Shown here piece after piece: positions 1 to 64,000 of a stretch of DNA of 64,000 bases (within the stretch, counting starts at the first letter, position 1; every line of letters begins with the position of its first letter). The stretch is from the NCBI GenBank assembly GCA_051251855.1, contig JBPOGI010000002.1:32001-96000 (forward strand), in the 5' to 3' direction. Both the position numbers and the translations under genes were made by a program. Origin of the DNA: Roseibacillus sp. (GTDB lineage: Bacteria; Verrucomicrobiota; Verrucomicrobiia; Verrucomicrobiales; Akkermansiaceae). Under the pieces are notes generated by a model. It was not told the origin of the DNA. It worked only from the letters and a program-made list of their open reading frames with translations, and did no database searches.

Positions 1-883
1 TATTTTGACCGTAGATGAGATTGGTGGTGACTCCCCAGCGTCTGGAATCATAGGTCAGAGCAAGGGAAGTGCCATGGTTGTATCCTAGCGCATTACTGGT
101 TCTAGTGGGATTGGTTTGGGCGTGGTCCAAGAGGAGTATCCATTCATCGGAGATTTGCCATTCGAGGCTTCCGTAATAGAAGACTCCATCATCCCAGTCT
201 GCGAGAAGGTCTGAGCTATCCTCATTACTAAAAACACCGAGAACCGCAGTCCAATCTGCTTTTTCGAGTTCGATGGTAAAGCCGGTGGGTCGTGATTGGG
301 CTCCACCCAAGAGGTCGCTCAAATTACTGCGTTCGATGGCTTTGAGGTTGTTGGAGGAGGTGTGGACTTCTTCGGAGAGTTTGAGCTTTATTCGACCATA
401 GGATAATTTGATTTCGTCAAATGGCCCTTTGCCGAGAGCATCTCCTAAGTTGAATTCGAGAGCGACGGTATCAAAGGTGTCGTGGCCCCAGTCGAGGGAG
501 TTTTCAGGGGCAACGCGATAGCGACGGTCATCCACAAGGTTGATACCTACTTCGAGTTCGAAGTATTTTAGAAAGTCGATCTCGGCTGCGACACGTGCTC
601 GGCGAAATTCTACAAAGTTATGGTCGAAGCCAGTGCCACGAACATCTTCTCCTTCGACTCGTCCAAATTGGTAGTGGAATTTGCCGCTGAGTTGAACCTT
701 TTCAATCCAAGGGTTCTTCTTGTTTCGATAGATTTCTCCGGGGTCATCCGACCACCATTCACAGAAGTCACTGGCCCAGCAACTGGTCTCGTTTTCAAAG
801 ACCTCAGGCTCATAGTCAAAAGCCTCTTTCCCCTGGGAGATCGAAGCCAAGAGCGCGACGGCTGGAAAGAGGAGTTTTTTCAT
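1..883 (-). CDS. Phosphate-selective porin (OprO/OprP-like), 3' part runs off the window edge
   Basis: Not in the ORF track. Manual translation from ATG at 883 gives signal peptide MKKLLFPAVALLASISQG, then SGKFHYQF, EFRRARV and EEVHTSSNNLKAIERS, which resemble porin O/P motifs; directly downstream of DUF4956/VTC. Confidence 0.65.
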   Translation of the reverse strand, partial: MKKLLFPAVALLASISQGKEAFDYEPEVFENETSCWASDFCEWWSDDPGEIYRNKKNPWIEKVQLSGKFHYQFGRVEGEDVRGTGFDHNFVEFRRARVAAEIDFLKYFELEVGINLVDDRRYRVAPENSLDWGHDTFDTVALEFNLGDALGKGPFDEIKLSYGRIKLKLSEEVHTSSNNLKAIERSNLSDLLGGAQSRPTGFTIELEKADWTAVLGVFSNEDSSDLLADWDDGVFYYGSLEWQISDEWILLLDHAQTNPTRTSNALGYNHGTSLALTYDSRRWGVTTNLIYGQN

Positions 884-895
884 GGCGGTTAGAAG

Positions 896-1630
896 CTAGC
901 TATCAAACTCGTGTGAGGTGGGAACAAGTACGACGCGATTGTTGCCGCAAGCAAGGTGCAACGCCTCCATGAACTTCTTAATGCTGACTCCTTCTTTCAA
1001 AATGAGGCCATAGCGCAGTTCGGTCATCATTCCTGCTTGTGCAGAAGAGACACGAGTAAGATGCGCTGATTCCGCGAACTCTTTGAAGATAGTTTCCATG
1101 AGCTCATCGTAATCGATATCGCAACCAACGCGCACGGTGAGGAGGTGAGAGGCTTTCTTGGGCGCGAAGGCATCCATGCGCGTAAGAATGAAGATCGCGG
1201 TGCTGACGATGACCGTAATCACGGCAGCCATGGCGTATTCCCGAGCGCCGACGACCATTCCAATCGCCATGGCGAAAAAGACAAAACCAAGGTCGCGAGA
1301 CTGGCCTAGATTGCGGCGAAAGCGAATCATGGAAAAGGCCGCAAACATTCCGAACGCCACGGCGCCGTTGCCATTCACGACCATGATCAAGACCGTGGTG
1401 ACTACCCCAATCATGATGAGGGTTTGAACGAAGTCCTGAGAGTATCGGGTGCCCTTGTAGGTTGATTTGTAGAGGGCCGCGATGAAAAGGTTCAGGGCGA
1501 TACTCAGGAGCATGGCCGCGATGATTTCTATCACTTCAGGAAGGCTACCGCTGTTTCCAGAGCTTAGGTTGTCGAGGAAGCTGCCAGCGGCGAGGAGACT
1601 TGGATGGTTACTAAGGAGGTGTGCTATCAT
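896..1630 (-). CDS. DUF4956 family membrane protein
   Basis: Motifs YSQDFVQTL, AFGMFAAFSMIRFRR, DLGFVFFAMAIGM; usual partner of VTC-domain genes. Confidence 0.85.
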   Translation of the reverse strand: MIAHLLSNHPSLLAAGSFLDNLSSGNSGSLPEVIEIIAAMLLSIALNLFIAALYKSTYKGTRYSQDFVQTLIMIGVVTTVLIMVVNGNGAVAFGMFAAFSMIRFRRNLGQSRDLGFVFFAMAIGMVVGAREYAMAAVITVIVSTAIFILTRMDAFAPKKASHLLTVRVGCDIDYDELMETIFKEFAESAHLTRVSSAQAGMMTELRYGLILKEGVSIKKFMEALHLACGNNRVVLVPTSHEFDS

Positions 1631-2337
1631 TGAGAGAATTGAGAACGTTCGATGGCGGCAGAGTATTTACTGAAGCCGCGGGGAGCGAGGCGTAATTCGC
1701 CAATCACTTGTCGAAACCAAAAGGGAACTGGGCCAATGGTTTTGACTTCCATGATGGATTGCCCAGGTTCAAGAAGATTGACGTCAAAGTCTTTGTCGCC
1801 AGGGGTGAGAGCTTTGCCGCCGAAGCGGCAGCAGACATTGTCGTCGAAGGTGATGCGGATGGTTCCATCGGGACCGCTGTCGTAGGCGAAGCGGTCGTAG
1901 CGAATCTGAACCATGGGCTTGCCATGTGATTCGACGAGTTCATTGACTTCGTGCACGACGTGCTCGAATTCGGATTCGCTGTCGCAGGACATGCCGCTCT
2001 GGTGGACTTTAGCAAGTTGCTCGACTTCGCAGGGCATGCGTCTTTTCACCGTCACGCCATCCAGCTTGTGCTTCACCTCAATGAAAGCGGTTGGGGGAAT
2101 CGTGGCGTCATCGCGACCGTAGAGCCGACTCCGGAGTTTGCGTCTGTTAGGCACTCCGAGCATTTTTTGCCAATAGTTGTGGAGATCGTCAGAGTCGTAA
2201 TATTCCGATAGGATAGGATAGCCACCAACCGCATGTTCATCTTCTTCCAAGTGCTCGGCAACGCGTCTACGAACTTCTTTGGAGGTGCTTTCATCAAGCA
2301 CAAATTTGAATTCTCTCCTGTTCTGACTAGCAAGCAT
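1627..2337 (-). CDS. VTC-domain (polyphosphate polymerase-like) protein
   Basis: RREFKF, KLRSRLY, FIEVKHK, IRYDRFAY, IRITFD, IMEVK, FSKY motifs; likely start is ATG 2337 rather than 2511. Confidence 0.85.
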   Translation of the reverse strand: MLASQNRREFKFVLDESTSKEVRRRVAEHLEEDEHAVGGYPILSEYYDSDDLHNYWQKMLGVPNRRKLRSRLYGRDDATIPPTAFIEVKHKLDGVTVKRRMPCEVEQLAKVHQSGMSCDSESEFEHVVHEVNELVESHGKPMVQIRYDRFAYDSGPDGTIRITFDDNVCCRFGGKALTPGDKDFDVNLLEPGQSIMEVKTIGPVPFWFRQVIGELRLAPRGFSKYSAAIERSQFSQ

Positions 2338-2516
2338 AGTTGTTTTGGCACTCGGCGACACCGAAGGTTCTTTTATTGTACTTCGAAAAGTGGGTCCAAT
2401 TCCATCGTAAAGTTCACGGAAGAAGTCGTTTGTGATTTTTCTGAGAACGGGGAACGGTTTTTCGAAGGTGAAATTGGAGGAGTTAGGAAGCAACAACCTC
2501 CGAAAAAACACATTTA

Positions 2517-2545
2517 TTATTGATGTTGAGTCTCGTTATCAATAA
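2517..2545. promoter_or_regulatory. Fur-box-like palindrome
   Basis: TTATTGATGTTGAGTCTCGTTATCAATAA; 8-bp terminal inverted repeat; the 19-mer 2522-2540 matches GATAATGATAATCATTATC at 13-14/19; upstream of an iron/heme-uptake cluster. Confidence 0.6.
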
Positions 2546-2646
2546 GGGTTTTCTCGAAGAGAACCCCTTCTTTAAGTATTTACTCAACTACTCTCCATCA
2601 AGAACTGGGACCGCTAGCGACTCGACTGAGGCGATTTAGCGACCCT

Positions 2647-3426
2647 TTGGGCGGCCGTCACGATTGGGTCAATGAGCTGGAAGAGAATTCTTTGCATCTC
2701 ATTCTCAATCTCCGGGGTGAAGGGCTCGTGATGGCGCCGGGAACGCGTATCACCCTCCTTCCAGAAACCCTCGCCATCTTTCAACTCGGTTCTCGAAGCA
2801 AAAATTGCATCGCTACCCGCTTCGATCATTCGAAAGAACACGATTTTCTTCTTTTGACGGCGGAGTCTCATGTTTTGGAGAAGCTGTTTCGTTCCCCGAT
2901 TCCTTTGCTGACGAAAAATCTGGGATTCATTCGACGTTGGAGTTCACGAGAGCAGCAGCTTTTTCAAGACCTCGTTTCTCCGCCTGTTGCCGAAGCGGCG
3001 CGGCATGCGTGGCTTCAGGCAAAGACTCTTGAGTTACTCACGTTGAATTTGTTTCACCGCCAAGAGGGAGGAGAGCCTCTTTTCTGCCAGAGTTTGAAGG
3101 AAAAAACGCACCGCTACGTCCGGCAAGCGCTAGAGCTTTTGCAGGGGCGCATCACCGAGTCGTTAGACCTCAAGGATTTGGCGGAAGATGTGGGCTGCGC
3201 GCCTCACTATCTCAGTCGATTGGTAAAGCAAGAAACGGGGAAGACCCTCTCGTTGCACTTGCGAGCTTTTCGAATTGAGAAAGCCGCTGAACTTCTCGCT
3301 GGGGGTCAATACAACGTGACCGAAGTGGCCTATGAAGTGGGATACAACTCACTCTCCCATTTTTCGAAAGCATTTCAGGAGGAACAAGGAGTCTCTCCTT
3401 CGTCGTTTCTACGACGTAAGCAGTAG
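2647..3426 (+). CDS. AraC family transcriptional regulator
   Basis: C-terminal double HTH (LAEDVGCAPHYLSRL; VTEVAYEVGYNSLSHFSKAF); start uncertain, no upstream ATG in frame. Confidence 0.9.
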   Translation: MGGRHDWVNELEENSLHLILNLRGEGLVMAPGTRITLLPETLAIFQLGSRSKNCIATRFDHSKEHDFLLLTAESHVLEKLFRSPIPLLTKNLGFIRRWSSREQQLFQDLVSPPVAEAARHAWLQAKTLELLTLNLFHRQEGGEPLFCQSLKEKTHRYVRQALELLQGRITESLDLKDLAEDVGCAPHYLSRLVKQETGKTLSLHLRAFRIEKAAELLAGGQYNVTEVAYEVGYNSLSHFSKAFQEEQGVSPSSFLRRKQ

Positions 3427-3485
3427 CATCAAAATACGTTCATCGTGGTGGTGTCGTTATCCTAAGCTGAGAGCTGGCCAATTGG

Positions 3486-3511
3486 CAATCGAGCGCTAAC
3501 TCAGCACAATG
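3486..3511 (+). promoter_or_regulatory. Putative AraC-type operator, copy 1 (other copies at 6810, 7690, 8518)
   Basis: CAATCGAGCG with a second CAA(T/C) half-site 21 bp downstream; recurs in front of several cluster genes. Confidence 0.55.
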
Positions 3512-3543
3512 CCCCGTTAGCGGACTGGTCGTGAAAATGCAGA

Positions 3544-4503
3544 ATGAGGTCGATGAAAGCACCACTCGTTTCCCTGTTTATTGCCACGCTTGCCGCTCCG
3601 CTTCTTTCTGCGGAGAGTCAATTCGAACAAGACCGTTCAGCTATTCTTGCGATGGCAGGGGCTTTCAAGGTTGAGTTTAATTTTGAAGAGGTCGTGGCAT
3701 TGGTTCCAGACTATGAACTTACGAAGCCCTATCAGTCCGAAGCCAAAGAGTTGGTCAAAGTCGTCGAGGACAAGGGAGACGAGATCACGCTTCAGCATCT
3801 TCTTGTGGTGAACGATATGGATGGTCCTAGAGTCATCAAGCACTGGGCTCAGATTTGGATCTACGAAGACCAACATACACTCACTTATGAAGGGAATCTC
3901 ACTTGGTTGCCTATCGAGCAAGAGGAAGATGAGGTGAAGGGGACTTGGAGCCAGTATGTGACTCAGGTTGATGATAGCCCGCGCTACAAGGCTTCGGGGC
4001 AATGGGTGCATGAGGGGAATTATTCTTCTTGGACGTCGGAGGTGACGAACCGTCCTCTGCCTCGCAGAGAGTATACTAGGCGCTCGGACTATGATTTGCT
4101 CAAGGTAGTGAACCGCCACATCATCACTCCGACGGGTTGGGTGCACACTCAAGACAATCGCAAGTATGTGCGTCGCAACGGTGAGAATCGTTCTCTCTGT
4201 ATTGAGGCGGGAATCAATACCTACGAGCGCGTCACCGAGCCCGATGAAGTCGATAAGGAAGACTTCGCTGCGGCGGAAGCCTATTGGTCGAAGACCTTCC
4301 CGTTTTGGGCAGAGGTTCGCGGTGTTTGGAACAAAAATATTCACGAGGTCGCGGGCCCTGTGAGCTATCGTTCTCGTCTGAATCCCAAGGATAAACAAAA
4401 TCTCATGGCGCGTATGGGTGACCTCGCCCAAACCTTCACTTCGGACCCTGACGCCGCAGGTCGAGCGCAAATTGAAGAGCTTCTCAGCGAGCATTTACAA
4501 TAG
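3544..4503 (+). CDS. DUF6607-like exported protein
   Basis: Signal peptide; DRSAILAMAG, LQHLLV, VIKHWAQ, QVDDSPRY, RPLPRREY, GWVHTQDN motifs; family recalled from iron-uptake loci. Confidence 0.7.
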   Translation: MRSMKAPLVSLFIATLAAPLLSAESQFEQDRSAILAMAGAFKVEFNFEEVVALVPDYELTKPYQSEAKELVKVVEDKGDEITLQHLLVVNDMDGPRVIKHWAQIWIYEDQHTLTYEGNLTWLPIEQEEDEVKGTWSQYVTQVDDSPRYKASGQWVHEGNYSSWTSEVTNRPLPRREYTRRSDYDLLKVVNRHIITPTGWVHTQDNRKYVRRNGENRSLCIEAGINTYERVTEPDEVDKEDFAAAEAYWSKTFPFWAEVRGVWNKNIHEVAGPVSYRSRLNPKDKQNLMARMGDLAQTFTSDPDAAGRAQIEELLSEHLQ

Positions 4504-4552
4504 CCATTTCACTTCTTCAGATTCAATCAACGCTCTTAACCTAAATATCGTC

Positions 4553-6778
4553 TTGCTTGCTTTCAAATCATCTTCGTCCTGGGGCTGGGTTCTCTTGGGT
4601 TGCGGTCTCTCGGGGACGGTAATTGGTCAAGAATTCGAATTGGAAGAGGTCGTGGTGGTTGCTTCCAGAGTGGAGGAGCCCAGGCCCACCAATCGAACTG
4701 TTGGCTCTTCAACCGCCATCACGGCAGAGGAGATTCTTGCCGCGGGTGCAACGAACCTATCGGACGTCTTTAAGTATGAACCAGGAGTTTCGATCCCTTT
4801 CGATACCGCAGGGGTAGATGGCCTAGTTCCCTATCTTGGAGGGGGAGATTCTGCGATTAACATTCGCGGCCTCGAGGGCAACCGCATCTCGATCAATATT
4901 GATGGCATTCGGCAGCCTGAGGATTTCGTGGCTAAGTCCTTCGATGGCTCAGGTGGACCGGGCCGAATTTACTTCGACCCCGCGGTTTTCTCGCAGGTCG
5001 AACTTTCTAAGTCCGCAGCATCGTCTCTCTACGGTTCTGATGCCTTAGGGGGAGTGGTGTCGGGGCGGACCGAGTCTGCCCTCACTTTGCTGGGACCGGA
5101 GCTGGAGGGATATGCGCTGCGGAACAGTCTCACCTTTGCGTCCGTGAATGAGTCGCTTCACAACCGAGTGGCTCATGCTTTTGGAAATGGTCGCACGGCG
5201 GCTTCTGTTGTTTACTCCTACCGTCGAGGGCAAGAACGCCAAAACAATTCCTACTTCCCCGCGAACCCAGCCGATTTTGAATCTCATGCTTATGTGGCGA
5301 CTCTGAATTGGCGGCCTAGTGACGACTCGTTGGTGACCTTCACCGCCGACCATTATCTCTCGGACTCTTTTGTCGATGTCAATAGTTCCGAAGGAGACAC
5401 GGGGCAGGGGATCGTCAATCAGTTTGTGACTTCGGAAGACGCGCGGGAACGGCTTCGATTCTCCTTGGACTACGAAACCAAGCCCGACGTGCCGCATCTG
5501 CTTTTTGATTCTCTCAAGTTGTCTTCCTATTGGCAGGATGCCACTTCGGCGACCGACAATATCCAGCAGGGAATTGCCTTCGGAGGGCTGCGGGATTGGT
5601 TCAATGATATCGATTACCGGACCATCATTTTAGGGCAAAGCTTAGAGGCTGAAAAATCACTGGGGAACCATACCATCACCTATGGAGTGGAGGGTTCCCA
5701 CACTGAAGTGGAAGCCTCGTTCTTTCGGACTCAGAACTTTCCGGGAGGGAGTTCCATCCTTCAGGACCTCATTGGAATGGCTCCCTCGGATGTCTTGCGC
5801 GGAGGGATTTATGTCTCGGACCGCATCACTTTTGGAGACCGCAAGCAACTGGTCCTCACGCCCGCTCTTCGGCTCGACTACTATTCGGTGACTCCTGAGA
5901 ACACGGAGTCCTTTCTCGCCCTCAGCCAAGATACCACTGCTACGGACTATCAAAACATTTCGCTCTCTCCCTCGTTGGCGGTCCGCTACAACGTGAGTGA
6001 CGAACTCAACTTCTTTGGTTCTTGGTCGCAGGGAACACGCAATCCTTCGGCGGAAGAGTTGAATGGAGTTTTTGTTCATGGCGCACAATCCATCGTCATT
6101 CCAAATCCCGACCTCGATGAAGAGCGTTCCAATTCGTTTGAGATCGGGTTTCAATTCGAGAACTCCATTTTCAACGCCCAAGTTTCTGGATACTATAATC
6201 TCTACGATCAGTTTTTTGAGAGCAATATTGCTACGGGAGAATTCACCACGACGGGGCAAGAGATTCTGCAAACCCGTAACCTCGCCGAAGCGGAAATCTA
6301 CGGAGTGGAATTCAAGAGTGACTGGCGTGTTGGGGAGCAGTTCGATTCTTTGCAGGGCCTTTCCGTGGGAGGTTCTCTCGCTTGGAGCGAAGGCCGATAT
6401 GATGATGGTATCAATGGAGATGCTCCTCTCAACTCGATTGAGCCTTGGAAAGCGGTTGGCTACCTCTCCTACGATCATCCCGATGAAAAATGGGGAGCGC
6501 GCCTGACCGCAACTTATTCCGCCGCTAAAGAAGATTCGGATATCGATGGCGACTCTTCCATCCCCGCTGATTCTTGGCTCACGCTGGACTTCGCGGCGAG
6601 TTATCAATTAGGAGAAGGGGTCACCCTTCGCGGAGGCGTTGCTAACCTGTTAGACGAAGAATATATTCTTTGGTCCAACGCGCGGCGAGGAAACGGGCAT
6701 GGCTCGACTGAGTTGCCCAACTCCTTTTTTACGCAGCCGGGCCGCACCTTCTTTGTCGCTTGTGACATTGCTTTTTAA
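4553..6778 (+). CDS. TonB-dependent receptor, hemoglobin/heme type
   Basis: TonB box EEVVVVA, plug INIRGLEGNR and SSLYGSDALGGVV, NPDL motif, C-terminal Phe; start probably TTG 4553. Confidence 0.9.
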   Translation: MLAFKSSSSWGWVLLGCGLSGTVIGQEFELEEVVVVASRVEEPRPTNRTVGSSTAITAEEILAAGATNLSDVFKYEPGVSIPFDTAGVDGLVPYLGGGDSAINIRGLEGNRISINIDGIRQPEDFVAKSFDGSGGPGRIYFDPAVFSQVELSKSAASSLYGSDALGGVVSGRTESALTLLGPELEGYALRNSLTFASVNESLHNRVAHAFGNGRTAASVVYSYRRGQERQNNSYFPANPADFESHAYVATLNWRPSDDSLVTFTADHYLSDSFVDVNSSEGDTGQGIVNQFVTSEDARERLRFSLDYETKPDVPHLLFDSLKLSSYWQDATSATDNIQQGIAFGGLRDWFNDIDYRTIILGQSLEAEKSLGNHTITYGVEGSHTEVEASFFRTQNFPGGSSILQDLIGMAPSDVLRGGIYVSDRITFGDRKQLVLTPALRLDYYSVTPENTESFLALSQDTTATDYQNISLSPSLAVRYNVSDELNFFGSWSQGTRNPSAEELNGVFVHGAQSIVIPNPDLDEERSNSFEIGFQFENSIFNAQVSGYYNLYDQFFESNIATGEFTTTGQEILQTRNLAEAEIYGVEFKSDWRVGEQFDSLQGLSVGGSLAWSEGRYDDGINGDAPLNSIEPWKAVGYLSYDHPDEKWGARLTATYSAAKEDSDIDGDSSIPADSWLTLDFAASYQLGEGVTLRGGVANLLDEEYILWSNARRGNGHGSTELPNSFFTQPGRTFFVACDIAF

Positions 6779-6855
6779 GGGGCACAGCCCATCGGCCACT
6801 AAAGAAGAGCAACCGAGCGACAGTGCGTTTCTGGTGTTTGAGCCACCTTTGAGAT

Positions 6856-7683
6856 ATGAAATTGATGTCCTGTAGCCTCCTCCTGGCTGTTCCGCTATGC
6901 GCAGACACGAGCGGCTTGCTTGTTCCTGCGTTGCGAGGTTCTAACAGTACTGCCTATGCTGAGTGGGATACCTTCAGCGGCCTCAGCACCGTCAATGGCA
7001 CGGGTTCCGCCTCACCCGATGCGGTGCATCAGCTTACTGGAGCCGTGTTGACTCAGTCCTCGCCGCTCTCTTTTCCGGGAGGATTGAAATACACTACCGC
7101 CACTGACTTGCGGGTTTACACCTTTGATTCCGCCACGAACTGGACTCTTTCGGGCACTTCCGATGTGGGCTACAATCGTGCCACTCTGCGCACGGTGGAG
7201 CTTCTCGACTCCTCTCGCGGCGATGGCGAGGAACCCGTTGGTCTTACGGATTACAGTGTCACTCTCAATACAGTGTTGCCTGCCTCGACCTCCACTGAGG
7301 CCCGAACTGAAACGGTGACCATCAACGGTTATTCCTTCGACCGCGATATCGCAATCACCACCTTTATCTGGGAATTGCCCCAAGAGGTCACTGCCTTGAA
7401 TCTCATTCTTCTTGGTCCCGCTGATTCTCATGATTCTCTTGATGCCTTTGTTCTCGATCTAGAAAACGTTAGTGAGCTGCCCACACCGCAAATCTCGGTA
7501 GCGGGTAATCAGGTGACGGTGTTGTGGCCTGAGAGTTCATCTGCCACTTTGCAATCGAGTGACGATATCACGGACTCTCACAATTGGCTGGATGTCACCA
7601 CTGGCGTGGGCATCGTCAACGGATTTCACTCCATCACTTTCACTGCTGGTGCTGTGCCTACCTTCTTTCGTTTCCGCCAATGA
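6856..7683 (+). CDS. Secreted protein with C-terminal 'FFR' domain, related to the downstream PEP-CTERM protein
   Basis: Signal peptide; YAEWDTF and HDSLDAF motifs; ends PTFFRFRQ. Confidence 0.65.
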   Translation: MKLMSCSLLLAVPLCADTSGLLVPALRGSNSTAYAEWDTFSGLSTVNGTGSASPDAVHQLTGAVLTQSSPLSFPGGLKYTTATDLRVYTFDSATNWTLSGTSDVGYNRATLRTVELLDSSRGDGEEPVGLTDYSVTLNTVLPASTSTEARTETVTINGYSFDRDIAITTFIWELPQEVTALNLILLGPADSHDSLDAFVLDLENVSELPTPQISVAGNQVTVLWPESSSATLQSSDDITDSHNWLDVTTGVGIVNGFHSITFTAGAVPTFFRFRQ

Positions 7684-7762
7684 TTCGAGCAATCGAGCAC
7701 TAGCTCTCGACAACTTAGCGACAGCGCTAATCTGATAGATACTCCAAGTTTTCCTCAACCAA

Positions 7763-8443
7763 ATGAAAAACAAATACATTACGAGTCTACTCCTCGCCGG
7801 TAGAATCTCTTGCTCTGCGACTACCACTTTTCTCAATGACCCCAATAGTCTTGTGGGGGCTTCCTGGGATGTTTGGACTCAGCAGAGCGCGGTGGTGGTC
7901 AGCGGTCTCGACCAAGGCGCTACCCAGTCTATCTTTGGTTCCTTAGGTGTGACTGGTAGTTCGGTATCTACTGATATTTTGCAGGCTTATGATAATGAGT
8001 CCTTCACGGGTCTTGGATTTAATTCGAGCACGTATTATGTCCATAACGGAGCTTTCCAATGGAACGGACTTCTCTCGATATCGGAGGCAGTGACTTTTGC
8101 TCGAGTCAGCTATGCACTCGTGGGTGGGGGACCTGGGGGCGCGCTCGTGGGCTTTGAGAATGCGCCATCGATTGCGGGAGCATCGCTCCTTGCTTCTGGG
8201 AGCTATGACACCACTGAATCGACCGTGTTTTACTATGATTTTGCCCTTTCGAGTGCGAGCGCCAGCTTGCAGAGCTCGTTTGGCGATGTGGTCACTCCTG
8301 GTTTTTACCCTGGAAGCTTCCGCTCATTGGATGCCATTCAGATTGAGGGGCTTGATGTGGCTCCGACTGTGATTCCAGAACCTTCATCACTCCTCCTTTC
8401 TTTTCTTGCGGGCCTTACTGCTTTGGCTCGTCGGAGACGGTAG
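7763..8443 (+). CDS. PEP-CTERM sorting-domain surface protein
   Basis: C-terminus IPEPSSLLLSFLAGLTALARRRR. Confidence 0.9.
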   Translation: MKNKYITSLLLAGRISCSATTTFLNDPNSLVGASWDVWTQQSAVVVSGLDQGATQSIFGSLGVTGSSVSTDILQAYDNESFTGLGFNSSTYYVHNGAFQWNGLLSISEAVTFARVSYALVGGGPGGALVGFENAPSIAGASLLASGSYDTTESTVFYYDFALSSASASLQSSFGDVVTPGFYPGSFRSLDAIQIEGLDVAPTVIPEPSSLLLSFLAGLTALARRRR

Positions 8444-8596
8444 CAATTTCACGAGGATGGCTGGTTGCTCATGGCCTGTTCTTTCATTTATCAGGCCATG
8501 AGCCCTCTTCAAAATGACAATCGAGCGACAACTTCGGGCAATGGCCCATCAGAGGGCTTGCCTGATTGTCCTTAAGCTAGAGCCCTTCCAGTTGAT

Positions 8597-9553
8597 ATGA
8601 ATCATTCACCTTCCGACAGCGCCAGACACACCCCGAAGTTGCTTGTGGTGCCTAGTGAGGAGTTGACACTTGCTCCGAGCTTGGTGCAGTCGAAGAAACG
8701 CTGGGGGAGTGGCATGGTTTCTTTTGCGATAGCCTCTGCTATTTTGTGTCTTTGCGGAGTTGCTTTTGCATTGGCCCATATTTCGACCCTCGAGCCCGAC
8801 GCCTCTCCTATCTTGGTTCACTCGAGTCCACCTTTGAGAAAGGAGAATACTGAGGAGAGTGCGACTCCGGTATCGGCCTCTAGTCGTGTGGTTTCCCTTC
8901 CTCCGAGTCCTCTACAAAATCGAGTCCAGCCTCATGCAATCCTCTCGGTGTCCGCTCCGGAGTCCTCGTTCTCTTTTCCGTCAGTTGAAGAGTTAGGAAT
9001 GGATGCCAGCGAGAAAATCGCTCTTCTGGAAAAACTTAACGCGCAGGAAGAGGAGCGCATGAATCAACTCTTACTCGCTGAAAAAGCGGCTGAGGAAGAG
9101 AAGAAGAAGCTGGTAGAACTGGCTCTTCAGAAACGTTTGGAAGACGAGCGGCGAGAGAAAGAGCTTCTCGCGCAGCAGGAGGAAGCTGCTCGCAGGCAGC
9201 GTGAGGTGGCTGCACTCCGTCAGTCCCAAGTGCGCGAGCAGGCTGAACGGGACAGGGCGACTTCTTTGGCGCGGCAGGTGTCGAGGGCGCCTACGGTCTC
9301 AAAACGGTCTCAGCCTCGCTATCCGAGTAGTGCCCGCAAGGCGGGGTTTGAAGGAACGACGCGCATTTCCGCAACGGTCACTTCATCAGGAAAAGTGGAA
9401 GCTCCCCACGTAGTAGTGAGCTCGGGTCACAGCTCGTTGGATTCTTCGGCACTCGCGGCGGTGAAGAAGTGGCACTTCAATCCTGCCCAGAATTCCGTGG
9501 GAGACTCGATCGCCTATCAGCTGACGATTCCTGTCACTTTTCGTTTAAACTAG
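8597..9553 (+). CDS. tonB: TonB energy transducer
   Basis: N-terminal TM helix, Pro/coiled-coil linker, TonB_C motifs PRYPSSARKAGFEG, SSGHSSLD, AVKKWHFNPA. Confidence 0.85.
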   Translation: MNHSPSDSARHTPKLLVVPSEELTLAPSLVQSKKRWGSGMVSFAIASAILCLCGVAFALAHISTLEPDASPILVHSSPPLRKENTEESATPVSASSRVVSLPPSPLQNRVQPHAILSVSAPESSFSFPSVEELGMDASEKIALLEKLNAQEEERMNQLLLAEKAAEEEKKKLVELALQKRLEDERREKELLAQQEEAARRQREVAALRQSQVREQAERDRATSLARQVSRAPTVSKRSQPRYPSSARKAGFEGTTRISATVTSSGKVEAPHVVVSSGHSSLDSSALAAVKKWHFNPAQNSVGDSIAYQLTIPVTFRLN

Positions 9554-9557
9554 CTGG

Positions 9558-10574
9558 TCATTGCCCCAAAGGCTGGGGGAGGAACCCGAAGACGCGTTTG
9601 ACCGCTTCGCGCTTGAGTCGGAGTTCCCGCCACTCATTGACAAGGCGGCTTGGTTCAATGACGCCGCAGCCTGCAGGAATTTGCACTTGTTTGCCCTGCC
9701 AGAGGGTCATGCGAATGCCGACTAGAGCTTCAAATGTGCCGTCCATGAAAAGCCCAAAGGGAGCTCCGAACCACTCTGGGCACCCAAGGCGTTGCCGCCA
9801 GTCATAGAGTGCGGCGAGGGTTTCAGAAGTGCGGGGGAGGGGGCCTAGTGCAGGAGTAGGATGGAGGCGGCGGACGAGGGTTTCGGGGCTCTCGGGTCGG
9901 TAAAGTTCGACCTCGATGGGGGTGTGAAAGTGAATCAGTTCTCCGAGGTCGAGAATTTGTCTGTCCTTACGCTGCACCATGCCAAAGTCGGCGAGTTTGG
10001 CCATCAAGGTCTGGGCCACAAACTCATGTTCACGTATTTCTTTCTCATCGACGCCAAAGAGCTCGCGCTCTTCGCTCCGGGCGGTGCCGGCGAGGGCCAT
10101 GGTGGTGAGAAGGCCTTTGTCCAAATGAAAGAGCTGCTCCGGAGTGGCGGAAAGGACGCCTTGCTCGCCATCGGCCCAGCCAAAGAGTCGCATGTCTTGG
10201 GCGAGTTGTTTGGGAAGGTCTTGCCAGCGAGTGGGCGGGCCTTCCCAAGTGCCGACTTCGGTCACTACAGGGACGGACTTTTCTAGCCCGCCCCCTTGGA
10301 TTCGCTCCATGACTTCGCGGAAGACTTCGGCGAAGCCTCCAGCTTCGGGGTCTTGCCATTGAATGGGGCTGTTCGCTTCTTGGGTGAAGAGGCCCGCGAG
10401 TGAGTCAACGAATTCGACTCGGGCGGGTCGGTGCCAAGGCTTCTTTGATTGCAGGGCGAAGTCGTTGCGATAGAAGGCGATGCCTTCAGTCGGGCATTCT
10501 TCCAACTCTTCAAAGGGGCCATGCCCGAGAACGATGCGGCCATCCGCGGTAGCGAAGCAGGCCCAGTCCATCAT
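9558..10574 (-). CDS. Chorismate-binding enzyme (isochorismate synthase-like)
   Basis: SATPEQL, MALAGT, KEIREH, LHPTPAL, AGCGV, ELRLK motifs. Confidence 0.8.
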   Translation of the reverse strand: MMDWACFATADGRIVLGHGPFEELEECPTEGIAFYRNDFALQSKKPWHRPARVEFVDSLAGLFTQEANSPIQWQDPEAGGFAEVFREVMERIQGGGLEKSVPVVTEVGTWEGPPTRWQDLPKQLAQDMRLFGWADGEQGVLSATPEQLFHLDKGLLTTMALAGTARSEERELFGVDEKEIREHEFVAQTLMAKLADFGMVQRKDRQILDLGELIHFHTPIEVELYRPESPETLVRRLHPTPALGPLPRTSETLAALYDWRQRLGCPEWFGAPFGLFMDGTFEALVGIRMTLWQGKQVQIPAGCGVIEPSRLVNEWRELRLKREAVKRVFGFLPQPLGQ

Positions 10575-10589
10575 TCGTGAGTGGGGGAG

Positions 10590-11363
10590 TTATTCAGCAA
10601 CGGCTGCAGAACCGTTTTCGATGATTTGCAGGAAGCTATCCACCTCCATGCTGGCTCCTCCTACGAGGGCTCCGTCGATGTCAGGTTGGCCCAGAAGCTC
10701 GGCTGCATTGCCAGGCTTAACGCTACCACCGTATTGGATACGCACTTTATCAGCAACGTCGCCCCCAAAGGCTTCCGCGAGAATGACGCGCACTTTCGCG
10801 TGGGCTTCTTGTGCTTGTTCGGGAGAAGCAGTGACTCCAGTGCCGATGGCCCAGACGGGCTCGTAGGCGAGGACAGTGTCGAGAATGTCTTTTTCGGAAA
10901 GGCCTTTGAGACCTTCTGTGAGCTGACGGCGAAGAACTTCGTCGAGCTTGCCGGACTCACGTTCTTCGAGGGTCTCTCCGATACAGAAAATGGGTTTGAG
11001 GTTTGTCTCGCGAACCTTGTGCATCTTGGCGTTAAGAATTTCGTCTGTTTCACCATAAATTGCGCGCCGCTCGCTGTGACCGATGATGACGTAGGGGATG
11101 TAGAGCTCCTTGAGCATCATGACATTGGTTTCGCCCGTATAGGCACCGGCATCGTATTGAGAGACATTTTGTGCGGCGACAGACACGTCGTGGCTCGCAA
11201 GAAGGGTCGTTGCGGTGGGAAGGCTGATGAAGGAGGGAGCAATCACCACGTCGCATTTGTCAGTGGCCTTTCCAATTTTTGAGACCAGACCTTTGATAAA
11301 GTCCTCAGTTTCTGCTGGACCTTTATTCATCTTCCAGTTGGCGGCAATTATCGGCTTTCTCAT
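10590..11363 (-). CDS. tpiA: Triosephosphate isomerase
   Basis: ANWKMN, IGHSERR, AYEPVWAIGTG, YGGSVKP, LVGGAS. Confidence 0.98.
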   Translation of the reverse strand: MRKPIIAANWKMNKGPAETEDFIKGLVSKIGKATDKCDVVIAPSFISLPTATTLLASHDVSVAAQNVSQYDAGAYTGETNVMMLKELYIPYVIIGHSERRAIYGETDEILNAKMHKVRETNLKPIFCIGETLEERESGKLDEVLRRQLTEGLKGLSEKDILDTVLAYEPVWAIGTGVTASPEQAQEAHAKVRVILAEAFGGDVADKVRIQYGGSVKPGNAAELLGQPDIDGALVGGASMEVDSFLQIIENGSAAVAE

Positions 11364-11456
11364 AAAAATAGGACGTTGTTTTGGGTGAACCCGTGGGGTC
11401 CTTTACCCTGAGATTGCGGGGCAAGCAAGACTTGAAATAGAGTCAAAGTGGCGCGG

Positions 11457-13109
11457 TTATGGTCGTCCCGCCTCCCAAAGCTCTTTGATTTCCTCTTCAC
11501 TCCAAGCTTTTTTGGAGATGATGAATTCGTCAATTTGGCCGTCGAGGTTACGAACTTCGAACTCGGTGCCTTGTGCCCATTCCCGATAGGGCCAGTTGCC
11601 GATGTCGGCGACTCCGATGCTGAGTGGGCGCACCTCATCAATTGGCTGGAAGTCAATCAGGTGGCCATTTTGGAAGTGGTTAACGCGCTTTTTCTCGGGA
11701 TCGTAGACTACCGCAAGATGTACCCAATCTCCCAATTTGGTCGCCTTTGGTCTCAGGAGGTTGATGTTTGAGTGATAGTGGTTGCGGAGTTCCCTGCTCG
11801 GAGGAATAGGGCCGCCTTCGCTATCTGTCTCTGAGAAGTGAAGGTGGAGCCCGTCGGTCTCGGTTTTGGTGATGGTCCAATGGATAAAGCTCTTTTGTCG
11901 GGTCTCTGGGTGCAGGAGAGAGACTTCAGCAGAGTTGAGGCTGTCCAGTTTAACCCAAGTAGCGAGGGTGAGATTCTCGTATTTTCCAGGGAGATTGAGT
12001 CGGATTCGGTGAGACGAATTACTAAAGGCGAGGCTGCCTTTGTCGGGCCAGCGCCCTTTAGTCCAATCGCAACCGACAATCGCTCCGTCGGTGTCGGGGG
12101 GACCTTGGAGGGCTCGATTTCGGACGGTTCGTTCCCAAGCCGAGTCTCTAGCAAAGAGATAGCCCACGAGGGTATCTTCTTGGGCCATGAGGGCGCGCTG
12201 ATAGTCTTGCCATTGAACAAACCGCTGTTGAGTCTCACGGTCAAATGCCCGCCAAGTTGGAAAGTTGTCTATTTTTGCAAAGGTCGGAGTAACGATTCCT
12301 TCCGATGAGCAGATGATTCCGTGTCCTTCATCAAGAGCCTGCTCTTTACCGGTATCCTGCAGAAAATTCAGACTGCCAGAGAGGACGTGCACCTCACCTT
12401 GGCCTTCCTTAGATACTTGAATTCCGAACTCCGAATGGTCGTTGATGATATCGAAGAAGGGGGTTTCTACTGAAAACCCTTTGGCAGGGGGAGGGATCTT
12501 ACCGCGCAGGGAGCCATACTCTAGTTTTGCTCGCTTCGGATTTTGTAAGTCAAGCCGAGCAGGACCTTCCACAATGAGGACCGCGCCGGAGTAAAAGTCG
12601 ATTTGAGCCATCCCCTCGAAGAGCTCGATTCTTCCCTTGCCGACGGGTCTTCCGCTCTTGATAGCGGCAGAAGAGAGGGTTGTCCCACCTCCCCAGACGG
12701 CTCCTACGGTGTGGGAGACGACGGCAATACCTTTGACCTCTTGCGCTTCGATGCTCGCGAGAATTTTCGAGGCCTCAGTTTGGGGCTCGTTGAGATCGGA
12801 GACCCACTTGAGGTGAGGAAGGAGGAAGTAAGCGAGGATTCCAATGGCAGCGATTCCCAAAACTGGGATCACCCAGCGGGGCACCTTCTCGCGACTGCTA
12901 GCCAGCCGTTCGTCCTGACCGCTCCAAGTGCGGACAGCATCTCGTACAGCAGCCCCGAGGTAGAGGTGCTCAACAAGGCGACGTCTCTCCTTGGGGTGGT
13001 TTCGGATGATTTCGCGGAGGTCTTTTTGGGCCTCTTCATCCATCCGGTTGTCACGCAGCTGCTCAGCAAGCCTGTCGACGTCCTTCTCGGAGTAACTGCC
13101 CCGTCTCAC
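11457..13109 (-). CDS. FecR-like anti-sigma factor with C-terminal LamG domain
   Basis: TM helix, FecR-like IVEGPARLDL and GFSVETP, LamG WVHLAVVYD and DGQIDEF; GTG start overlaps the sigma stop codon. Confidence 0.8.
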   Translation of the reverse strand: MRRGSYSEKDVDRLAEQLRDNRMDEEAQKDLREIIRNHPKERRRLVEHLYLGAAVRDAVRTWSGQDERLASSREKVPRWVIPVLGIAAIGILAYFLLPHLKWVSDLNEPQTEASKILASIEAQEVKGIAVVSHTVGAVWGGGTTLSSAAIKSGRPVGKGRIELFEGMAQIDFYSGAVLIVEGPARLDLQNPKRAKLEYGSLRGKIPPPAKGFSVETPFFDIINDHSEFGIQVSKEGQGEVHVLSGSLNFLQDTGKEQALDEGHGIICSSEGIVTPTFAKIDNFPTWRAFDRETQQRFVQWQDYQRALMAQEDTLVGYLFARDSAWERTVRNRALQGPPDTDGAIVGCDWTKGRWPDKGSLAFSNSSHRIRLNLPGKYENLTLATWVKLDSLNSAEVSLLHPETRQKSFIHWTITKTETDGLHLHFSETDSEGGPIPPSRELRNHYHSNINLLRPKATKLGDWVHLAVVYDPEKKRVNHFQNGHLIDFQPIDEVRPLSIGVADIGNWPYREWAQGTEFEVRNLDGQIDEFIISKKAWSEEEIKELWEAGRP

Positions 13110-13759
13110 GCAAGGCCCTCCCGCTGATTTTTCTTTCGGGATTGCATGCGGTTCTTGATGCAATCCAAGAGCAGGCCGTGTGCTTTCTCCAAAAGAAAAT
13201 AGATGGAGCGAATGCTCATGCGCTGCTCTTTGGCAATCTCGGTAACTGGAGAGTCCTTTTGGTAACGGGCCCAAACGACTTGGCGGCACTTTTGGGGGAG
13301 ACGTCCAAGGCAATGGACCAAATCGTCACGTTGGTCATCGAAGTCGCAGCCAACAGCAACCGCCTCATCGGCAAGAGCCATGAGTTCATTGTCGTCGAGA
13401 GAGAGGGGCAAGCGTGCTTGTTTACGACGCCAGTTGAGAGCGCAAAATCGCGCCACACTCATAGCCCAAGCAGCGAAGTCGGTACCTTCTTCGAATTGGT
13501 CGAACTTACGCCATAGCACCATGGAGACTTCTTGCAAAAGGTCTTCCGAGCCCTGGTGATTATGGGTCAAAGAATAGACAAAGCCGTAGATACGGTGGCG
13601 GTTGGCGATAAGTAACTGTGAGAAGAGGGCGCCTCGATCGCCGTCTTGCTGCGTTTCTTGCTTGGGGTTGTCTTTGTCCGCTGGGTCGCTCACTTGTGTG
13701 GAAAGGGTAGGGGATAAATGCTCTTTGGTGAAGTATTGAAACGCGAACTTATCTCCCAA
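13106..13759 (-). CDS. ECF sigma-70 factor
   Basis: EDLLQEVSMVLWRKF, FAAWAMSVAR, region-4 HTH. Confidence 0.9.
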   Translation of the reverse strand: MGDKFAFQYFTKEHLSPTLSTQVSDPADKDNPKQETQQDGDRGALFSQLLIANRHRIYGFVYSLTHNHQGSEDLLQEVSMVLWRKFDQFEEGTDFAAWAMSVARFCALNWRRKQARLPLSLDDNELMALADEAVAVGCDFDDQRDDLVHCLGRLPQKCRQVVWARYQKDSPVTEIAKEQRMSIRSIYFLLEKAHGLLLDCIKNRMQSRKKNQREGLA

Positions 13760-13828
13760 ATTTCATAAACTATTCTGCACTTCTGGCCTTGGGGAGACAT
13801 TGAATCTCTGACGCGAGCGCGATTCCTT

Positions 13829-14671
13829 ATGAAAACACTCCTCTCTCTCTTTTCCCTGATATTCGGTTTATTGACATCTCTTCTAGCACGGGGTGAAGAG
13901 GTTTCTACCCGTCCCGCTGCTCCAGAGGGGTACCGTTGGGAATCGGTGAGTGCATTGAGCGACGAGTTCGAGAGCGATGCCCTTGATGAATCCAAGTGGC
14001 AGCCAACGCATCCTTATTGGTCAGGCCGTGAGCCAAGTCGTTTTGATTCAACGAATGTTTCTGTAAAGGATGGCTTTTTACGGTTGCGGTCACATAGCCT
14101 TGTCAAGGAACTCTCGGAGGTCACCAATCCTATGGAAGATGTTTGGGTGCATAGCTCTTGCGTGACTTCTCTTAACCCCACTGCTCGGCCCGGTTCTTAC
14201 TTTGAGTGTCGGATGAAGGCTTCTGAGTTAAGTATGACTTCATCTTTTTGGTTTCAGGGGAAGAAATTCGAAATTGATGTGGTGGAGCAAATCGGAGCGC
14301 CTATCAAGGAGCCTGAGCAGGCCTACAAGATGTTAATGAATAGTCACTGGTTTGAGACTAAGAGTGGCGGCGAGTCCGACCACTCAACGCCCACCAAATG
14401 GATTATGCCCGACAAGTCATCGGAACGCTTTCACACTTATGGTCTCTGGTGGAAGAGTGAGACTGAAGGGTGGTTCTATCACGACGGAGTGAAAGTGGCT
14501 GAGATGACTTTTCCCACTGCCTTTACAACGCCGATGTTTCTCTTTTTGGATACCGAGGTTTTTACGTGGGCTGGGCTGCCCACCTTGGAATCTCTTGCCG
14601 ATGAAAGCAAGAATACCATGCTGGTAGACTGGGTGCGGAGCTGGAGACTCGTGCCAGAGGAGTCGCAGTAG
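13829..14671 (+). CDS. GH16 glycoside hydrolase (porphyranase/agarase-like)
   Basis: Signal peptide, LSDEF, catalytic EIDVVE, FHTYGLWW, VDWVR. Confidence 0.85.
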   Translation: MKTLLSLFSLIFGLLTSLLARGEEVSTRPAAPEGYRWESVSALSDEFESDALDESKWQPTHPYWSGREPSRFDSTNVSVKDGFLRLRSHSLVKELSEVTNPMEDVWVHSSCVTSLNPTARPGSYFECRMKASELSMTSSFWFQGKKFEIDVVEQIGAPIKEPEQAYKMLMNSHWFETKSGGESDHSTPTKWIMPDKSSERFHTYGLWWKSETEGWFYHDGVKVAEMTFPTAFTTPMFLFLDTEVFTWAGLPTLESLADESKNTMLVDWVRSWRLVPEESQ

Positions 14672-14674
14672 GTC

Positions 14675-15436
14675 CTACTTAATGAGTGAAAAGTCGGTGG
14701 CTTTCATCATTAGAGATTGAACCCCCTTCTTCACGAGAATACGGCCGCCTGCTTCCTCCTCGGAAGCGGTAGCAACAGCTCTCCACTTGGGATCGTTGCG
14801 GAAAAGGTCCCAAGATTTTTTCGCGGCGTCGGCATCCTGATGAGCAAGGAAGTAGATGAGGATGTTTTCGGAGTTTTCTTGGTCAGCTAACAATTCGAAG
14901 TATCCTAGGTTGGTCATGCCGTGTTTTTTGAAAAGTTCACAGGTATGGTTACGGAAGCGTTTGTGGAGAGCTGGTAGCATTCCCTCCGCAGTGGTGTAAG
15001 TGCGCATCTCAAAGATGCGAGCTGGATCTTCTGTTTTGCTGAAGTCACTTGAGAAGTCGGTTTCCTTGAGAAAAAGGGAATCAATTTTAGCAACAAGCTT
15101 ACCGTCGGCTATGGAGGCTTGATAAGCAGTCTTCCAATCGGGGTCATCAAGAAAGCCTTTCCATGAAGCTTCCCGAGCTTCCTTACTGGGGTAGGAGAGC
15201 AGGTAGACGAGGGTGTTGCCGGTGTTGTCGGTGGGGACCCAATAACCTACGTTGGTCATGCCGTGTTTTTCGAAGAGGCTTACCGTGTGATCTCGAAAGC
15301 GGGATTGCAGAGCATTCAGCTTATTCTCTTTAGCGTGATAGGTTCGGAGTTCGAAGACGCGGGCGTCGGGTTCAGCTTGGAGAGAGGCGAGGGTCATGGT
15401 GAAGATGAAGGTGAAGAGGCAGAGATTTCGGAACAT
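14675..15436 (-). CDS. Exported tandem NIPSNAP-domain protein
   Basis: Two repeats of FE(L/M)RTY...RFRxHT..LFxKHGMTN.GY. Confidence 0.85.
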   Translation of the reverse strand: MFRNLCLFTFIFTMTLASLQAEPDARVFELRTYHAKENKLNALQSRFRDHTVSLFEKHGMTNVGYWVPTDNTGNTLVYLLSYPSKEAREASWKGFLDDPDWKTAYQASIADGKLVAKIDSLFLKETDFSSDFSKTEDPARIFEMRTYTTAEGMLPALHKRFRNHTCELFKKHGMTNLGYFELLADQENSENILIYFLAHQDADAAKKSWDLFRNDPKWRAVATASEEEAGGRILVKKGVQSLMMKATDFSLIK

Positions 15437-15489
15437 GGTGCAAATAGATTAAGTGAGAGAGCGGGGAAAGCACGTGCAATTTTACCGGC

Positions 15490-16023
15490 TCAAAAAAGCA
15501 ACATCGCCAAAGCCATGACAGCCATTCCGACGTCTTCGATGACGGCCACGGTAGAGAGGGGGACGTTGAGAGAGCTGCCCATACAGGCGCACTTGAGGTC
15601 GAGACCTTTGGCGAGGGCGCGAAAGATGCCAACGGCTCCAAAGGTCATGAGAATGATGGTGGCGAGGTAGACGAGTTGTGGCTGCCAGTGGGAGAGGTAA
15701 CCCAAAGCGAGTACGAGCTCTAGGAAAGGATAGAGTAGCGCGTAGGGGCGTGATCTTCCGGCTAGCAAATCATACTTCTGGAAGCCATCCGCAAAGCCCG
15801 AGAGGTCGAAGAGCTTGAGCATGCTAAAGCTGAGGAGAAAGAGTCCCATGAAGTCGTGCATGGCCATCTTTCCGTCCCAAGCACCGTAGTGAACCTGTTT
15901 AGCGGCCGCAGCCAAAATCGCCAAGGCAATGAGCACAATCAACGGGATGTAGCGATGCCAGCGAGGGGGCTCAGGCGCTCCTCCCGAGCAGCAAGAGGGA
16001 GTGCTTTCTTCCTTCGATTCCAT
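15490..16023 (-). CDS. MauE/DoxX-like membrane protein
   Basis: FADGFQKYDLLA, YPFLEL, CACMG, EDVGM. Confidence 0.75.
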   Translation of the reverse strand: MESKEESTPSCCSGGAPEPPRWHRYIPLIVLIALAILAAAAKQVHYGAWDGKMAMHDFMGLFLLSFSMLKLFDLSGFADGFQKYDLLAGRSRPYALLYPFLELVLALGYLSHWQPQLVYLATIILMTFGAVGIFRALAKGLDLKCACMGSSLNVPLSTVAVIEDVGMAVMALAMLLF

Positions 16024-16032
16024 GAAGCCAGA

Positions 16033-19023
16033 CTATGGACTCGTCTCACTCTCGACGCGAAAGAATTCTTTGGCTGGGGAAGTGACGTCGATGGTGAAAG
16101 AGAGATCGCTTTGCACTCCGCAGTCATTCTCGGTGAAAAAAGAGACGTCATGAGAGTCGAAGGAAGCGAGGTCTTCGGAGCCGCCGATCCAGAGCTTGGT
16201 GGAGCCGTCGCGCAGAAGATATTTCTTATCAATACCTGCAGTAGCGGTGGAGTCCCAAAGCCACCAAGCCACCGGGAACCCCATGGTGAGGTCAGGGGAA
16301 GAGTAGTCAGTGATTTGGAAGAGGTGGGGGTGACCTTCGGGAAAAGTTGGATCCAGCCCATGGACATACTCCTCAAGGTTGGAGTAGGGGTCGCCGTCGT
16401 CGTTGTCGCTTTCGCTCACATTGGTGAGAAGAAACCAAGAGGTCCAATCATCGTAGCTAGTGTAGCAACCCGGATAGATGGAGTCAGCTTTGACCTGTGG
16501 ATAGCTGATGCCACCATGTTCGATGGTGGTCGTGTGCGTGGAGTGGGTGATGAAGTCGTTTGTGAGATCAATGGGCGAGAGCCATGGGTTGGCAGAGTGG
16601 AATTGGATAAAAGAGCCCGCGGCGAGAGCGGCGGAAGCAGAAGTTCCGGTAAAGAGCTTGGTCGTTTGCAGGCCGAGGACCTCGGTTGCGACAACGGTAT
16701 TTTTTCCCGGAGCAAGGGCTCTCAAGGCTGGTCCAGAATTCGAGATTCCTAGGAATCCTCCGGACAGGTCTGAGCTTCCAACGCAGAGCACACCAGGCGT
16801 GGTGCCTAATTGAGAGGGCGCGTAGTCTGCGGCGAGTCCCCCTTCGTTCCCAGCTGACATAATGATGGGCATGTTCACGGTCAGGCAGGCGTTGATGCTG
16901 TTGTTCAAGGCGTCCAAATCATCGGAGTCCACCAGCGAGACCGAGTTTGAGGCAATGAGAATGACGGCAGGGGTGTAGAGATTTTGCGAACTTGTGCGGT
17001 CGACTCTGGCTTCGTTGAGAGCCTTGACGAGGGCTGAGGCTCGCGTGCCACCGAGGGATGGATAGATGTCGTAGACCTTGGTCGTGATGGGGGTGTGCTG
17101 GGCGGCACCTTCATTGGGACCTGCGACAAGCGATAGGAGGTTGGTGCCGTGCTCCGAGGTGATGATGGAGTGTGGTTCGGCTCCTGAGCGGATGAGCTCT
17201 CCGTAGCCGCCCACGAGAGGGTCGAGAATGTTGAGGTGACTGTTGGATGAAAAGTAGCTCCCACCAGGATCGGTGACAGCTGTGTCGATGAGGTAGAGGC
17301 GCACTGGTTGGCACATCTCGGGGTAGCTATAGGAGTATGGGCTGGCAGCGGAGGCGTCATTGAGGTTGGCCAAGTTTTGTGACGAGGGCGAGACGGTGCC
17401 TGAGGTTCTGATAAGAATATCTCTATCGACCTCATAGAGGTTGGAAGCCTCTATGAGGTCGATATCTTGATCGGAGATAAAAGCAGCATAGCCAACTACG
17501 CCAATATCGATGCCACCAGCGCCAGGAATGAGGTCGGGGTAGTCGAACTCGTGGTAGATTTCGGCAGGCGTCGAGAGCTGGGGGATAGTGCCTTGTTCTC
17601 CTTGTAGCACGGACTTTAAGTTGGCAAGGAACTGCGCCGAGGGCGTGGGGTCGTCTGGAGTTTGGTGAATAATATAGGCGGCTTGAAGAGGAAGGTTCTT
17701 GGTGAAGGCTGCAAAGAGGTGGGTGCTGCCCCCGGGGAGGATGTCGCTGCCAAAGATGAGGTCTCCGGAGTCTTGCTGGTTACCTACGATGACTTGTTCT
17801 TCTCGAAGAGGGGCCGAGATTCCTTGGGCTTTTGCAATCGATCCTCCACTGGAGGTGAGGAAGCGGTAAGGCAGCCCTCCGTCACCGACGGAAAGAATAC
17901 CGGTGTCTTTGTTACCTACTCGTTGCTTCCCCTCGAAGGTGAAGGGGCCGTTGAAGTTGACGGCAAGGTGAACGTTGCCCATGGGATCGTGAGCAAGGTC
18001 GGTGGAAGTCATGGTGGAGGTAGCGGCATCTCCAGCGGCAATACGGGTCGACCACAAGTAGTTGCCGTCTGACTGAATGCGGACCAGATAGCTTTCCTGA
18101 ATGGTTAAGGGAGATGACTGAGCATCGAGCAAAGAGCCTTCATAGCTGACCTGAGCATTGGTGGTGGAGAGGGAAAAGGAGATGAGGCCTTGGGGAGAGA
18201 CTCCCAACCCTCCCGCCACTTCGTCCTCGCTCGAGGAGGCAAACTTTTCCCAGAGAAGAGTTCCCGTTTCCGAAATCGCTGAAATGCGAATGTCGCTTCC
18301 GTTGCTACCGGTCGAATCGAGGACGGTGCTCAGGACGAAGCTTTTGGCCTGTCCGTTGATGAGCGATTGGGTGGCAATGTGTTCCAGCGTGATGGTGTCT
18401 GTATTGGCGTTGATGTCCCACAGGAAGATACCATTGTTATCACGTTTCATGACGAGCTTGCTGGGGCCGGTGAGGTACATGGAATCGTTGCTGTCTACGG
18501 CGATGGAGCGCGGGATGAAGCTGCCGAGAGAGGTGGCGGATATCCAGCTGCCGGTCGCTTGATCGAGGATTGCGACGAAGCCTTCGGAGTCCGTTGGTGC
18601 TGGCAGCGAGATCGTTTGGCTGGGGTCGAAGAAGACCTCGTCTTCATAGCTGCCACAAACGTAGATTAGACCGGTATCCTCAGTGAGCACGAGGTCGCTG
18701 ATGAGAACCGAGCCATTCGAAGAGGTAGTAGCTGCCCATTGGGTGAGCCAACCACCACTCGTATTGGGGGAAAGTTTGACCACCAATCCCCCAGGCACGC
18801 TTGAGGAAAGATTGCCGCTCAAGCCCGGTAATACAATGACTCCCTCAAAGTGTCCGCCCGCAAAGGCTTCGTCGTGGGGAGAGGAACGCGGGGCTTCTAC
18901 GGCCGTGAAGATCGCTTGGCTGGTGGAGCCCCCCGAGTTGAGCGCAAAGTTCCAATCGACGATTTCGGAGCCTAAAAGGGAGCTGATACTCAGGGCTAAG
19001 AGAAAGAGAAGGTGGCGAAACAT
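16033..19023 (-). CDS. Secreted multidomain S8 (subtilase) protease with N-terminal beta-propeller-like repeats
   Basis: Triad motifs LYLIDTAV, SEHGT, FTGTSAS; oxyanion SAGN; C-terminal DGDxYSNLEEY and FFRV; start ATG 19023. Confidence 0.75.
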   Translation of the reverse strand: MFRHLLFLLALSISSLLGSEIVDWNFALNSGGSTSQAIFTAVEAPRSSPHDEAFAGGHFEGVIVLPGLSGNLSSSVPGGLVVKLSPNTSGGWLTQWAATTSSNGSVLISDLVLTEDTGLIYVCGSYEDEVFFDPSQTISLPAPTDSEGFVAILDQATGSWISATSLGSFIPRSIAVDSNDSMYLTGPSKLVMKRDNNGIFLWDINANTDTITLEHIATQSLINGQAKSFVLSTVLDSTGSNGSDIRISAISETGTLLWEKFASSSEDEVAGGLGVSPQGLISFSLSTTNAQVSYEGSLLDAQSSPLTIQESYLVRIQSDGNYLWSTRIAAGDAATSTMTSTDLAHDPMGNVHLAVNFNGPFTFEGKQRVGNKDTGILSVGDGGLPYRFLTSSGGSIAKAQGISAPLREEQVIVGNQQDSGDLIFGSDILPGGSTHLFAAFTKNLPLQAAYIIHQTPDDPTPSAQFLANLKSVLQGEQGTIPQLSTPAEIYHEFDYPDLIPGAGGIDIGVVGYAAFISDQDIDLIEASNLYEVDRDILIRTSGTVSPSSQNLANLNDASAASPYSYSYPEMCQPVRLYLIDTAVTDPGGSYFSSNSHLNILDPLVGGYGELIRSGAEPHSIITSEHGTNLLSLVAGPNEGAAQHTPITTKVYDIYPSLGGTRASALVKALNEARVDRTSSQNLYTPAVILIASNSVSLVDSDDLDALNNSINACLTVNMPIIMSAGNEGGLAADYAPSQLGTTPGVLCVGSSDLSGGFLGISNSGPALRALAPGKNTVVATEVLGLQTTKLFTGTSASAALAAGSFIQFHSANPWLSPIDLTNDFITHSTHTTTIEHGGISYPQVKADSIYPGCYTSYDDWTSWFLLTNVSESDNDDGDPYSNLEEYVHGLDPTFPEGHPHLFQITDYSSPDLTMGFPVAWWLWDSTATAGIDKKYLLRDGSTKLWIGGSEDLASFDSHDVSFFTENDCGVQSDLSFTIDVTSPAKEFFRVESETSP

Positions 19024-19108
19024 GGGTTTGGCGGTTGTTTTTGAGAAGGCATCGGCTGGCTTCAACCGTAGGAACTACCCCCGATTTTCTCATTTTTGAC
19101 AATGAATC

Positions 19109-20917
19109 GTGATCCTCACGGTTCTAGTGAAGATGATACGGCGAGAGGCGAAAAGGGAAAAGATGCTCTCAGAGAGGGGGAGGCTGCCGTTCTTTGGGAG
19201 GGACATCCGTCGGCACTACGCTTTTATAAGGAAAGTGAGAGGATGTTTTCTGGTTGGAGTTTTGGCCCTGCTGCCTTGCGCGTTGTCGGCGCAGGACCGG
19301 TTTGTTCCTACCGTGGAAAACGAGTCCCGCTCGAGCGCCTTGCCCTTTGGGGGGAATCAACCGGCGGTCGGTGATGATCAGGTGGTGCTGGTGGACCCTG
19401 TGATGAGCTTGAGCGTGACGACGGCTGAGTCGGTGACTTTGACTCAGGAGGGAGTGATTTTTTCAGGATTGACGGTGGCGAGGCAAGAAGAGCTTCGCAT
19501 GCGTTTGCAGTTTTTTCTTAATCGACCCCTCACCGAGCAAGCACTCCTGACGCTTACCGAGTTAGTCGTGAGCCACTATGAGGAGAATGATCGCCCGGTG
19601 GTTGAGGTATGGGTTCCGCCTCAAGACGAGAATGACCAGCAGACTCTCACCGTGCGGGTGATTGAGGGCAAGGTGGGGCAGGTGCAGTTACGTGAGCCTC
19701 GTTATTTTGACTCGGGGCGATTGGCGCCGGCGCTGTGGGCAAAGAACGGGCGCTTGCTACGTTCTTCGGATCTTACCGCGACCACTTCATGGCTGAGCCG
19801 CAATCCGTTTCGTAAGGCTGAGCTCTTTGTCGCTGCAGGCAGCGGGGAGGGGGAGGCTGACTTGGTTTTTGCCCTGGACGAAAAGAGGCCTTGGCGGGGT
19901 TACGTGGGTTACGAAAATACCGGCACCGAAGTCACGGGGGAGAGTCGTTTTTTACTCGGGGGGATTTGGGGAAATGCCTTTGGGTTCGATCACATTGTGG
20001 CTTATCAAGCGACGCTCGGATCGGACTTAGATCAATTCCAAGCGCATGGTCTTTCTTGGGAAGCGCCCATTCACCATCGACATGAATTTCTACGTCTCAC
20101 ATCGAGTTGGGCCGAAGTCTCCAGCGAAGCGATGACAAATCTGGGGAGTGCGGATATCGAGGGGAGCAGCTTTCAGGTGGCCTTGAGCTATGGGCGACAA
20201 GTGATTCGTGGGGATTGGCAAGGAGAGTTCAGTGGAGGCCTCGAGTTCAAGCGTTCCGACACCTTCCTAACTTTTAGTGACCAAGTGGACCTCTCGTCCG
20301 ACTCTCCGGTGGAAGTGGTTCAGTTTCGGTTGAATGCCCAGTTGCAAAAAGCAGCCAAGACTGAGAGCGGGTGGAATACTGATTTGCGGGTTTCTCTAGT
20401 GGCCAGTCCAGGAGGGTTTTCGGGGCGAAATACTGACGGCGAGTTCGCATCCTATCGCGCGGGCGCCGATGCCTCCTACCTCTATCTGCGAGGCAATGGG
20501 CAATGGTCGCGAGGCTGGAAGGATTGGACTCTTCTTGTGCGAGCGGAAGCCCAAGTCGCCAGCGGTGCTCTTCTCCCCAGCGAGCAACTAGGAATGGGAG
20601 GGATGCGCACCGTGCGCGGGTATCGTGAGAGGGAATTTCTGGCGGATAGCGGTTGGTGGGGCAGTGTGGAAGCACGGAGCCCAGCATGGAGAAGCCAGTT
20701 CTGGGAAAAAGAGTTCAGCGTCCAAGGCCTGTTCTTCGTGGATCATGGATTTACTTGGCGGGAAGGGGAGGATGCGGAGCAGCTCTTTAGCCTAGGTCTT
20801 GGAGCTCGCGCCCAGTGGGGTGGTGCCACTTTGCGAGCTGACCTCGGAGTTCCTTTGACTGAAGGAGAGCAAGATAGCGACCCACGCGCCCACGTGGGGC
20901 TCACCTACCGCTGGTAG
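19109..20917 (+). CDS. ShlB/FhaC/HecB (TpsB) outer-membrane transporter
   Basis: POTRA (PPQ, VIEGKVG), GGMRTVRGYRE (VRGY) motif, C-terminal Trp; start uncertain. Confidence 0.85.
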   Translation: MILTVLVKMIRREAKREKMLSERGRLPFFGRDIRRHYAFIRKVRGCFLVGVLALLPCALSAQDRFVPTVENESRSSALPFGGNQPAVGDDQVVLVDPVMSLSVTTAESVTLTQEGVIFSGLTVARQEELRMRLQFFLNRPLTEQALLTLTELVVSHYEENDRPVVEVWVPPQDENDQQTLTVRVIEGKVGQVQLREPRYFDSGRLAPALWAKNGRLLRSSDLTATTSWLSRNPFRKAELFVAAGSGEGEADLVFALDEKRPWRGYVGYENTGTEVTGESRFLLGGIWGNAFGFDHIVAYQATLGSDLDQFQAHGLSWEAPIHHRHEFLRLTSSWAEVSSEAMTNLGSADIEGSSFQVALSYGRQVIRGDWQGEFSGGLEFKRSDTFLTFSDQVDLSSDSPVEVVQFRLNAQLQKAAKTESGWNTDLRVSLVASPGGFSGRNTDGEFASYRAGADASYLYLRGNGQWSRGWKDWTLLVRAEAQVASGALLPSEQLGMGGMRTVRGYREREFLADSGWWGSVEARSPAWRSQFWEKEFSVQGLFFVDHGFTWREGEDAEQLFSLGLGARAQWGGATLRADLGVPLTEGEQDSDPRAHVGLTYRW

Positions 20918-21049
20918 ACGGGGAAGAGGGGGAGTGGAGCGGCTCAAAACCATCGTGAATGGGGGAGAACAGGCAAAATCAAAGAAGATCGCGAGAGAAG
21001 ATTGACGCTCCCCCCAAAATCTGATTTTCTCCCCGTCCCCTCAATAACT

Positions 21050-21140
21050 GGACCAGTGGCTGAGTGGTCGAAAGCGCTCGCCTGCTAAGTGAGTATACTC
21101 CAAAAGGGTATCCAGGGTTCGAATCCCTGCTGGTCCGCCA
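21050..21140 (+). tRNA. tRNA-Ser(GCT)
   Basis: Acceptor stem GGACCAG/CTGGTCC, anticodon loop CTGCTAA, long variable arm, GGTTCGAATCC T-arm, encoded CCA. Confidence 0.97.
21111..21140 (+). repeat. att core, left copy (tRNA 3' end)
   Basis: 30-bp direct repeat with 52346-52375. Confidence 0.92.
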
Positions 21141-21151
21141 TATTTATAACT

Positions 21152-21181
21152 CGCTGTAATCAAGTTGATTGCAGCGTTTTT
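21152..21181 (+). terminator. Intrinsic terminator downstream of the tRNA, supplied by the element
   Basis: Hairpin CGCTGTAATCAA-G-TTGATTGCAGCG followed by TTTTT. Confidence 0.65.
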
Positions 21182-21200
21182 GTTTCAAGGTGGTTCGGAA

Positions 21201-21221
21201 GTGACACTAAAAGTGACACTG
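21201..21221 (+). repeat. Putative integrase arm-type site, left
   Basis: GTGACACTAAAAGTGACACTG, identical to 52232-52252. Confidence 0.75.
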
Positions 21222-21296
21222 CGTCCGTGGTGAACTGGAGCTGTTCGGGTTTGTTCGCCACCGCCGATTTCTGCTCTTGTTCTTTGTTCAGGAAGG

Positions 21297-22733
21297 TTGT
21301 CTTTTTTGAACGTGAACTCTCCCAAAGCTCCTTCCCCAGAGACACTGAAAAAGCTTCACGAAGACTCGGAGAGGCAGCAGGCCAAGGAAAGAGCTGATGC
21401 TGCAGAAAATAGGAAGAAAGCAAAGAAGGCCACAAAGAAGGCGACCTCTAAGACGAATAGACAAAAAGGAGCTAAGAAGTCGCGTCGCAAGAAGGCAGTC
21501 AAGAAGGAGCGAGAAGAGAAAAAGGTGAAAGCGAAAATGGCTAGGGAAGAGATCAAGTCATCGATCACGCTGCAGAGAGCTTTGCCTCCCGAGAAGAAGC
21601 AAGAGCTCATTGATAAACTTAAAAGACCATTTTTAAGTTTATATGGATGGGCTGGTCCCGATATCAGAGATCGAAGATTGGTTCACTCCTTCGAAAGTGG
21701 GCACAAGGAACTTGAATTAGCGGGTTGGGACAAAATCGGTGAAACTTGGGCGAAATTTGACGCTGATGGCTTTCTAGTATTCGGTCCCTGTAAGTCTCTG
21801 GTGGAGACTGTGGGCACGAGCCGTGAAAAATGGAAAGTTCCGTCCTACCACGATGGTGAAAAAATTCTGCCATTCCCGGTTCCTCCACCGGAAGCATTTT
21901 GGAAGAAGCGTTGGAAAAAGTTACCGGAAAGTTATCTTGAGGGTGAGCTCGTTCCGGTGGTGGAAAAATTAACATGGGATGATGATGCCTATCGTGATGC
22001 CGAAGACTCTTGGCGTGAGTCTCTCTTGGTCTACTCTTCGTTCAGAGGGCATCCTGTGGATTTTTTAGCTCGTTACCTCGGCAACTCTCTGGCCCCGGAT
22101 TTTAGGGTGAAGGGATTGGATGTTGTGCAGGAGCAATCGCAGCTGTTTGCCACGACATCAGAAATTAAAGGGCTGAACCAGAAGCTCAAAGAGCTGGGGT
22201 TGTTTGATGGCGATTCCTTTTACTCAGACAGCTATGGCTCTCTTGAAGATGAACACGGAAAAGATGCCAAAAAATCTCCCCGTGAGCGCGTGGACACCTT
22301 TAAAAATGATCTCAGCAAACTAGCCGCCTCGGACCCCAGAAAGCCGTGGGTCGATCTGTTCGTGAATGGATCGGCTGGTACTGAACTTCGGGCAGAAATT
22401 CAGGCGCTACTCCTGAGGTGTTTTGTTGCAGGGAGACAGTTTGAACGGGTCTTGTCTAAAGACAAATCCAAGGTACTTTTCTCCCAATATTCTAAGCTCA
22501 AGATCCAGGGTGAGAAGAAACCAGAGGTTAGGGCGCGAGAGCAAAAATTCGCCGAGATTCTTGCACTACGGATTAAGGTCACAGGGAGCCTGAATAGATT
22601 CGGGCCGACGACTGCGAAGAAATTTCTAAAGGAACAAGAACGGGATGACCTTTTAGCGATCCTCGAAATGCCTCCAGCTAATGCCTTTAAGAATTTTCTT
22701 AGAAACGAAAGAACAAAGCCAAAATCCGCTTGA
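21297..22733 (+). CDS. Hypothetical protein with Lys-rich N-terminus
   Basis: 478-aa ORF filling the gap; no recognisable motif; start uncertain. Confidence 0.6.
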   Translation: MSFLNVNSPKAPSPETLKKLHEDSERQQAKERADAAENRKKAKKATKKATSKTNRQKGAKKSRRKKAVKKEREEKKVKAKMAREEIKSSITLQRALPPEKKQELIDKLKRPFLSLYGWAGPDIRDRRLVHSFESGHKELELAGWDKIGETWAKFDADGFLVFGPCKSLVETVGTSREKWKVPSYHDGEKILPFPVPPPEAFWKKRWKKLPESYLEGELVPVVEKLTWDDDAYRDAEDSWRESLLVYSSFRGHPVDFLARYLGNSLAPDFRVKGLDVVQEQSQLFATTSEIKGLNQKLKELGLFDGDSFYSDSYGSLEDEHGKDAKKSPRERVDTFKNDLSKLAASDPRKPWVDLFVNGSAGTELRAEIQALLLRCFVAGRQFERVLSKDKSKVLFSQYSKLKIQGEKKPEVRAREQKFAEILALRIKVTGSLNRFGPTTAKKFLKEQERDDLLAILEMPPANAFKNFLRNERTKPKSA

Positions 22734-22742
22734 AGGCGCTAA

Positions 22743-25700
22743 CTAGCTCGCCAGCTTCAGCATCTCAAAGATCAACTTGCTAAAGCTCTTTGCCTTCTTG
22801 GCATCTCCCAAGAGTTGAAACATCTGGTTTTGGTGGGCGGCACTGCTGTCCATGATTGCGTCGTCCATAGCCTGCGGGAAATCCCCGAGCATTGCTTGCT
22901 CGCTGGTGTTGTTATCAATCTGCTTCATTACCAGTTCGTTCTCTCGGATCTTGTCGCAGACGGTGTGGGCGTAATTCACAAGGTCTTGGTCACTGAGTTT
23001 ATCGGTATTGAACACCTCGTTGAGCCGGTCAATCAGCTGGGAGAGCAGCTCTTCCTTTTTATCCTTGGGACGAGATGAACCAGCGGCGTCGCCTCCCTGA
23101 AGGCCTGGGTTTTCATCTTGGCTCTCCAAGCGGAGATCTTGTTGCCGGAGCTTGCTGAGTCGGTAGTGGCTCAGTTCCACATTGCTCAGGTCTGGCCCTT
23201 CTTCCTCCTCGAAGGTTTCCTTGAGCATTGGGCGGAGATTACGGGCGTAGAGGCTGAGCTTTTCCAAGGCGGTGTCATCGTAGTCTACGATCTGGGACAT
23301 GAACTCGTAGAAGCGAGTAAAGGTTCCCAAGTCCTTCTTGAAGACGTCCAAGGTGTCTTTGGCCTTCTTTGCGTCTTTGAAGCGATTCTCAGCGTTCGTG
23401 ATCAGAACGGTGTCTCTTGTCTTCTTGGCCCGTTCAAACTCGTCCTTGCCGCTCTTGTAGAGCGAGAGAGCTTCCGTATAGCGCACTTGCCATCGTTCAA
23501 CGGCTGGCTTGCAAATATTTGCCAGAGCGGCTGCGCTTTTACTCTTGGAAAAGAAGGCCTCTGCGAATTGCTCGACCTCTGTCCACAGAAAGATGCCGAC
23601 ACCACGGAGCTTCTCGAAGAGGTCAAACACCATATCAGGGTCGGAGACATCGTTGAGTTCCGCCGTCTTGTAGTAGGGGAGAAAGGAGCCCAGAATTTCC
23701 TCGGGCTCATTGAAGAAGTCCAAGACGAAGGTGCCTGACTCAGCCTTTCCAGGATAGGTCCGGTTGAGACGCGACAAGGTTTGCACGCATTCTACGCCCG
23801 CGAGCTTCTTATCAACATACATTGCGCAGAGCTTGGGCTGGTCGAAGCCAGTCTGAAACTTGTTAGCAACGATCATCACTTGATAATCCTCGGTGTCGAA
23901 GGCCTTCCTCATGTCCCTGCCCTTCAGGTTGGGGTTCATGTTGATCTCGGTAAATTTCTCTCCCAGCATTCCACTCGAATTCGGATCCTTTTCGGTGAAT
24001 TCCACTTCTCCCGAGAAGGCCACCATTCCGTAGAGTTTTTCATAGCCTTGCTCAGAGATGTATTTGTCGAAGCCTAGCTTGAAACGCACCGCTTCCTTGC
24101 GAGAGCTAGTCACCACCATGGCTTTAGCCTGACCTCCCAGAAGTCCCATCACATTATCGCGGAAGTGCTCGACGATGACCTGCACCTTCTGGGCAATGTT
24201 GTAGTCATGAAGCCGGACCCATTGATTCAGTTTTACTTTGGCCTTCTTGCTTTCCACTTCGGTGTCTGCCGCTTGGACTTTTAGGGCGAGATTGTAGGCG
24301 ACTTTGTAGTTGGTGTAATTTTTGAGGACATCGAGGATAAACTTTTCCTCAATCGCCTGCCGCATGCTGTAAACGTGGAAGGCTTGGGGCTTGTTCGTTT
24401 TCGAGGGAGCTTCTGCAGGATTCTGAAGACGGCCAAAGAGTTCGAGCGTTTTGGGTTTGGGGGTAGCGGTGAAGGCAAAGAAACTCAGGTTCGAGTTTTC
24501 CCTTCGTGATGCGACCATGGCCTGGACCACTTCTTCGGAAGTGAGAACGTCGTCGTCATCCCGTTCCTCCACCATGAGCACTTCTTTTAGTTGTCGGGCC
24601 GTGGAGCCACTCTGCGAGGAATGCGCTTCGTCTGCGATAATTGCGTAGCTTCTCTCTTTCAGGCTTACGCTGTTCTCAATCGCTTTTAGCACGAATGGAA
24701 ACGTCTGGATGGTGACAATGATGATCGGCTGCGCCACTTCGAGAGCCTTCGCCAGCTTCTCTGATTTAGAGCCCTCTCCTATTTCCTTGTTGATGCAGCC
24801 CACCATGCCGTCGAGGTGCTCAAATTGGTAGATAGTGTCTTGAAGCTGATCGTCGAGAACGGTGCGGTCGGTTACCACAATGACGGATTGAAACTGCTTC
24901 TCACCATTGTCCCGGTAGATAGACGACAACTGATGGGCAGTCCAAGCAATCGAGTTCGATTTACCTGAACCCGCGCTGTGCTGGACAAGATACTTGTGCC
25001 CCGGACCTTCTGTTCGTGCAGTGTCAATGAGCTGATTGACCACGTCCCATTGGTGATAGCGGGGAAAGATCATCGTCTCCTTGCGATACTTTCGCCCGTC
25101 CCAGTCCTCCTTTTCCTCAATTTGTAAGTGGATGAAGCGCGCGAGAATTTTAAGTAGGTTGTCCGGTGCCAGCACCTCGTTCCAGAGATAGTCAGTAGCG
25201 TATTGGTTGACGTCGTCGGGGGTGTCATTGCCTGCCCCACCATCTTCGGTGCCTTTGTTGAAAGGGAGAAAGTAGCTATCGCTTCCTGCCAACTTCGTGC
25301 ACATGTGGGCTTCGTATTGACTCACCGCAAAATGGACCAAGGCTCCTCGTTTGAAGGTGAGCAGCGGTTCTGGTTTCTTAGTCGCGGGGTCAATCGGGAG
25401 ACGCGTCTTCTTATATTGCTTGATGGCTCTCTCACAGGCTTGCTTGAACTCGGACTTGAGTTCCATTGTCACCACCGGAATACCATTGACAAAAAGCACC
25501 AGGTCGATGCGCCAAGCTTTGGCCCTAGCCGCAAGCTTCTCGCCTCCATAAGTGGCCGACGCTTCGCCCAGAAGGTTTTTCTCCTCGATTGTGTGGTCTT
25601 CTTTTGTCCACGGGCTGTAGACCAGTTCTTGCACCACCCGGAGCCGGTTCTGCTTATACCGAGCCATTGTCTCGGGGTTCAGATCGTGCTCCGGCTTAAA

Positions 25701-26039
25701 TTGGCAAAGACTGAAGCGAGTGCCTCGTTCTCTAATCTCGTGCCGCAGAGCGCCCAAGGTGCCAAAGGTTCGTAAGGTCTGGTCGGCGGCATTGGGATCC
25801 GCCTTGTCGAGCTGCTTGGCGACACGCTCGAGGAACTTCTCATTCGCATTGTTCGGATAGAGCTTAGAATACTTCTCCCATTGCTTGGGCTGAGACTCTT
25901 GCACGAAGCCTAGTAGGTCTTCTTCATAGAGCCCCAATTCCCGATTGTATCCGGAAGGGGAGCCCTGCAGCCAACCTTGCGATTGGAATTGGGAAACCAC
26001 ATCGTCTTGGAAGGTGCGTTCGTTTGCTTTGTCGCTCAT
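22743..26039 (-). CDS. hsdR: Type I restriction endonuclease subunit R
   Basis: IDLVLFVNGIP and ELK nuclease motif, HSAGSGKS Walker A, DEAH, FTATPK, QTLSRLNR; start ATG 26039. Confidence 0.95.
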   Translation of the reverse strand: MSDKANERTFQDDVVSQFQSQGWLQGSPSGYNRELGLYEEDLLGFVQESQPKQWEKYSKLYPNNANEKFLERVAKQLDKADPNAADQTLRTFGTLGALRHEIRERGTRFSLCQFKPEHDLNPETMARYKQNRLRVVQELVYSPWTKEDHTIEEKNLLGEASATYGGEKLAARAKAWRIDLVLFVNGIPVVTMELKSEFKQACERAIKQYKKTRLPIDPATKKPEPLLTFKRGALVHFAVSQYEAHMCTKLAGSDSYFLPFNKGTEDGGAGNDTPDDVNQYATDYLWNEVLAPDNLLKILARFIHLQIEEKEDWDGRKYRKETMIFPRYHQWDVVNQLIDTARTEGPGHKYLVQHSAGSGKSNSIAWTAHQLSSIYRDNGEKQFQSVIVVTDRTVLDDQLQDTIYQFEHLDGMVGCINKEIGEGSKSEKLAKALEVAQPIIIVTIQTFPFVLKAIENSVSLKERSYAIIADEAHSSQSGSTARQLKEVLMVEERDDDDVLTSEEVVQAMVASRRENSNLSFFAFTATPKPKTLELFGRLQNPAEAPSKTNKPQAFHVYSMRQAIEEKFILDVLKNYTNYKVAYNLALKVQAADTEVESKKAKVKLNQWVRLHDYNIAQKVQVIVEHFRDNVMGLLGGQAKAMVVTSSRKEAVRFKLGFDKYISEQGYEKLYGMVAFSGEVEFTEKDPNSSGMLGEKFTEINMNPNLKGRDMRKAFDTEDYQVMIVANKFQTGFDQPKLCAMYVDKKLAGVECVQTLSRLNRTYPGKAESGTFVLDFFNEPEEILGSFLPYYKTAELNDVSDPDMVFDLFEKLRGVGIFLWTEVEQFAEAFFSKSKSAAALANICKPAVERWQVRYTEALSLYKSGKDEFERAKKTRDTVLITNAENRFKDAKKAKDTLDVFKKDLGTFTRFYEFMSQIVDYDDTALEKLSLYARNLRPMLKETFEEEEGPDLSNVELSHYRLSKLRQQDLRLESQDENPGLQGGDAAGSSRPKDKKEELLSQLIDRLNEVFNTDKLSDQDLVNYAHTVCDKIRENELVMKQIDNNTSEQAMLGDFPQAMDDAIMDSSAAHQNQMFQLLGDAKKAKSFSKLIFEMLKLAS

Positions 26040-26040
26040 T

Positions 26041-27894
26041 CTATGGTTCTGTGATGGGCTGGGGCTCGAAAGCCCAAATGCGTTCGCAGATTGCTTGATA
26101 GAGATTCTGGCGTTTCTCAATATCGACCTTCTTAAGATCTTGGTGAGGTTCAAATGGAAGGTCGAGTTCCTTGATCATATTGAGGAAGTTTGGATTTCGG
26201 TCGTAGGCCTCTGGGCAGAGAGACTTAACGAGAAGATTCTCGCGAATGTAGTGGGGGCGTTTTTCATGGTAGGGAAGGTCGCCGTAGGACTGATTTGTTC
26301 CTCGCGGGAGAAGAACAAGATTACCAATGTTCTCTCGAAAGGCCTCAAATTCGCTGGGATGCTCGAATTCATCCTGATGGTGTTCGTATTTGTTGGCCCA
26401 AATGTGTTCGATCTCCATCGGCTTACCTTCCGGGAATTGGTAGTCGTCGAAGTTGGAGCTGAGGCCCGACTGTTCGTCGATATAACCGGAAATTCTTGAG
26501 AGGAGAAACTTAATGAAACGACTGTTCGTTCCATGCCTGGAAAACCTCTTCATTCCATCCCAAGTCTCTTCCATTTCATCGAGTTTTAGGGCGAGGATTG
26601 AGTGGAGATCGTCGAGTGATTTACGTCTGATTTCTTTCGTGAGAAGACACATCGTGTAGCGAATCGAGCTGGCACTGAAGTTTCGAAAGTTGATCGACCG
26701 TCGCACAGTGAAAGTTTCGATGAATTTGGCGACAGTGTTCATCTTGGCATCGATGATCTCCTGTGAATCAGACAAGCACAGGGGAGCGAGAAGGAGTTGA
26801 TAAGCGAGCGAGTCGGCGATTCCCCAGCAGCCAGCATAGTAGACGTTTTCCAAAGGTTTGATGAATTCCCATTCGGCTTTTTTCATGCGGAGGTAGGCCA
26901 AAAGGTAGAACTTGAAATCTTGTTGTAGAAAGTTTGAGAAGCCTTCCGCTGAGTTAGAAGTAAGGCTCATCAGGCTGAGGTTCTCTCGGAACCATCCATG
27001 GAAGCGGGTTCCAATTTTCTCAAAGTCTTCGTTGATGGACCCTTTGTGACTGCCTCGAATTGTCTCGGCGTATTGTCCCCGGAGCCATGCTTGCATGAAT
27101 CGCTGGTCTTCATCATCTTTATACTCGTGGAGGTCCTTCATTGCCTTCTTCCACAGATTGTTGGTCGTCTCTCGTTGTTTATTAGATTCGAGTCGAGACA
27201 GGAGATAGCCCTTAAGCATTTCCGTGGGGGTTAGATTGAGCCCCCTATCGTTCATCGTTTCAAAGATGGTGTAGGCGTTGTCATCGGAGTGAGCTACAAT
27301 CTCAACCAAGACCACTCGTTCTTTGAGCCAATCGATAAAATAGGAGTAGGCCTTGGCACCGATCTCTTCTGGGAAGACTCCTTCTATGTCCTTGTAGCGG
27401 GCTGCCATATTTTTAGTAGACTCATCGTCTCCGTCCACTGGCTCATAGTCGCCATTCTTGAAGAGAGCATCCAAGCAGGTGATTCGTTCTTCGACGGTAA
27501 TGTTGAATGATTTGGAACCAAATTTCTCTGAGAAGATCATCGACTCTACCTTCTCGTTCGAACCGAACTTTTCACCAAGGTGGTTTAAGAAAATCATGAA
27601 TAGGGTGAGGGAAGTGAGCCGCTGCTGCCCATCAATGATACTCAACATCCCATCCTTGCTACTCAGTACGTAGGGGCCCAGGTAGTAGCTATTGTAATTC
27701 TCTACCTCGGAACGGCTGTGTCCAGCATTGTAGTTGGCGAGGAAAGCCGCGCTCAGATCCTCCACCAGCTGTTTCATATGCTTTTCTCCCCAGCTGTATT
27801 CTCGCTGAAAGAAATCGACGCTATATTTGCGACTATCGAGCACTTGAAAAATGGTGCGATCATTGGCCTCAATTCTGTGTTCGGAATTACTCAT
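26041..27894 (-). CDS. DUF262-DUF1524 protein (GmrSD-like, modification-dependent restriction type)
   Basis: FQREYSW, IIDGQQRLT, FETMNDRG, EIEHI and NIGNLVLL HNH-like tail. Confidence 0.88.
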   Translation of the reverse strand: MSNSEHRIEANDRTIFQVLDSRKYSVDFFQREYSWGEKHMKQLVEDLSAAFLANYNAGHSRSEVENYNSYYLGPYVLSSKDGMLSIIDGQQRLTSLTLFMIFLNHLGEKFGSNEKVESMIFSEKFGSKSFNITVEERITCLDALFKNGDYEPVDGDDESTKNMAARYKDIEGVFPEEIGAKAYSYFIDWLKERVVLVEIVAHSDDNAYTIFETMNDRGLNLTPTEMLKGYLLSRLESNKQRETTNNLWKKAMKDLHEYKDDEDQRFMQAWLRGQYAETIRGSHKGSINEDFEKIGTRFHGWFRENLSLMSLTSNSAEGFSNFLQQDFKFYLLAYLRMKKAEWEFIKPLENVYYAGCWGIADSLAYQLLLAPLCLSDSQEIIDAKMNTVAKFIETFTVRRSINFRNFSASSIRYTMCLLTKEIRRKSLDDLHSILALKLDEMEETWDGMKRFSRHGTNSRFIKFLLSRISGYIDEQSGLSSNFDDYQFPEGKPMEIEHIWANKYEHHQDEFEHPSEFEAFRENIGNLVLLPRGTNQSYGDLPYHEKRPHYIRENLLVKSLCPEAYDRNPNFLNMIKELDLPFEPHQDLKKVDIEKRQNLYQAICERIWAFEPQPITEP

Positions 27895-30800
27895 GAGTGG
27901 ATGTTTCTTTTGGGGGCTGACCTTTTTTAAGAGCTGTAACGGCGAATGTTCTCCCGTTGACTTCGAAGTCTAGTTTGCGTTCAGGGTGAACCGAAGAAAG
28001 CAGTATGACTTCGGCAATAGGATCTTTGTAATTGAGAAGGCGGCCATCCTGGGAACTTAAGTCTCTTATGATTGTAAACGTGAGGAATTCGTCACTATCG
28101 TCAAACTTGACTGAAACAGTATCACCGACCTCAATCAGATTGTGATTCTCATTCTCTTTTTCTGGTTCTTTCTCGGTAGGGTTGGTTTCGAAAAGAGTTC
28201 CTTGATCGACGACGTTGTTGAATGAGCCTTGGTGCAACGTATCATCTGTCGACTGGTTGGAGGTTGGAGCGGGCGAAGTTGTGAGCGTTACTTGTGAGGC
28301 TTGGTCCTCCTTCTCCTCCTCTAGGATTTCTGCAAGCGACTTGTCTTCAATCTCAACCTCGACTTCCACCATTGTTTCATCCTCATCGTCGGGGAATAGT
28401 TCTTCTTCAACAGGAGCGGGGATGTGGCGGAATTCGACAATCCCTTGCGCACTAGCTAGTCCATCGTGGTGCTGCTCGATTCCATGTTCTTTCAGCACCT
28501 GCAGGAGTTCGCTCCTGGAGGAATCCTTGTCGGAGTAGTAGGAGGGGCCCCAGATGCGATGGAAGGACCACCCGGCTCGTTCTAGGGTCCGTTGACGACT
28601 CATATCTTCGGACCATTTGTGCTCGGGGTGGGCGATGTAGCCATCGCATTCAATCGCGAGCCGTCTCCCGCCCGCATCTTCCACCACAAGGTCGATCCTG
28701 AATCCTGCAGCGGCAATTTGCGTGGAGACCATGTATCCCTCCGTAGAGAGGAAGTCGAAAATCTCCTCTTCAAATGGAGACTCACAATCTTCGCGGCCTT
28801 TGCCCGCAAGCTTCAGGCCCGGGTCTGAAAAGTGGCTAATGAGCTTATGCCTCAGGTCCGTCGATTTGAGACCTTCGAGAGGAATACTGCGGCAGAGATA
28901 CATCCTGTCCTTAGCTCGTGATGCGGCAACGTTGAAGCGTTGTGCCAGGGGGACCGAAGTAGCTGCGATCTTGCTGACGTGGTTTACCATCGAGAGAAAG
29001 ACGACATCGAATTCGCTACCTTGGAAGGTGGAAGAGTCGCCACATCGGATACTGTGGCGCAGGATTATTTCTTCAGAAATCTCAGCTTGAATCTTATCCC
29101 AAATGAACCGCGACTGCTCGTTTCCCAGCAGGGTGACAATGCCGATAGAACGGTCTCCGAAATCTTCATCCTCAGTGAGCGTGATGATTTCGTCCAAGAT
29201 GTAATCTGCTTCGGCTTCGTTTGTCTTGCTGCCCTCGGGACGAATTCCGCCTTCAAGGTAGACATCAATCAAAACGGGAGACATCCGCTCGGTGGCCTTA
29301 GGAACGCGTAGGCATTTGATCTCGCCGTCGTAGAAGTGTTTGCTCGAAAAGTTAATGATAGGCTCAGCACAGCGAAAGTGCTCACGGAGGCGAATGCTAG
29401 CGGCTCCGTAGGCAATCGAAGCCAGATCGTAGATGGAGTCTCTGATCGTCATCGAGGAACCGTAGGGGAGGTCCTTTAGGAATCGTTGGTAGAGGGCCAT
29501 GACGGCGTCGGTTCTAGTGCCCACTTGGAGTGGGCTAACCTGTTTGTCGTCTCCCACCACTAATACTTTTTTACCTCTGGCAATGGCAGGAAGCGCCTTT
29601 AGGTCACTTTGCGAGGCCTCATCGATAATGACGAGGTCAAACAAGCCAAAGCCAGCGGGAAGACTCTCGCTGACTCGCCATTGCGGCATGATCCAGCAGC
29701 GGATTGCTTCGTTAGCCTGCGCCAAGGCTTTCTGTGCTTCAGCTCGATGAAAGGGGGCCAGCTTACCGGTTCCTTTTCCAATCCTCTTGATATGAGTGAC
29801 GAACTGGTTGAGCGCGGTGACCAGATTGGGTTTGGCCGCAAAGGTTTCCTTCAGTTTAAGCCAAGTGCGTTTCACTGCTAGGTCCTCATAATCGTTCGCC
29901 AGTTTCTTTTCTTTGGAGAGCCGTGCGGTATTTAATTTGAGCAGCTCCGACTTGGCATCGATGTTCTTCAGGTAAGCCTTGCGCATGGCCCAATGCCAAG
30001 TTTCGGAGATGCGAGGTGGAAGGACGGACTCATCCTCTGTTTCCTCATCATAGACGTGCGAAGTCACAGCGACGGCGAGCTTACGTGCCCCAGCTTCCTT
30101 GAGGCGAAGGGCTAGGGTGCCAATTTCCTGAAGAGATGGGATTTTTGAGTGCAGGAGACTGCATTGATTCAAGAGGCTTCGCCATTCCTCACCAAGATCG
30201 CCCAGCTCTTGTTCGGAAGAGCCAAGCTTAGATTTTAGAAAGTCAAACTGGGCGAGATAGTTGGGGTTGCCATCAAGGAGGTCGAGGAGCTTTTGTCTTT
30301 CAGTAGAAGCCGCGCGACCATCGAACTCGCCAATCACGAGTCCAAGAGACGCGATGATGGAGTCCAAGAAGCTCGGTTTTTTAAGGCTTAGGCTCAACAA
30401 CGAATCTGTTGGCTGATCCAGATCTATCAATTCGCCAACATTCGCCAAGTGTTCGCGAAGCTCTTGCTTGCTGAAGGCCCAAATTCCCTCAACCTGCTTC
30501 ACGATAGGGCGGAAGTTTGAGTAGACCGAGACTCCCGCGTCCGTTGGCAATTTGGGTGTCGAGAGACTATCTGCCAACAAGTTCCACTCTTTCGCCAGCT
30601 GGTTGCCAGCAATGTGTAATTCAATCCAACGCTTCACGTCTTGCCAGTCTTCTGCGCCCGTTGGAGCGTCTCCTCGGACTGTAATCGCTTGCACTGCTTT
30701 GCTGAGCCCCCGGGATGAAAGTCTACCGACAAGGCCGAATGGTTTCTCGCCTTCAGCGGCTTTGGTGATGGGAGGCAGGAGTTCCTCTAGGTCAACGCTC

Positions 30801-33688
30801 TCGCTAGGAAGAGCTACTGGCTTTAGGGCGTAGCTCCTGGCTTCCAAGTCGTTCTCCCGGCAAGCCTTGATACAGCGATCAATAGATTCACGGAAGACGT
30901 GATCCACTCCCTCTAGATTCTCAGGAAGAGCGGCTGCATTGTGGTAGCAACAGGAGACCAGATGCTGCCAACCTCCTTTGAAGGTGAAGGCGAGAGCATC
31001 TCTTTGCTTCTCAAGCTCTGTGCGTGTATTGGAAGCACTCGGCCGTTGGTCAGCCTGGAGATATTGTTTGGCGGGGTATTGGGTGAGTGCATCTAACTCT
31101 TTTCGAGAGACTGAGTAGGAGCAAAGGTTCTTATGCAGATTGGCACACTCTTCCACTGTGGGGAGTTCGCTCGGATCGAGAATGGCATCGGAGTCCACAG
31201 ACACATGCTCTCCTGCCGACTTGCGGGCGGCACGTAGTTGCTCAAAGAACGCGCCATCGATAGTGGTGTCTTCCCAACCGTGTTCGGGATCGAGTTCATC
31301 TTGGAAGAAGGTGTGTTGGTCCGCACTCTCGGCGTCCTCTTCAGCAAGTTGGCGTGGTGAATCACATCCAATGTGTTCTGGGGGAGGGGTGCGGTAGCGA
31401 CTCGCGAGGATGTCGGTTTGCTTTTCGTTGAGAAGAAGCTCCTTGTGGCTCCGCTCGATAACCGCCGCCAATGACTCGACCTCTTTTTCCAGAGTGGTGG
31501 AGTTCAGCTGCAGGATATCGGTCGTGATCCGGTTGACGCTGGACTCCAGCTCCTCTTGCCCTTCGCGGTCACTGTCTAGAAGCAGCCCTGTGAGCATCTG
31601 AATGCCGTCTGGGAGCTGCGATTTGAGGACCTTGAGTGCCGGTGTTTTCTGGGAGGTGACAAGGACTCGTTTTCCGGTGGCGAGGTAGTGACTGATGACG
31701 TTCGCAATGGTGTGGGTCTTTCCGGTTCCGGGAGGCCCTTGTAGGACCACTCCTTCACTGCTTTCTAACTTTCGGATGACCTCGACTTGCTCCTGATTAT
31801 AGGCCTTGGGAAAATAGAGAGAACGGAGTGTGCCCTGGAGGCCGGAATCAGACTCCACGTGAGAGAATCCCCGGAAGGAGTCCTGCGATTCCGGATAGGG
31901 CACCTCTCGTCTGATCGCGATATCGTCCAAGGCGCTGGTGAGGACCCCGTCATTTTCCGCGATGGCCTTCAGCTTCTGCACATCTTGCAGCATGTAGTTG
32001 GCTGAGCGGGTCTGGATCATGACCGCCCAGTCGAGGGTGAAGGTGACAGCCTCGGCTTTGTCCGGCCTGGTCTCGGAGAACGTGGTGCTGCTGTCGATCT
32101 GGCCAGCATCGACCGTCAGAATTTTACGGAGCCGGTCAGTGTCGAATGGGGTCAGGTTTCCTTGCTCTGACTCTGGTGCGAGTTGGGCGCGGATATTCTT
32201 TTCGAACACCGCCGCTCCCTCAGGGAATTCTTCCAGAAAGGCGTGGATGTTGCAGAGAGGAGTTCGGTCGAGGCCTGTAATCTTCAGAGTGAGGCTATCA
32301 GCGCTGCCAACAAATTCGACCGGAATAGCAAGGAGAGGAAAGCGCAGCCGCTCGGGACCAGAGCGATAAGTCATGCCCACCCCCCACACCATTTCCTGTG
32401 GATTGGCTGCCGTTCCGGTTTGGAGCTGCTGACGATAGGAAAAGAGGTCTTGGTAGAGCTTAATGGTCTTGCGCCTTTTCGCTTCCTCTACCGACCAACG
32501 TTCCCAATCGGGAAAGTAACTCTCCCACTCGTGTTGGACCTCAAGGTAGTCCTCCAGTTTGTGCACCACAAAGACGCTTTCTGGAGGAGTGAGCGGCAAT
32601 TCTTTGGCGGGATCATCTTCAGATAGTTCGGCAATCTCCTTCTTCCGCTGCTCAAATTCTTCCCAGAGTAACGCGGTGGCCTCCTCATCCAAGACGCTGA
32701 TTTCCGCTGCCAGTTCCGGAGTCCTGTCAGGATCATCTACCACCATCGTCCAAGCATCCAAGATTTCGGGTAAGGCTGGCGGCTCGATGGGCTTCAGGCG
32801 CTCAATAGACAGCCAGCATGAGGAGTCTGGGTTTTCGTCTCCGAGCAAGATTCCCGGCAGTCCCTCAATGGCCTCGTTAGTTAGGTCGCACCAACGGATG
32901 CGAGAGTCTGCTCGAATGTCGCAGAGAGGAGTCAGGTCCATCTTGTACCACTCTTCGAGAAAGCCGAACATCTTGGAGAGGTTTGGGGCGAGGCCAGGAT
33001 TTTGTTCAGCAGTGGGGGGCATCAGGTCAGTGGAATTTGTGGACTGAGAGGGCTCAGGAGAGACTTCTTTATCGTTTTGGGATGATGAATTGTGCTCTGG
33101 GAGATGCAACGAACCTTTGTCGGTAAGTGTCCACGAATAGTCGGTTTCGTCGATTTTGACGAAACCGCGTGCTTGTAAGTCATAAAGTTCCCGATTGATC
33201 GACTTTTTCTCGTCCTCAAAGAAAGAAGCCATCTCTTTGGCCTTTGTATGTGGGTTCAGGTGGAGAAAGGCAATGATCGCGGTCAGTCGCTCAGCAGTCC
33301 TCTGCTGGTCCGGCGTTGTAGAGGAGCTCTTTTCTGACCTCCATGGGAGGAGGTGCTCGTTCTCTTTGCCGAGCTGAATCCAGTGCGGAGTTGTCTGTCC
33401 AGCTAGAATGGTGGGGAGGTGCTTGCGGAGATTCCAAGCCAAATAGGCCGCCCCCTCTTCCCGAGAGGATACCTCGTCGGGCACTTCAAATCGAATCTCG
33501 GCGAGCGTACGGGAGGTTTGCAGGATTCCCGTAAAGAGAACAGAAGGCTGAAAGTTTCGACCTTGTACTCGAAGGGCTCCCAAGGAGAGGTTCCCAAAGT
33601 CATAGCTCAGTTCAGAGAGATCGTATTCGTCCTGCTCAGTCACCGGCTCGAAGCCAAACTCAGGAAGGAAGGTCCACAAATCACACAT
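27887..33688 (-). CDS. Large SF1 (Upf1/DNA2-like) helicase fused to a Vsr/DUF559-like nuclease, with N-terminal winged helix and C-terminal GreA/B-like domain
   Basis: QGPPGTGKT, IIDEASQ, VGDDKQ, EHFRC, FQGSE, FNVAASRA; nuclease ESPFE, RIDLVV, IECDG, RQRTLERAGW. Confidence 0.85.
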   Translation of the reverse strand: MCDLWTFLPEFGFEPVTEQDEYDLSELSYDFGNLSLGALRVQGRNFQPSVLFTGILQTSRTLAEIRFEVPDEVSSREEGAAYLAWNLRKHLPTILAGQTTPHWIQLGKENEHLLPWRSEKSSSTTPDQQRTAERLTAIIAFLHLNPHTKAKEMASFFEDEKKSINRELYDLQARGFVKIDETDYSWTLTDKGSLHLPEHNSSSQNDKEVSPEPSQSTNSTDLMPPTAEQNPGLAPNLSKMFGFLEEWYKMDLTPLCDIRADSRIRWCDLTNEAIEGLPGILLGDENPDSSCWLSIERLKPIEPPALPEILDAWTMVVDDPDRTPELAAEISVLDEEATALLWEEFEQRKKEIAELSEDDPAKELPLTPPESVFVVHKLEDYLEVQHEWESYFPDWERWSVEEAKRRKTIKLYQDLFSYRQQLQTGTAANPQEMVWGVGMTYRSGPERLRFPLLAIPVEFVGSADSLTLKITGLDRTPLCNIHAFLEEFPEGAAVFEKNIRAQLAPESEQGNLTPFDTDRLRKILTVDAGQIDSSTTFSETRPDKAEAVTFTLDWAVMIQTRSANYMLQDVQKLKAIAENDGVLTSALDDIAIRREVPYPESQDSFRGFSHVESDSGLQGTLRSLYFPKAYNQEQVEVIRKLESSEGVVLQGPPGTGKTHTIANVISHYLATGKRVLVTSQKTPALKVLKSQLPDGIQMLTGLLLDSDREGQEELESSVNRITTDILQLNSTTLEKEVESLAAVIERSHKELLLNEKQTDILASRYRTPPPEHIGCDSPRQLAEEDAESADQHTFFQDELDPEHGWEDTTIDGAFFEQLRAARKSAGEHVSVDSDAILDPSELPTVEECANLHKNLCSYSVSRKELDALTQYPAKQYLQADQRPSASNTRTELEKQRDALAFTFKGGWQHLVSCCYHNAAALPENLEGVDHVFRESIDRCIKACRENDLEARSYALKPVALPSESVDLEELLPPITKAAEGEKPFGLVGRLSSRGLSKAVQAITVRGDAPTGAEDWQDVKRWIELHIAGNQLAKEWNLLADSLSTPKLPTDAGVSVYSNFRPIVKQVEGIWAFSKQELREHLANVGELIDLDQPTDSLLSLSLKKPSFLDSIIASLGLVIGEFDGRAASTERQKLLDLLDGNPNYLAQFDFLKSKLGSSEQELGDLGEEWRSLLNQCSLLHSKIPSLQEIGTLALRLKEAGARKLAVAVTSHVYDEETEDESVLPPRISETWHWAMRKAYLKNIDAKSELLKLNTARLSKEKKLANDYEDLAVKRTWLKLKETFAAKPNLVTALNQFVTHIKRIGKGTGKLAPFHRAEAQKALAQANEAIRCWIMPQWRVSESLPAGFGLFDLVIIDEASQSDLKALPAIARGKKVLVVGDDKQVSPLQVGTRTDAVMALYQRFLKDLPYGSSMTIRDSIYDLASIAYGAASIRLREHFRCAEPIINFSSKHFYDGEIKCLRVPKATERMSPVLIDVYLEGGIRPEGSKTNEAEADYILDEIITLTEDEDFGDRSIGIVTLLGNEQSRFIWDKIQAEISEEIILRHSIRCGDSSTFQGSEFDVVFLSMVNHVSKIAATSVPLAQRFNVAASRAKDRMYLCRSIPLEGLKSTDLRHKLISHFSDPGLKLAGKGREDCESPFEEEIFDFLSTEGYMVSTQIAAAGFRIDLVVEDAGGRRLAIECDGYIAHPEHKWSEDMSRQRTLERAGWSFHRIWGPSYYSDKDSSRSELLQVLKEHGIEQHHDGLASAQGIVEFRHIPAPVEEELFPDDEDETMVEVEVEIEDKSLAEILEEEKEDQASQVTLTTSPAPTSNQSTDDTLHQGSFNNVVDQGTLFETNPTEKEPEKENENHNLIEVGDTVSVKFDDSDEFLTFTIIRDLSSQDGRLLNYKDPIAEVILLSSVHPERKLDFEVNGRTFAVTALKKGQPPKETSTHE

Positions 33689-33690
33689 GG

Positions 33691-34947
33691 TTAGAGAACG
33701 GGATTTGTTTCGGCTTGCTCATGAAGCTGCTCAAGAAGTTTGACGTAAATCATCGCCCGCGAGATTAGTTCTTTGGCAAATTCAGTTCTTTTCTTTAAAT
33801 CAAAAAAATCAGCGATGACGTTGTCGGTCATGACCCAAGGATGTTCTAAGTTGTGGTAGCCTACGGGCCACATTTCGCCGTGCCAAGGAGCTAGCGGATC
33901 GGCCTTGTGGACTTCGTTTTCTTCACTCTCAACGCATAGGAGCTCATCAAGTACAGCCAGAGTAGAAGCCTCTTTTTTGGTTGATTCGCCAATGTTCCAT
34001 TTGGACTCTATCCCGATGACCAGAGCGCTTCTCTTGGCAAAATGAAGAATTACAATTTGATAGCGAGTGGCGGCAAAAGGACCTGAGGCTGGCGATAGTC
34101 TAATTGATCCCAAAGGATCTTTTCCGAACCGATTGTCAATAAAGTTGGCGCGTAGTTTGCCCGGATAGTCAGGTGGAAGTTCTGCAATTAAACTTTCAGC
34201 AAGGAGATCGAGGGCTCTTGCTTTGACTTCCTCAACGCCAGCGTTGAAGTCCGCTCGCATACGAATGAGGTTGGGATTGGCGACGAGGTGATCGGCGATG
34301 TCTTTCATAGCTTGGTGTTCGAGTGTTCGACCGGTAAGGGTCCGGACCAAGTGGCGGTATTGGAGGAGGACTTGGTTTACAGGGATGATTGAGAAGGTTG
34401 CGGATAGACAGCTATCGAGCCAAGGGAGGATATGGTCTCGATAGGAAATACGAAGATAATCAGCTCCCTCGTGGGTGTAAGATTCTTTTCCGTCCAAAGT
34501 GAGATAAATGAGGAGATTGTTTTCTGGATAGTTGTCCTCAAGGTATTTCGCGTAGCGGGCGAGTTGTCTCGGTTGTTCGACTGCATCGATCTTATTTTCA
34601 ATCGCAATGCCCATTTCGGACGATTCGAGGAGGAGATCAATCTGGCCTTGTGCTGTGATAGCTTCTTTGCGGACCTCAAAAGAATCACTCTGAAAGTCTT
34701 TGGGTGCTTCTTTAAGAGAATCGAAGAAGAGGCTGAGAAAGAGTTCTCCGCAATCGTGAGTCCCCAACGGGTTGAGAAGATTATGTATGAAGCGGGTGTG
34801 GAGCCTCACTTCGTCATTCGCCTTTAGGACAGTGGTGAAGACGTTAAAATTAGAATGAGTCGCGCGAGCGCGCTCCTCATTGCGAACTCGCCACTCCTGC
34901 ACCAAGTCAGAGAGTGATGAAAGTTGATTAAAGTCGGCGGTGGTCAT
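33691..34947 (-). CDS. PD-(D/E)XK nuclease (PDDEXK_4-like)
   Basis: FNVF, EVRLHTRFI, LLNP, GQIDLLL, IAIENKI, QLARY, IYLTLDG. Confidence 0.85.
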   Translation of the reverse strand: MTTADFNQLSSLSDLVQEWRVRNEERARATHSNFNVFTTVLKANDEVRLHTRFIHNLLNPLGTHDCGELFLSLFFDSLKEAPKDFQSDSFEVRKEAITAQGQIDLLLESSEMGIAIENKIDAVEQPRQLARYAKYLEDNYPENNLLIYLTLDGKESYTHEGADYLRISYRDHILPWLDSCLSATFSIIPVNQVLLQYRHLVRTLTGRTLEHQAMKDIADHLVANPNLIRMRADFNAGVEEVKARALDLLAESLIAELPPDYPGKLRANFIDNRFGKDPLGSIRLSPASGPFAATRYQIVILHFAKRSALVIGIESKWNIGESTKKEASTLAVLDELLCVESEENEVHKADPLAPWHGEMWPVGYHNLEHPWVMTDNVIADFFDLKKRTEFAKELISRAMIYVKLLEQLHEQAETNPVL

Positions 34948-35009
34948 GATGGGATTGGCTGAGGTCGTAGAGCCTATCGTTTTAAGACGAAGTTTAAGAG
35001 CAAGAGCTG

Positions 35010-35696
35010 TTACAAATGCCCTCCCGGTCGAGGGAGGTCATCCCAATTTCCATCAAAGCAATTTGCCGCTGTGCCTACAAACGCTTCGAAAAATCGTCGC
35101 CGCATATCGGAGTCTTCTTTGAATACTGACATCCAAACGCCAAAAAAACCGTAGCCCTTTGCTACATCCGTGATGGTTTCTCGCATTTCATCAGTGTCGT
35201 TTCTTGTAAGCGCGGCAAATTTTCTGATGGCAAGTTCCCACACTAATTCTCGGTTTGCGAATCGCGCGTCTCGCTCGGCAGGTTGTTTTTCGGGTGGTTG
35301 TCCCGGATGCCGATCTAAACCTACGAGATCGATGAGTTCTACGGCTTTGTCTTTAAGCTCGGAGGATAGGCCATCTGCGGTTCCAATAAGACCGCCTGGT
35401 TGATAGCCGATGGCTCTAAGAGTATTGTCTTTGTCCGGCCAGACAAAGTCGTTGTCGTTTGTGGGTTTTGCTTTCTTTACAGAATTACAACTCTTGCAAG
35501 CCAAGAGGAAGTTGGTCCAATCTTTTTCTCTCTCCTCGTCTAGGCTTTTCGGAGAGACGTGTTCGACAGCAAGCTCGCTTGGGAAATGACGCTCGCAATA
35601 GGAGCAATAACATCCTAGGCGTTCTTCGAGATCTCCAATGGCGTCACCGTAGTGACTGTATTCTCTGGGAGCGCTGCCTCTTTCTACCGGTCTCAT
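35010..35696 (-). CDS. HNH endonuclease (PtuB-like)
   Basis: YCSYCE, VEHVSPK, WTNFLLACKSCN; overlaps the upstream ATPase stop. Confidence 0.85.
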   Translation of the reverse strand: MRPVERGSAPREYSHYGDAIGDLEERLGCYCSYCERHFPSELAVEHVSPKSLDEEREKDWTNFLLACKSCNSVKKAKPTNDNDFVWPDKDNTLRAIGYQPGGLIGTADGLSSELKDKAVELIDLVGLDRHPGQPPEKQPAERDARFANRELVWELAIRKFAALTRNDTDEMRETITDVAKGYGFFGVWMSVFKEDSDMRRRFFEAFVGTAANCFDGNWDDLPRPGGHL

Positions 35697-37168
35697 TGGT
35701 CTTCGTGTTGTAGCTCTTCGGACTTGAGCAATGCATGGAGAGCAGGGTGCGAAGTGAAGGGCTCGGACGCTTCTCGATACGCCAATTTGGCCTCCTTGAT
35801 GCTTTCGTGGTTTTGGGGTTCTTCACGCAGTAGGGAAAAATATCTTGTTGCGGCTTTACTTAGTTCTTCAGCCCGTCTTCCTCGCTGTGGTAAATCGATT
35901 CCTTGAATGTCTTCGACAATGTCTTCGATACTTCTGCTTTCGGCTTCGAAGGAATGAGGTCCAGCCTTGGTTACCTTCATAATTTTTTCGACTGGGACGC
36001 TTTGAATGACGAAGGGGGAATGGGTCGTGGCGATGAACTGGCAGGATGGAAAAAGCTCTTCCAGATAGGGGACGATCATTCGTTGCCATCTCGGGTGAAG
36101 GTGAACGTCGATCTCGTCGATAAGAATGATTGCTGATGATTCTGTGATTGGGGAGGATGGATCAAGAGACAGGTTCCACGCGATGTCAATGAACAGGGAG
36201 AGCAACCGCTGTTCCCCATCCGAGAGTTGACCAATCGGCAAGCTGCCATCGGGTGTGTCGATGACAATCCTTGGCACGAGTTTGACTTCCGCCACATATG
36301 AATCGATGAACGACGGTTCCCTTAGATCTGTAACCTCAAGTGCGACTTGGGCAAGTTGTCTAAAGGGTGTTGATACGATGCCTAGTTTTTCATTGCCCTT
36401 TATAAAACCATCGGCATTTATAGTGATACTCCTTTCTTCAATGCCGTTGAAAACATCGGGATTGAGCTGGAAGATTCTCATCAAGAGTTCCGGCATGTCT
36501 TTGACAAAATGAGCCTCTTCTTTGTCTCCAAGATGTTTTTCATCTACTCTGTTGAGCGAGCAAGAGTAAGCTTCAAACCGCCAATGAAATTTAGTAATTC
36601 GATCAGAAATTCTAGAGAGAGCATCTTCTAGAAAAGCTCGAATTTCAAGGCCACGGACTGAACTCTCGCTAGTAGGGTTGGCAGGCTGACTAACGCGTTG
36701 TGGGCGTTGCTTGGATTCGTGCTCTAGTTGGTAAATTCTTTCCTGAAAATCAATGTTACGGGTCGAGCTTTTATTTTTTGGCGTCCATGGGGGTCTTCCT
36801 CTCAAGTTGTTTACAAGAGCTTCATTCGACCCATAGAAGAGGATCTTTATATCAGATTTGTCTCCTCCACGATAAAGTCGATCACCGAATCGACGCTGGT
36901 ATTGAAAGTCTCGTTTTTGATGATTATCGCCGACCAGAGAAGTTAAAATTTGAAGGCTGTCTTCTCCAAGTCGTATGTCTAAGTTGTTCAACGCATGTCT
37001 TTTTAAAGAGATTTTCCTCGGTGAACCCAAGCACATGAAGATTGAGCGAAGCACGGTAGTTTTTCCAAATCCGTTTTCGCCGACCAAAAGATTGAAGCCT
37101 TTATTAAAACTGTATTTAGCTTCCGCGAACTGTCTCACGTTATTCAATCGAAGTTTTTCAATGTGCAT
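35693..37168 (-). CDS. ABC/AAA_21-type ATPase (PtuA-like)
   Basis: GENGFGKT Walker A, LSDGE signature, LIDEIDVHLHPRWQ, ATTHSP. Confidence 0.88.
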   Translation of the reverse strand: MHIEKLRLNNVRQFAEAKYSFNKGFNLLVGENGFGKTTVLRSIFMCLGSPRKISLKRHALNNLDIRLGEDSLQILTSLVGDNHQKRDFQYQRRFGDRLYRGGDKSDIKILFYGSNEALVNNLRGRPPWTPKNKSSTRNIDFQERIYQLEHESKQRPQRVSQPANPTSESSVRGLEIRAFLEDALSRISDRITKFHWRFEAYSCSLNRVDEKHLGDKEEAHFVKDMPELLMRIFQLNPDVFNGIEERSITINADGFIKGNEKLGIVSTPFRQLAQVALEVTDLREPSFIDSYVAEVKLVPRIVIDTPDGSLPIGQLSDGEQRLLSLFIDIAWNLSLDPSSPITESSAIILIDEIDVHLHPRWQRMIVPYLEELFPSCQFIATTHSPFVIQSVPVEKIMKVTKAGPHSFEAESRSIEDIVEDIQGIDLPQRGRRAEELSKAATRYFSLLREEPQNHESIKEAKLAYREASEPFTSHPALHALLKSEELQHEDQ

Positions 37169-37183
37169 ATTATTGGAGCTGGT

Positions 37184-38514
37184 TTAGATGTTACGGACGT
37201 CGATCTTGCCGGTGACGGCGGCGGAGATGAGGGCGGTCCGGCGTTCTTGAAGGAGGGCGATTTGGGTTTCTGCTTTTGCGTTTGAATCGTCAAACTTTTC
37301 GGTGAATTCATTCAAGTAAGCCAAGATTTCGGGCAGCTCGTCATTGCTAGGAATTGCGATGGGAATATTGCCTAAGTCTTCCATAGAAAGATTTGGCTGC
37401 GCAGCTTGGACAGAATTTAGGCTGATTGAGTTAAGAGCCACATCTGTTCCGAGCCATAAATCCATCCAATGAGAGAAGTGTTTTTTAAAGAGTCGTAGAT
37501 AGCAGACTGCCTGATTTGTGTTGGAAGGTAGTAACTCTCTTTGCAGAACTGCCGATTTTCCAGTGGTGGCTCCTGCTATTACTACAAGAACATCGTTTTC
37601 CTCGAGATTTCCGCGAGAAAGGATCTTATGAGAATTCTGAGAAATGAAAAATTCGGGAGTATTAGAGACACCAGTTGTGGTGATGTTTTCAGCTTTTAAG
37701 AATCTGACTCCTGAGTCAATGAACTCAGCGCCGACCGTCGACGGAGTAGTTCCCTTTGAAATGATTGAGCAAAGGTTCTTTATGCGTTTTACCGACCAAT
37801 GTTCAGGGACTTGGCCGAGCCATTCGATGCCGGAGTCTTTGAGGGGGGCCTGGGGATTGAGGCCTTTGGTGACGGCGTGGCTGATGACGGCTTGGCGTTT
37901 TTCTTTGAGCAGGGCAATCAGCTCTTGCTGCTTCTCGATCAAAAGGTCGATCTTCCCCGTCTCGTGGTCGAGGAATTTGGCGATTTGTATTTGTTCGGGG
38001 AGGGGTGGCTTGGGTGAGTCGAAATTTCCAAGCTCTTCATTAGAGATTTCAAGAAAAGTGCTACCTCGACCGAGAACGTTCAATTTTTCGGAACTCACCA
38101 GCAGGAAGTAGAATAGAAACTTAAAGTCTGTGTTCTTTTCAACAACTAGCGACTTACAGCCTTGGTTTGTGCAAAGGTTGGTTGAAGCGATTCCGAGGGT
38201 TCCGATTGGGGCTCTTGATGAGAGAATTAGAGAACTTTGTGGAACCAGAGATGTCCCACAGGATTCATAACCTTGTTTAGTAATGCTTCGCGCTCCTCTT
38301 GTGATGTAGGGAGTGGAGTCCTTGCCCAAATCAGCAGGTGTTACCCATGGTATGTCACCATCCCAAAACCGAGTAGTATCAGATTTGGGTGTAGAGCCGT
38401 TGTGAAGCAGGCATAGGCGCTTGATCGTTGATGTAATCCAGTGATTAGGAAGCTCCCCCAACCACTCAATCCCCGAATCCTGATACTCTGGATAGGCTTG
38501 ATACCTTCCGGTTT

Positions 38515-38518
<4 letters not shown>
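37184..38518 (-). CDS. hsdS: Type I RM specificity subunit S
   Basis: Two TRDs with repeated [18 protein letters not shown] and [17 protein letters not shown] 38518 overlaps the hsdM stop. Confidence 0.95.
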
Positions 38519-40836
<2,318 letters not shown>

Positions 40837-40945
40837 ACAGAGTGTGTCCCCCTAAGCTGACTAAGTCACCGCAAGGCGGCAATGATGAAGTCCTCGAAGC
40901 TTGTTCATGGGAAGGGAGCCTGCGGACCGGTTGAGGGCCTAGAAT

Positions 40946-42079
40946 TCAAGCGGAAGGGACGAGGGGCGGGCCCTCAGTGGTGTTTGTCCTTTTGTGGGGC
41001 TCCGAACGCACAAGAGAGCCGTCGTGAAAGGACGAAGGGAACTCTCGTTTCTGGAGGTCGAGGGGCCATTCTTCCCACCTGCCACCATGTGGATCCCGGA
41101 CTTTTAGGGGGAAGCCGTTGTCTAGAATATTCGCCCCGAGCTGCTTCATGAAGAAGGCGGTCTCGCTCTGCTGGCATTGTGATTGAATCGAGCGGGCCCA
41201 ATCGAGATCAAATGGTCGCGCGAGCTTGCCGCTTTCGCCACCCACGATGGCCCAGTCGATTCCTTGCAGATCGAGAGTGACGTCTTCCCGCAGGGGCTCG
41301 ATGCTGAGGCCACGAACTTTGGCAGGAACCTTTCTGAGGTCGGCGATTCGACTGGAGGTGGCTTGGCTGGTGATCGTGGTCATGGCCACAAGATTGTCGG
41401 GCCAGGTCTGACCTTGGGACTCAAGCCACTGAGCAAATTCGGCCATTCGCTTGGGACGCTTGGTCAACCATTGCCAGATGTGACGCTGGCCTTGAGGGCT
41501 GGTGACGCTGTCGATGACTTCGGTTTTCAGGTAGTCGAATCCAATGGACTTGGAAAGGGCGTCACCCATATCGGAGACGAAGATCAAGCGTGGTAGGTTG
41601 TCGAGCCAAGGTGAGCCTTTAGTCTTCTTTCCCCAGAGGTCGGGGAGCTTAGCAGCCTTCGCGATCCGCCCCGGGAACATCTCGGGGCGCTCGAAGATGG
41701 CGGCGTATCCTTTCACGGAAGGAATTGACCAATCGGAAGGTTTCCCTCCCCGATAGGCATGCAGAATGGCGGCATAACAGGTGAGGATTTGCTCGATTTT
41801 GTCGAGCCAGTAGTGGGCGGCGACGTCAGCAATCAGTCTTTCTAACTTGAGGGCGAGCTCGACTCGGTCGTGATAGATCTGGGTCGAGTATTGATAGGAA
41901 TTGATTGCCGTGCGAACGGCAGTCGTGATTGGCTCCTTCCCTTGTTTGGAGAGAGACAAAGCAAGGGCGATGAGTTCGGACTTTATCTTGGAAGGATTGG
42001 GCCACAGTTCACAACCATCACATCCCATGGAAGGATTGGCGGTGGTGTGAGTCCATTGAATTTTGGTGGTTAGGCTCAT
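40946..42079 (-). CDS. DUF5131 (phage Gp37/Gp68-like) protein
   Basis: TKIQWT, NPSMGCDGC, CYA, IFVSDMGD, QWLTKRP, LSIEPL, IDWAIVGGESG, FFMKQLG. Confidence 0.88.
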   Translation of the reverse strand: MSLTTKIQWTHTTANPSMGCDGCELWPNPSKIKSELIALALSLSKQGKEPITTAVRTAINSYQYSTQIYHDRVELALKLERLIADVAAHYWLDKIEQILTCYAAILHAYRGGKPSDWSIPSVKGYAAIFERPEMFPGRIAKAAKLPDLWGKKTKGSPWLDNLPRLIFVSDMGDALSKSIGFDYLKTEVIDSVTSPQGQRHIWQWLTKRPKRMAEFAQWLESQGQTWPDNLVAMTTITSQATSSRIADLRKVPAKVRGLSIEPLREDVTLDLQGIDWAIVGGESGKLARPFDLDWARSIQSQCQQSETAFFMKQLGANILDNGFPLKVRDPHGGRWEEWPLDLQKREFPSSFHDGSLVRSEPHKRTNTTEGPPLVPSA

Positions 42080-42085
42080 GGTGCT

Positions 42086-42853
42086 CTAGGTCTGGGGTCC
42101 AGGGGTGGGGAGGTCTTTGTTTTTGAGGAGGGTTTGCAGTTCGGCGATGGCCATATCGGCGACTTCGTAAGCTTCTTGGTCTCTCCGACTGCCTATCGAT
42201 TTGGAGAGTGCTGCCAAGAGAGAGGCGGTCACCCGTTGGACCTGCGCCTGGAGTTTGGGATCTCTTGTTGAGTCCTTGGCGGGATTGTCAGGAGAGAAAT
42301 GGTTGCTGATGGTCTCCACGTCAACGAGTGCGTCTTCGAGGGAGAGCTTGCGGGCGTCCGTTTTGCTTCCGTCGGCTAGAATTAGGGGAGAGGAGGCTGA
42401 TTCACGGGACTGACTTCTCCCTTGTTGAATCTGCTTGAGCCCATTCTCTTTCTTCTTGGCGTCCTTCTTTGCGAGGTGGGCCTGAATGCCTCCTATCGTC
42501 AAATCGGAAAGGTCTTCCGATTTGGCGTAGGCTTCCAAGCTGGGATAATTCTTGGTTTCCTCCCAGATGCGGATGTAGGTGCTCGCACTGCGGGGGTGGA
42601 TTTTCAGCTCCTCCCCAGTGTAATCCTCCCAAGTGCCATGAGGCTTAGACTCTTTGAGATCGGCAAGCAGTTCCCCCAACTCACGTGCGAGATGGAGGGT
42701 CTTGCTTCTCATAGAGCCGATGGTTTGGCTCAGTTCTCTGGCCTTGTTTTCTTTCTGAAGGGTTTTGGTGTTTTCTATTTCTGCATCCGTTGGCACCCGG
42801 TCTGGTGCGGGTGGGACGACCTGGGGGACAACTGGTGGGGTGTCGGGTTTCAT
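42086..42853 (-). CDS. DUF3102-like protein
   Basis: ELGELLADLKESKPHGTWEDY and RSASTYIRI motifs. Confidence 0.6.
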   Translation of the reverse strand: MKPDTPPVVPQVVPPAPDRVPTDAEIENTKTLQKENKARELSQTIGSMRSKTLHLARELGELLADLKESKPHGTWEDYTGEELKIHPRSASTYIRIWEETKNYPSLEAYAKSEDLSDLTIGGIQAHLAKKDAKKKENGLKQIQQGRSQSRESASSPLILADGSKTDARKLSLEDALVDVETISNHFSPDNPAKDSTRDPKLQAQVQRVTASLLAALSKSIGSRRDQEAYEVADMAIAELQTLLKNKDLPTPGPQT

Positions 42854-42927
42854 TTCTTTAGTTTGTTGTAGTTGGTAAAAAAATGGGGCGCAGGAAATGA
42901 ATCCCACGCCCCGTTGTTCTTGTTTCG

Positions 42928-43452
42928 TTATGCCGCATCAATCAATCGACCTAACTCGTTTTTCAGGCGGACTTTGTCTTCCAGACGGAGCCGACGTGCT
43001 TGGTTTAATACCGTCGCAAGATTCAGCTTTTGAGGCTTCTTCGTTCTTCCGCGATGGTCGGCTTTAGAAGCCGTTCGTCGCGGTTGTGGTCGCGTCACGC
43101 GTTCCCGAATCGGTGATGCCGGGTCAGGTGCTGAATCAGGGGTGTCAGCCCTCGGTTCTGGTTGCGTCTCCACGACCTCATCTTCCGAGCCAGGGGGGAG
43201 CTGCGTTGGAGTGGTATTGTCCTTCGGATGAAAGACGCTGGCCACTTGGGGAGTGTTCTCTAACACTTGCCTGATTTCCTCTGGGTTCACCAGATAAGGC
43301 TGACGCTCGCCTTGCTGTTCTTTTCTTACCTTATTGCCTTTGGCCCATCTCTTAACCGTGGATTCTGCGCAGCCGTATTCGGCGGCTACTTCTTTACAGG
43401 TAGCCCACTTTGTCTCTTGTGAGGCCGAAGCCTCTTCGTTGGTTGTGTTCAT
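42928..43452 (-). CDS. MerR/excisionase-like HTH protein with low-complexity linker
   Basis: TCKEVAAEYGCAESTVKRWAKGN. Confidence 0.65.
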   Translation of the reverse strand: MNTTNEEASASQETKWATCKEVAAEYGCAESTVKRWAKGNKVRKEQQGERQPYLVNPEEIRQVLENTPQVASVFHPKDNTTPTQLPPGSEDEVVETQPEPRADTPDSAPDPASPIRERVTRPQPRRTASKADHRGRTKKPQKLNLATVLNQARRLRLEDKVRLKNELGRLIDAA

Positions 43453-43572
43453 AATAAAATTCTAAAATAAAATTGAGGGCTCCTCAGATTCTGGGAGGAG
43501 CCCAGTTGGTTTTGAGAGCCCCCCAGCTGGGGCTCTTCGGACGGAATGTCCGATTGGAGGCGTTGCTCCATT

Positions 43573-45977
43573 GTTGGACGCTTCGGACACAACTTACGTC
43601 ATGTCCTCCGCAGAAACCCATCGGGCACCTCTCGATGCAATGGGCTTACTCCAGACGACACCACGCTTACGGATGACAATTCACATGAACGAGTTCTGGG
43701 ACGGAATTGCCGTCCCGAAGAGTGGAGACTTGCTGCATACCGTCGCCTGCTAAGAAGCGTCGTTTGCAGTGCGTGCATTTCCCGAGCTGACGCTTGAGAG
43801 ATGAGCGGTTAATCCCACTGGGTATATTTGGATAGGAAGAGGTTCGCCCCCCCCAGTAGTGCCAATCCCCATCAAAGTATGACCGGGAGATTTGCACCAT
43901 GGGAGGAGACCATGCGGTAGATACGTCAGCCACTTTAAAGAGTGTGACATGTTCACCTGCGGGCGACACGTAAGGGCTTTTAAAAACCCAACTGCGTTCC
44001 CGGTCTTCACCATCGCGTCTCTTCATCGGTTTGCCTTCCTTGTCGCGTTCAATCCCTCCGAAGAGGTTATCCCTGCGCCAAGCGGCGGTCTTATGTTTGA
44101 AGCTCCTACTTCCCCAATGGGAGAGGGCCACATAAATGCGATGATCGACCTTGCTGAATGTTCTCTTTGCATTGCAGTGGCGAAAGTAGTTCGCCCATCC
44201 AGCTTGCTTGGCATTTGTCCGACGGATCAAAGTAGAAACTTTGTCGTCTTGGCCTTTGGACATTTGGTGCCTATGTGCTCCTCTTTGCTTCTTGAGGATT
44301 TTAGTATTCTTGATGTAGCCCCTTATTTCGGTCAGATGGCGGGAGACGCTTTTATCTGAGGGAGTGACGATGAAATAGGGTGGTGTTCCTGGCTGTTTAG
44401 CCGGATCGTTGTATCTAGGCTTGCTGAAGTGTTGGAAGTGGAATCCGAGGAAGGTAAATCCAGCACGGTCTCCGTCCTCCGCTTTCTCAAGCGTGTGCCT
44501 AATTTTGGTTTTGCTAGGGTTCAGTGACAGACTGAATTTGCTGAGATATTCCACGAGGGCTATCTGCGCATCTTTGACGATGTCTTTGTCTTCGTGGAAG
44601 ACAAGGAGGTCGTCGGCATAAATAACCAACCCGGGTGTTGGACATCCTTTGGGGAGGATGAGCTTTTCGTTGATGAAATCGGGTAGCCCGGTCATCACGA
44701 TATTGGCGAGGAGAGGGCAAAGAGGGCCTCCTTGCGGAATGCCGTCTTCTTGTTCTCCATCAAGTGTCACCAGTATTCTGCTGACCGCCTTTCGGATCCC
44801 TCTGGTCGAGTCGATCTTTGCTATCAATGTCTCTCGGTCGATGGAGTCGAAAAATTTAGAAATGTCAGCGTCGAGGACCCACGAAGGGCGCTTCCTGAGC
44901 ATGTTCTCAATTTGTCGTCTGGCATCCTGCTGACTTCGCCCCTTTCTGAACCCGAACATGCGTTTGGGAAAGCGTGCTTCGCTCTGGGGTTCGAGCGCCA
45001 TCCGAATCAGTTCCTGGTGGGCTCTGTCGATCAGGTTAGGGATGCTCAGTTTGCGTTTTTCATTCGTGCCCGCCTTTGCGATCTCGGTGTATCGGGGCGG
45101 GGAAGGCTGGTGCTTTAGAGAGAGCGCGATTGCCATCTCGTAGCATGTTTCCTTGTTGGGATTTTTAAGTCTATCCGGTCCGGCCGTTTTGCGGCCGTTG
45201 TTTTGTAAGCAGACTTTGCGCACAGCCAGCGCGCGTGCGCTGAATGATCGCGTAAGTCGCTTTTGCAATCTTTGTGTTAAATGTGAATTTTCACCGTTTC
45301 GTGTGGCGTGATAAATGGCGCTTTGAATTGTGAAAGCTTCCTGTTGAAGCTCTTCCCAATCTAGCTTGTTCCAATTCTGTGCGGCCTGTTGCCGCGATGT
45401 TTTGTGGTTCATAGAATCGAAGACTGCCTTTTGGTCGTCTTTCCGCGAATTCAGCCTATCCCTTCGATTACCGAAGGGCATTCGCTTGGTCGCTTACCTA
45501 CCCGGGAAGGCATAAGGCTAGGTCCCATCCCTTGCGTCGCCGCGAGGGAAGCCAGTCCCGGTGTCCGAGTTTTCTTGAGGTCTGCGTATGCCGGAAGTCT
45601 TGCGTGCTCCACGCCGCGAAAAGCTCTAGCTGAAACTAGAAACCTGGCGGATAACTGAATCACACATCATCAGCTACAGGTAGGAAGGCATAAGGCCTTT
45701 CCTCTTTTCGGCATTGTTGTTACGACGCTCGATAACACGTTCGCTGTTCGCTCAACTCTTCCGGCGCAAGGTCTGCCCGCTACCCCCAGGATCGCTTCTA
45801 GTGCTAACCCGGAAGGGGCTTTCCTTCGCCTACCGCGCGGCGGCTATCGCGCTCCGTAAAAAGGGGCGTGATAGCTTACCTCAAGAACATCAAGTTCGGG
45901 ATTGGACCGGAACTTGTGGCTCTTTCCTCTTCCCCGACAGAATGCCGGCGAAGCTCCCAGAGCCAATCACGTCGCTT
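43573..45977 (-). mobile_element. Group II intron-like element (CL/IIB type), intergenic, with non-canonical ends
   Basis: DV AAGCCCATTGCATCGAGAGGTGCCCGATGGGTTT (43614-43647), DVI-like stem ending CCAAC, DIII-like GCGAATGCC..GTAAT..GGATAGG, DI elements, d3-like stem-loop 45652-45676; boundaries inferred. Confidence 0.75.
43667..45412 (-). CDS. Group II intron-type reverse transcriptase/maturase with degenerate HNH tail
   Basis: RVT_N (WNKLDW, LAVRKV, GRKTAGPD), VLDADISKFFD, GIPQGG, YADD, FTFLGF, X domain GWANYFR, CxxC and HVNCH; start ATG 45412. Confidence 0.92.
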   Translation of the reverse strand: MNHKTSRQQAAQNWNKLDWEELQQEAFTIQSAIYHATRNGENSHLTQRLQKRLTRSFSARALAVRKVCLQNNGRKTAGPDRLKNPNKETCYEMAIALSLKHQPSPPRYTEIAKAGTNEKRKLSIPNLIDRAHQELIRMALEPQSEARFPKRMFGFRKGRSQQDARRQIENMLRKRPSWVLDADISKFFDSIDRETLIAKIDSTRGIRKAVSRILVTLDGEQEDGIPQGGPLCPLLANIVMTGLPDFINEKLILPKGCPTPGLVIYADDLLVFHEDKDIVKDAQIALVEYLSKFSLSLNPSKTKIRHTLEKAEDGDRAGFTFLGFHFQHFSKPRYNDPAKQPGTPPYFIVTPSDKSVSRHLTEIRGYIKNTKILKKQRGAHRHQMSKGQDDKVSTLIRRTNAKQAGWANYFRHCNAKRTFSKVDHRIYVALSHWGSRSFKHKTAAWRRDNLFGGIERDKEGKPMKRRDGEDRERSWVFKSPYVSPAGEHVTLFKVADVSTAWSPPMVQISRSYFDGDWHYWGGRTSSYPNIPSGINRSSLKRQLGKCTHCKRRFLAGDGMQQVSTLRDGNSVPELVHVNCHP

Positions 45978-46064
45978 GAGTGAAAATTAAAAAATAGGAT
46001 ATGTTAAAGAACAGGGGACTGAAGAGCAGTGCTCTTTCAGCGGGCACTCGGGCCCTAGGTATTG

Positions 46065-46304
46065 TCACGCGTCGCCACCTTCGGCCTGACCATCGAGGTA
46101 AGACTTTAGGCTCTCAAAACACACCAGCCGTCGACCGGTTTTGTGCCCTTTCTTCTTCAGCAGCACCGACTTGATTTTTCGGTTGCCGATGAGCGCATAG
46201 AGGGTGGTTCGTCCGATTCCAAAAAGCTGAACAGCTTCCGGGATGCGGATGTAAACCGGGTCGCGATTGACCGTGGTGCTTTGTGTTGGTTCCGTCGGGG
46301 ACAT
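46065..46304 (-). CDS. Excisionase/AlpA-like HTH protein
   Basis: IRIPEAVQLFGIGRTTLYALI and GRRLV. Confidence 0.85.
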   Translation of the reverse strand: MSPTEPTQSTTVNRDPVYIRIPEAVQLFGIGRTTLYALIGNRKIKSVLLKKKGHKTGRRLVCFESLKSYLDGQAEGGDA

Positions 46305-46611
46305 GGCCAAAGCTGTCGTCGAATCGGAGGTGAATTCAATGGAGAAATGAGCGTGGAGTCCGGCTAACTACCGGATAAAACTGCTTTATCCTTTTTTATC
46401 TTTTCGGGTGGATGTGGCTAATTTTTAGTGGTTTGTGGCTCGGCCAGATTGGGGTTTTCTGATCGAACTCAAAAAGTGTGCCTGCCGGCTCTGAGTTCGC
46501 CGGAGATTGCCCTGTTAGAAACATTTTCCGCCACGCTTTGAGCAGATTGGGAGGGAGAGGAGGCTCGTGAAGCGGCTTACAAGGGGCGGTTGCACCGAGC
46601 TTCGTGGAGCT

Positions 46612-46660
46612 AAAAAAGTCTGCCGCAGGGGCACCATGTGGCACCCCGGCAGCAGACTTT
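46612..46660 (-). terminator. Intrinsic terminator after the DUF932 gene
   Basis: AAAGTCTGC...GCAGACTTT stem with a T-run on the minus strand. Confidence 0.6.
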
Positions 46661-46667
46661 GCTAGCT

Positions 46668-47474
46668 CTAATTTGCGATACCAACAAAGCCGTCGCAAAG
46701 GCCATGGAGAGCCTCGCTACGGCGCATTGTGGTTGCTGGATTTTGCTTCTTGTATGCCTCGGTAAAGGCGTTGAAGAGGCTCCACAGATTCCGTGGTCGG
46801 AATTCACCGTGCGATGGTTCACGCCATTCCTTGAGGACTTCAGGGAGCTGGCTTGGAGTGATTGCGTTGCAATCCACAGCTCGGACAACCATGTCGTGTG
46901 CCGCCCAATCGGCGACCAAGGCATTCTTGTATGAGTCGATGCGTTTGTCCAACTTCTCGAATCGGTCTCCGAGTTGCCCGATAGCGCCAGCAGTAAGCTC
47001 TCGTAGATCCCTGTAGGCGTGCCGGGTGTGTTTCCGGCTGATTTTCACCTCACCGCAAAAGGCGAGGTTGTCACAGGTGAAGACCGAGGTGCCAGCGACA
47101 ACGCCAGCAGGAAAGGTCTTATCATGACTATTTCGCAGGCCAACGACCCATGCATAGTCACGCTCATCTTGGCCGAATTGCTTAACTTCCATCACGCCGA
47201 AGTAGCGAGCGCCTTCGTGAGAGAGAGCATGGCTTTCTCGACCGATAGAAAAGCCACAACCTTCGAGCCTGCTTTGCACTTCCTCCAAAAGAGCACGGTG
47301 AGACAAGGGAAACCATGTGTCGGTTCCGCGAGGCGTCTTTACTCCGTAGAGGGTATTTCGGTCGACAAGGTCAGCACCGCAATGCAGCAGCATTCCTTTG
47401 ACTGGTTGTTCTGGGACAGGAGCGACGATGCTGAATGGAGTCGGCTCGCCGGTGGGTAGTGGTAATATGTTCAT
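46668..47474 (-). CDS. DUF932 family protein
   Basis: TWFPLSH, GLRNSHDK, VFTCDNLAF, RKHT, RNLWSLFNAFTE. Confidence 0.8.
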   Translation of the reverse strand: MNILPLPTGEPTPFSIVAPVPEQPVKGMLLHCGADLVDRNTLYGVKTPRGTDTWFPLSHRALLEEVQSRLEGCGFSIGRESHALSHEGARYFGVMEVKQFGQDERDYAWVVGLRNSHDKTFPAGVVAGTSVFTCDNLAFCGEVKISRKHTRHAYRDLRELTAGAIGQLGDRFEKLDKRIDSYKNALVADWAAHDMVVRAVDCNAITPSQLPEVLKEWREPSHGEFRPRNLWSLFNAFTEAYKKQNPATTMRRSEALHGLCDGFVGIAN

Positions 47475-47564
47475 AATTTTTGTTTTGTAGTTTTTAGAGA
47501 AAAGAAAAAGGGCGGCTTCGAAGTGAATCGAAACCGCCCTCATTTGTGTCGTGGTGCTAAGTGC

Positions 47565-48350
47565 CTAACAGGTGCTTTCAGCTCCCTGCCATTTCAGGCA
47601 CTCTTCGCGGTATGCGCACCACGAGCAGTGCATCCCGGGTTGTGGATGGAAGACCCCGTCCGCGATGCCTTGGACCGCAGTCTCAAGCATGGTGATCACG
47701 CGATGCTTCCGCGCTTCGTCGGCGGGCGGTGTGCTAATACGGATCACCGACGGTGTCTTCGTCTTCACAAGAAATACAAGATCGAGCGATGGCGGTTTTT
47801 CACCATTGGCCTCAAGCATGAGCTGGTAGCTCACGAGTTGAAGTTCATGATCGAAAACTGCCTGTGCTGGGTTCGGCTTAGAGGCAGCGGACTTAAAATC
47901 GACAGGCGTAAAGTCGCCCTCAACCAAATCCATCGCCCCCGTTAAAGGCACCGAGAGCCCAGGAATATCTTCCTTGAGAAAGACCTCCACCGCCTTTGGC
48001 TTTTTCTTCAACACTTCGGGGGAAGCGAGATAGGCAGAGATAACACGCTGACCATCAGCCATCGCTTTTTCACGCTTGGTCGAGTCGCCGAAGTTCATAG
48101 GGCCCTCGTCTTGCTCCAGTTGCAGAAAGGCCTCGTCGAAGGCCGTCGCTACGAATTCTGAAGAATCATCCTCGCCTCGCCATCTTGCTAGGTGGAAGGC
48201 TTGCAGAGCTGCATGAATCGCCTTCCCCAGATGGAGCGCAACCGAAGTCGGCTTCTTGATGTTCGCCACGCGCTCAAAGTAGAAGCGCAACGAGCAGCCT
48301 AAATACGATTTGGCTGCCGAGGGGCTAATGTATTCGGGAAGAGTTTGCAT
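47565..48350 (-). CDS. RecB/Cas4-like PD-(D/E)XK nuclease with four Cys (Fe-S type)
   Basis: ISPS and GCSL, GAMDL, VDFKS, QLVSY, HCSWCAYREEC. Confidence 0.85.
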   Translation of the reverse strand: MQTLPEYISPSAAKSYLGCSLRFYFERVANIKKPTSVALHLGKAIHAALQAFHLARWRGEDDSSEFVATAFDEAFLQLEQDEGPMNFGDSTKREKAMADGQRVISAYLASPEVLKKKPKAVEVFLKEDIPGLSVPLTGAMDLVEGDFTPVDFKSAASKPNPAQAVFDHELQLVSYQLMLEANGEKPPSLDLVFLVKTKTPSVIRISTPPADEARKHRVITMLETAVQGIADGVFHPQPGMHCSWCAYREECLKWQGAESTC

Positions 48351-48883
48351 CACGCTGCCCTTCTACGATTGCCCCCGGAATAAGCTGATTTGCTCCGGGG
48401 ATTTCCGCCGCCTTTTGGCTTTCCGCCATAGAGGTCCAGCAACTCGTCAATGAGTCCCGACGCCTCAAGCTTGTTCAGACGTTTTACTCCCGTGCCGAAG
48501 CGTTCGACCGCGAGGGCCTCGATGTCCTTTTTGTTCAGCTGGTTCTCGTCCACGATCTTGAGGATTAAGTCGCGCTGTTTTTCGGAACAGCTCCAGCCCG
48601 ATCTGCTTTGCCATTGGGTGATGTTTGTAGGCTCCAGATCAGAAGTCGCTTCCGATGCTGAAGAGGAATCCGGTTGGTCCATTCCATAAGTGGAATTCGG
48701 GACGAATCCTGTCTCCAGAATCTGCCGATCCACATTTTCCTGAAGCAAATGGTAGAGACTTTCAGACTCCTGTTCGAAGTCATCAGTTGTCATCAACTCC
48801 GTCTCGACTGAGACTGAGTATTGGTGTGAGGAGTAGCCCGGAAGTCCCAAGCGTTTTGAATAGTTTGCAATAAGTTTGATCAT
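48350..48883 (-). CDS. Hypothetical protein
   Basis: 177-aa ORF translationally coupled to the nuclease; SEKQ and EASGLIDELL helical tail. Confidence 0.7.
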   Translation of the reverse strand: MIKLIANYSKRLGLPGYSSHQYSVSVETELMTTDDFEQESESLYHLLQENVDRQILETGFVPNSTYGMDQPDSSSASEATSDLEPTNITQWQSRSGWSCSEKQRDLILKIVDENQLNKKDIEALAVERFGTGVKRLNKLEASGLIDELLDLYGGKPKGGGNPRSKSAYSGGNRRRAA

Positions 48884-49078
48884 AATTTTAATTGGTTGAG
48901 GTTAAATTGAATGGACTTAGCGCACCTGAGCTAGTCGGAACAGCAGTGTCACCACAACCGCTCCGGCTAACATTGGGAGCCAAAAGTCCGAAAAGACCGA
49001 GCAAGCCAACGCCACAAGCGAAAGCCATGCGAAGCCTTTGAGATAAGAAATCGGGTTCATGCGAAACGACGTTGAGGG

Positions 49079-49327
49079 TTAGTCCAACATGCGTCCCAAG
49101 ACACAAACTACCGAGGCTCCTAGCATCGCGAACCCAATCACTTTCAACCCGGAACCAACTGGCTCGGTATCAGTGACAGGGCGTGGTGGGGGAGGGGGCT
49201 CTTCTTCTTTACAAGAAGCACAAGCCAACACCGCCCCAGCAAGAGGAAGCAATAAAAGCCGACGTCGAAGCCGGCCTGAAAAAGAGCCCGCTGGACCCTT
49301 CCGAAGAAGAATAGAATGAGTAGTCAT
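49079..49327 (-). CDS. Small lipoprotein/membrane-like hypothetical protein
   Basis: Lipobox-like LACASC, Pro-rich linker, C-terminal TM helix. Confidence 0.5.
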   Translation of the reverse strand: MTTHSILLRKGPAGSFSGRLRRRLLLLPLAGAVLACASCKEEEPPPPPRPVTDTEPVGSGLKVIGFAMLGASVVCVLGRMLD

Positions 49328-49542
49328 AAGAATTTCAATGAGGTTAAAGCACAAAGAGCCCAGCATTATTGCTGGGCTCTTTGCAGAAGTGATTAAGGCT
49401 AAAACGCCTCTCTCAATTTCTTATGACACGTGAGAGGAGGGAATTGCACCGATCAGAGTCAGAACAGGAGTTTAAAGCCACGGAGTTAAGCTCCTCTGTC
49501 CAGAATTGACTAGTTTCCTGCTTCCGCTTTTACTCACTTGCA

Positions 49543-51021
49543 GTGAAATGGTTTTATTTAGATAATGAGGATTCTGTAGTCGGCCCAGCTACCGAATCGG
49601 CCATCCGGGAGCTTTACGCAGAAAATATTCTGAAAAGAGGAGCGCTAATTGCTGCCGAGGGAACTGAAGAATGGGTCCCAGTCGAAGAAACGATCACAGG
49701 TCTCAGCTCTGAGGCTTCCTCAATTCCTTCTCCTCCCGCAGTAGATACTCAGCAAAGCAGTGCTCCCAAGAATCGGCTGGAGTCCAAGAAGCCAGGAGTT
49801 CCAACGATCGACAAAAAGCGTATGCGCGAAGTCGGGCTAAAAGCCGGCGAAGCGGGTATCAAAGCCAGCGCTGCTGCAGGAAGCGCGGCCGGAACTTTTG
49901 CCAGCACCGGAAAATTATTCACTGAGCGCTTCTTGAGAAGTGACCTTCTCAACCAAACTTTAACTAAGGATGAATTTGAAAAGCTTGAGACCGCCAATTC
50001 CCCGATCGATAGCACCGCAGTGAGAAATCTGCTTGCGTGGCGAAGATCGCTTCTTTGGATCGCAGGATTGGCTTTAATTTTGAGTAGTGTTCTGTCACTC
50101 GATCATTTTGTGGGTAGTACTGGAGATAACTTTCCGTGGATTTGGTGGGTAACCGAGGGCACTCAGGCTCTCTCGGTCTTTTTAGCTGGAGTTTTAGCTC
50201 TTCGAGGAGCTGTGATTTGGACCAATATTAAAAATACGAGAAGGTTTGCACGTTATAGCTGGATTTGCATGTTTGTAGTCCCATTCGTAATAGCTTTAAT
50301 ACCGATTACTCCTTTCTTAGATGACCGAATATATGATTCGTTTCTAAAAGGAGAAATTCGGGTACAGCTTGTAATTGAGTCCTTTAGGACGCTCACTCCT
50401 CTGGTTTTCGGACTTTTTTCAGGAGTCATCCGATCCTCTTTGACTCTTAAAACGATGCTCCCAGAGTCTCCCATGCCAGGTTGGGTTGCTGCGATTTTGT
50501 CTCCTATATTTAGTTTGGTGTATCTTATCTTTCTGGTCGCATCAGTGCAGTCTGAGCAGCTTTTGCTGTCGGTAGCGTTTGGGGGTTTGTTGATGGGACC
50601 GCTGATTCTGACACTAAATGTTAGAAATCTCACACGGCCGGTTTCTCATTCGGGCCTTGAAAAAGGTCTAAACAAGGCCCGCCGAGCTAGTCGGCTCGCG
50701 ACAACTTTAGGTTTTGTTGCCTTGCTTCTTTTTCTAGTCGTCAATTTTGAGTTTGTCTCCGATCTTCAGATCGGACTCCTAGGTGTCATTAACTTTCTCT
50801 TAGGGCTGATTGCATCGGTCTTAGTGATTACGGTAGCTAGCTCTGATTTCCTCCTTAGCCTTTTTAAGTCCTCATTTGATCGGGAGGCAGAACTTAAAAG
50901 CACTCCTCTTTATGATGACCTAAATTTGCGCTTCATTGAACTCGATCAGCTCGGGCTTACGGAATTGCAAGCAGGCGAGGAGGAGTTACTGAAAAAAGTG
51001 AGAGGGAAAAGAGATGAGTAA
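49543..51021 (+). CDS. GYF_2 (DUF4339)-domain multi-pass membrane protein
   Basis: MKWFY, VVGP, EGTEEWVP at the N-terminus plus many hydrophobic helices. Confidence 0.75.
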   Translation: MKWFYLDNEDSVVGPATESAIRELYAENILKRGALIAAEGTEEWVPVEETITGLSSEASSIPSPPAVDTQQSSAPKNRLESKKPGVPTIDKKRMREVGLKAGEAGIKASAAAGSAAGTFASTGKLFTERFLRSDLLNQTLTKDEFEKLETANSPIDSTAVRNLLAWRRSLLWIAGLALILSSVLSLDHFVGSTGDNFPWIWWVTEGTQALSVFLAGVLALRGAVIWTNIKNTRRFARYSWICMFVVPFVIALIPITPFLDDRIYDSFLKGEIRVQLVIESFRTLTPLVFGLFSGVIRSSLTLKTMLPESPMPGWVAAILSPIFSLVYLIFLVASVQSEQLLLSVAFGGLLMGPLILTLNVRNLTRPVSHSGLEKGLNKARRASRLATTLGFVALLLFLVVNFEFVSDLQIGLLGVINFLLGLIASVLVITVASSDFLLSLFKSSFDREAELKSTPLYDDLNLRFIELDQLGLTELQAGEEELLKKVRGKRDE

Positions 51022-51058
51022 AATCTCAGTCTTCCAAAAACGTTGATTCACCTCTGAT

Positions 51059-52216
51059 TCAGTTGGAGAACCGAGGTAGGGCCGCAGAAGCTTTCTCCAT
51101 CGCTTCGTCGCCGAGGCGGACGTAGACTCGGTGAACGTCGACAGAGTCGTGGCCAACCCACTCTTGAACGACTGCTGCCGGGATGCCTTGAGCATGCAGG
51201 AATGAGACAGCTGTGACCCGGAGGCTGTGAAATGAGAGCTTAGACGCTTGTCTGACGCGATCGCGTCCGTTCTTGGTTGCGCGATGGCTGACCTTCTCTC
51301 GAAGCCCGCAATCGGCAAGAAGGGAGCTAAATTGGTTTGAGAGCGTTGAGGATCCGTTTTCTTCGTAGAGAGCCCCGAGCCTAGGGTGGACCAGCTCTGG
51401 ATGTGAATTCTGTTGCTTCTGGATATTGGCCATGAGGTCATCTGAGATTTTAATTTTCACTGACCGAGAGGTTTTTCGAGTACGGATGCTTAGGCTAGCG
51501 TTTGGGATATCAATGGTGGACCAACGCATAGTGGCAAGGTCACCTAGGCGCTGCCCGGTGTAGATGCCAAAAAGGACCATGCTCTTCCATTCACCGTCGA
51601 TGTGACGCAAGAGGAGTCTGACTTGCTCTTCAGTGAAGGCCTGTCTTTCATCTGCGTTCTTAGAGGGTGCCGCTTTGCGGGAGAGTTTCAGGTTGGCGGT
51701 TGGTTCCTCTAGGCAGAGACCTTCTTTTTGAGCTGCCTTGAAGAGCGCTCTCAAGGCCTTTGTTTTGTTGGTGACAGTGGACTCGGCTACCCGTTCTCTA
51801 AGGTGGTTTCGGTAGCGGGCGATATCGGAGCTGGTGATGTCGGCGAGATCTTGGTCGGCCTGGTCTGCGAGCCAGTCGACAAAGTCCGTGAGGGATTTTT
51901 TGTAGGCTTTGTAAGTGGACTTGCTCGTTTCCCCGGCCTTGCGTTCTAGGTAGAGGCTGAGGTAGCGGCGAACTGTCATCGTGGGAATCAGGTCGCCCGT
52001 GAGTCGTTGATGAAGATCGGAGATCACTTCTTTAACCTGTCGGGCTGAGCGTCGTATTTTGGAAGCGTCCTCAAACTCTTCGGCGAGGCGCTGAGCTTGG
52101 CGGCGGTTCTTATGTTTAGCCGGGAGCTTAGTGGATCGTTCGCAACGTTTTCCGTTCTCATCATACCAAGCGGCGATGAAATATTTTGAGTTCGGTTTGG
52201 TTCGTAGGTAGGCCAT
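51059..52216 (-). CDS. int: Tyrosine integrase
   Basis: TGQRLGDL (R), KT (K), FHSLR (HxxR), VGH and Y; SAM-like core; adjacent to att. Confidence 0.95.
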   Translation of the reverse strand: MAYLRTKPNSKYFIAAWYDENGKRCERSTKLPAKHKNRRQAQRLAEEFEDASKIRRSARQVKEVISDLHQRLTGDLIPTMTVRRYLSLYLERKAGETSKSTYKAYKKSLTDFVDWLADQADQDLADITSSDIARYRNHLRERVAESTVTNKTKALRALFKAAQKEGLCLEEPTANLKLSRKAAPSKNADERQAFTEEQVRLLLRHIDGEWKSMVLFGIYTGQRLGDLATMRWSTIDIPNASLSIRTRKTSRSVKIKISDDLMANIQKQQNSHPELVHPRLGALYEENGSSTLSNQFSSLLADCGLREKVSHRATKNGRDRVRQASKLSFHSLRVTAVSFLHAQGIPAAVVQEWVGHDSVDVHRVYVRLGDEAMEKASAALPRFSN

Positions 52217-52231
52217 TGAAGGGGGACGTTG

Positions 52232-52252
52232 GTGACACTAAAAGTGACACTG
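52232..52252 (+). repeat. Putative integrase arm-type site, right
   Basis: GTGACACTAAAAGTGACACTG, identical to 21201-21221. Confidence 0.75.
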
Positions 52253-52345
52253 TAAGAACCCATTCGAGGGTGTTCGTGCAAGTCCAAAAAACGCAGCTGT
52301 AAGGGTTTGAACGGTAGTGAACTACGGCGAACGAAGGTTTCTCTT

Positions 52346-52375
52346 TCCAGGGTTCGAATCCCTGCTGGTCCGCCA
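52346..52375 (+). repeat. att core, right copy
   Basis: 30-bp duplicate of the tRNA-Ser 3' end. Confidence 0.92.
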
Positions 52376-52690
52376 GACCCCAATCCAGCTCCGCTGGGTT
52401 GGGGTCTGGCTTTTTCAGGAGGGCCGAGAAACCCACCCGAGCCTCCGGCGAGACGGGTTCGAACGCCGTCTTTTCTTTAGAAAAGAATCATTACAAAAAG
52501 AACTCCGGAGGAGGAGTTCTGCACATCGCGTGACCCGAGCGGAGCGAAGATAATCCCTGCTGGTCCGCCAGACCCCAATCCAGCTCTGCTGGGTTGGGGT
52601 CTGGCTTTTTCAGGCAGGGCCGAGAACACATCCGGTCCCTCGGCGAGACGGGTTCGAACGCTGACTTTTCCTTAGAAAAGAAACCATTGC
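52357..52690 (+). repeat. tRNA-linked tandem repeat (195-bp period, second unit partial)
   Basis: AATCCCTGCTGGTCCGCCA + long hairpin + GGCGAGACGGGTTCGAACG starting at 52357 and again at 52552. Confidence 0.85.
52372..52415 (+). terminator. Probable original tRNA terminator (duplicated at 52567-52610)
   Basis: 18-bp stem GCCAGACCCCAATCCAGC/GCTGGGTTGGGGTCTGGC followed by TTTTT. Confidence 0.75.
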
Positions 52691-52766
52691 GTTCTGCTTA
52701 GAGGACTTCTTTGTAGAGGGCTGCCCCGTAAGGTTCCAAATGCCGGCGAGGGTATTGTCGTTGTTA

Positions 52767-54332
52767 TCACTCTCCGATGCAGATGACTTCGGTGAGGGTG
52801 CGGGTGTAGAGGTGGTGGTTGGCGTAGGTGAGAGAGCTGAGGGTCCAGGTTTTTCCGGTGGGGCCGAGGTCGTTGATGGCGATGAGGGCTTTTTCGGAGA
52901 ATTCGGGGGCTTGGGTGTCGATGACGTAGACGGTGCCGCTCATGAGGGGGAAGTAGAGATATTGGCCAACGAGGATGGGGCTGGCTGCAGAGACGTGACC
53001 CCAACCGCTGCCTTCCGACCGTTTGTCGCTGCTCAGGTTCATCCCTTGTGTGTTTTTGGGTTTGTTCGGAGGGGCTTTGGTGGAATCCCAAATTTCGGTC
53101 CGATTTCCGTCTGGGGTGACTGCGAGTTGGTGGGGGACTTCGAGATACTCTACTTTCTGGGAACCTAGGCTGACGCGGCCAATGGCGTTGTGTTCATGAG
53201 CGAGAAAGTAGTGCCAGTCTCCCACCACGATATTGGTGTGGTAAGTGATGAGTCGCGGCTTTTTGCCCGGAAGGTCGATGCCTTGGAGCAGTTTGCGCGA
53301 TTCAGAATCTGGGTCGTGGCTCCAGAGGTCGACTTTTTTTCGCAGGTTCTGGCGGGAAAGCTCGCGGCCGGTCTTGGTGTCCAAGATGAGATGATACTCT
53401 CCGGCGAAGGCATAGAAGTGTTTGGCATTCCAATGGTTGTTGACCATGGGGTTGAGCTTGGGAACTTCTGATGACCACAGGACGGTGCCTTCTTTTCCGG
53501 GAGCCAAGCTGGTGAGGCTGAAGCCAGAGGGGGTTTCGAGCGGATTGTGGGGGCCGCCGCGAGCGTGGAGCACGGCCCAGTCTCCGTTTTCCTGTTGAGC
53601 TATCATGGGGGTGTTGTGCACGACGGTACCTGCGGCTTCGATCCAAAGAGTTTCGCCGGTTGAGGCATCTAAGCTATGGAGATAGGTCCAGACAGATTTG
53701 GCCTCGACTTCCTTGGGGATGGCTTTGTGACGTTCGAGTTTCTGAGCGGCTTCTTTGTCGCGAGCTTCTACTACAAGAAGTTGGTTGTTGATGAGGATGG
53801 GTTCACACTGTCTGTTGGTGTGGCGTTTGCGAGGGGTGTATTCGCGGAGCCAGATTTGATTTCCCTTCATATCGTAGCAACCGATGGAGCCGCTCCGGTT
53901 GAAGAACCAGACGTGCTTGCCGTCGGTAATGGGAGCGAAGACGGTGGCGTCGCTAAAGATTCCAGCGACTCCGACGGGTACCGAACCGGGGAGGTTTACG
54001 GTCCAGAGGATGGCTCCGTCGGTGAGGTCGAGGCTATAGCCGACGATCTCTTTTGCTGTTCCGATGTCGTCGGCTGACTGAAGGGGCTTGTAGGTGGTGA
54101 GGAAGCCGCGGTCTTTCCAGATGGTGACTGAGCTTTGCCCGTGTTCTGGCAGGGGCGTTCGCCACTTGATGTTTTTGTTTTGAGTGCCACTCCATTGGGT
54201 CGGCGCTTTTCCTTCCGCTTTCCAATCCGCGTTGGGTCCAGCGGCTTGGGGCCAGGTGTCAGCGTATCCGTTGAACGCAAGGAGGACGCTGAGCGCTGAG
54301 GTGAGGATTATGGCGGTGGGGAAGGTGGGCAT
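52767..54332 (-). CDS. PQQ-like beta-propeller exported protein
   Basis: Signal peptide, WPQAAGP, NIKWRTPLP, repeated G..LW motifs, ASPIL. Confidence 0.85.
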   Translation of the reverse strand: MPTFPTAIILTSALSVLLAFNGYADTWPQAAGPNADWKAEGKAPTQWSGTQNKNIKWRTPLPEHGQSSVTIWKDRGFLTTYKPLQSADDIGTAKEIVGYSLDLTDGAILWTVNLPGSVPVGVAGIFSDATVFAPITDGKHVWFFNRSGSIGCYDMKGNQIWLREYTPRKRHTNRQCEPILINNQLLVVEARDKEAAQKLERHKAIPKEVEAKSVWTYLHSLDASTGETLWIEAAGTVVHNTPMIAQQENGDWAVLHARGGPHNPLETPSGFSLTSLAPGKEGTVLWSSEVPKLNPMVNNHWNAKHFYAFAGEYHLILDTKTGRELSRQNLRKKVDLWSHDPDSESRKLLQGIDLPGKKPRLITYHTNIVVGDWHYFLAHEHNAIGRVSLGSQKVEYLEVPHQLAVTPDGNRTEIWDSTKAPPNKPKNTQGMNLSSDKRSEGSGWGHVSAASPILVGQYLYFPLMSGTVYVIDTQAPEFSEKALIAINDLGPTGKTWTLSSLTYANHHLYTRTLTEVICIGE

Positions 54333-54605
54333 TTTTTTAAGGGCAAAGAAAAGAACCGAAATCCTGCGAGAGCCTGGTAAGGGCCGTGACGGGATGGGAT
54401 GAGTTGAGTTTGAATGAGAGTTTCTTTATGAGAAGGTTGAGTTTTACGTGTGCTGTCAGTGGGTTTATTTCAAAAGAGACGATATACCTACCTTCTGAAA
54501 AATTCGTTTGAGAGTCCGTATCAGAACAACGATGCTATTCGAACCTGATGTTTTACTTTGCCTGATCCGAGTGGAGCGAGGTTAAATCTTCACAGTTCGC
54601 CATTT

Positions 54606-54635
54606 AAAAAAAGCACCCTATGCGGGTGCTTTTTT
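54606..54635. terminator. Bidirectional intrinsic terminator
   Basis: AAAAAAAGCACCC-TATGC-GGGTGCTTTTTT. Confidence 0.75.
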
Positions 54636-54664
54636 GTTTTCAAAGAGGGAGGAGTCGAGAAGAT

Positions 54665-55591
54665 TTAAGCCTTCAAGGGGATGCAGATGTCGACGATCCA
54701 CTTTTTCTCGGGATGCTCTTCGGCGTTGTTGTAGTAGACCTCGTAGCAGGGGCTTTCGCCGGGCTCGCGGCCGCTTTGGGTGAGCCAGACATAGGCGTCT
54801 TCCCAGGCTTTCTTGAATTCTTGGGCTGTCACCTCCGCGCGACAAACGGCATGAGGGCCACCTGGGAGGGTTTGTACGGCGACTTGTCCGGTTGGCTCCA
54901 TCTCCTTCGGGATCTGCACGCAAGCATCGGTGCGGCATTTGTCGGGAGGAGTGATTTCGGGGTTGTCCCAGTAAACTCCGAGAAGGGTGCCAGGGCCTAC
55001 CAAGCCTTTCGGGGCGGCCCATTGCATCAATTCGCCAAAGGCGGCTCCGACGACTTCGGGGCCGTAAGGTCCGACTTTTCTGACGAAGGCGACGTGGTGT
55101 TCGGGCATTTCTTTTATTTCTGCATTCATAGTCTTTAGTGTTTCACTGTTTGCTGACTCTTTGAGTTCAGTGAATGCATCATAGTTGAGATGAAGGGGGG
55201 ATGCGTTTCCCTGCTTGCTAGGTGTGTTTCCAATCTTGCTTTCTCGAAACTCGGTAGGGGATTGGCCGAACTGGATGCGAAAGGCTTTGGCAAAGTTCTG
55301 TGAACTCGAGAATCCAAAGTCGATGGCGATGGAGGTGATGTCAGTCTGGGAGTGGAAGATGAGGTGGTTGGCGGCGGCCTCTAGGCGGATGCGTCTCGTG
55401 AACTCTGCGACGGTCTCACCGACGACGGCTTTGAAGATTCGGTGAAAGTGATAGGTGGAGAATGAGGCTTCGCGAGCGACTTCTTCCAACGGGATGTTTT
55501 CTTGCACATTGCGGCTGATAAAGTTCATCGCCTTGCAAACTCGTCGGCGATAGTCCTCTGCGGTCTGGGACGAGGTCTGTGTTTGCTTCAT
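54665..55591 (-). CDS. AraC regulator with GyrI-like effector domain
   Basis: FSTYHFHRIFK, GFSSSQNFAKAF, C-terminal DNPEITPPDKCRTDAC and YEVYYN. Confidence 0.92.
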   Translation of the reverse strand: MKQTQTSSQTAEDYRRRVCKAMNFISRNVQENIPLEEVAREASFSTYHFHRIFKAVVGETVAEFTRRIRLEAAANHLIFHSQTDITSIAIDFGFSSSQNFAKAFRIQFGQSPTEFRESKIGNTPSKQGNASPLHLNYDAFTELKESANSETLKTMNAEIKEMPEHHVAFVRKVGPYGPEVVGAAFGELMQWAAPKGLVGPGTLLGVYWDNPEITPPDKCRTDACVQIPKEMEPTGQVAVQTLPGGPHAVCRAEVTAQEFKKAWEDAYVWLTQSGREPGESPCYEVYYNNAEEHPEKKWIVDICIPLKA

Positions 55592-55663
55592 AGGGATATC
55601 TTGAACCGATTCTTTGTCGTTAGGCGAACAAAGAATGACGGCCGAAGAGGTTTGGAAAGCGGT

Positions 55664-58600
55664 CTATTTCTTCTCTTCCTTGAGAGTCGAGATGTAGGCG
55701 ACGAGGTCGGCGATGGTATCGTCGGGGAGTTGGCCGAAGAGGGCGGGCATGAAGGAGCGTCCTCCGACGAAGGCGGCTTTTTTGATTTCGGCTTGGGGGA
55801 CGAAGACGCGTCCGCCGCCCATGAGCGCGATGGTGGTTCCGAGGGCTTCTTCTTTGTCTAAGAGTCCTTCCACGACGGAGCCGTCGGTTTTGGTGATGCG
55901 GTAGAGTCCGTAGCCTCCTTCGACGGCGGCGTCGGGGTCGACGATGGCGGTGAGGAGGTGTTCCAAGTCGCGGTGGCCGGATCCGTCGAGGGGAGGGGCG
56001 ATGTCTTGGCCTTCGGTGCCGACTTGGTGACAGGTGAGGCAGCTGGCGAAGGTGAGTTTTCCTTTGGCGGGGTCGCCGGGGTTGGCGGTGATTTTGGCCA
56101 TGAGGTCATGAATGCGAGCCTGCGCTTGTTTGCGTTGCTGGGCGACTTGCTGTCGTGCGGCGGTGATGATTTTTTTGGCCTGTGGGTTGTTAGGATCGGC
56201 TTGAATCATGCGCTCTGCGGAGGAGAGGTCGAAGTCGGTGGGGGTGAGTTCGCCGCTTGCTGCGAGGCGAGCGAGGAGTTGGGCTCCGACAGGAGATTGC
56301 GAGAATTGGCTGGTGAGCTGGCTCTTTTGGGTGGCGTCGTCGGTGGTGGCGAGGGCTTGGGCGAGGCGGAGGCTCTCGGCTTCGTTCACGGGGGCGAGAG
56401 CGAGGGCGGCGTCGATGCGGAGGTCGAGAGGGTTGGCTTCGTCAGTGGCTAGGGCTTGGAAGTTACTCGCGTTTTTCTCGGGATTGACGGCTTGGGCGCT
56501 GAGGAGGAGTCGGAGGTTGTCGGAATTGGACTTAATGCCAGAGACTTGTTCGGAGAGGCTGGCGATTCTGAATTTGCCAACTGCGCTGAGTCCGAGGGCT
56601 TGCGTTTCGGGGGACTTGAGAAGATGGGCCACGGTGGGGGTGAGCATCTTGAAGAGTTGAGGGGACTGGACGCGGGACTGATTGGCGAGCGAGAGGCTGA
56701 CGAGGTTTTGCGCTTTGGTGAGGTCTTGGAAGGTGGGCTGGAGAGCGGCATCGACTTCCTTGTCTCCGAGCATGGAGGTGATGGCGACGAAGGTTTCGGA
56801 GTCTAGGGTTTCTCCGGAGGCTTGCTCCCAGATGCGGAGGAAGGCGGCGTTCTTGTCCTTGGCATCGAGAGCTTGGATGGCCCAGAGGATATTGGCGGCG
56901 GGGTGATTGCTCGCCGAGGTGTCGAGGTAGCTTTTGAGCTCGGCGGGGAATTTTTCGAGAGCCATGCGGGCGAGGAAGCGTTCGAAGTTTCGTTCGTAGG
57001 AACCGCCCAAAGCGTTTCCTTCGAGGGCGGGCTTACAGGCTTCGATGAGGAGGGCGAGGACGGCTGGGTCGCTGGTCTTGAGGTCGCTGAGGGTGCGGAT
57101 GGTCTGTGAGCGCACCATGACGTTGGGGTCTTCGAGGTGTCCGGTGAGGCGGCTGGCGACTTCGGCAGGGGAGAGCTCGAAGGAGGCGAGAGAGCGGACC
57201 GCTTCGCGTCGCAGGTCGTCATTGGTGGAGGACAGAAGAGAATCTAACAATTGGGAGTCGAACTGGCGGAGTTCTTCCAAGGACCAAAGAGCGTGGATGC
57301 GAGTGACGGTGTCGACTTTCTCATCGGCGACCATTTTTATGAGGGCCGGGGCAAGTTCTTGCAGAGCGCGGTCACCGATTTGCTGCCAAGCGGCACGTTT
57401 TTCCCAGAGGCTGGGAGCTTGTAGATGGGTGAGAAGTTGTTCGGGGGTGGCTTGGGTGACGTCTGGGATAGCGCGGGGCAGTTGGCTTTCGTGACGAATA
57501 CGCCAGATGCGGCCATGGGTGCGGTCGCGGTCGGGATGGCCGGTGCTGACCTCGTTATGCGAAATGATTTTGTTGTAGAAGTCGGCGACATAGAGGCAAC
57601 CGTCGGGGCCGAACTCGAGGTTGACGGGGCGGAACCAGTCGTCTTCGGAGGTTAGGAAATCGGGGAGGTGTTCTGCCTCGACGGTGCCATCGGGATTGCG
57701 ATGAACGCGGACGGCGTTGATGGTGGAGGTGATGCCGTTGCCAAGGAGGGCGACATCTTTCCACTCGTCCACCGGGAAGCTGCCCGCAGTGTCGTCGGAG
57801 AACTCGAGACCAGAGATACCGGTGCCACCGACTCGGAATTTGTGAAGGTTGGGTAATAGAGGCTGGTAAGATCGCATGGGATGGAAGGCCGCACCGGTGA
57901 CGGCGGTGCCGTGCTCCCAAGGGATGATGGAGTAGGCGCGGTCGTTGGCCTCGGTGCCATACCACTCGCCATTGGCACGAAGTTGCAGACCCCACATGTT
58001 GCTGGGTCCGGAGGAAAGGACTTCGAGGTCTTGGTGGTCGAGGGGGAAGCGCACTTGGCAGGAGGCGTTGACCTCGGCTTGCTTGCCAGAGGCGACGGCG
58101 GTGACGGTGCCTTTGTTGAGGGCGCCTTGGGTAAAGTGAATGTAGCTGCCGGGACCGCGCACGAGGAGGTGGGACATGGTGTGGGTATCGATGAAGCCAA
58201 AGCCGGTGAGGACGGGCTCCATCTTGTCGGACTTGTCATCGCCGTCGGTGTCGCGCAGGAGGAAAAGCTCGGAACCGTGGCAAACATAGGCGCCGTCTTT
58301 GTAGGGGAGGATGCTCTGAGGAATGGAGAGTCCGTCTGCCCAGACGTGAAGGGGCTCGGTGGCGGGTTGGGTGGGGTCGTCGAGGATGAGGATCTTGTCT
58401 TCGCCTTTGGTCTTGAGCTGATAGAGGGCTTTGACGCGCTGGAAATCGGGATGTTCTTGTTGCGTTTTCTGGTCATCCATCAAACGGAGGATTTCGTTCC
58501 ACTTGATGCCGCTGATGGGATCGAGGGGATACATCTGAGCGGTTTGAGTCCAGAGGCGGCCTTGGTCGTCAAAACTGAGGTCGATGGGATTGATGACGCC

Positions 58601-60097
58601 GTGTTCTTCGGAGGCGACGAGCTCGATGACGAAGCCGGGAGGGACGGTGAATCCAGCGAGTTGTTCGGCAGCGGATTGCGCCTTGGTGCGCGCAGATTGA
58701 GTTTTCTTTCTAGGCCGCGCTTTCTTGGCAATTGCTTGAGCTGATGGTTTTTGGGGCTTGGCGGTGGCCTTTCGTTTTTTTGTTTCGTCGGGGAGAAGCT
58801 TTCCTTGCGTGGAAAAGGCGTCGAGAACGATGTGGCCCCAGCCAGTTTCTCTTTGGTCGACGAGGCGGAGAAAGACGGACTTGCCGACGAGCTCGGGGGC
58901 TTGCCAGCTTTGAGGAGCAAAGACCTCGGAGTTCTGGGCGGAGGCTTTTTTGACTTCCTTGCCATCGAGGGTGCAGAGAGCGAGGTAGGTGTTGTCGTGA
59001 CTGCCTCCTGAGAGGGCGAACTGAATGTCGGGGCCGGTGAGTTGGAAGACGGGAGACTCGAGGATGCCTGTTTGTCTGTCGTTGGGAGGCCCGTCGGCGC
59101 GGTCTTCTAGTGTTCCGAGGTAGTATTCGCCTTCCTTATGAAGGGGCTGCTGACTATTGCGGGTGAGCTTGTTGTTGGCGATGGGATGCGCGAACCAGCC
59201 TTCTGCGATATACCAACCTTGCAGGTCTCCGCTCTCGAAGTTAAAATTGATACGGCCCTCTCCTTTGGGAAGAGGGGGGAGTGAGTTGGAGGCGTTTTTA
59301 GGCTCTTTGGTTGTTCTAGGGTTCTTGGGGCGGGGTTTTCTTTTGGCGGGTGGGGCGAGCTTGAGAGCTTCCTTCAATCCGCCAAGAGATTCCCATGTGG
59401 GGGCACCGGGAGTGGCGGGGAGTTCTCGAATGGTGATGTCTTTGACTTGCACAAGAGCCACGCCGCCGGAGTGAACTTGGGGGGCGATGATGCCATCTAG
59501 GGCGATATTGGGGTTGGTTTCGGTGTAATCAGTGGCGAGAACGTCGTTAATCCACACCCGAATCCGTGGTCCCTCGGCGAGAATGCGGTAGTCGTTCCAG
59601 CCGTAAATATCGACCGCCTTGTCGAGAGCCGCGGCATCGACTTGAATGGCGATGGGGGTGCGGCGGCGGAATTCATCATAGATTTTTCCGAACCAATCTT
59701 TGCCGCAATCAACTTGGTAACCGGCGACATGATCCCCGCCAGGAACGCGAGTACTTCGAATTTGAATCCCGCTATTGATAAGGCCAGTTTTGGGGTCTCC
59801 GCTGCATTTGATGGTCAACTTGAGCTCGAAGTTATGGAAGCTCTTCTGAGTGCTGATGAAGGTGTTGCGGGGAATTTTATCGGTGGTCGATCCGCCGGTG
59901 ATTAGGCCGTCTTTGACTCGCCACATTTGGGGATCAAAGTCCCAGCCTGCGAGGGTTTTTCCGTCGAAAAGGGAAAGGGCCTCGTTGTCCTGCGCGGAGA
60001 CGGGACAGAGAGAAAAGAGAGCGGCGATGAGGAGCATCGCGCGACGAATTCGACTGGGGTAAGGCATGATAGTGATGGCAACGGTTGGCAGCCTCAC
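55664..60097 (-). CDS. PVC-type heme-binding (CxxCH) dehydrogenase-like protein with N-terminal DUF1080
   Basis: SLFDGKTLAGW and NSGIQIRS (DUF1080), propeller FRPVNLEFGPDG.LYVADFY, HEAT-like repeats, CLTCH. Confidence 0.88.
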   Translation of the reverse strand: MRLPTVAITIMPYPSRIRRAMLLIAALFSLCPVSAQDNEALSLFDGKTLAGWDFDPQMWRVKDGLITGGSTTDKIPRNTFISTQKSFHNFELKLTIKCSGDPKTGLINSGIQIRSTRVPGGDHVAGYQVDCGKDWFGKIYDEFRRRTPIAIQVDAAALDKAVDIYGWNDYRILAEGPRIRVWINDVLATDYTETNPNIALDGIIAPQVHSGGVALVQVKDITIRELPATPGAPTWESLGGLKEALKLAPPAKRKPRPKNPRTTKEPKNASNSLPPLPKGEGRINFNFESGDLQGWYIAEGWFAHPIANNKLTRNSQQPLHKEGEYYLGTLEDRADGPPNDRQTGILESPVFQLTGPDIQFALSGGSHDNTYLALCTLDGKEVKKASAQNSEVFAPQSWQAPELVGKSVFLRLVDQRETGWGHIVLDAFSTQGKLLPDETKKRKATAKPQKPSAQAIAKKARPRKKTQSARTKAQSAAEQLAGFTVPPGFVIELVASEEHGVINPIDLSFDDQGRLWTQTAQMYPLDPISGIKWNEILRLMDDQKTQQEHPDFQRVKALYQLKTKGEDKILILDDPTQPATEPLHVWADGLSIPQSILPYKDGAYVCHGSELFLLRDTDGDDKSDKMEPVLTGFGFIDTHTMSHLLVRGPGSYIHFTQGALNKGTVTAVASGKQAEVNASCQVRFPLDHQDLEVLSSGPSNMWGLQLRANGEWYGTEANDRAYSIIPWEHGTAVTGAAFHPMRSYQPLLPNLHKFRVGGTGISGLEFSDDTAGSFPVDEWKDVALLGNGITSTINAVRVHRNPDGTVEAEHLPDFLTSEDDWFRPVNLEFGPDGCLYVADFYNKIISHNEVSTGHPDRDRTHGRIWRIRHESQLPRAIPDVTQATPEQLLTHLQAPSLWEKRAAWQQIGDRALQELAPALIKMVADEKVDTVTRIHALWSLEELRQFDSQLLDSLLSSTNDDLRREAVRSLASFELSPAEVASRLTGHLEDPNVMVRSQTIRTLSDLKTSDPAVLALLIEACKPALEGNALGGSYERNFERFLARMALEKFPAELKSYLDTSASNHPAANILWAIQALDAKDKNAAFLRIWEQASGETLDSETFVAITSMLGDKEVDAALQPTFQDLTKAQNLVSLSLANQSRVQSPQLFKMLTPTVAHLLKSPETQALGLSAVGKFRIASLSEQVSGIKSNSDNLRLLLSAQAVNPEKNASNFQALATDEANPLDLRIDAALALAPVNEAESLRLAQALATTDDATQKSQLTSQFSQSPVGAQLLARLAASGELTPTDFDLSSAERMIQADPNNPQAKKIITAARQQVAQQRKQAQARIHDLMAKITANPGDPAKGKLTFASCLTCHQVGTEGQDIAPPLDGSGHRDLEHLLTAIVDPDAAVEGGYGLYRITKTDGSVVEGLLDKEEALGTTIALMGGGRVFVPQAEIKKAAFVGGRSFMPALFGQLPDDTIADLVAYISTLKEEKK

Positions 60098-60254
60098 TTT
60101 CTATCGTGTTATCCTATTTGAGTCCATGCCGTTGAAGCTCTCTGAAATATCGAAAACCCACATTTAGGTGGAAAAACCCCTTCGTCTCGGGGTCAGCAGT
60201 CGTTGAATCGGCAGGGCCGCCACGACCGATTGAGTGACTATTTCTTGCGAATTG

Positions 60255-60992
60255 TTAGGTGCGGCGGCGGCTGGAGAGGGAGAGGCCTGCGAGGAGCAAG
60301 AGGGCCAGGGAGCTGGGTTCGGGGATGGCCCCAACGGCAATGGGGTCAGCGGAGAAGGCCCAGTCATGGATGATGCCATCGCTGCCGTCGTCGAAGAGGG
60401 TGACGCCGATCCATCCGTATTGAGGGGTGCCAGTGGGGTCCATTACGAAGGCGAGGTAGCCTTTAGTGCCGCTTTCGAATTGGTCGCCAGCTGTGCCCAT
60501 GTGAGTGGGCGTCTGGTTGCCGTCGAGTCCTCCGCCCGTTGTGGTTCCCGAGCCACCGAAGGAGGGAGTGGAAAGGGGGCTGGAGCTGCCTGATGCGGGC
60601 ACGGGATCGATGGGCGAGCCGTCAATGATGGAACCAAGGCCCACGTTGTGAAGAGCGGACAGCTTTTCGCTGGCATCCTCGCGGTAGGGCTGGAACTCGT
60701 CGCTGTGGGCAACGAAGGCACCACCGAAGAAGAAGTTCAAGTCCCAGTCCGTGGGTTCACTGTAGCTGATGGTATAGGAACCCTCCGTGGTGGTTCCCGG
60801 GTCCACAGTTCCGGTGGGGGTGCTGCCACTTGTAGAGCCGGTATCGAGGTCGAGGTAGACCCCTCCGAAAGAGAAGGGAATAGCGATGTCGACAGGGTCA
60901 ATATAGGTGACAGCTCCATGGCTCGCTCCGACTCCCGCAAGGCCCAAGCCAAGAGGGAGTAGAGTGCGCATGAAGGTGGGTTTTTGTTTCAT
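60255..60992 (-). CDS. PEP-CTERM surface protein
   Basis: C-terminus IPEPSSLALLLLAGLSLSSRRRT. Confidence 0.9.
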   Translation of the reverse strand: MKQKPTFMRTLLPLGLGLAGVGASHGAVTYIDPVDIAIPFSFGGVYLDLDTGSTSGSTPTGTVDPGTTTEGSYTISYSEPTDWDLNFFFGGAFVAHSDEFQPYREDASEKLSALHNVGLGSIIDGSPIDPVPASGSSSPLSTPSFGGSGTTTGGGLDGNQTPTHMGTAGDQFESGTKGYLAFVMDPTGTPQYGWIGVTLFDDGSDGIIHDWAFSADPIAVGAIPEPSSLALLLLAGLSLSSRRRT

Positions 60993-61039
60993 CAGTTTGT
61001 GCGTTCGTTGTTAGAGGTAATGGTGCAGTGGGCTCATCC

Positions 61040-63961
61040 TTAAGGAACCAATTCGACTTTGACGCGGAAGAAGCGAGGCTTCTGACCACTGCCGGGAAGG
61101 AGCCCTGGAAAAGGAACGCTGACGACATCGTAGTCTGAATCATCACTGGAGTCGGCGACTAGAGTGGGAGTGACCGTGCTATCCTCGAAGGTGACGAGGT
61201 CGGCGCTGAATTGTACCGTGTAGGTGAGGCTGCCCGAGGTGCTATGGTCGTCGCGACGAACGAAGAGAGCATCGAAGGTGACGCCTGCTCCACTGCCTGA
61301 GAACTCGAGAATGGGGAGTCCATTGACGGAACCATCATTAACGAGATCTGCGCTGTCGCTGACAAGTGGGTCGGTGCCGAAGCCAAACTCGAGGAGGTTG
61401 TTGAGGCCATCGCTATCAGGGTCGGCGGTGGTGGTGTTGTTGGCTGCGGTGAGGCCGTTGTCGCTGGCCCAAGTGCCGTAGATAGTGGCGACTACCGGAG
61501 TGACGGTGAGAGTTCCAGGGCCGGTGATAACACCGGGGGCGTTGGTGCTGTCGTAGACGCCGTCGGGTTGGGAGACGCCGTTGATCACAAGGGCAGCGAT
61601 GTTGTCGGTGCCTGAGTATTCCAAATTAATGCTTGCTCCCGATGCAATAGTCACCGTGGAATTATCAGCAAGGTTGGTGTTGTTGGTTCCGTCGCCGAGG
61701 TCCAAGACTCCGCCATTGACCGTGGTATCTCCGGTGTAGGTATTGGCTGCGGTGAGAATCAAGGTGCTGGTGTTGTCTTTCTCAAGCGCACCCGTTCCAC
61801 TGATGACTCCGGTCATTGTTTGGTTAGCGGTGCTGTTGTAACGGAAGATACTGTCGTTGACCATGGGGCCGTCCCAGTTTCCCGCATCAAGTCTTCCTGC
61901 GCCGGCGACTTCGAGCACGCCTTCGGTGATTGTGACTGTATTATCAACTCTCAGAGTATTGCCGACATTGGTGAGCGCTACGGTGCCGTCACCGGTTTTC
62001 CCGACAGAGCCACGTTCGATCCTCGCGGAAACTTCTAGGTCAACCGCGTCGCTGCCATCAGCAACGTCGAAGTTGATCGTGTGTGTGTTCTGCATGAGGA
62101 GTTGATTGCCGGTGACAAAATTCTTCGGTCCTCCCGTGGTAACGATGGTGCAGCCCCGAAAGATGGTGGTGCCTTGGACATCAAGAGTGCCTGCCCCAGT
62201 GGTGTCGAAGGTGATAGTTCTGTTGATGAACACCGTGGTGGCACCAGCCTGCACCAGCTCCAGGCGAGAGCCGTTGTTGATTTCAAAATTACCAGATCCC
62301 CAGACATTACCTGAGGCATCATCATTCAAAAATTGAAGGGTGCCTTCATTAACCACACTTAATCCCGTGTAATCACCGGAGGCGAATTCTGCGACGAGAG
62401 TGCCCGCTCCTTCCTTGATAAGACCGCCATTGTTGCTGTTGGCGAGATCGGTGGCGAGAGTGACGTCTTGCCCATTGGTGTCGAAGATCATCGGGCTTCC
62501 GCTGTTGACGATGCGAGCGCTGTAGTCGGTAGCTGCGCTGTTGGCGGTGTATTGGAGGGTGCCGCCTCCGAAGTCGATGTTACCAGTGGTAAGGAGGGGA
62601 TCATGGGCGCCGAGGGCACCTGAAAGAGTGATGGTGGGGTCAACTCCGTCGAGGACATCGGCAGCATCGGCGACCAAGACCCCATCGTTGATGATGGTGG
62701 TGCCAGTGTATAAGTTGTCGCCAGCGAGAGTGAGAGAGCCGGTACCATTTTTGATGAGGCCGCCAGTGTTGGTGCCGTCAATGACGGTAGCGTACGAAAC
62801 AGATTGGCCGTTGGTATCGATTCTCATCGGATTGTCACTATCGATAATGCGGCTGGCGTAGTCACTGCTAGCTCCGAGAGGACCGTACTGGAGGGTGCCA
62901 CCATTAAATTCGATGATGCCGTCAACGCCAAGGGCTCCTGAAGTGGCGGCCACGTCGGCTGCATTTGCCTGCAGGGTTCCAGCGCTTATGGTGGTTTTGC
63001 CAGTGTAGGTGTTGTCGCCCGACAAGATCCACTTGCCCGCATCAGCTTTGGTAATCGCAAGGGTGTTGGCTCCATTGTCCGCAGTCGTTCCTTGGATCTC
63101 GTTGTCCCCAGTGTTGCCTCCGCGAAGGGTGAGGATCTTGTTGTTACTAGAGGTGTTGGAGAAGGAGGCCGCCCCGGTCCAGACAATGGGGCCACTACCG
63201 ACGCTGTGGAAGGTTGCATTTCCTCCTCCCACGAGGCTTAAGGCTCGGTTCGTCGAGTGGCCGCTTCCATCATACCGGACTTGTCCGTTAGTCCCGATTC
63301 GCACTTCGCTACCGGCCCCTGCGGCACTGGGGACTCCGATGTCTGCGATGGAGTCGAAGCGGAGACCGCCGCCACCGTTTTGTTTACCAAAAGGGCCGGT
63401 AAAATCATTGAGAGGGTTGCGGAAAAGAATGGTGTTTGCTCCTACTGCGAAGAAGCGGCTGCCAGCAACGGATTCACTGACCTGAGCATTGATGGTCAAG
63501 GTGCCGGTCATTGAGTTGTTTGAATTCGTTCCGTTGAGGAAAAGTTTGCCTCCGCTGGAGGCATCGATGGTCGCAGTGGCGCCTCCGTTGACCCTGAGAT
63601 ATTGGTCAGTTGTCCCAAAAGTGAGGTCATGGGAAGCGAGGTCGAGGGTGTAATTCCCGCCGGCGGTGACATTAAAATCGAGTTTGGATGGAGCCACGTC
63701 GCCCGCAAGGGTCACGGTGGCTGCGGTGCCCATGTCGCCACCAAAAACAGCCGTGTTTCCATCGGCCCAAACTTGATCGGCGCCTCCGTCCCACCAATTG
63801 CCAACCCCAACAGCCCAAGTGCCGGTTCCTTCGGTCACCACGGCATCACCGGTAGTGGTATCCCATTGGAGTTGGGCTTGGATGGAAATAGGAAAAAGAC
63901 CCGCGAGAAGGGCGAGGCGAAACGATATGGGGAGGCTGAGTAGTGAAATGCTTTTTTTCAT
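61040..63961 (-). CDS. Autotransporter-associated beta-strand repeat protein with C-terminal 'FFR' domain
   Basis: Repeats K.G.G.L.L.G.NTYTG.T.I..G.L; no beta-barrel; ends RFFRVKVELVP. Confidence 0.88.
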   Translation of the reverse strand: MKKSISLLSLPISFRLALLAGLFPISIQAQLQWDTTTGDAVVTEGTGTWAVGVGNWWDGGADQVWADGNTAVFGGDMGTAATVTLAGDVAPSKLDFNVTAGGNYTLDLASHDLTFGTTDQYLRVNGGATATIDASSGGKLFLNGTNSNNSMTGTLTINAQVSESVAGSRFFAVGANTILFRNPLNDFTGPFGKQNGGGGLRFDSIADIGVPSAAGAGSEVRIGTNGQVRYDGSGHSTNRALSLVGGGNATFHSVGSGPIVWTGAASFSNTSSNNKILTLRGGNTGDNEIQGTTADNGANTLAITKADAGKWILSGDNTYTGKTTISAGTLQANAADVAATSGALGVDGIIEFNGGTLQYGPLGASSDYASRIIDSDNPMRIDTNGQSVSYATVIDGTNTGGLIKNGTGSLTLAGDNLYTGTTIINDGVLVADAADVLDGVDPTITLSGALGAHDPLLTTGNIDFGGGTLQYTANSAATDYSARIVNSGSPMIFDTNGQDVTLATDLANSNNGGLIKEGAGTLVAEFASGDYTGLSVVNEGTLQFLNDDASGNVWGSGNFEINNGSRLELVQAGATTVFINRTITFDTTGAGTLDVQGTTIFRGCTIVTTGGPKNFVTGNQLLMQNTHTINFDVADGSDAVDLEVSARIERGSVGKTGDGTVALTNVGNTLRVDNTVTITEGVLEVAGAGRLDAGNWDGPMVNDSIFRYNSTANQTMTGVISGTGALEKDNTSTLILTAANTYTGDTTVNGGVLDLGDGTNNTNLADNSTVTIASGASINLEYSGTDNIAALVINGVSQPDGVYDSTNAPGVITGPGTLTVTPVVATIYGTWASDNGLTAANNTTTADPDSDGLNNLLEFGFGTDPLVSDSADLVNDGSVNGLPILEFSGSGAGVTFDALFVRRDDHSTSGSLTYTVQFSADLVTFEDSTVTPTLVADSSDDSDYDVVSVPFPGLLPGSGQKPRFFRVKVELVP

Positions 63962-64000
63962 GGTTTTGGTTTTCTCGGAAATAATTGGTCACCGCTTGAT

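Follow-up and report, generated by a model that had tools for sequence, protein, structure and literature searches.

A Z-alpha-type winged helix on a helicase-nuclease in a Roseibacillus defence island

A helicase-nuclease gene among restriction and Septu genes

The window analysed here is a 64,000-nucleotide stretch of a Roseibacillus sp. contig, and it contains a helicase-nuclease gene embedded in a type I restriction-modification operon together with Septu, PDC-S26 and GmrSD genes:

22743-26153, minus strand: type I HsdR (Pfam HSDR_N, ResIII, T1R_D3-like)
26041-27894, minus strand: GmrSD type IV restriction enzyme (Pfam GmrSD_N/GmrSD_C)
27887..33688, minus strand: helicase-nuclease gene, whole ORF, 1933 aa, related to Hhe, ProA and PDC-S37
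33691..34947, minus strand: upstream PD-(D/E)XK gene, PDC-S26 candidate (PADLOC PDC-S26 9.2e-65; Pfam PDDEXK_4)
35010-35696, minus strand: Septu PtuB (PADLOC 3.9e-76)
35693-37168, minus strand: Septu PtuA (PADLOC 7.6e-60)
37184-38695, minus strand: type I R-M HsdS (Pfam Methylase_S)
38515-40836, minus strand: type I R-M HsdM (Pfam N6_Mtase, HsdM_N)

The PDC-S26 candidate stops 2 nt ahead of the helicase start codon, and the helicase ORF shares 8 nt with the GmrSD gene at the helicase stop. The helicase-nuclease resembles Hhe, ProA and PDC-S37 in its defence-island location and in joining an SF1 helicase (AAA_11 and AAA_12) and a Vsr-like nuclease (MTES_1575) on one polypeptide, with all three Pfam families matched; Hhe, too, is described as one gene that combines helicase and nuclease domains (10.1101/2024.10.10.617714). 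PADLOC matches PDC-S37 at 5.1e-69 (residues 1168-1797), Hhe at 6.5e-34 and MkoA at 5.5e-34. Unlike Hhe and ProA themselves, the protein scores far under the equivalog cut-offs of the NCBIfam pair NF042953/NF058533, at 228.9 bits against 1500 for antiphage_ProA and 161.9 against 2000 for Hhe_antiphage, and only its helicase and nuclease portions are matched. No DUF4011 was found in the 1933-residue protein, in contrast to Hhe, ProA and PDC-S37. An initial description of the host enzyme as defence-like is thus borne out by the PADLOC, NCBIfam and Pfam matches and by the neighbours in the island. From the N-terminus onward, the protein is built as follows:

33335..33688, minus strand: N-terminal region, residues 1-118, of no known family
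33110..33313, minus strand: Z-alpha-type winged helix, residues ~126-193 (AlphaFold2 model and profile matches)
32984..33109, minus strand: Ser/Pro/Gln/Thr-rich linker, residues 194-235 (from the sequence, and from pLDDT, which falls to 35 past the domain)
31814..32983, minus strand: pre-helicase region, residues 236-625 (LEEWYKM...), conserved and common to all relatives
28895..31801, minus strand: SF1 helicase core, residues 630-1598 (AAA_11 630-706, AAA_12 1429-1598), with a long insertion
28496..28774, minus strand: REase_MTES_1575 (Vsr-like) nuclease, residues 1639-1731 (Pfam PF18741 1.4e-27)
27938..28135, minus strand: small C-terminal domain, residues 1852-1917, faintly GreA/GreB-C-like

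The helicase core retains intact Walker A (GPPGTGKT) and motif II (DEAS) sequences, and the nuclease domain reaches 96.1 bits with PF18741 against a cut-off of 38.2. The pre-helicase region has invariant columns in the alignment and is present in L022-L024, and it matches no Pfam family and no PDB sequence. Residues 1-118 have no Pfam match at E<=1 and reach a pLDDT of 45 in a single-sequence fold; besides the window protein they are present in P0003 only, being absent from P0004 to P0009. The linker is probably a flexible tether; P0007 and distant relatives start right after it. At the other end, residues 1852-1917 score only 12.9 bits (E 0.11) with Pfam GreA_GreB and share 41% identity with the C-terminal half of P0012, which itself scores 20.4 bits; PF01272 is among the precomputed annotations of P0007. 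The N-terminal Z-alpha-type domain lies outside the Hhe, ProA and PDC-S37 models.

The winged helix and its kinship with Z-alpha

The first-pass annotation had singled out residues 132-190 as resembling ADAR1 Z-alpha. This segment (window 33119-33295, minus strand) translates as quoted there, to AERLTAIIAFLHLNPHTKAKEMASFFEDEKKSINRELYDLQARGFVKIDETDYSWTLTD, and counting from M1 places K161, K162, N165, R166, Y169 and W186 exactly where they had been put, with a spacing of 17 residues between Y169 and W186. Two features carry these residues:

33170..33208, minus strand: recognition helix alpha3, residues 161-173, KKSINRELYDLQA, with K161, K162, N165, R166 and Y169
33131..33133, minus strand: codon of W186 (wing strand beta3), a residue that lines up with the Trp of ZBP1 Zbeta

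The domain thus has both the N-x3-Y of alpha3 (N173/Y177 of ADAR1, here N165/Y169) and the conserved wing Trp (W195 of ADAR1, here W186) that mark Z-alpha members. The wing reads K-I-D-E-T-D-Y-S-W; it is acidic and, as had been claimed, free of prolines, with the pPxW of ADAR1 (P192/P193) absent. HMMER pairs N165 and Y169 with the Asn and Tyr of KKEINRVLYSL in the ADAR1 chain 9b83_A, and brings N, Y and W into register with ZBP1 Zbeta (3eyi, 4ka4) over an ungapped wing; the same Asn and Tyr also align with those of ORF112 and PKZ. A scan for K-x3-N-R-x2-Y-x(15-19)-W through every six-frame open frame of 80 aa or more in the genome to which the window belongs (3,976,155 residues) finds a single site, the one in this domain.

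An AlphaFold2 model built on a five-sequence alignment has a pLDDT of 86.3 overall and 95-96 across the core, with alpha1 at residues 126-144, alpha2 at 150-157, alpha3 at 161-173, beta2 at 177-180 and beta3 at 185-188. This is the winged-helix topology alpha1-beta1-alpha2-alpha3-beta2-beta3, a fold common to many wHTH families. Superposition, which had been proposed as a check, gives the model a Z of 10.9 with both ADAR1 Z-alpha (3f21; 63/67 aligned at rmsd 1.4 A) and PKZ Z-alpha (4kmf; 61/62 aligned at rmsd 1.1 A). Structure searches with the model do not separate Z-alpha from CggR, MarR or DtxR.

These unspecific structure searches are what would be expected of an ordinary bacterial winged helix with a chance likeness to Z-alpha, picked out for its short motif, and the neighbours of the domain in language-model (Atlas) space are likewise generic wHTHs, ArsR- or MarR-like. 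The Pfam evidence can also be read this way. The z-alpha model (PF02295) gives the window domain 18.1-18.5 bits, below its gathering cut-off of 21, and the orthologues 20.1, 19.1 and 20.4 bits; applied to 401 genomes from the phylum, it ranks the window site seventh at 17.7 bits, which is the background level, since a per-genome E of 0.017 over 401 genomes leads one to expect about 7 such sites by chance. The hmmsearch suggested by the first-pass annotation therefore fell short of the cut-off, while it did return z-alpha as the best Pfam family, with MarR_2, HTH_24 and others lower and further under their own cut-offs. N-x3-Y is found at none of the 8 other top phylum sites examined. Either the motif alone or the Pfam score alone is weak evidence for Z-alpha kinship, and it is the profile searches that raise the observation above chance.

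A profile of seven orthologous domains (A2), searched against 177,635 PDB sequences, returns Z-alpha chains as its first seven matches (ORF112, ZBP1 Zbeta and PKZ; E 8.6e-6 to 4.3e-5), and the Z-alpha family makes up 20 of the 26 matches at E<=10. The best non-Z-alpha chain is a MarR at 0.017, against 8.6e-6 for Z-alpha, so that the domain is not better matched by another winged-helix family in either Pfam or the PDB. The ranking does not depend on the Asn/Arg motif: a sub-profile of the three orthologues that lack it (A4) still puts ORF112 Z-alpha on top (5e-4), with Z-alpha in 7 of 8 matches. With the window clade alone (A5), ZBP1 Zbeta comes up at 2.8e-5 in an alignment that spans residues 6-61 and takes in the Trp. 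A profile whose members were selected by motif reaches Z-alpha at 1e-11, and the unselected A7, made from all 29 single-domain matches of the large protein search described below, reaches ORF112 at 1.4e-11 and ADAR1 at 2.7e-11, with the best natural non-Z-alpha match at 2.7e-6. Z-alpha chains rank first in every one of these searches, and the similarity is specific at the level of profiles; A2 gives ordinary bacterial wHTHs 16-26 bits as well.

Among 1.84 billion representative proteins, A2 matches 74 at E<=1e-3. No fewer than 27 qualify as z-alpha under the Pfam cut-off, four of them being of ADAR type (A_deamin plus dsrm). P0022, P0027 and P0058 both match A2 and pass Pfam z-alpha (21.0, 26.6 and 27.8 bits), and are therefore intermediates. 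N-x3-Y...W is present in the matched segment of 30 of the 74, including a second helicase-nuclease (P0047), the GajB-like UvrD helicases P0080 and P0022, and small proteins, so the same domain type is found on other defence-type helicases. Chance resemblance is largely refuted by the large protein search, which recovers ADAR-type and other Pfam-positive z-alpha proteins, by A7 at E 1e-11, and by three independent sub-profiles, one of them without the Asn/Arg motif, that put Z-alpha first in the PDB; we regard it as very improbable. The generic winged helix that the first-pass annotation kept as an alternative agrees with the fold searches, but it is contradicted by the sequence-profile results.

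The domain shares its topology with the solved Z-alpha domains of ZBP1/DAI (Zbeta 3eyi, 4ka4, 2l4m), CyHV-3 ORF112 (4hob, 4wcg), PKZ (4kmf, 2rvc), ADAR1 (1qbj, 3f21) and poxvirus E3 (1sfu, 1oyi), with N-x3-Y in alpha3 and the beta3 Trp in register and similarity spanning alpha1 to alpha3. It departs from them in its bacterial host, in standing as a single copy rather than a tandem pair, in being fused to a helicase-nuclease rather than to a deaminase, kinase or RHIM protein, and in lacking pPxW and scoring below the Pfam cut-off. Other bacterial winged helices have been proposed as Z-alpha relatives, namely domains of sigma-54-interacting regulators (PMC11298590) and an arsR subset (PMC11293857). 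In the former, Ser and Asn replace N173 and Y177, and in the latter Arg stands in place of Asn and the wing is longer, whereas the window domain has the canonical Asn and Tyr. The window domain also differs from them in sitting on a defence enzyme.

Conservation of the contact face and alternative roles

Among the 12 assessable helicase-linked orthologues, the Trp is kept in all, the Tyr in 11 and the full N-x3-Y...W in 6, with Asn or Tyr lost in P0005, P0006, P0009, P0011, P0012 and P0018. The conservation of N, Y and W that a Z-alpha role had been said to call for therefore holds for Trp and nearly so for Tyr, while the complete motif is restricted to half. The motif is common to the window clade and the P0008 clade, which are mutually only ~35% identical. 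The whole domain is missing from P0007, which is 80% identical overall, and from three relatives at 32-34%.

Many of the winged helices found at the N-termini of helicases act as general nucleic-acid anchors, and a true Z-alpha relative without Z-form specificity could serve in the same way on right-handed duplex, junctions or forks. The generic DNA-binding fold, the acidic, proline-free wing and the half of the orthologues that keep the domain despite losing Asn or Tyr all fit such an anchor. According to PMC11298590, N-x3-Y is essential for Z binding, and the two bacterial 'Z-alpha-like' domains assayed there, both lacking N and Y, did not bind Z-DNA; some Z-alpha domains also bind B-DNA (PMC9881149). 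Against an anchor, clades of only ~35% identity and unrelated helicase classes alike have retained N-x3-Y plus W, which is hard to account for without selection on the Z-alpha contact face, and the ZBP1 Zbeta wing (D-E-Q-S-K-A-W), equal in length and similarly proline-free and acidic, belongs to a domain whose structure was solved in complex with Z-DNA, by the title of 3eyi. We consider an anchor of this kind possible, if doubtful.

The domain might instead be a regulatory or protein-binding module, such as an autoinhibitory lid, a dimerisation element or an operon repressor, for which Z-alpha ancestry would be irrelevant. Hydrophobic residues (S/L-L/M-F-L-Y) take over the otherwise polar face of alpha3 in P0005, P0006, P0009 and P0011, as expected of a protein interface; close relatives dispense with the domain; and in P0012 it is joined to a C-terminal GreA/B-like domain, with no enzyme present. 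In the window clade, however, alpha3 (KKSINRELY) stays basic and polar, as is typical of nucleic-acid contact, and the domain is a cis-linked part of a 1933-residue enzyme rather than a separate regulator. No operator-like repeats or promoter signals rise above shuffled background around the operon. A regulatory or protein-binding role appears unlikely.

A candidate sensor of Z-form or strained duplex

The reading we favour, at a rough probability of 0.45, is that residues ~126-193 are a Z-alpha relative predicted to bind Z-form or Z-prone duplex, and so to guide or license the helicase-nuclease. Z-alpha kinship with the key Asn, Tyr and Trp retained suggests that the domain senses left-handed or strained DNA or RNA; of the original proposal, the family assignment by profiles and the defence setting stand, and Z-form sensing stays a prediction from sequence. 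N165, Y169 and W186 would form the Z-alpha-like binding face. Positive wing charge favours B-to-Z conversion (PMC9881149). With a wing that is acidic and proline-free like that of ZBP1 Zbeta, the domain here would be a reader of pre-formed Z or of strained (underwound) duplex rather than a converter of B to Z. Polymerases and helicases drive Z-DNA through negative supercoiling (PMC11293857). The low-complexity linker of ~40 residues would make the domain a tethered antenna. Where phage DNA or RNA undergoes heavy transcription, replication or modification, this antenna may raise the local concentration of the enzyme or release its activity, so that the SF1 helicase and Vsr-like nuclease would be guided or licensed there. 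As close relatives work without it, the module would be an accessory.

More tentatively, and with less confidence than in the role proposed for the window domain, bacteria might own real Z-nucleic-acid sensors, a canonical Z-alpha family borne by several anti-phage helicase classes and reading left-handed or underwound phage DNA or RNA for destruction. The classes would be the SF1 helicase-Vsr nucleases, GajB-like UvrD helicases and an SF2 type IV-restriction-like helicase. PMC11298590 and PMC11293857 place Z-alpha in the innate immunity of animals and in large DNA viruses that counter it, and the sole bacterial candidates they name lack the key residues. Full-text searches, subscription-only papers and bioRxiv supplements aside, retrieved no paper on a Z-alpha-type domain carried by a bacterial defence helicase. 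If Z-form sensing here is real, bacterial defence would have its first described sensor of this kind, and the Z-form sensing of ADAR1, ZBP1 and PKZ would join the animal immune modules that have a counterpart or an origin in prokaryotic defence. A canonical Asn/Tyr/Trp family on bacterial defence helicases and nucleases would add to the immune modules that bacteria and animals have in common. As an expressible domain of ~70 residues, it would offer a simple probe of Z-form or strained nucleic acid as a phage danger signal, and new natural Z-alpha variants with proline-free, acidic wings would provide material on what decides between Z binding and B-to-Z conversion.

The N-terminal domain: motif, score and fold

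The window's helicase-nuclease carries a winged helix (wHTH) of the Z-alpha type near its N-terminus, ahead of the two enzymatic parts:

27887..33688, minus strand: open reading frame of the helicase-nuclease, 1933 codons
Residues 630-1598: AAA_11/AAA_12 SF1 helicase (Pfam)
Residues 1639-1731: REase_MTES_1575 Vsr-like nuclease (Pfam)

Minus-strand translation of 33119-33295 yields residues 132-190, AERLTAIIAFLHLNPHTKAKEMASFFEDEKKSINRELYDLQARGFVKIDETDYSWTLTD, and the ADAR1-like positions claimed in the first-pass annotation (K161, K162, N165, R166, Y169 and W186) are all in place, as is the absence of wing prolines that it remarked on, the wing reading D-Y-S-W. The strict pattern K-x3-N-R-x2-Y-x(15-19)-W occurs a single time, in this domain, when open frames are read in all six frames of the window's own 4.96-Mb genome (3.98 million residues). 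The domain is preceded by an extra region, residues 1-118 (33335-33688), with no family match and with a counterpart only in the orthologue P0003, which starts 41 residues further upstream. Residues 1-200 folded from single sequence gave a pLDDT of 45, which is uninformative for residues 1-118.

Taken alone, the window's sequence gives marginal evidence. No Pfam family scores higher on the domain than z-alpha, yet its 18.1-18.5 bits fall below the cut-off of 21. In a phmmer search of the PDB, ZBP1 Zbeta ranks first (E 0.0096) and 8 of the 13 matches belong to the Z-alpha family. A control run of the Pfam model over 401 genomes of the phylum placed the window site 7th, with 17.7 bits, and two genomes exceeded the cut-off; a per-genome E of 0.017 across 401 genomes leads one to expect about seven such matches by chance. 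Eight other top sites were ordinary wHTHs, with N-x3-Y in none of the eight. The Pfam score by itself is background, and the window site is unique only in its combination of score and motif. Over the 401 genomes the score does not discriminate, which speaks against taking the 18-bit match as evidence.

Residues 120-200 were modelled with AlphaFold2 on an alignment of 5 sequences; the model has a mean pLDDT of 86.3 (95-96 in the core) and the topology of a winged helix: alpha1 126-144, alpha2 150-157, alpha3 161-173, beta2 177-180 and beta3 185-188. In this model alpha3 carries N165, R166 and Y169, and beta3 carries W186. Foldseek against the PDB returned CggR, ZBP1 Zbeta, MarR, O-methyltransferase dimerisation domains, ORF112 and PKZ, all at E 3e-3 to 2e-2, with ZBP1 Zbeta at rank 3 (target TM 0.90, rmsd 1.0 Å, identity 29%). 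Superposition on Z-alpha structures, another check raised at first pass, gives a fit on ADAR1 Z-alpha (3f21; VIA-align Z 10.9, rmsd 1.4 Å, 63/67 residues) and on PKZ (4kmf; Z 10.9, rmsd 1.1 Å, 61/62 residues), but CggR (Z 12.8) and MarR (Z about 11.5) score higher. A BFVD search gave a similar mix of generic wHTHs, including poxvirus E3-like proteins, with all matches weak, and the ESM Atlas neighbours of residues 126-197, which serve as leads only, are small ArsR/MarR-like wHTH clusters at <=0.90. Because Z-alpha entries appear among CggR, MarR and DtxR at similar scores in Foldseek, VIA-align and BFVD, structure cannot decide the family; the modelled fold fits Z-alpha without being diagnostic for it. 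One weak structural neighbour from BFVD, A0A8S5QI74, is a fragment of a siphovirus protein that bears the annotation 'Z DNA-binding protein', and given this entry, phages too may encode domains of Z-alpha type.

Orthologues and profile searches

Word-indexed searches recovered six relatives (P0003, P0004, P0005, P0006, P0008 and P0009) that are proteins of this kind and have the domain in the corresponding position, as well as P0007 from Roseibacillus persicicus, which is 80% identical, starts past the linker and lacks the domain. Three relatives at 32-34% identity (Verrucomicrobiales, Verrucomicrobiia and Proteobacteria MAGs) also lack it. This variable presence marks the domain as an optional N-terminal module. 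P0003 and P0004 keep KK..NR..Y..W, and P0008, from the other clade and with a domain identity of only 35%, reads KTEINRVLY...W. In P0005, P0006 and P0009, Asn and Arg are replaced by S/L and L/F/M while Tyr and Trp are kept. Judging from these sequences, the common ancestor of the two clades seems to have had the motif, and some lineages then lost it. Conservation of N, Y and W among homologues, raised as a test at first pass, is partial: Asn or Tyr is gone in 6 of 12 assessable orthologues. The domain might also be a regulatory or protein-binding module; we regard this as improbable.

Profiles were compared with 177,635 distinct PDB sequences. For A2, the profile of 7 orthologous domains, the first seven matches are Z-alpha chains (ORF112, ZBP1 Zbeta and PKZ; E 8.6e-6 to 4.3e-5), followed by a MarR protein at 0.017, and the Z-alpha family accounts for 20 of the 26 matches at E<=10. 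A4, made from the three orthologues without Asn/Arg, still places ORF112 Z-alpha on top (5e-4; 7 of 8 matches are Z-alpha), so the likeness to Z-alpha is not carried by the motif. A5, from the window clade alone, matches ZBP1 Zbeta at 2.8e-5 in a near-full-domain alignment that includes the Trp and is gap-free in the wing. On the 401 genomes of the phylum, ordinary wHTHs also reach 16-26 bits with A2, over alpha1-alpha3 only and without N-x3-Y...W, which reflects the general kinship among such wHTHs.

Searched against 1.84 billion representative proteins, A2 matched 74 at E<=1e-3. At least 27 of these reach the Pfam z-alpha cut-off (a lower bound, with five best families per protein counted), four of them ADAR-type (A_deamin + dsrm), and much of the remainder consists of multi-repeat HTH_24 proteins whose scores are summed over several repeats. 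N-x3-Y...W lies in the best-matched segment of 30 of the 74. Single-domain matches of >=30 bits number 24: the motif is present in 11, one ends after N-x3-Y, and 12 lack it (three family members with loss, one 38-residue fragment and eight generic wHTHs). P0022, P0027 and P0058 are matched by A2, reach the Pfam z-alpha cut-off as well (21.0, 26.6 and 27.8 bits) and so serve as intermediate sequences.

A6, a profile of 15 motif-bearing domains in which N, Y and W are invariant by construction since its members were picked by motif, matches ORF112 at 1e-11, PKZ at 1e-10, ADAR1 at 1.8e-9 to 2.5e-7, poxvirus E3 at about 5e-7 and ZBP1 Zbeta at about 1e-6; its top 21 matches all belong to Z-alpha, ahead of MarR at 3.5e-4, the best match outside the family. 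A7 was built to remove this motif selection, from the 7 orthologues and 22 of the 24 single-domain matches, motif or not, excluding fragments of 38 and 46 residues. It matches ORF112 at 1.4e-11, ADAR1 at 2.7e-11 and PKZ at 2e-9, with the best natural non-Z-alpha protein at 2.7e-6. The profile searches are the decisive evidence for the predicted Z-alpha link. A chance resemblance, which the background level of the window's own Pfam score could suggest, appears very improbable beside them, and the domain is very probably a member of the Z-alpha family or its closest bacterial sister.

Host enzymes and the defence island

Several motif-bearing A2 matches sit on enzymes related to phage defence. 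P0047 (1672 aa) is another helicase-nuclease, built like the window's (PDC-S37, 1.2e-66), P0080 and P0022 are GajB-like UvrD helicases with the domain N-terminal, and in P0077, an SF2 helicase resembling type IV restriction enzymes and PbeA, N-x3-Y lies at the C-terminal end; small proteins are also among the motif-bearing matches. The GajB-like, PDC-S37-like and type IV-REase-like architectures suggest that the new domain-bearing proteins are prokaryotic, and across these sequences the N-x3-Y(...W) domain seems to recur as a module on defence helicases. The same domain type occurs in a 649-aa protein without a Pfam family (P0076).

A separate case is P0012 (176 aa), which consists of the two end modules of the window enzyme (27938-28135 and 33110-33313) with no helicase or nuclease between. 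Its N-terminal half is a Z-alpha-type wHTH (30% identity, Asn replaced by Ser) and its C-terminal half a faintly GreA/GreB-C-like domain (41% identity, E 7e-13). It may represent two end modules working together, or a deletion derivative. No relative was found in an A2 scan of viral contigs, nor any match to the window domain by tblastn in 50,697 phage records, and a scan of metagenome contigs returned the P0005 locus only.

The window's helicase-nuclease is matched in PADLOC by PDC-S37 (5.1e-69), Hhe (6.5e-34) and MkoA (5.5e-34). NCBIfam gives antiphage_ProA 228.9 bits (equivalog cut-off 1500) and Hhe_antiphage 161.9 (cut-off 2000), scores so far under the cut-offs that the enzyme is a relative of the ProA and Hhe families and not a member. 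Hhe is described, in 10.1101/2024.10.10.617714, as one gene with helicase and nuclease domains, apparently triggered by phage DNA-metabolism functions. Residues 236-625, searched against the PDB sequences, gave no match.

The gene stands in a minus-strand array (22743-40836) of HsdM, HsdS, PtuA, PtuB, a PD-(D/E)XK PDC-S26 protein, the helicase-nuclease, GmrSD and HsdR, in which genes overlap or have tiny gaps. Four defence units (Septu PtuAB, the PDC-S26 protein, the helicase-nuclease and GmrSD) thus lie between hsdS and hsdR, and the array is a defence island nested within a type I R-M operon. A scan of 26000-41500 for promoters and terminators gave none above shuffled background. Nearby features are:

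40946-42079: DUF5131 gene
43667-45481, just outside the island: group II intron-type reverse transcriptase/maturase (RVT_N, RVT_1, GIIM)

At the P0005 locus (L025, 599-922), the gene upstream of the helicase-nuclease encodes only a 107-aa N-terminal piece, HsdM-like by eye, from which this relative may also lie beside R-M remnants.

A possible reader of nucleic-acid conformation

Bacterial candidates in the literature searched fall into only three groups. They comprise Z-alpha-like domains without Asn and Tyr that showed no Z-DNA binding (PMC11298590), an arsR subset in which Arg replaces Asn (PMC11293857), and generic structure-based predictions (PMC8775963). For PNP-domain immune proteins, 10.1101/2023.01.24.525353 reports Z-alpha from arthropods and nematodes only. 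In the literature searched we found no bacterial defence helicase reported to carry a Z-alpha with the canonical motif.

Several observations speak against Z sensing: the domain lacks the wing motif and, in the window, has a Pfam score under threshold, half of the assessable orthologues have lost Asn or Tyr, close relatives lack the domain, and the bacterial domains of PMC11298590 were negative in tests, although those lack Asn and Tyr. A Z-alpha-derived general duplex or junction anchor is an alternative that we consider somewhat unlikely. According to PMC11298590, Z binding requires N-x3-Y, with a contribution from the pPxW wing, and the window domain keeps the former.

We favor Z sensing. 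A Ser/Pro/Gln-rich linker of ~40 residues ties the domain to the enzyme, and on this tether the domain would most likely read nucleic-acid conformation. The wing of ZBP1 Zbeta is acidic and proline-free, as in the window domain, and B-to-Z conversion is favored by positive wing charge (PMC9881149). Such a wing predicts that the domain would bind duplex that is strained or already in the Z form, and would not be a converter. Polymerases and helicases drive Z-DNA via negative supercoiling, according to PMC11293857. With a probability of roughly 0.45, then, the domain would bind such duplex and in this way concentrate the helicase-nuclease, or license it, where phage nucleic acid is cytosine-modified or undergoes heavy transcription or replication.

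Follow-up and report, generated by a model that had tools for sequence, protein, structure and literature searches.

An intron-derived reverse transcriptase and its structured RNA behind the excisionase gene of a genomic island in Roseibacillus sp.

A 64,000-nt stretch of Roseibacillus sp. DNA (the window, a label also used below for its RT-RNA locus) carries a reverse transcriptase (RT) and a structured RNA that constitute a real element and not a decaying copy of an intron. This unit is probably domesticated and non-homing. The reading that we favor, tentatively and a shade short of an even chance, is that the unit descends from a group II intron and became fixed just after the excisionase gene of the island, its RT-RNA particle yielding branched RNA and cDNA for the excision cycle. 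The evidence comes from the gene neighborhood, from the lineage to which the RT belongs, and from the features that the RNA has kept and changed.

Position of the unit in the island

The island spans 31.2 kb, is delimited by two copies of a 30-bp sequence from the 3' end of tRNA-Ser and encodes a tyrosine integrase (Table 1); its cargo includes defense genes, such as Septu and type I restriction. The RT-RNA unit lies between the excisionase gene (xis) and an HTH gene and interrupts no host ORF, as a preliminary description of this DNA had stated. The co-orientation with the defense genes noted in that description is real; however, a link to the defense operon is not supported by synteny, given that a terminator-like hairpin follows the HTH gene and the cargo varies, being different downstream in every relative examined. 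A hairpin similar to that at 42912-42885 is also present in G005, and 3' hairpins are found in the other folded members, although unlike in sequence.

Table 1. Features of the island and of the RT-RNA unit in the window.
Feature	Position	Strand	Basis or remark
tRNA-Ser(GCT), island integration site	21050..21140	+	ARAGORN
att core, left copy, 30 bp	21111..21140	+	direct repeat identical to 52346-52375
att core, right copy	52346..52375	+	direct repeat identical to 21111-21140
Island tyrosine integrase	51059..52216	-	Pfam Phage_integrase
Island core genes (177-aa gene, PD-(D/E)XK nuclease, DUF932)	46668..48883	-	
xis, excisionase-type small HTH gene, upstream neighbor	46065..46310	-	HTH_17, TIGR01764
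Hairpin preceding boxA, putative boxB-like position	46019..46040	-	sequence
rRNA-type boxA	46002..46013	-	motif common to rRNA leaders; putative Nus antitermination/RNA-folding role
5' ribozyme part (DI-DIII and DIV 5' strand), start AAGCG	45436..45977	-	consensus fold of 8 relatives
Lineage-specific hairpin, 7-nt T-loop-like loop (approximate bounds)	45891..45915	-	read from sequence; helix 4 of consensus fold
d3 hairpin (EBS1 position), stem kept, loop unmatched to flank	45643..45680	-	helix 15 of consensus fold
J2/3, GGU in place of GGA	45496..45498	-	sequence comparison
581-aa CL-class RT/maturase	43667..45412	-	YADD, Pfam domains, inserts in thumb and D domain, intact Zn ligands, no HNH catalytic motif
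DV region and two extra basal pairs (J4/5-J5/6)	43612..43650	-	DV proper 43647-43614: AGC triad, CC bulge, GAGA loop
DVI, GNRA loop; candidate branch A 43583 (-7); 3' end UC at 43577	43577..43611	-	alignment
3' hairpin array, DVI-to-HTH gap	43474..43570	-	conserved with G005
174-aa xis/MerR-like HTH protein, travels with RT	42928..43452	-	profile and synteny
Intrinsic-terminator-like hairpin closing the unit	42885..42912	-	sequence

The arrangement was compared across 13 loci with 5' flanks, taken from Verrucomicrobiae genomes and metagenome contigs (window, G005, G304, G396, G102, G160, G162, G483, G731, L034, L035, L037 and L061). A small xis-like ORF stands just upstream of the RNA in all 13, five of them (window counted) being recognized in a phmmer search (E<0.01) that used the window xis as query and the others judged from alignment. 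These upstream genes are of several unrelated types, a diversity that also fits cassette movement. An HTH gene follows downstream in nine loci by profile and weakly in G731, and in L034 it is recognizable from its start; in G483 a DUF5131-like gene takes the place of the HTH gene (by eye), and the L061 contig ends within the RT. tRNA genes flank the islands in G396, G102, G162, G160 and G731.

Among 401 family genomes, the HTH gene is found in the same seven genomes that bear the RT and otherwise only in G137, where the match is an unrelated lone 64-aa xis followed by a replication initiator (another island type). This coincidence is moderate evidence against empty alleles, those with a divergent HTH gene being liable to be missed, since the profile misses the G731 homologue and five of the seven HTH-positive genomes contributed sequences to it. 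No empty allele was found in the 401 family genomes or in 20 sister-island regions, a result that carries the same insensitivity of the HTH profile. Judged by the 177-aa gene as a marker, 62 of the 401 genomes hold related islands; neither the 20 sister-island regions with this gene nor the second island of the window's own genome contain an RT of this clade or such an HTH gene. The unit itself is present in that genome as a single copy, with no ORF-less copy, and the DNA contigs, which drop rare forms, show neither a junction spanning the unit nor one left by excision.

A simple replacement of a replication gene by the RT was considered and rejected: the RT-less sister islands are also devoid of one, no primase, replicase or relaxase being found among 80 of 115 ORFs picked from 10 of the 20 RT-less regions. 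The G137-type initiator family is absent from four RT genomes and is broken and far from the RT in G396, and the G137 initiator protein was not found in five further genomes, three of them RT-less.

Upstream of the RNA, a motif of the form G-H-TCTTT-N-ACA is located approximately 30-75 nt before its start in 9 of the 13 members; it is imperfect in L061 and, reading the 13 loci by eye, absent in G396, L034 and G160. In 12/12 rRNA leaders from five family genomes this motif also occurs, 240-300 nt ahead of the 16S gene (a stricter pattern matched only 2 of the 12), and we take it to be boxA. A close pattern has 39 sites in the whole 4.96-Mb genome, and a scan of 37 further loci did not find the motif upstream of them. 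A -35 box was discarded as an explanation, because the motif matches rRNA leaders and stands at no constant distance from the RNA (about 30 to 75 nt). Nus factors block Rho termination and assist rRNA folding (PMC5725501). In the literature searched, boxA, antitermination and a group II intron never appeared together in one source, and an rRNA-type boxA ahead of a ribozyme would thus be an apparently undescribed use.

The RT and its lineage

As described before, the RT is an uninterrupted 581-aa frame, from the ATG at 45412, with YADD and the Pfam domains RVT_N, RVT_1 and GIIM, and its tail keeps the zinc ligands (CxxC..HxxC) and lacks the catalytic E-x-D-H. The ORF list also holds an alternative RT frame of 604 aa, from an ATG further upstream. 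The protein scores 219.6 bits with the group II intron model TIGR04416 (cut-off 300) and stays far below all retron and DRT model cut-offs. Its AlphaFold model (mean pLDDT of 88) has the group II maturases 8fli and 6me0 as best fold matches, and the nearest canonical chloroplast-like (CL) IEPs share 32-36% identity with it. The RT is not a member of the retron or UG/DRT families. A protein search with the window RT gave 30 relatives at 38-62% identity, none with Pfam HNH, and the closest named matches include two Roseibacillus species (cultured relatives).

In a FastTree tree of 125 sequences, from which 17 canonical matches were left out for size, the window RT belongs to a monophyletic clade of 71 with a support of 1.0, nested within the CL class and composed of a core of 35 and an outer group of 36. 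Core-clade RTs carry a basic insert in the thumb and another insert in the D domain, both absent from canonical proteins. Among CxxC-bearing proteins, the HNH motif E-x-D-H is present in 52/54 canonical sequences, 1/35 core and 2/34 outer ones, as obtained from a separate motif count, the En tags on the tree carrying five false positives. Mobile introns commonly lose En alone (PMC4424553).

YADD is conserved in 69 of the 71 clade proteins (33/35 core, 36/36 outer). Pairwise dN/dS lies between 0.12 and 0.22 in six of six pairs (dS being saturated in that of the window with G005) and is similar across the RT domains. The clade RTs are under purifying selection.

A genome scan with a single RT protein gave no matches, and members were found with an alignment instead: 7 of 401 family genomes carry a clade RT, and a class sample of 401 added two further members. 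No member was found in a phylum sample of 300 genomes, in the viral contigs searched or in the plasmids searched, where the best match reaches 34% identity.

Conserved and altered features of the RNA

The RNA runs linearly from DI to DVI, with six domains and the RT inside DIV. In the window, both DV-DVI (z=-4.0) and the 5' RNA (z=-3.7) fold better than all shuffles. For the 5' part, 88.5% of cells pair in eight relatives, and 79 of 119 pairs are changed on both sides, a number that shuffles (about 41) and slid controls (23-31) do not reach; this consensus structure was derived from the same alignment, hence it leans toward support, and the window and G005 were excluded for poor alignment. For DV-DVI, 98% of cells are paired in eight core members and 13 of 27 pairs are compensatory. 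The d3 stem is kept, with 7/8 covarying pairs. Judged from these alignments, compensatory changes maintain the RNA fold. Also conserved are the AGC triad, the second bulge C, the G of J2/3 and the GNRA loop of DVI. Rfam gave no match at gathering score over the window, only a weak D1-D4 match (E 0.54), and Intron_gpII reaches 29-38 bits (gathering score 40) for five clade loci among 14 scanned.

The low scores of the RT with TIGR04416 and of the RNA with Rfam are what a decaying ordinary intron would give. Nonetheless, relatives whose proteins are about 40-60% identical have the same RNA deviations, and these shared changes, the compensatory base changes and a dN/dS of about 0.2 make decay very improbable. 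The collection of homologous RTs proposed in the preliminary description recovered conserved synteny together with the same RNA deviations, and its inference of repurposing over decay withstands these checks: the deviations are shared across the lineage, selection is purifying and the homologues are not canonical introns at diverse sites. That the deviations might be unique to this copy, with relaxed selection, is contradicted by the same sharing and by the dN/dS range of 0.12-0.22.

The 5' boundary rests on a conserved CGAC and on the DI basal stem, and the AAGCG start at 45977 was confirmed, as was the 34-nt DV with its AGC triad, GAGA loop and CC bulge. At the other end, a conserved GA-N-RCG-UC in 8/8 aligned core relatives places the 3' end at 43577, the AAC after it being present in only 2/8 (G162, with a truncated DVI, was left out of this alignment). 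This end puts an invariant A (43583) at position -7 in the eight core members, within an internal loop and not as a single bulge, and the statement that no A exists at -7/-8 is then true only for an end at 43573. Moreover, the terminal C could pair with the gamma G. A spacer of 6 nt is the rule in bacterial IIB1 introns (PMC9294222). The outer members G483 and G731 show the same DVI register with an AC end, and L037 and L058 have no bulged A (by eye).

A GUGYG start was found in 0 of 13 clade loci (eight AAGCG, three AAUCG, one UAUCG and one CUGCG), while 17 canonical relatives start with GUGCG or CUGCG, a set biased by having been picked by its 5' motif. The DV bulge is CC in 9/9 core members; the four outer ones have AC, AU or UC. 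Read by eye, J2/3 is GU in 9/9 core members with both ends and GG in L061, whereas all 17 canonical sequences and the three outer members have GA. Core members end in UC in 8/8 cases, not in AY, and the outer members keep AC-like ends. The catalytic pattern is therefore not uniform across the clade, as the outer members have GA at J2/3 and AC-like ends, and L037 and L058 lack the bulged A. In addition, J4/5 and J5/6 form two extra pairs beneath DV, one of them covarying A-U/U-A in a proportion of 5 to 3. A crystal study of a IIB intron describes a rearrangement of the J2/3 A and of J4/5 and J5/6 residues for the second step, exon ligation, and states that the GA of J2/3 is needed for catalysis (PMC6224600). 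By analogy, GU at J2/3 could mean a dead core; the chances of the catalytic core still being active are about even.

The pairing with the exons differs as well. In canonical relatives, cognate EBS1-IBS1 pairing is perfect in 8/15 (p<0.0001) and in the clade in 1/13 (p=0.66), these and the following p values being guides, as related loci are non-independent. Neither boundary shifts from -3 to +3 (p 0.12-0.98) nor a site search within 100 nt upstream (p=0.53) rescued the EBS1 pairing, and searches for a partner of the d3 loop upstream, inside the RNA and in the 3' extension were without a cognate signal (p 0.12-0.86). The previously reported match of 5/6 positions between the d3 loop and the flanking TCACTC is present; however, it does not support the boundary, the non-cognate mean being 4.88/6, that is, chance level. 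EBS3-IBS3 fits the 43577 end in 4/8 core members (by eye), which is not significant. The Id2 hairpin CCAAAAGG is present in 14/15 canonical RNAs and in 5/13 clade RNAs (four by pattern, L035 by eye), and the Id2 region is deleted in G396, G102 and G160. Taken from these sequence features, it is likely that the lineage no longer splices or homes.

A specialized lineage that still splices and moves, homing downstream of xis/boxA and finding its site mainly through the protein (thumb and D-domain inserts) or a 3' extension instead of EBS1, appears unlikely. It would account for the retention of six domains, the A at -7, a terminal C for the gamma G and an active-site RT, as well as for the diverse xis neighbors; also, specialized IIB1 lineages at conserved sites can be efficient retrotransposons (PMC12584367), and introns with shifted 5' sites or a domain VII are known (PMC4424553). 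Nevertheless, no cognate EBS1 exists at the tested boundaries, whereas the groEL intron keeps its canonical tertiary contacts (PMC12584367). Against such mobility also stand the single copy in its own genome, the lack of an empty allele in the 401 family genomes and 20 sister-island regions, and the HTH gene and boxA, which lie outside the intron and yet travel with it.

Possible role and relation to known systems

In the clade, the parts that find exons and serve the second step are changed and those for the first step and DNA synthesis are kept, with boxA, the HTH gene and the terminator traveling along; this combination fits selection by the island and not homing. On the favored reading of an intron descendant serving the excision cycle, the unit would be co-transcribed with xis, and Nus factors recruited by boxA would shield the untranslated RNA of 550 nt and help it to fold. 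The RT, translated from DIV, would bind this RNA, whose core would still adopt the first-step (branching) state, with no exon ligation or reverse splicing into a matching target. Then, the RT would copy a portion of this RNA, with either the branch A or the 3' hairpins serving as primer, retron-type priming being the model for this step. Finally, the product and the co-inherited HTH protein may time excision or maintain the excised circle. A more specific form, possible but doubtful, is an RT-ribozyme system that performs only branching with Nus-assisted folding, in which a primer or cDNA made by the RT starts replication of the excised island or controls excision, and the freed d3 loop possibly acts as a guide to a target in trans.

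If the unit is domesticated, use of its product in the island cycle and use in defense would be about equally probable. An anti-phage RT-ncRNA system of retron or DRT style is rather unlikely as an account of the unit; in it, the RNA, perhaps with a dead core, would serve as scaffold and template, the cDNA would act as a sensor or toxin, and the partner would be the HTH protein. The selected RT, the structured RNA and the single co-inherited protein would suit it, the islands do carry defense cargo (Septu, type I restriction), and domesticated RTs are often defensive (PMC8632793). However, the RT is outside the retron/DRT families and has intron maturases as best folds, the unit belongs to an excision operon closed by a terminator-like hairpin beyond which the cargo varies, and the triad, bulge C and -7 A are invariant in the aligned core, where a pure scaffold would not need them.

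An immobile regulatory intron that still cuts or splices the xis-HTH transcript to control the HTH gene, with its RT kept only as a maturase, is improbable. The unit forms part of the HTH gene's leader and is flanked by boxA and the 3' hairpins, which would be suitable for this role; nonetheless, exon pairing is lacking, YADD persists in 69/71 proteins and the RT domain is selected in the same way as the rest. Proteins with only maturase function usually lose YADD, which counts against such an intron. On the other side, C.te.I1 is a known bacterial intron with a cellular splicing role (PMC4024640).

Reviews place the loss of the intron RNA at the beginning of RT domestication (PMC8632793). The clade keeps a ribozyme core and an active-site RT and drops exon recognition, and it would represent an extant intermediate linking selfish introns to retron- or spliceosome-like machines. 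With this lineage, the activity of a group II core deprived of EBS1 can be put to a direct test, as can the possibility that naturally occurring changes in J2/3, J4/5 and J5/6 uncouple branching from exon ligation; demonstration of a defined RT product, or of branching that is not followed by ligation, would make it categorically new. No description of it was found in the full-text literature searched, which included few subscription papers and no supplements, and RT catalogues may list its proteins as ordinary CL introns.

Several known systems resemble the clade in part. The specialized IIB1 intron EcKTE56.groEL is also one lineage at a conserved genomic context, but it keeps canonical tertiary contacts and its endonuclease and is highly mobile (PMC12584367). 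Fungal rRNA IIB1 introns, C.te.I1 and domain VII introns share altered boundaries and a structured 3' extension; however, shifted-site introns keep an altered IBS1-EBS1 pairing (PMC4424553, PMC9294222), whereas the clade, with its intact RT, has none within 100 nt upstream. Domesticated group II-like RTs, among them G2L, are likewise intron-derived and non-mobile with conserved neighbors, although G2L RTs are defined by the absence of intron RNA (PMC8632793), a definition outside which the clade falls by keeping the whole fold. Circularly permuted group II RNAs are also ribozyme variants with a presumed non-canonical role, but their D5-D6 precede D1, they are ORF-less and they keep EBS1-IBS1 (PMC8637638), while the clade is linear, encodes an RT and lacks that pairing. 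With retrons and DRT, the likeness (an RT, a structured ncRNA and a partner protein) is a functional analogy only: their RT clade and RNA are unrelated.

The closest relatives are the mobile group IIB introns with CL IEPs, which have the same RT-X-D-Zn protein in DIV, six-domain RNA, AGC triad and DVI. In comparison with them, the clade has no GUGYG/AY ends, a CC bulge, GU at J2/3, no EBS1 pairing and a dead En, and it differs further in its protein inserts, fixed synteny and upstream boxA. CL/IIB introns are nearest by sequence, tree and fold. The clade descends from them, and yet it fails their boundary and exon-pairing features; the lineage is an undescribed, selected variant of CL/IIB intron descent.

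RNA elements and the region upstream of xis

A T-loop-like hairpin specific to this lineage occurs together with a coordination-loop GGA: as judged by eye, 10 of the 13 clade members with 5' flanks (the window included) have the two, and the other three have neither. At the EBS3 position, these elements could form a new tertiary contact. Also, an inverted repeat lies 5' of xis and is kept in a second genome, G005; it might serve as an operator for the HTH or the xis protein.

Features in the window and in loci from compared genomes (L numbers)
Feature	Window	Other loci	Remark
177-aa protein gene	48350-48883		also in 61 other family genomes
480-580-aa unannotated proteins	21297-22733	L148 116-1588; L149 15197-16741; L261 1361-2869	one end of RT-bearing islands
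Defence cargo	27887-40836		type I restriction, Septu-like PtuAB, PD-(D/E)XK nuclease (PDC-S26), helicase-nuclease, DUF262-type protein
T-loop-like hairpin	45891-45915
GGA in coordination loop	45611-45608
Inverted repeat	46330-46400 (-)	L002 540-570 (G005)
21-bp repeats	about 21201-21221 and 52232-52252		one within each island end
Direct repeats	52357-52682		two copies of 131 nt, 87% alike

Island ends and defence cargo

The 21-bp repeats within the island ends are probably arm-type integrase sites, and the pair of direct repeats stands immediately beyond the right att site. For the unannotated proteins, which occupy one end of the islands that carry the RT, Pfam and PHROG gave nothing useful. 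Within the defence cargo, the Septu-like PtuAB splits the M, S and R genes of the type I restriction system.

Other islands and a split RT

The 177-aa protein of unknown function marks a common island family of the Verrucomicrobiae, where PD-(D/E)XK, DUF3150, AAA and WGR-ligase genes accompany it. In these islands no replication or transfer gene is recognisable. The window's own genome carries a second island (G000, C6 about 215000-245000) with an integrase, DUF3102, DUF5131, the 177-aa gene and a PD-(D/E)XK nuclease, and lacking the RT, HTH or boxA unit. In another island type (G137, L163 1501-2746), a phage-type replication initiator directly follows xis. Finally, a split RT in a further genome (G306, L227 4800-6700), adjoining a Cas1-like gene as seen by eye, is unrelated to the RT clade of the window.
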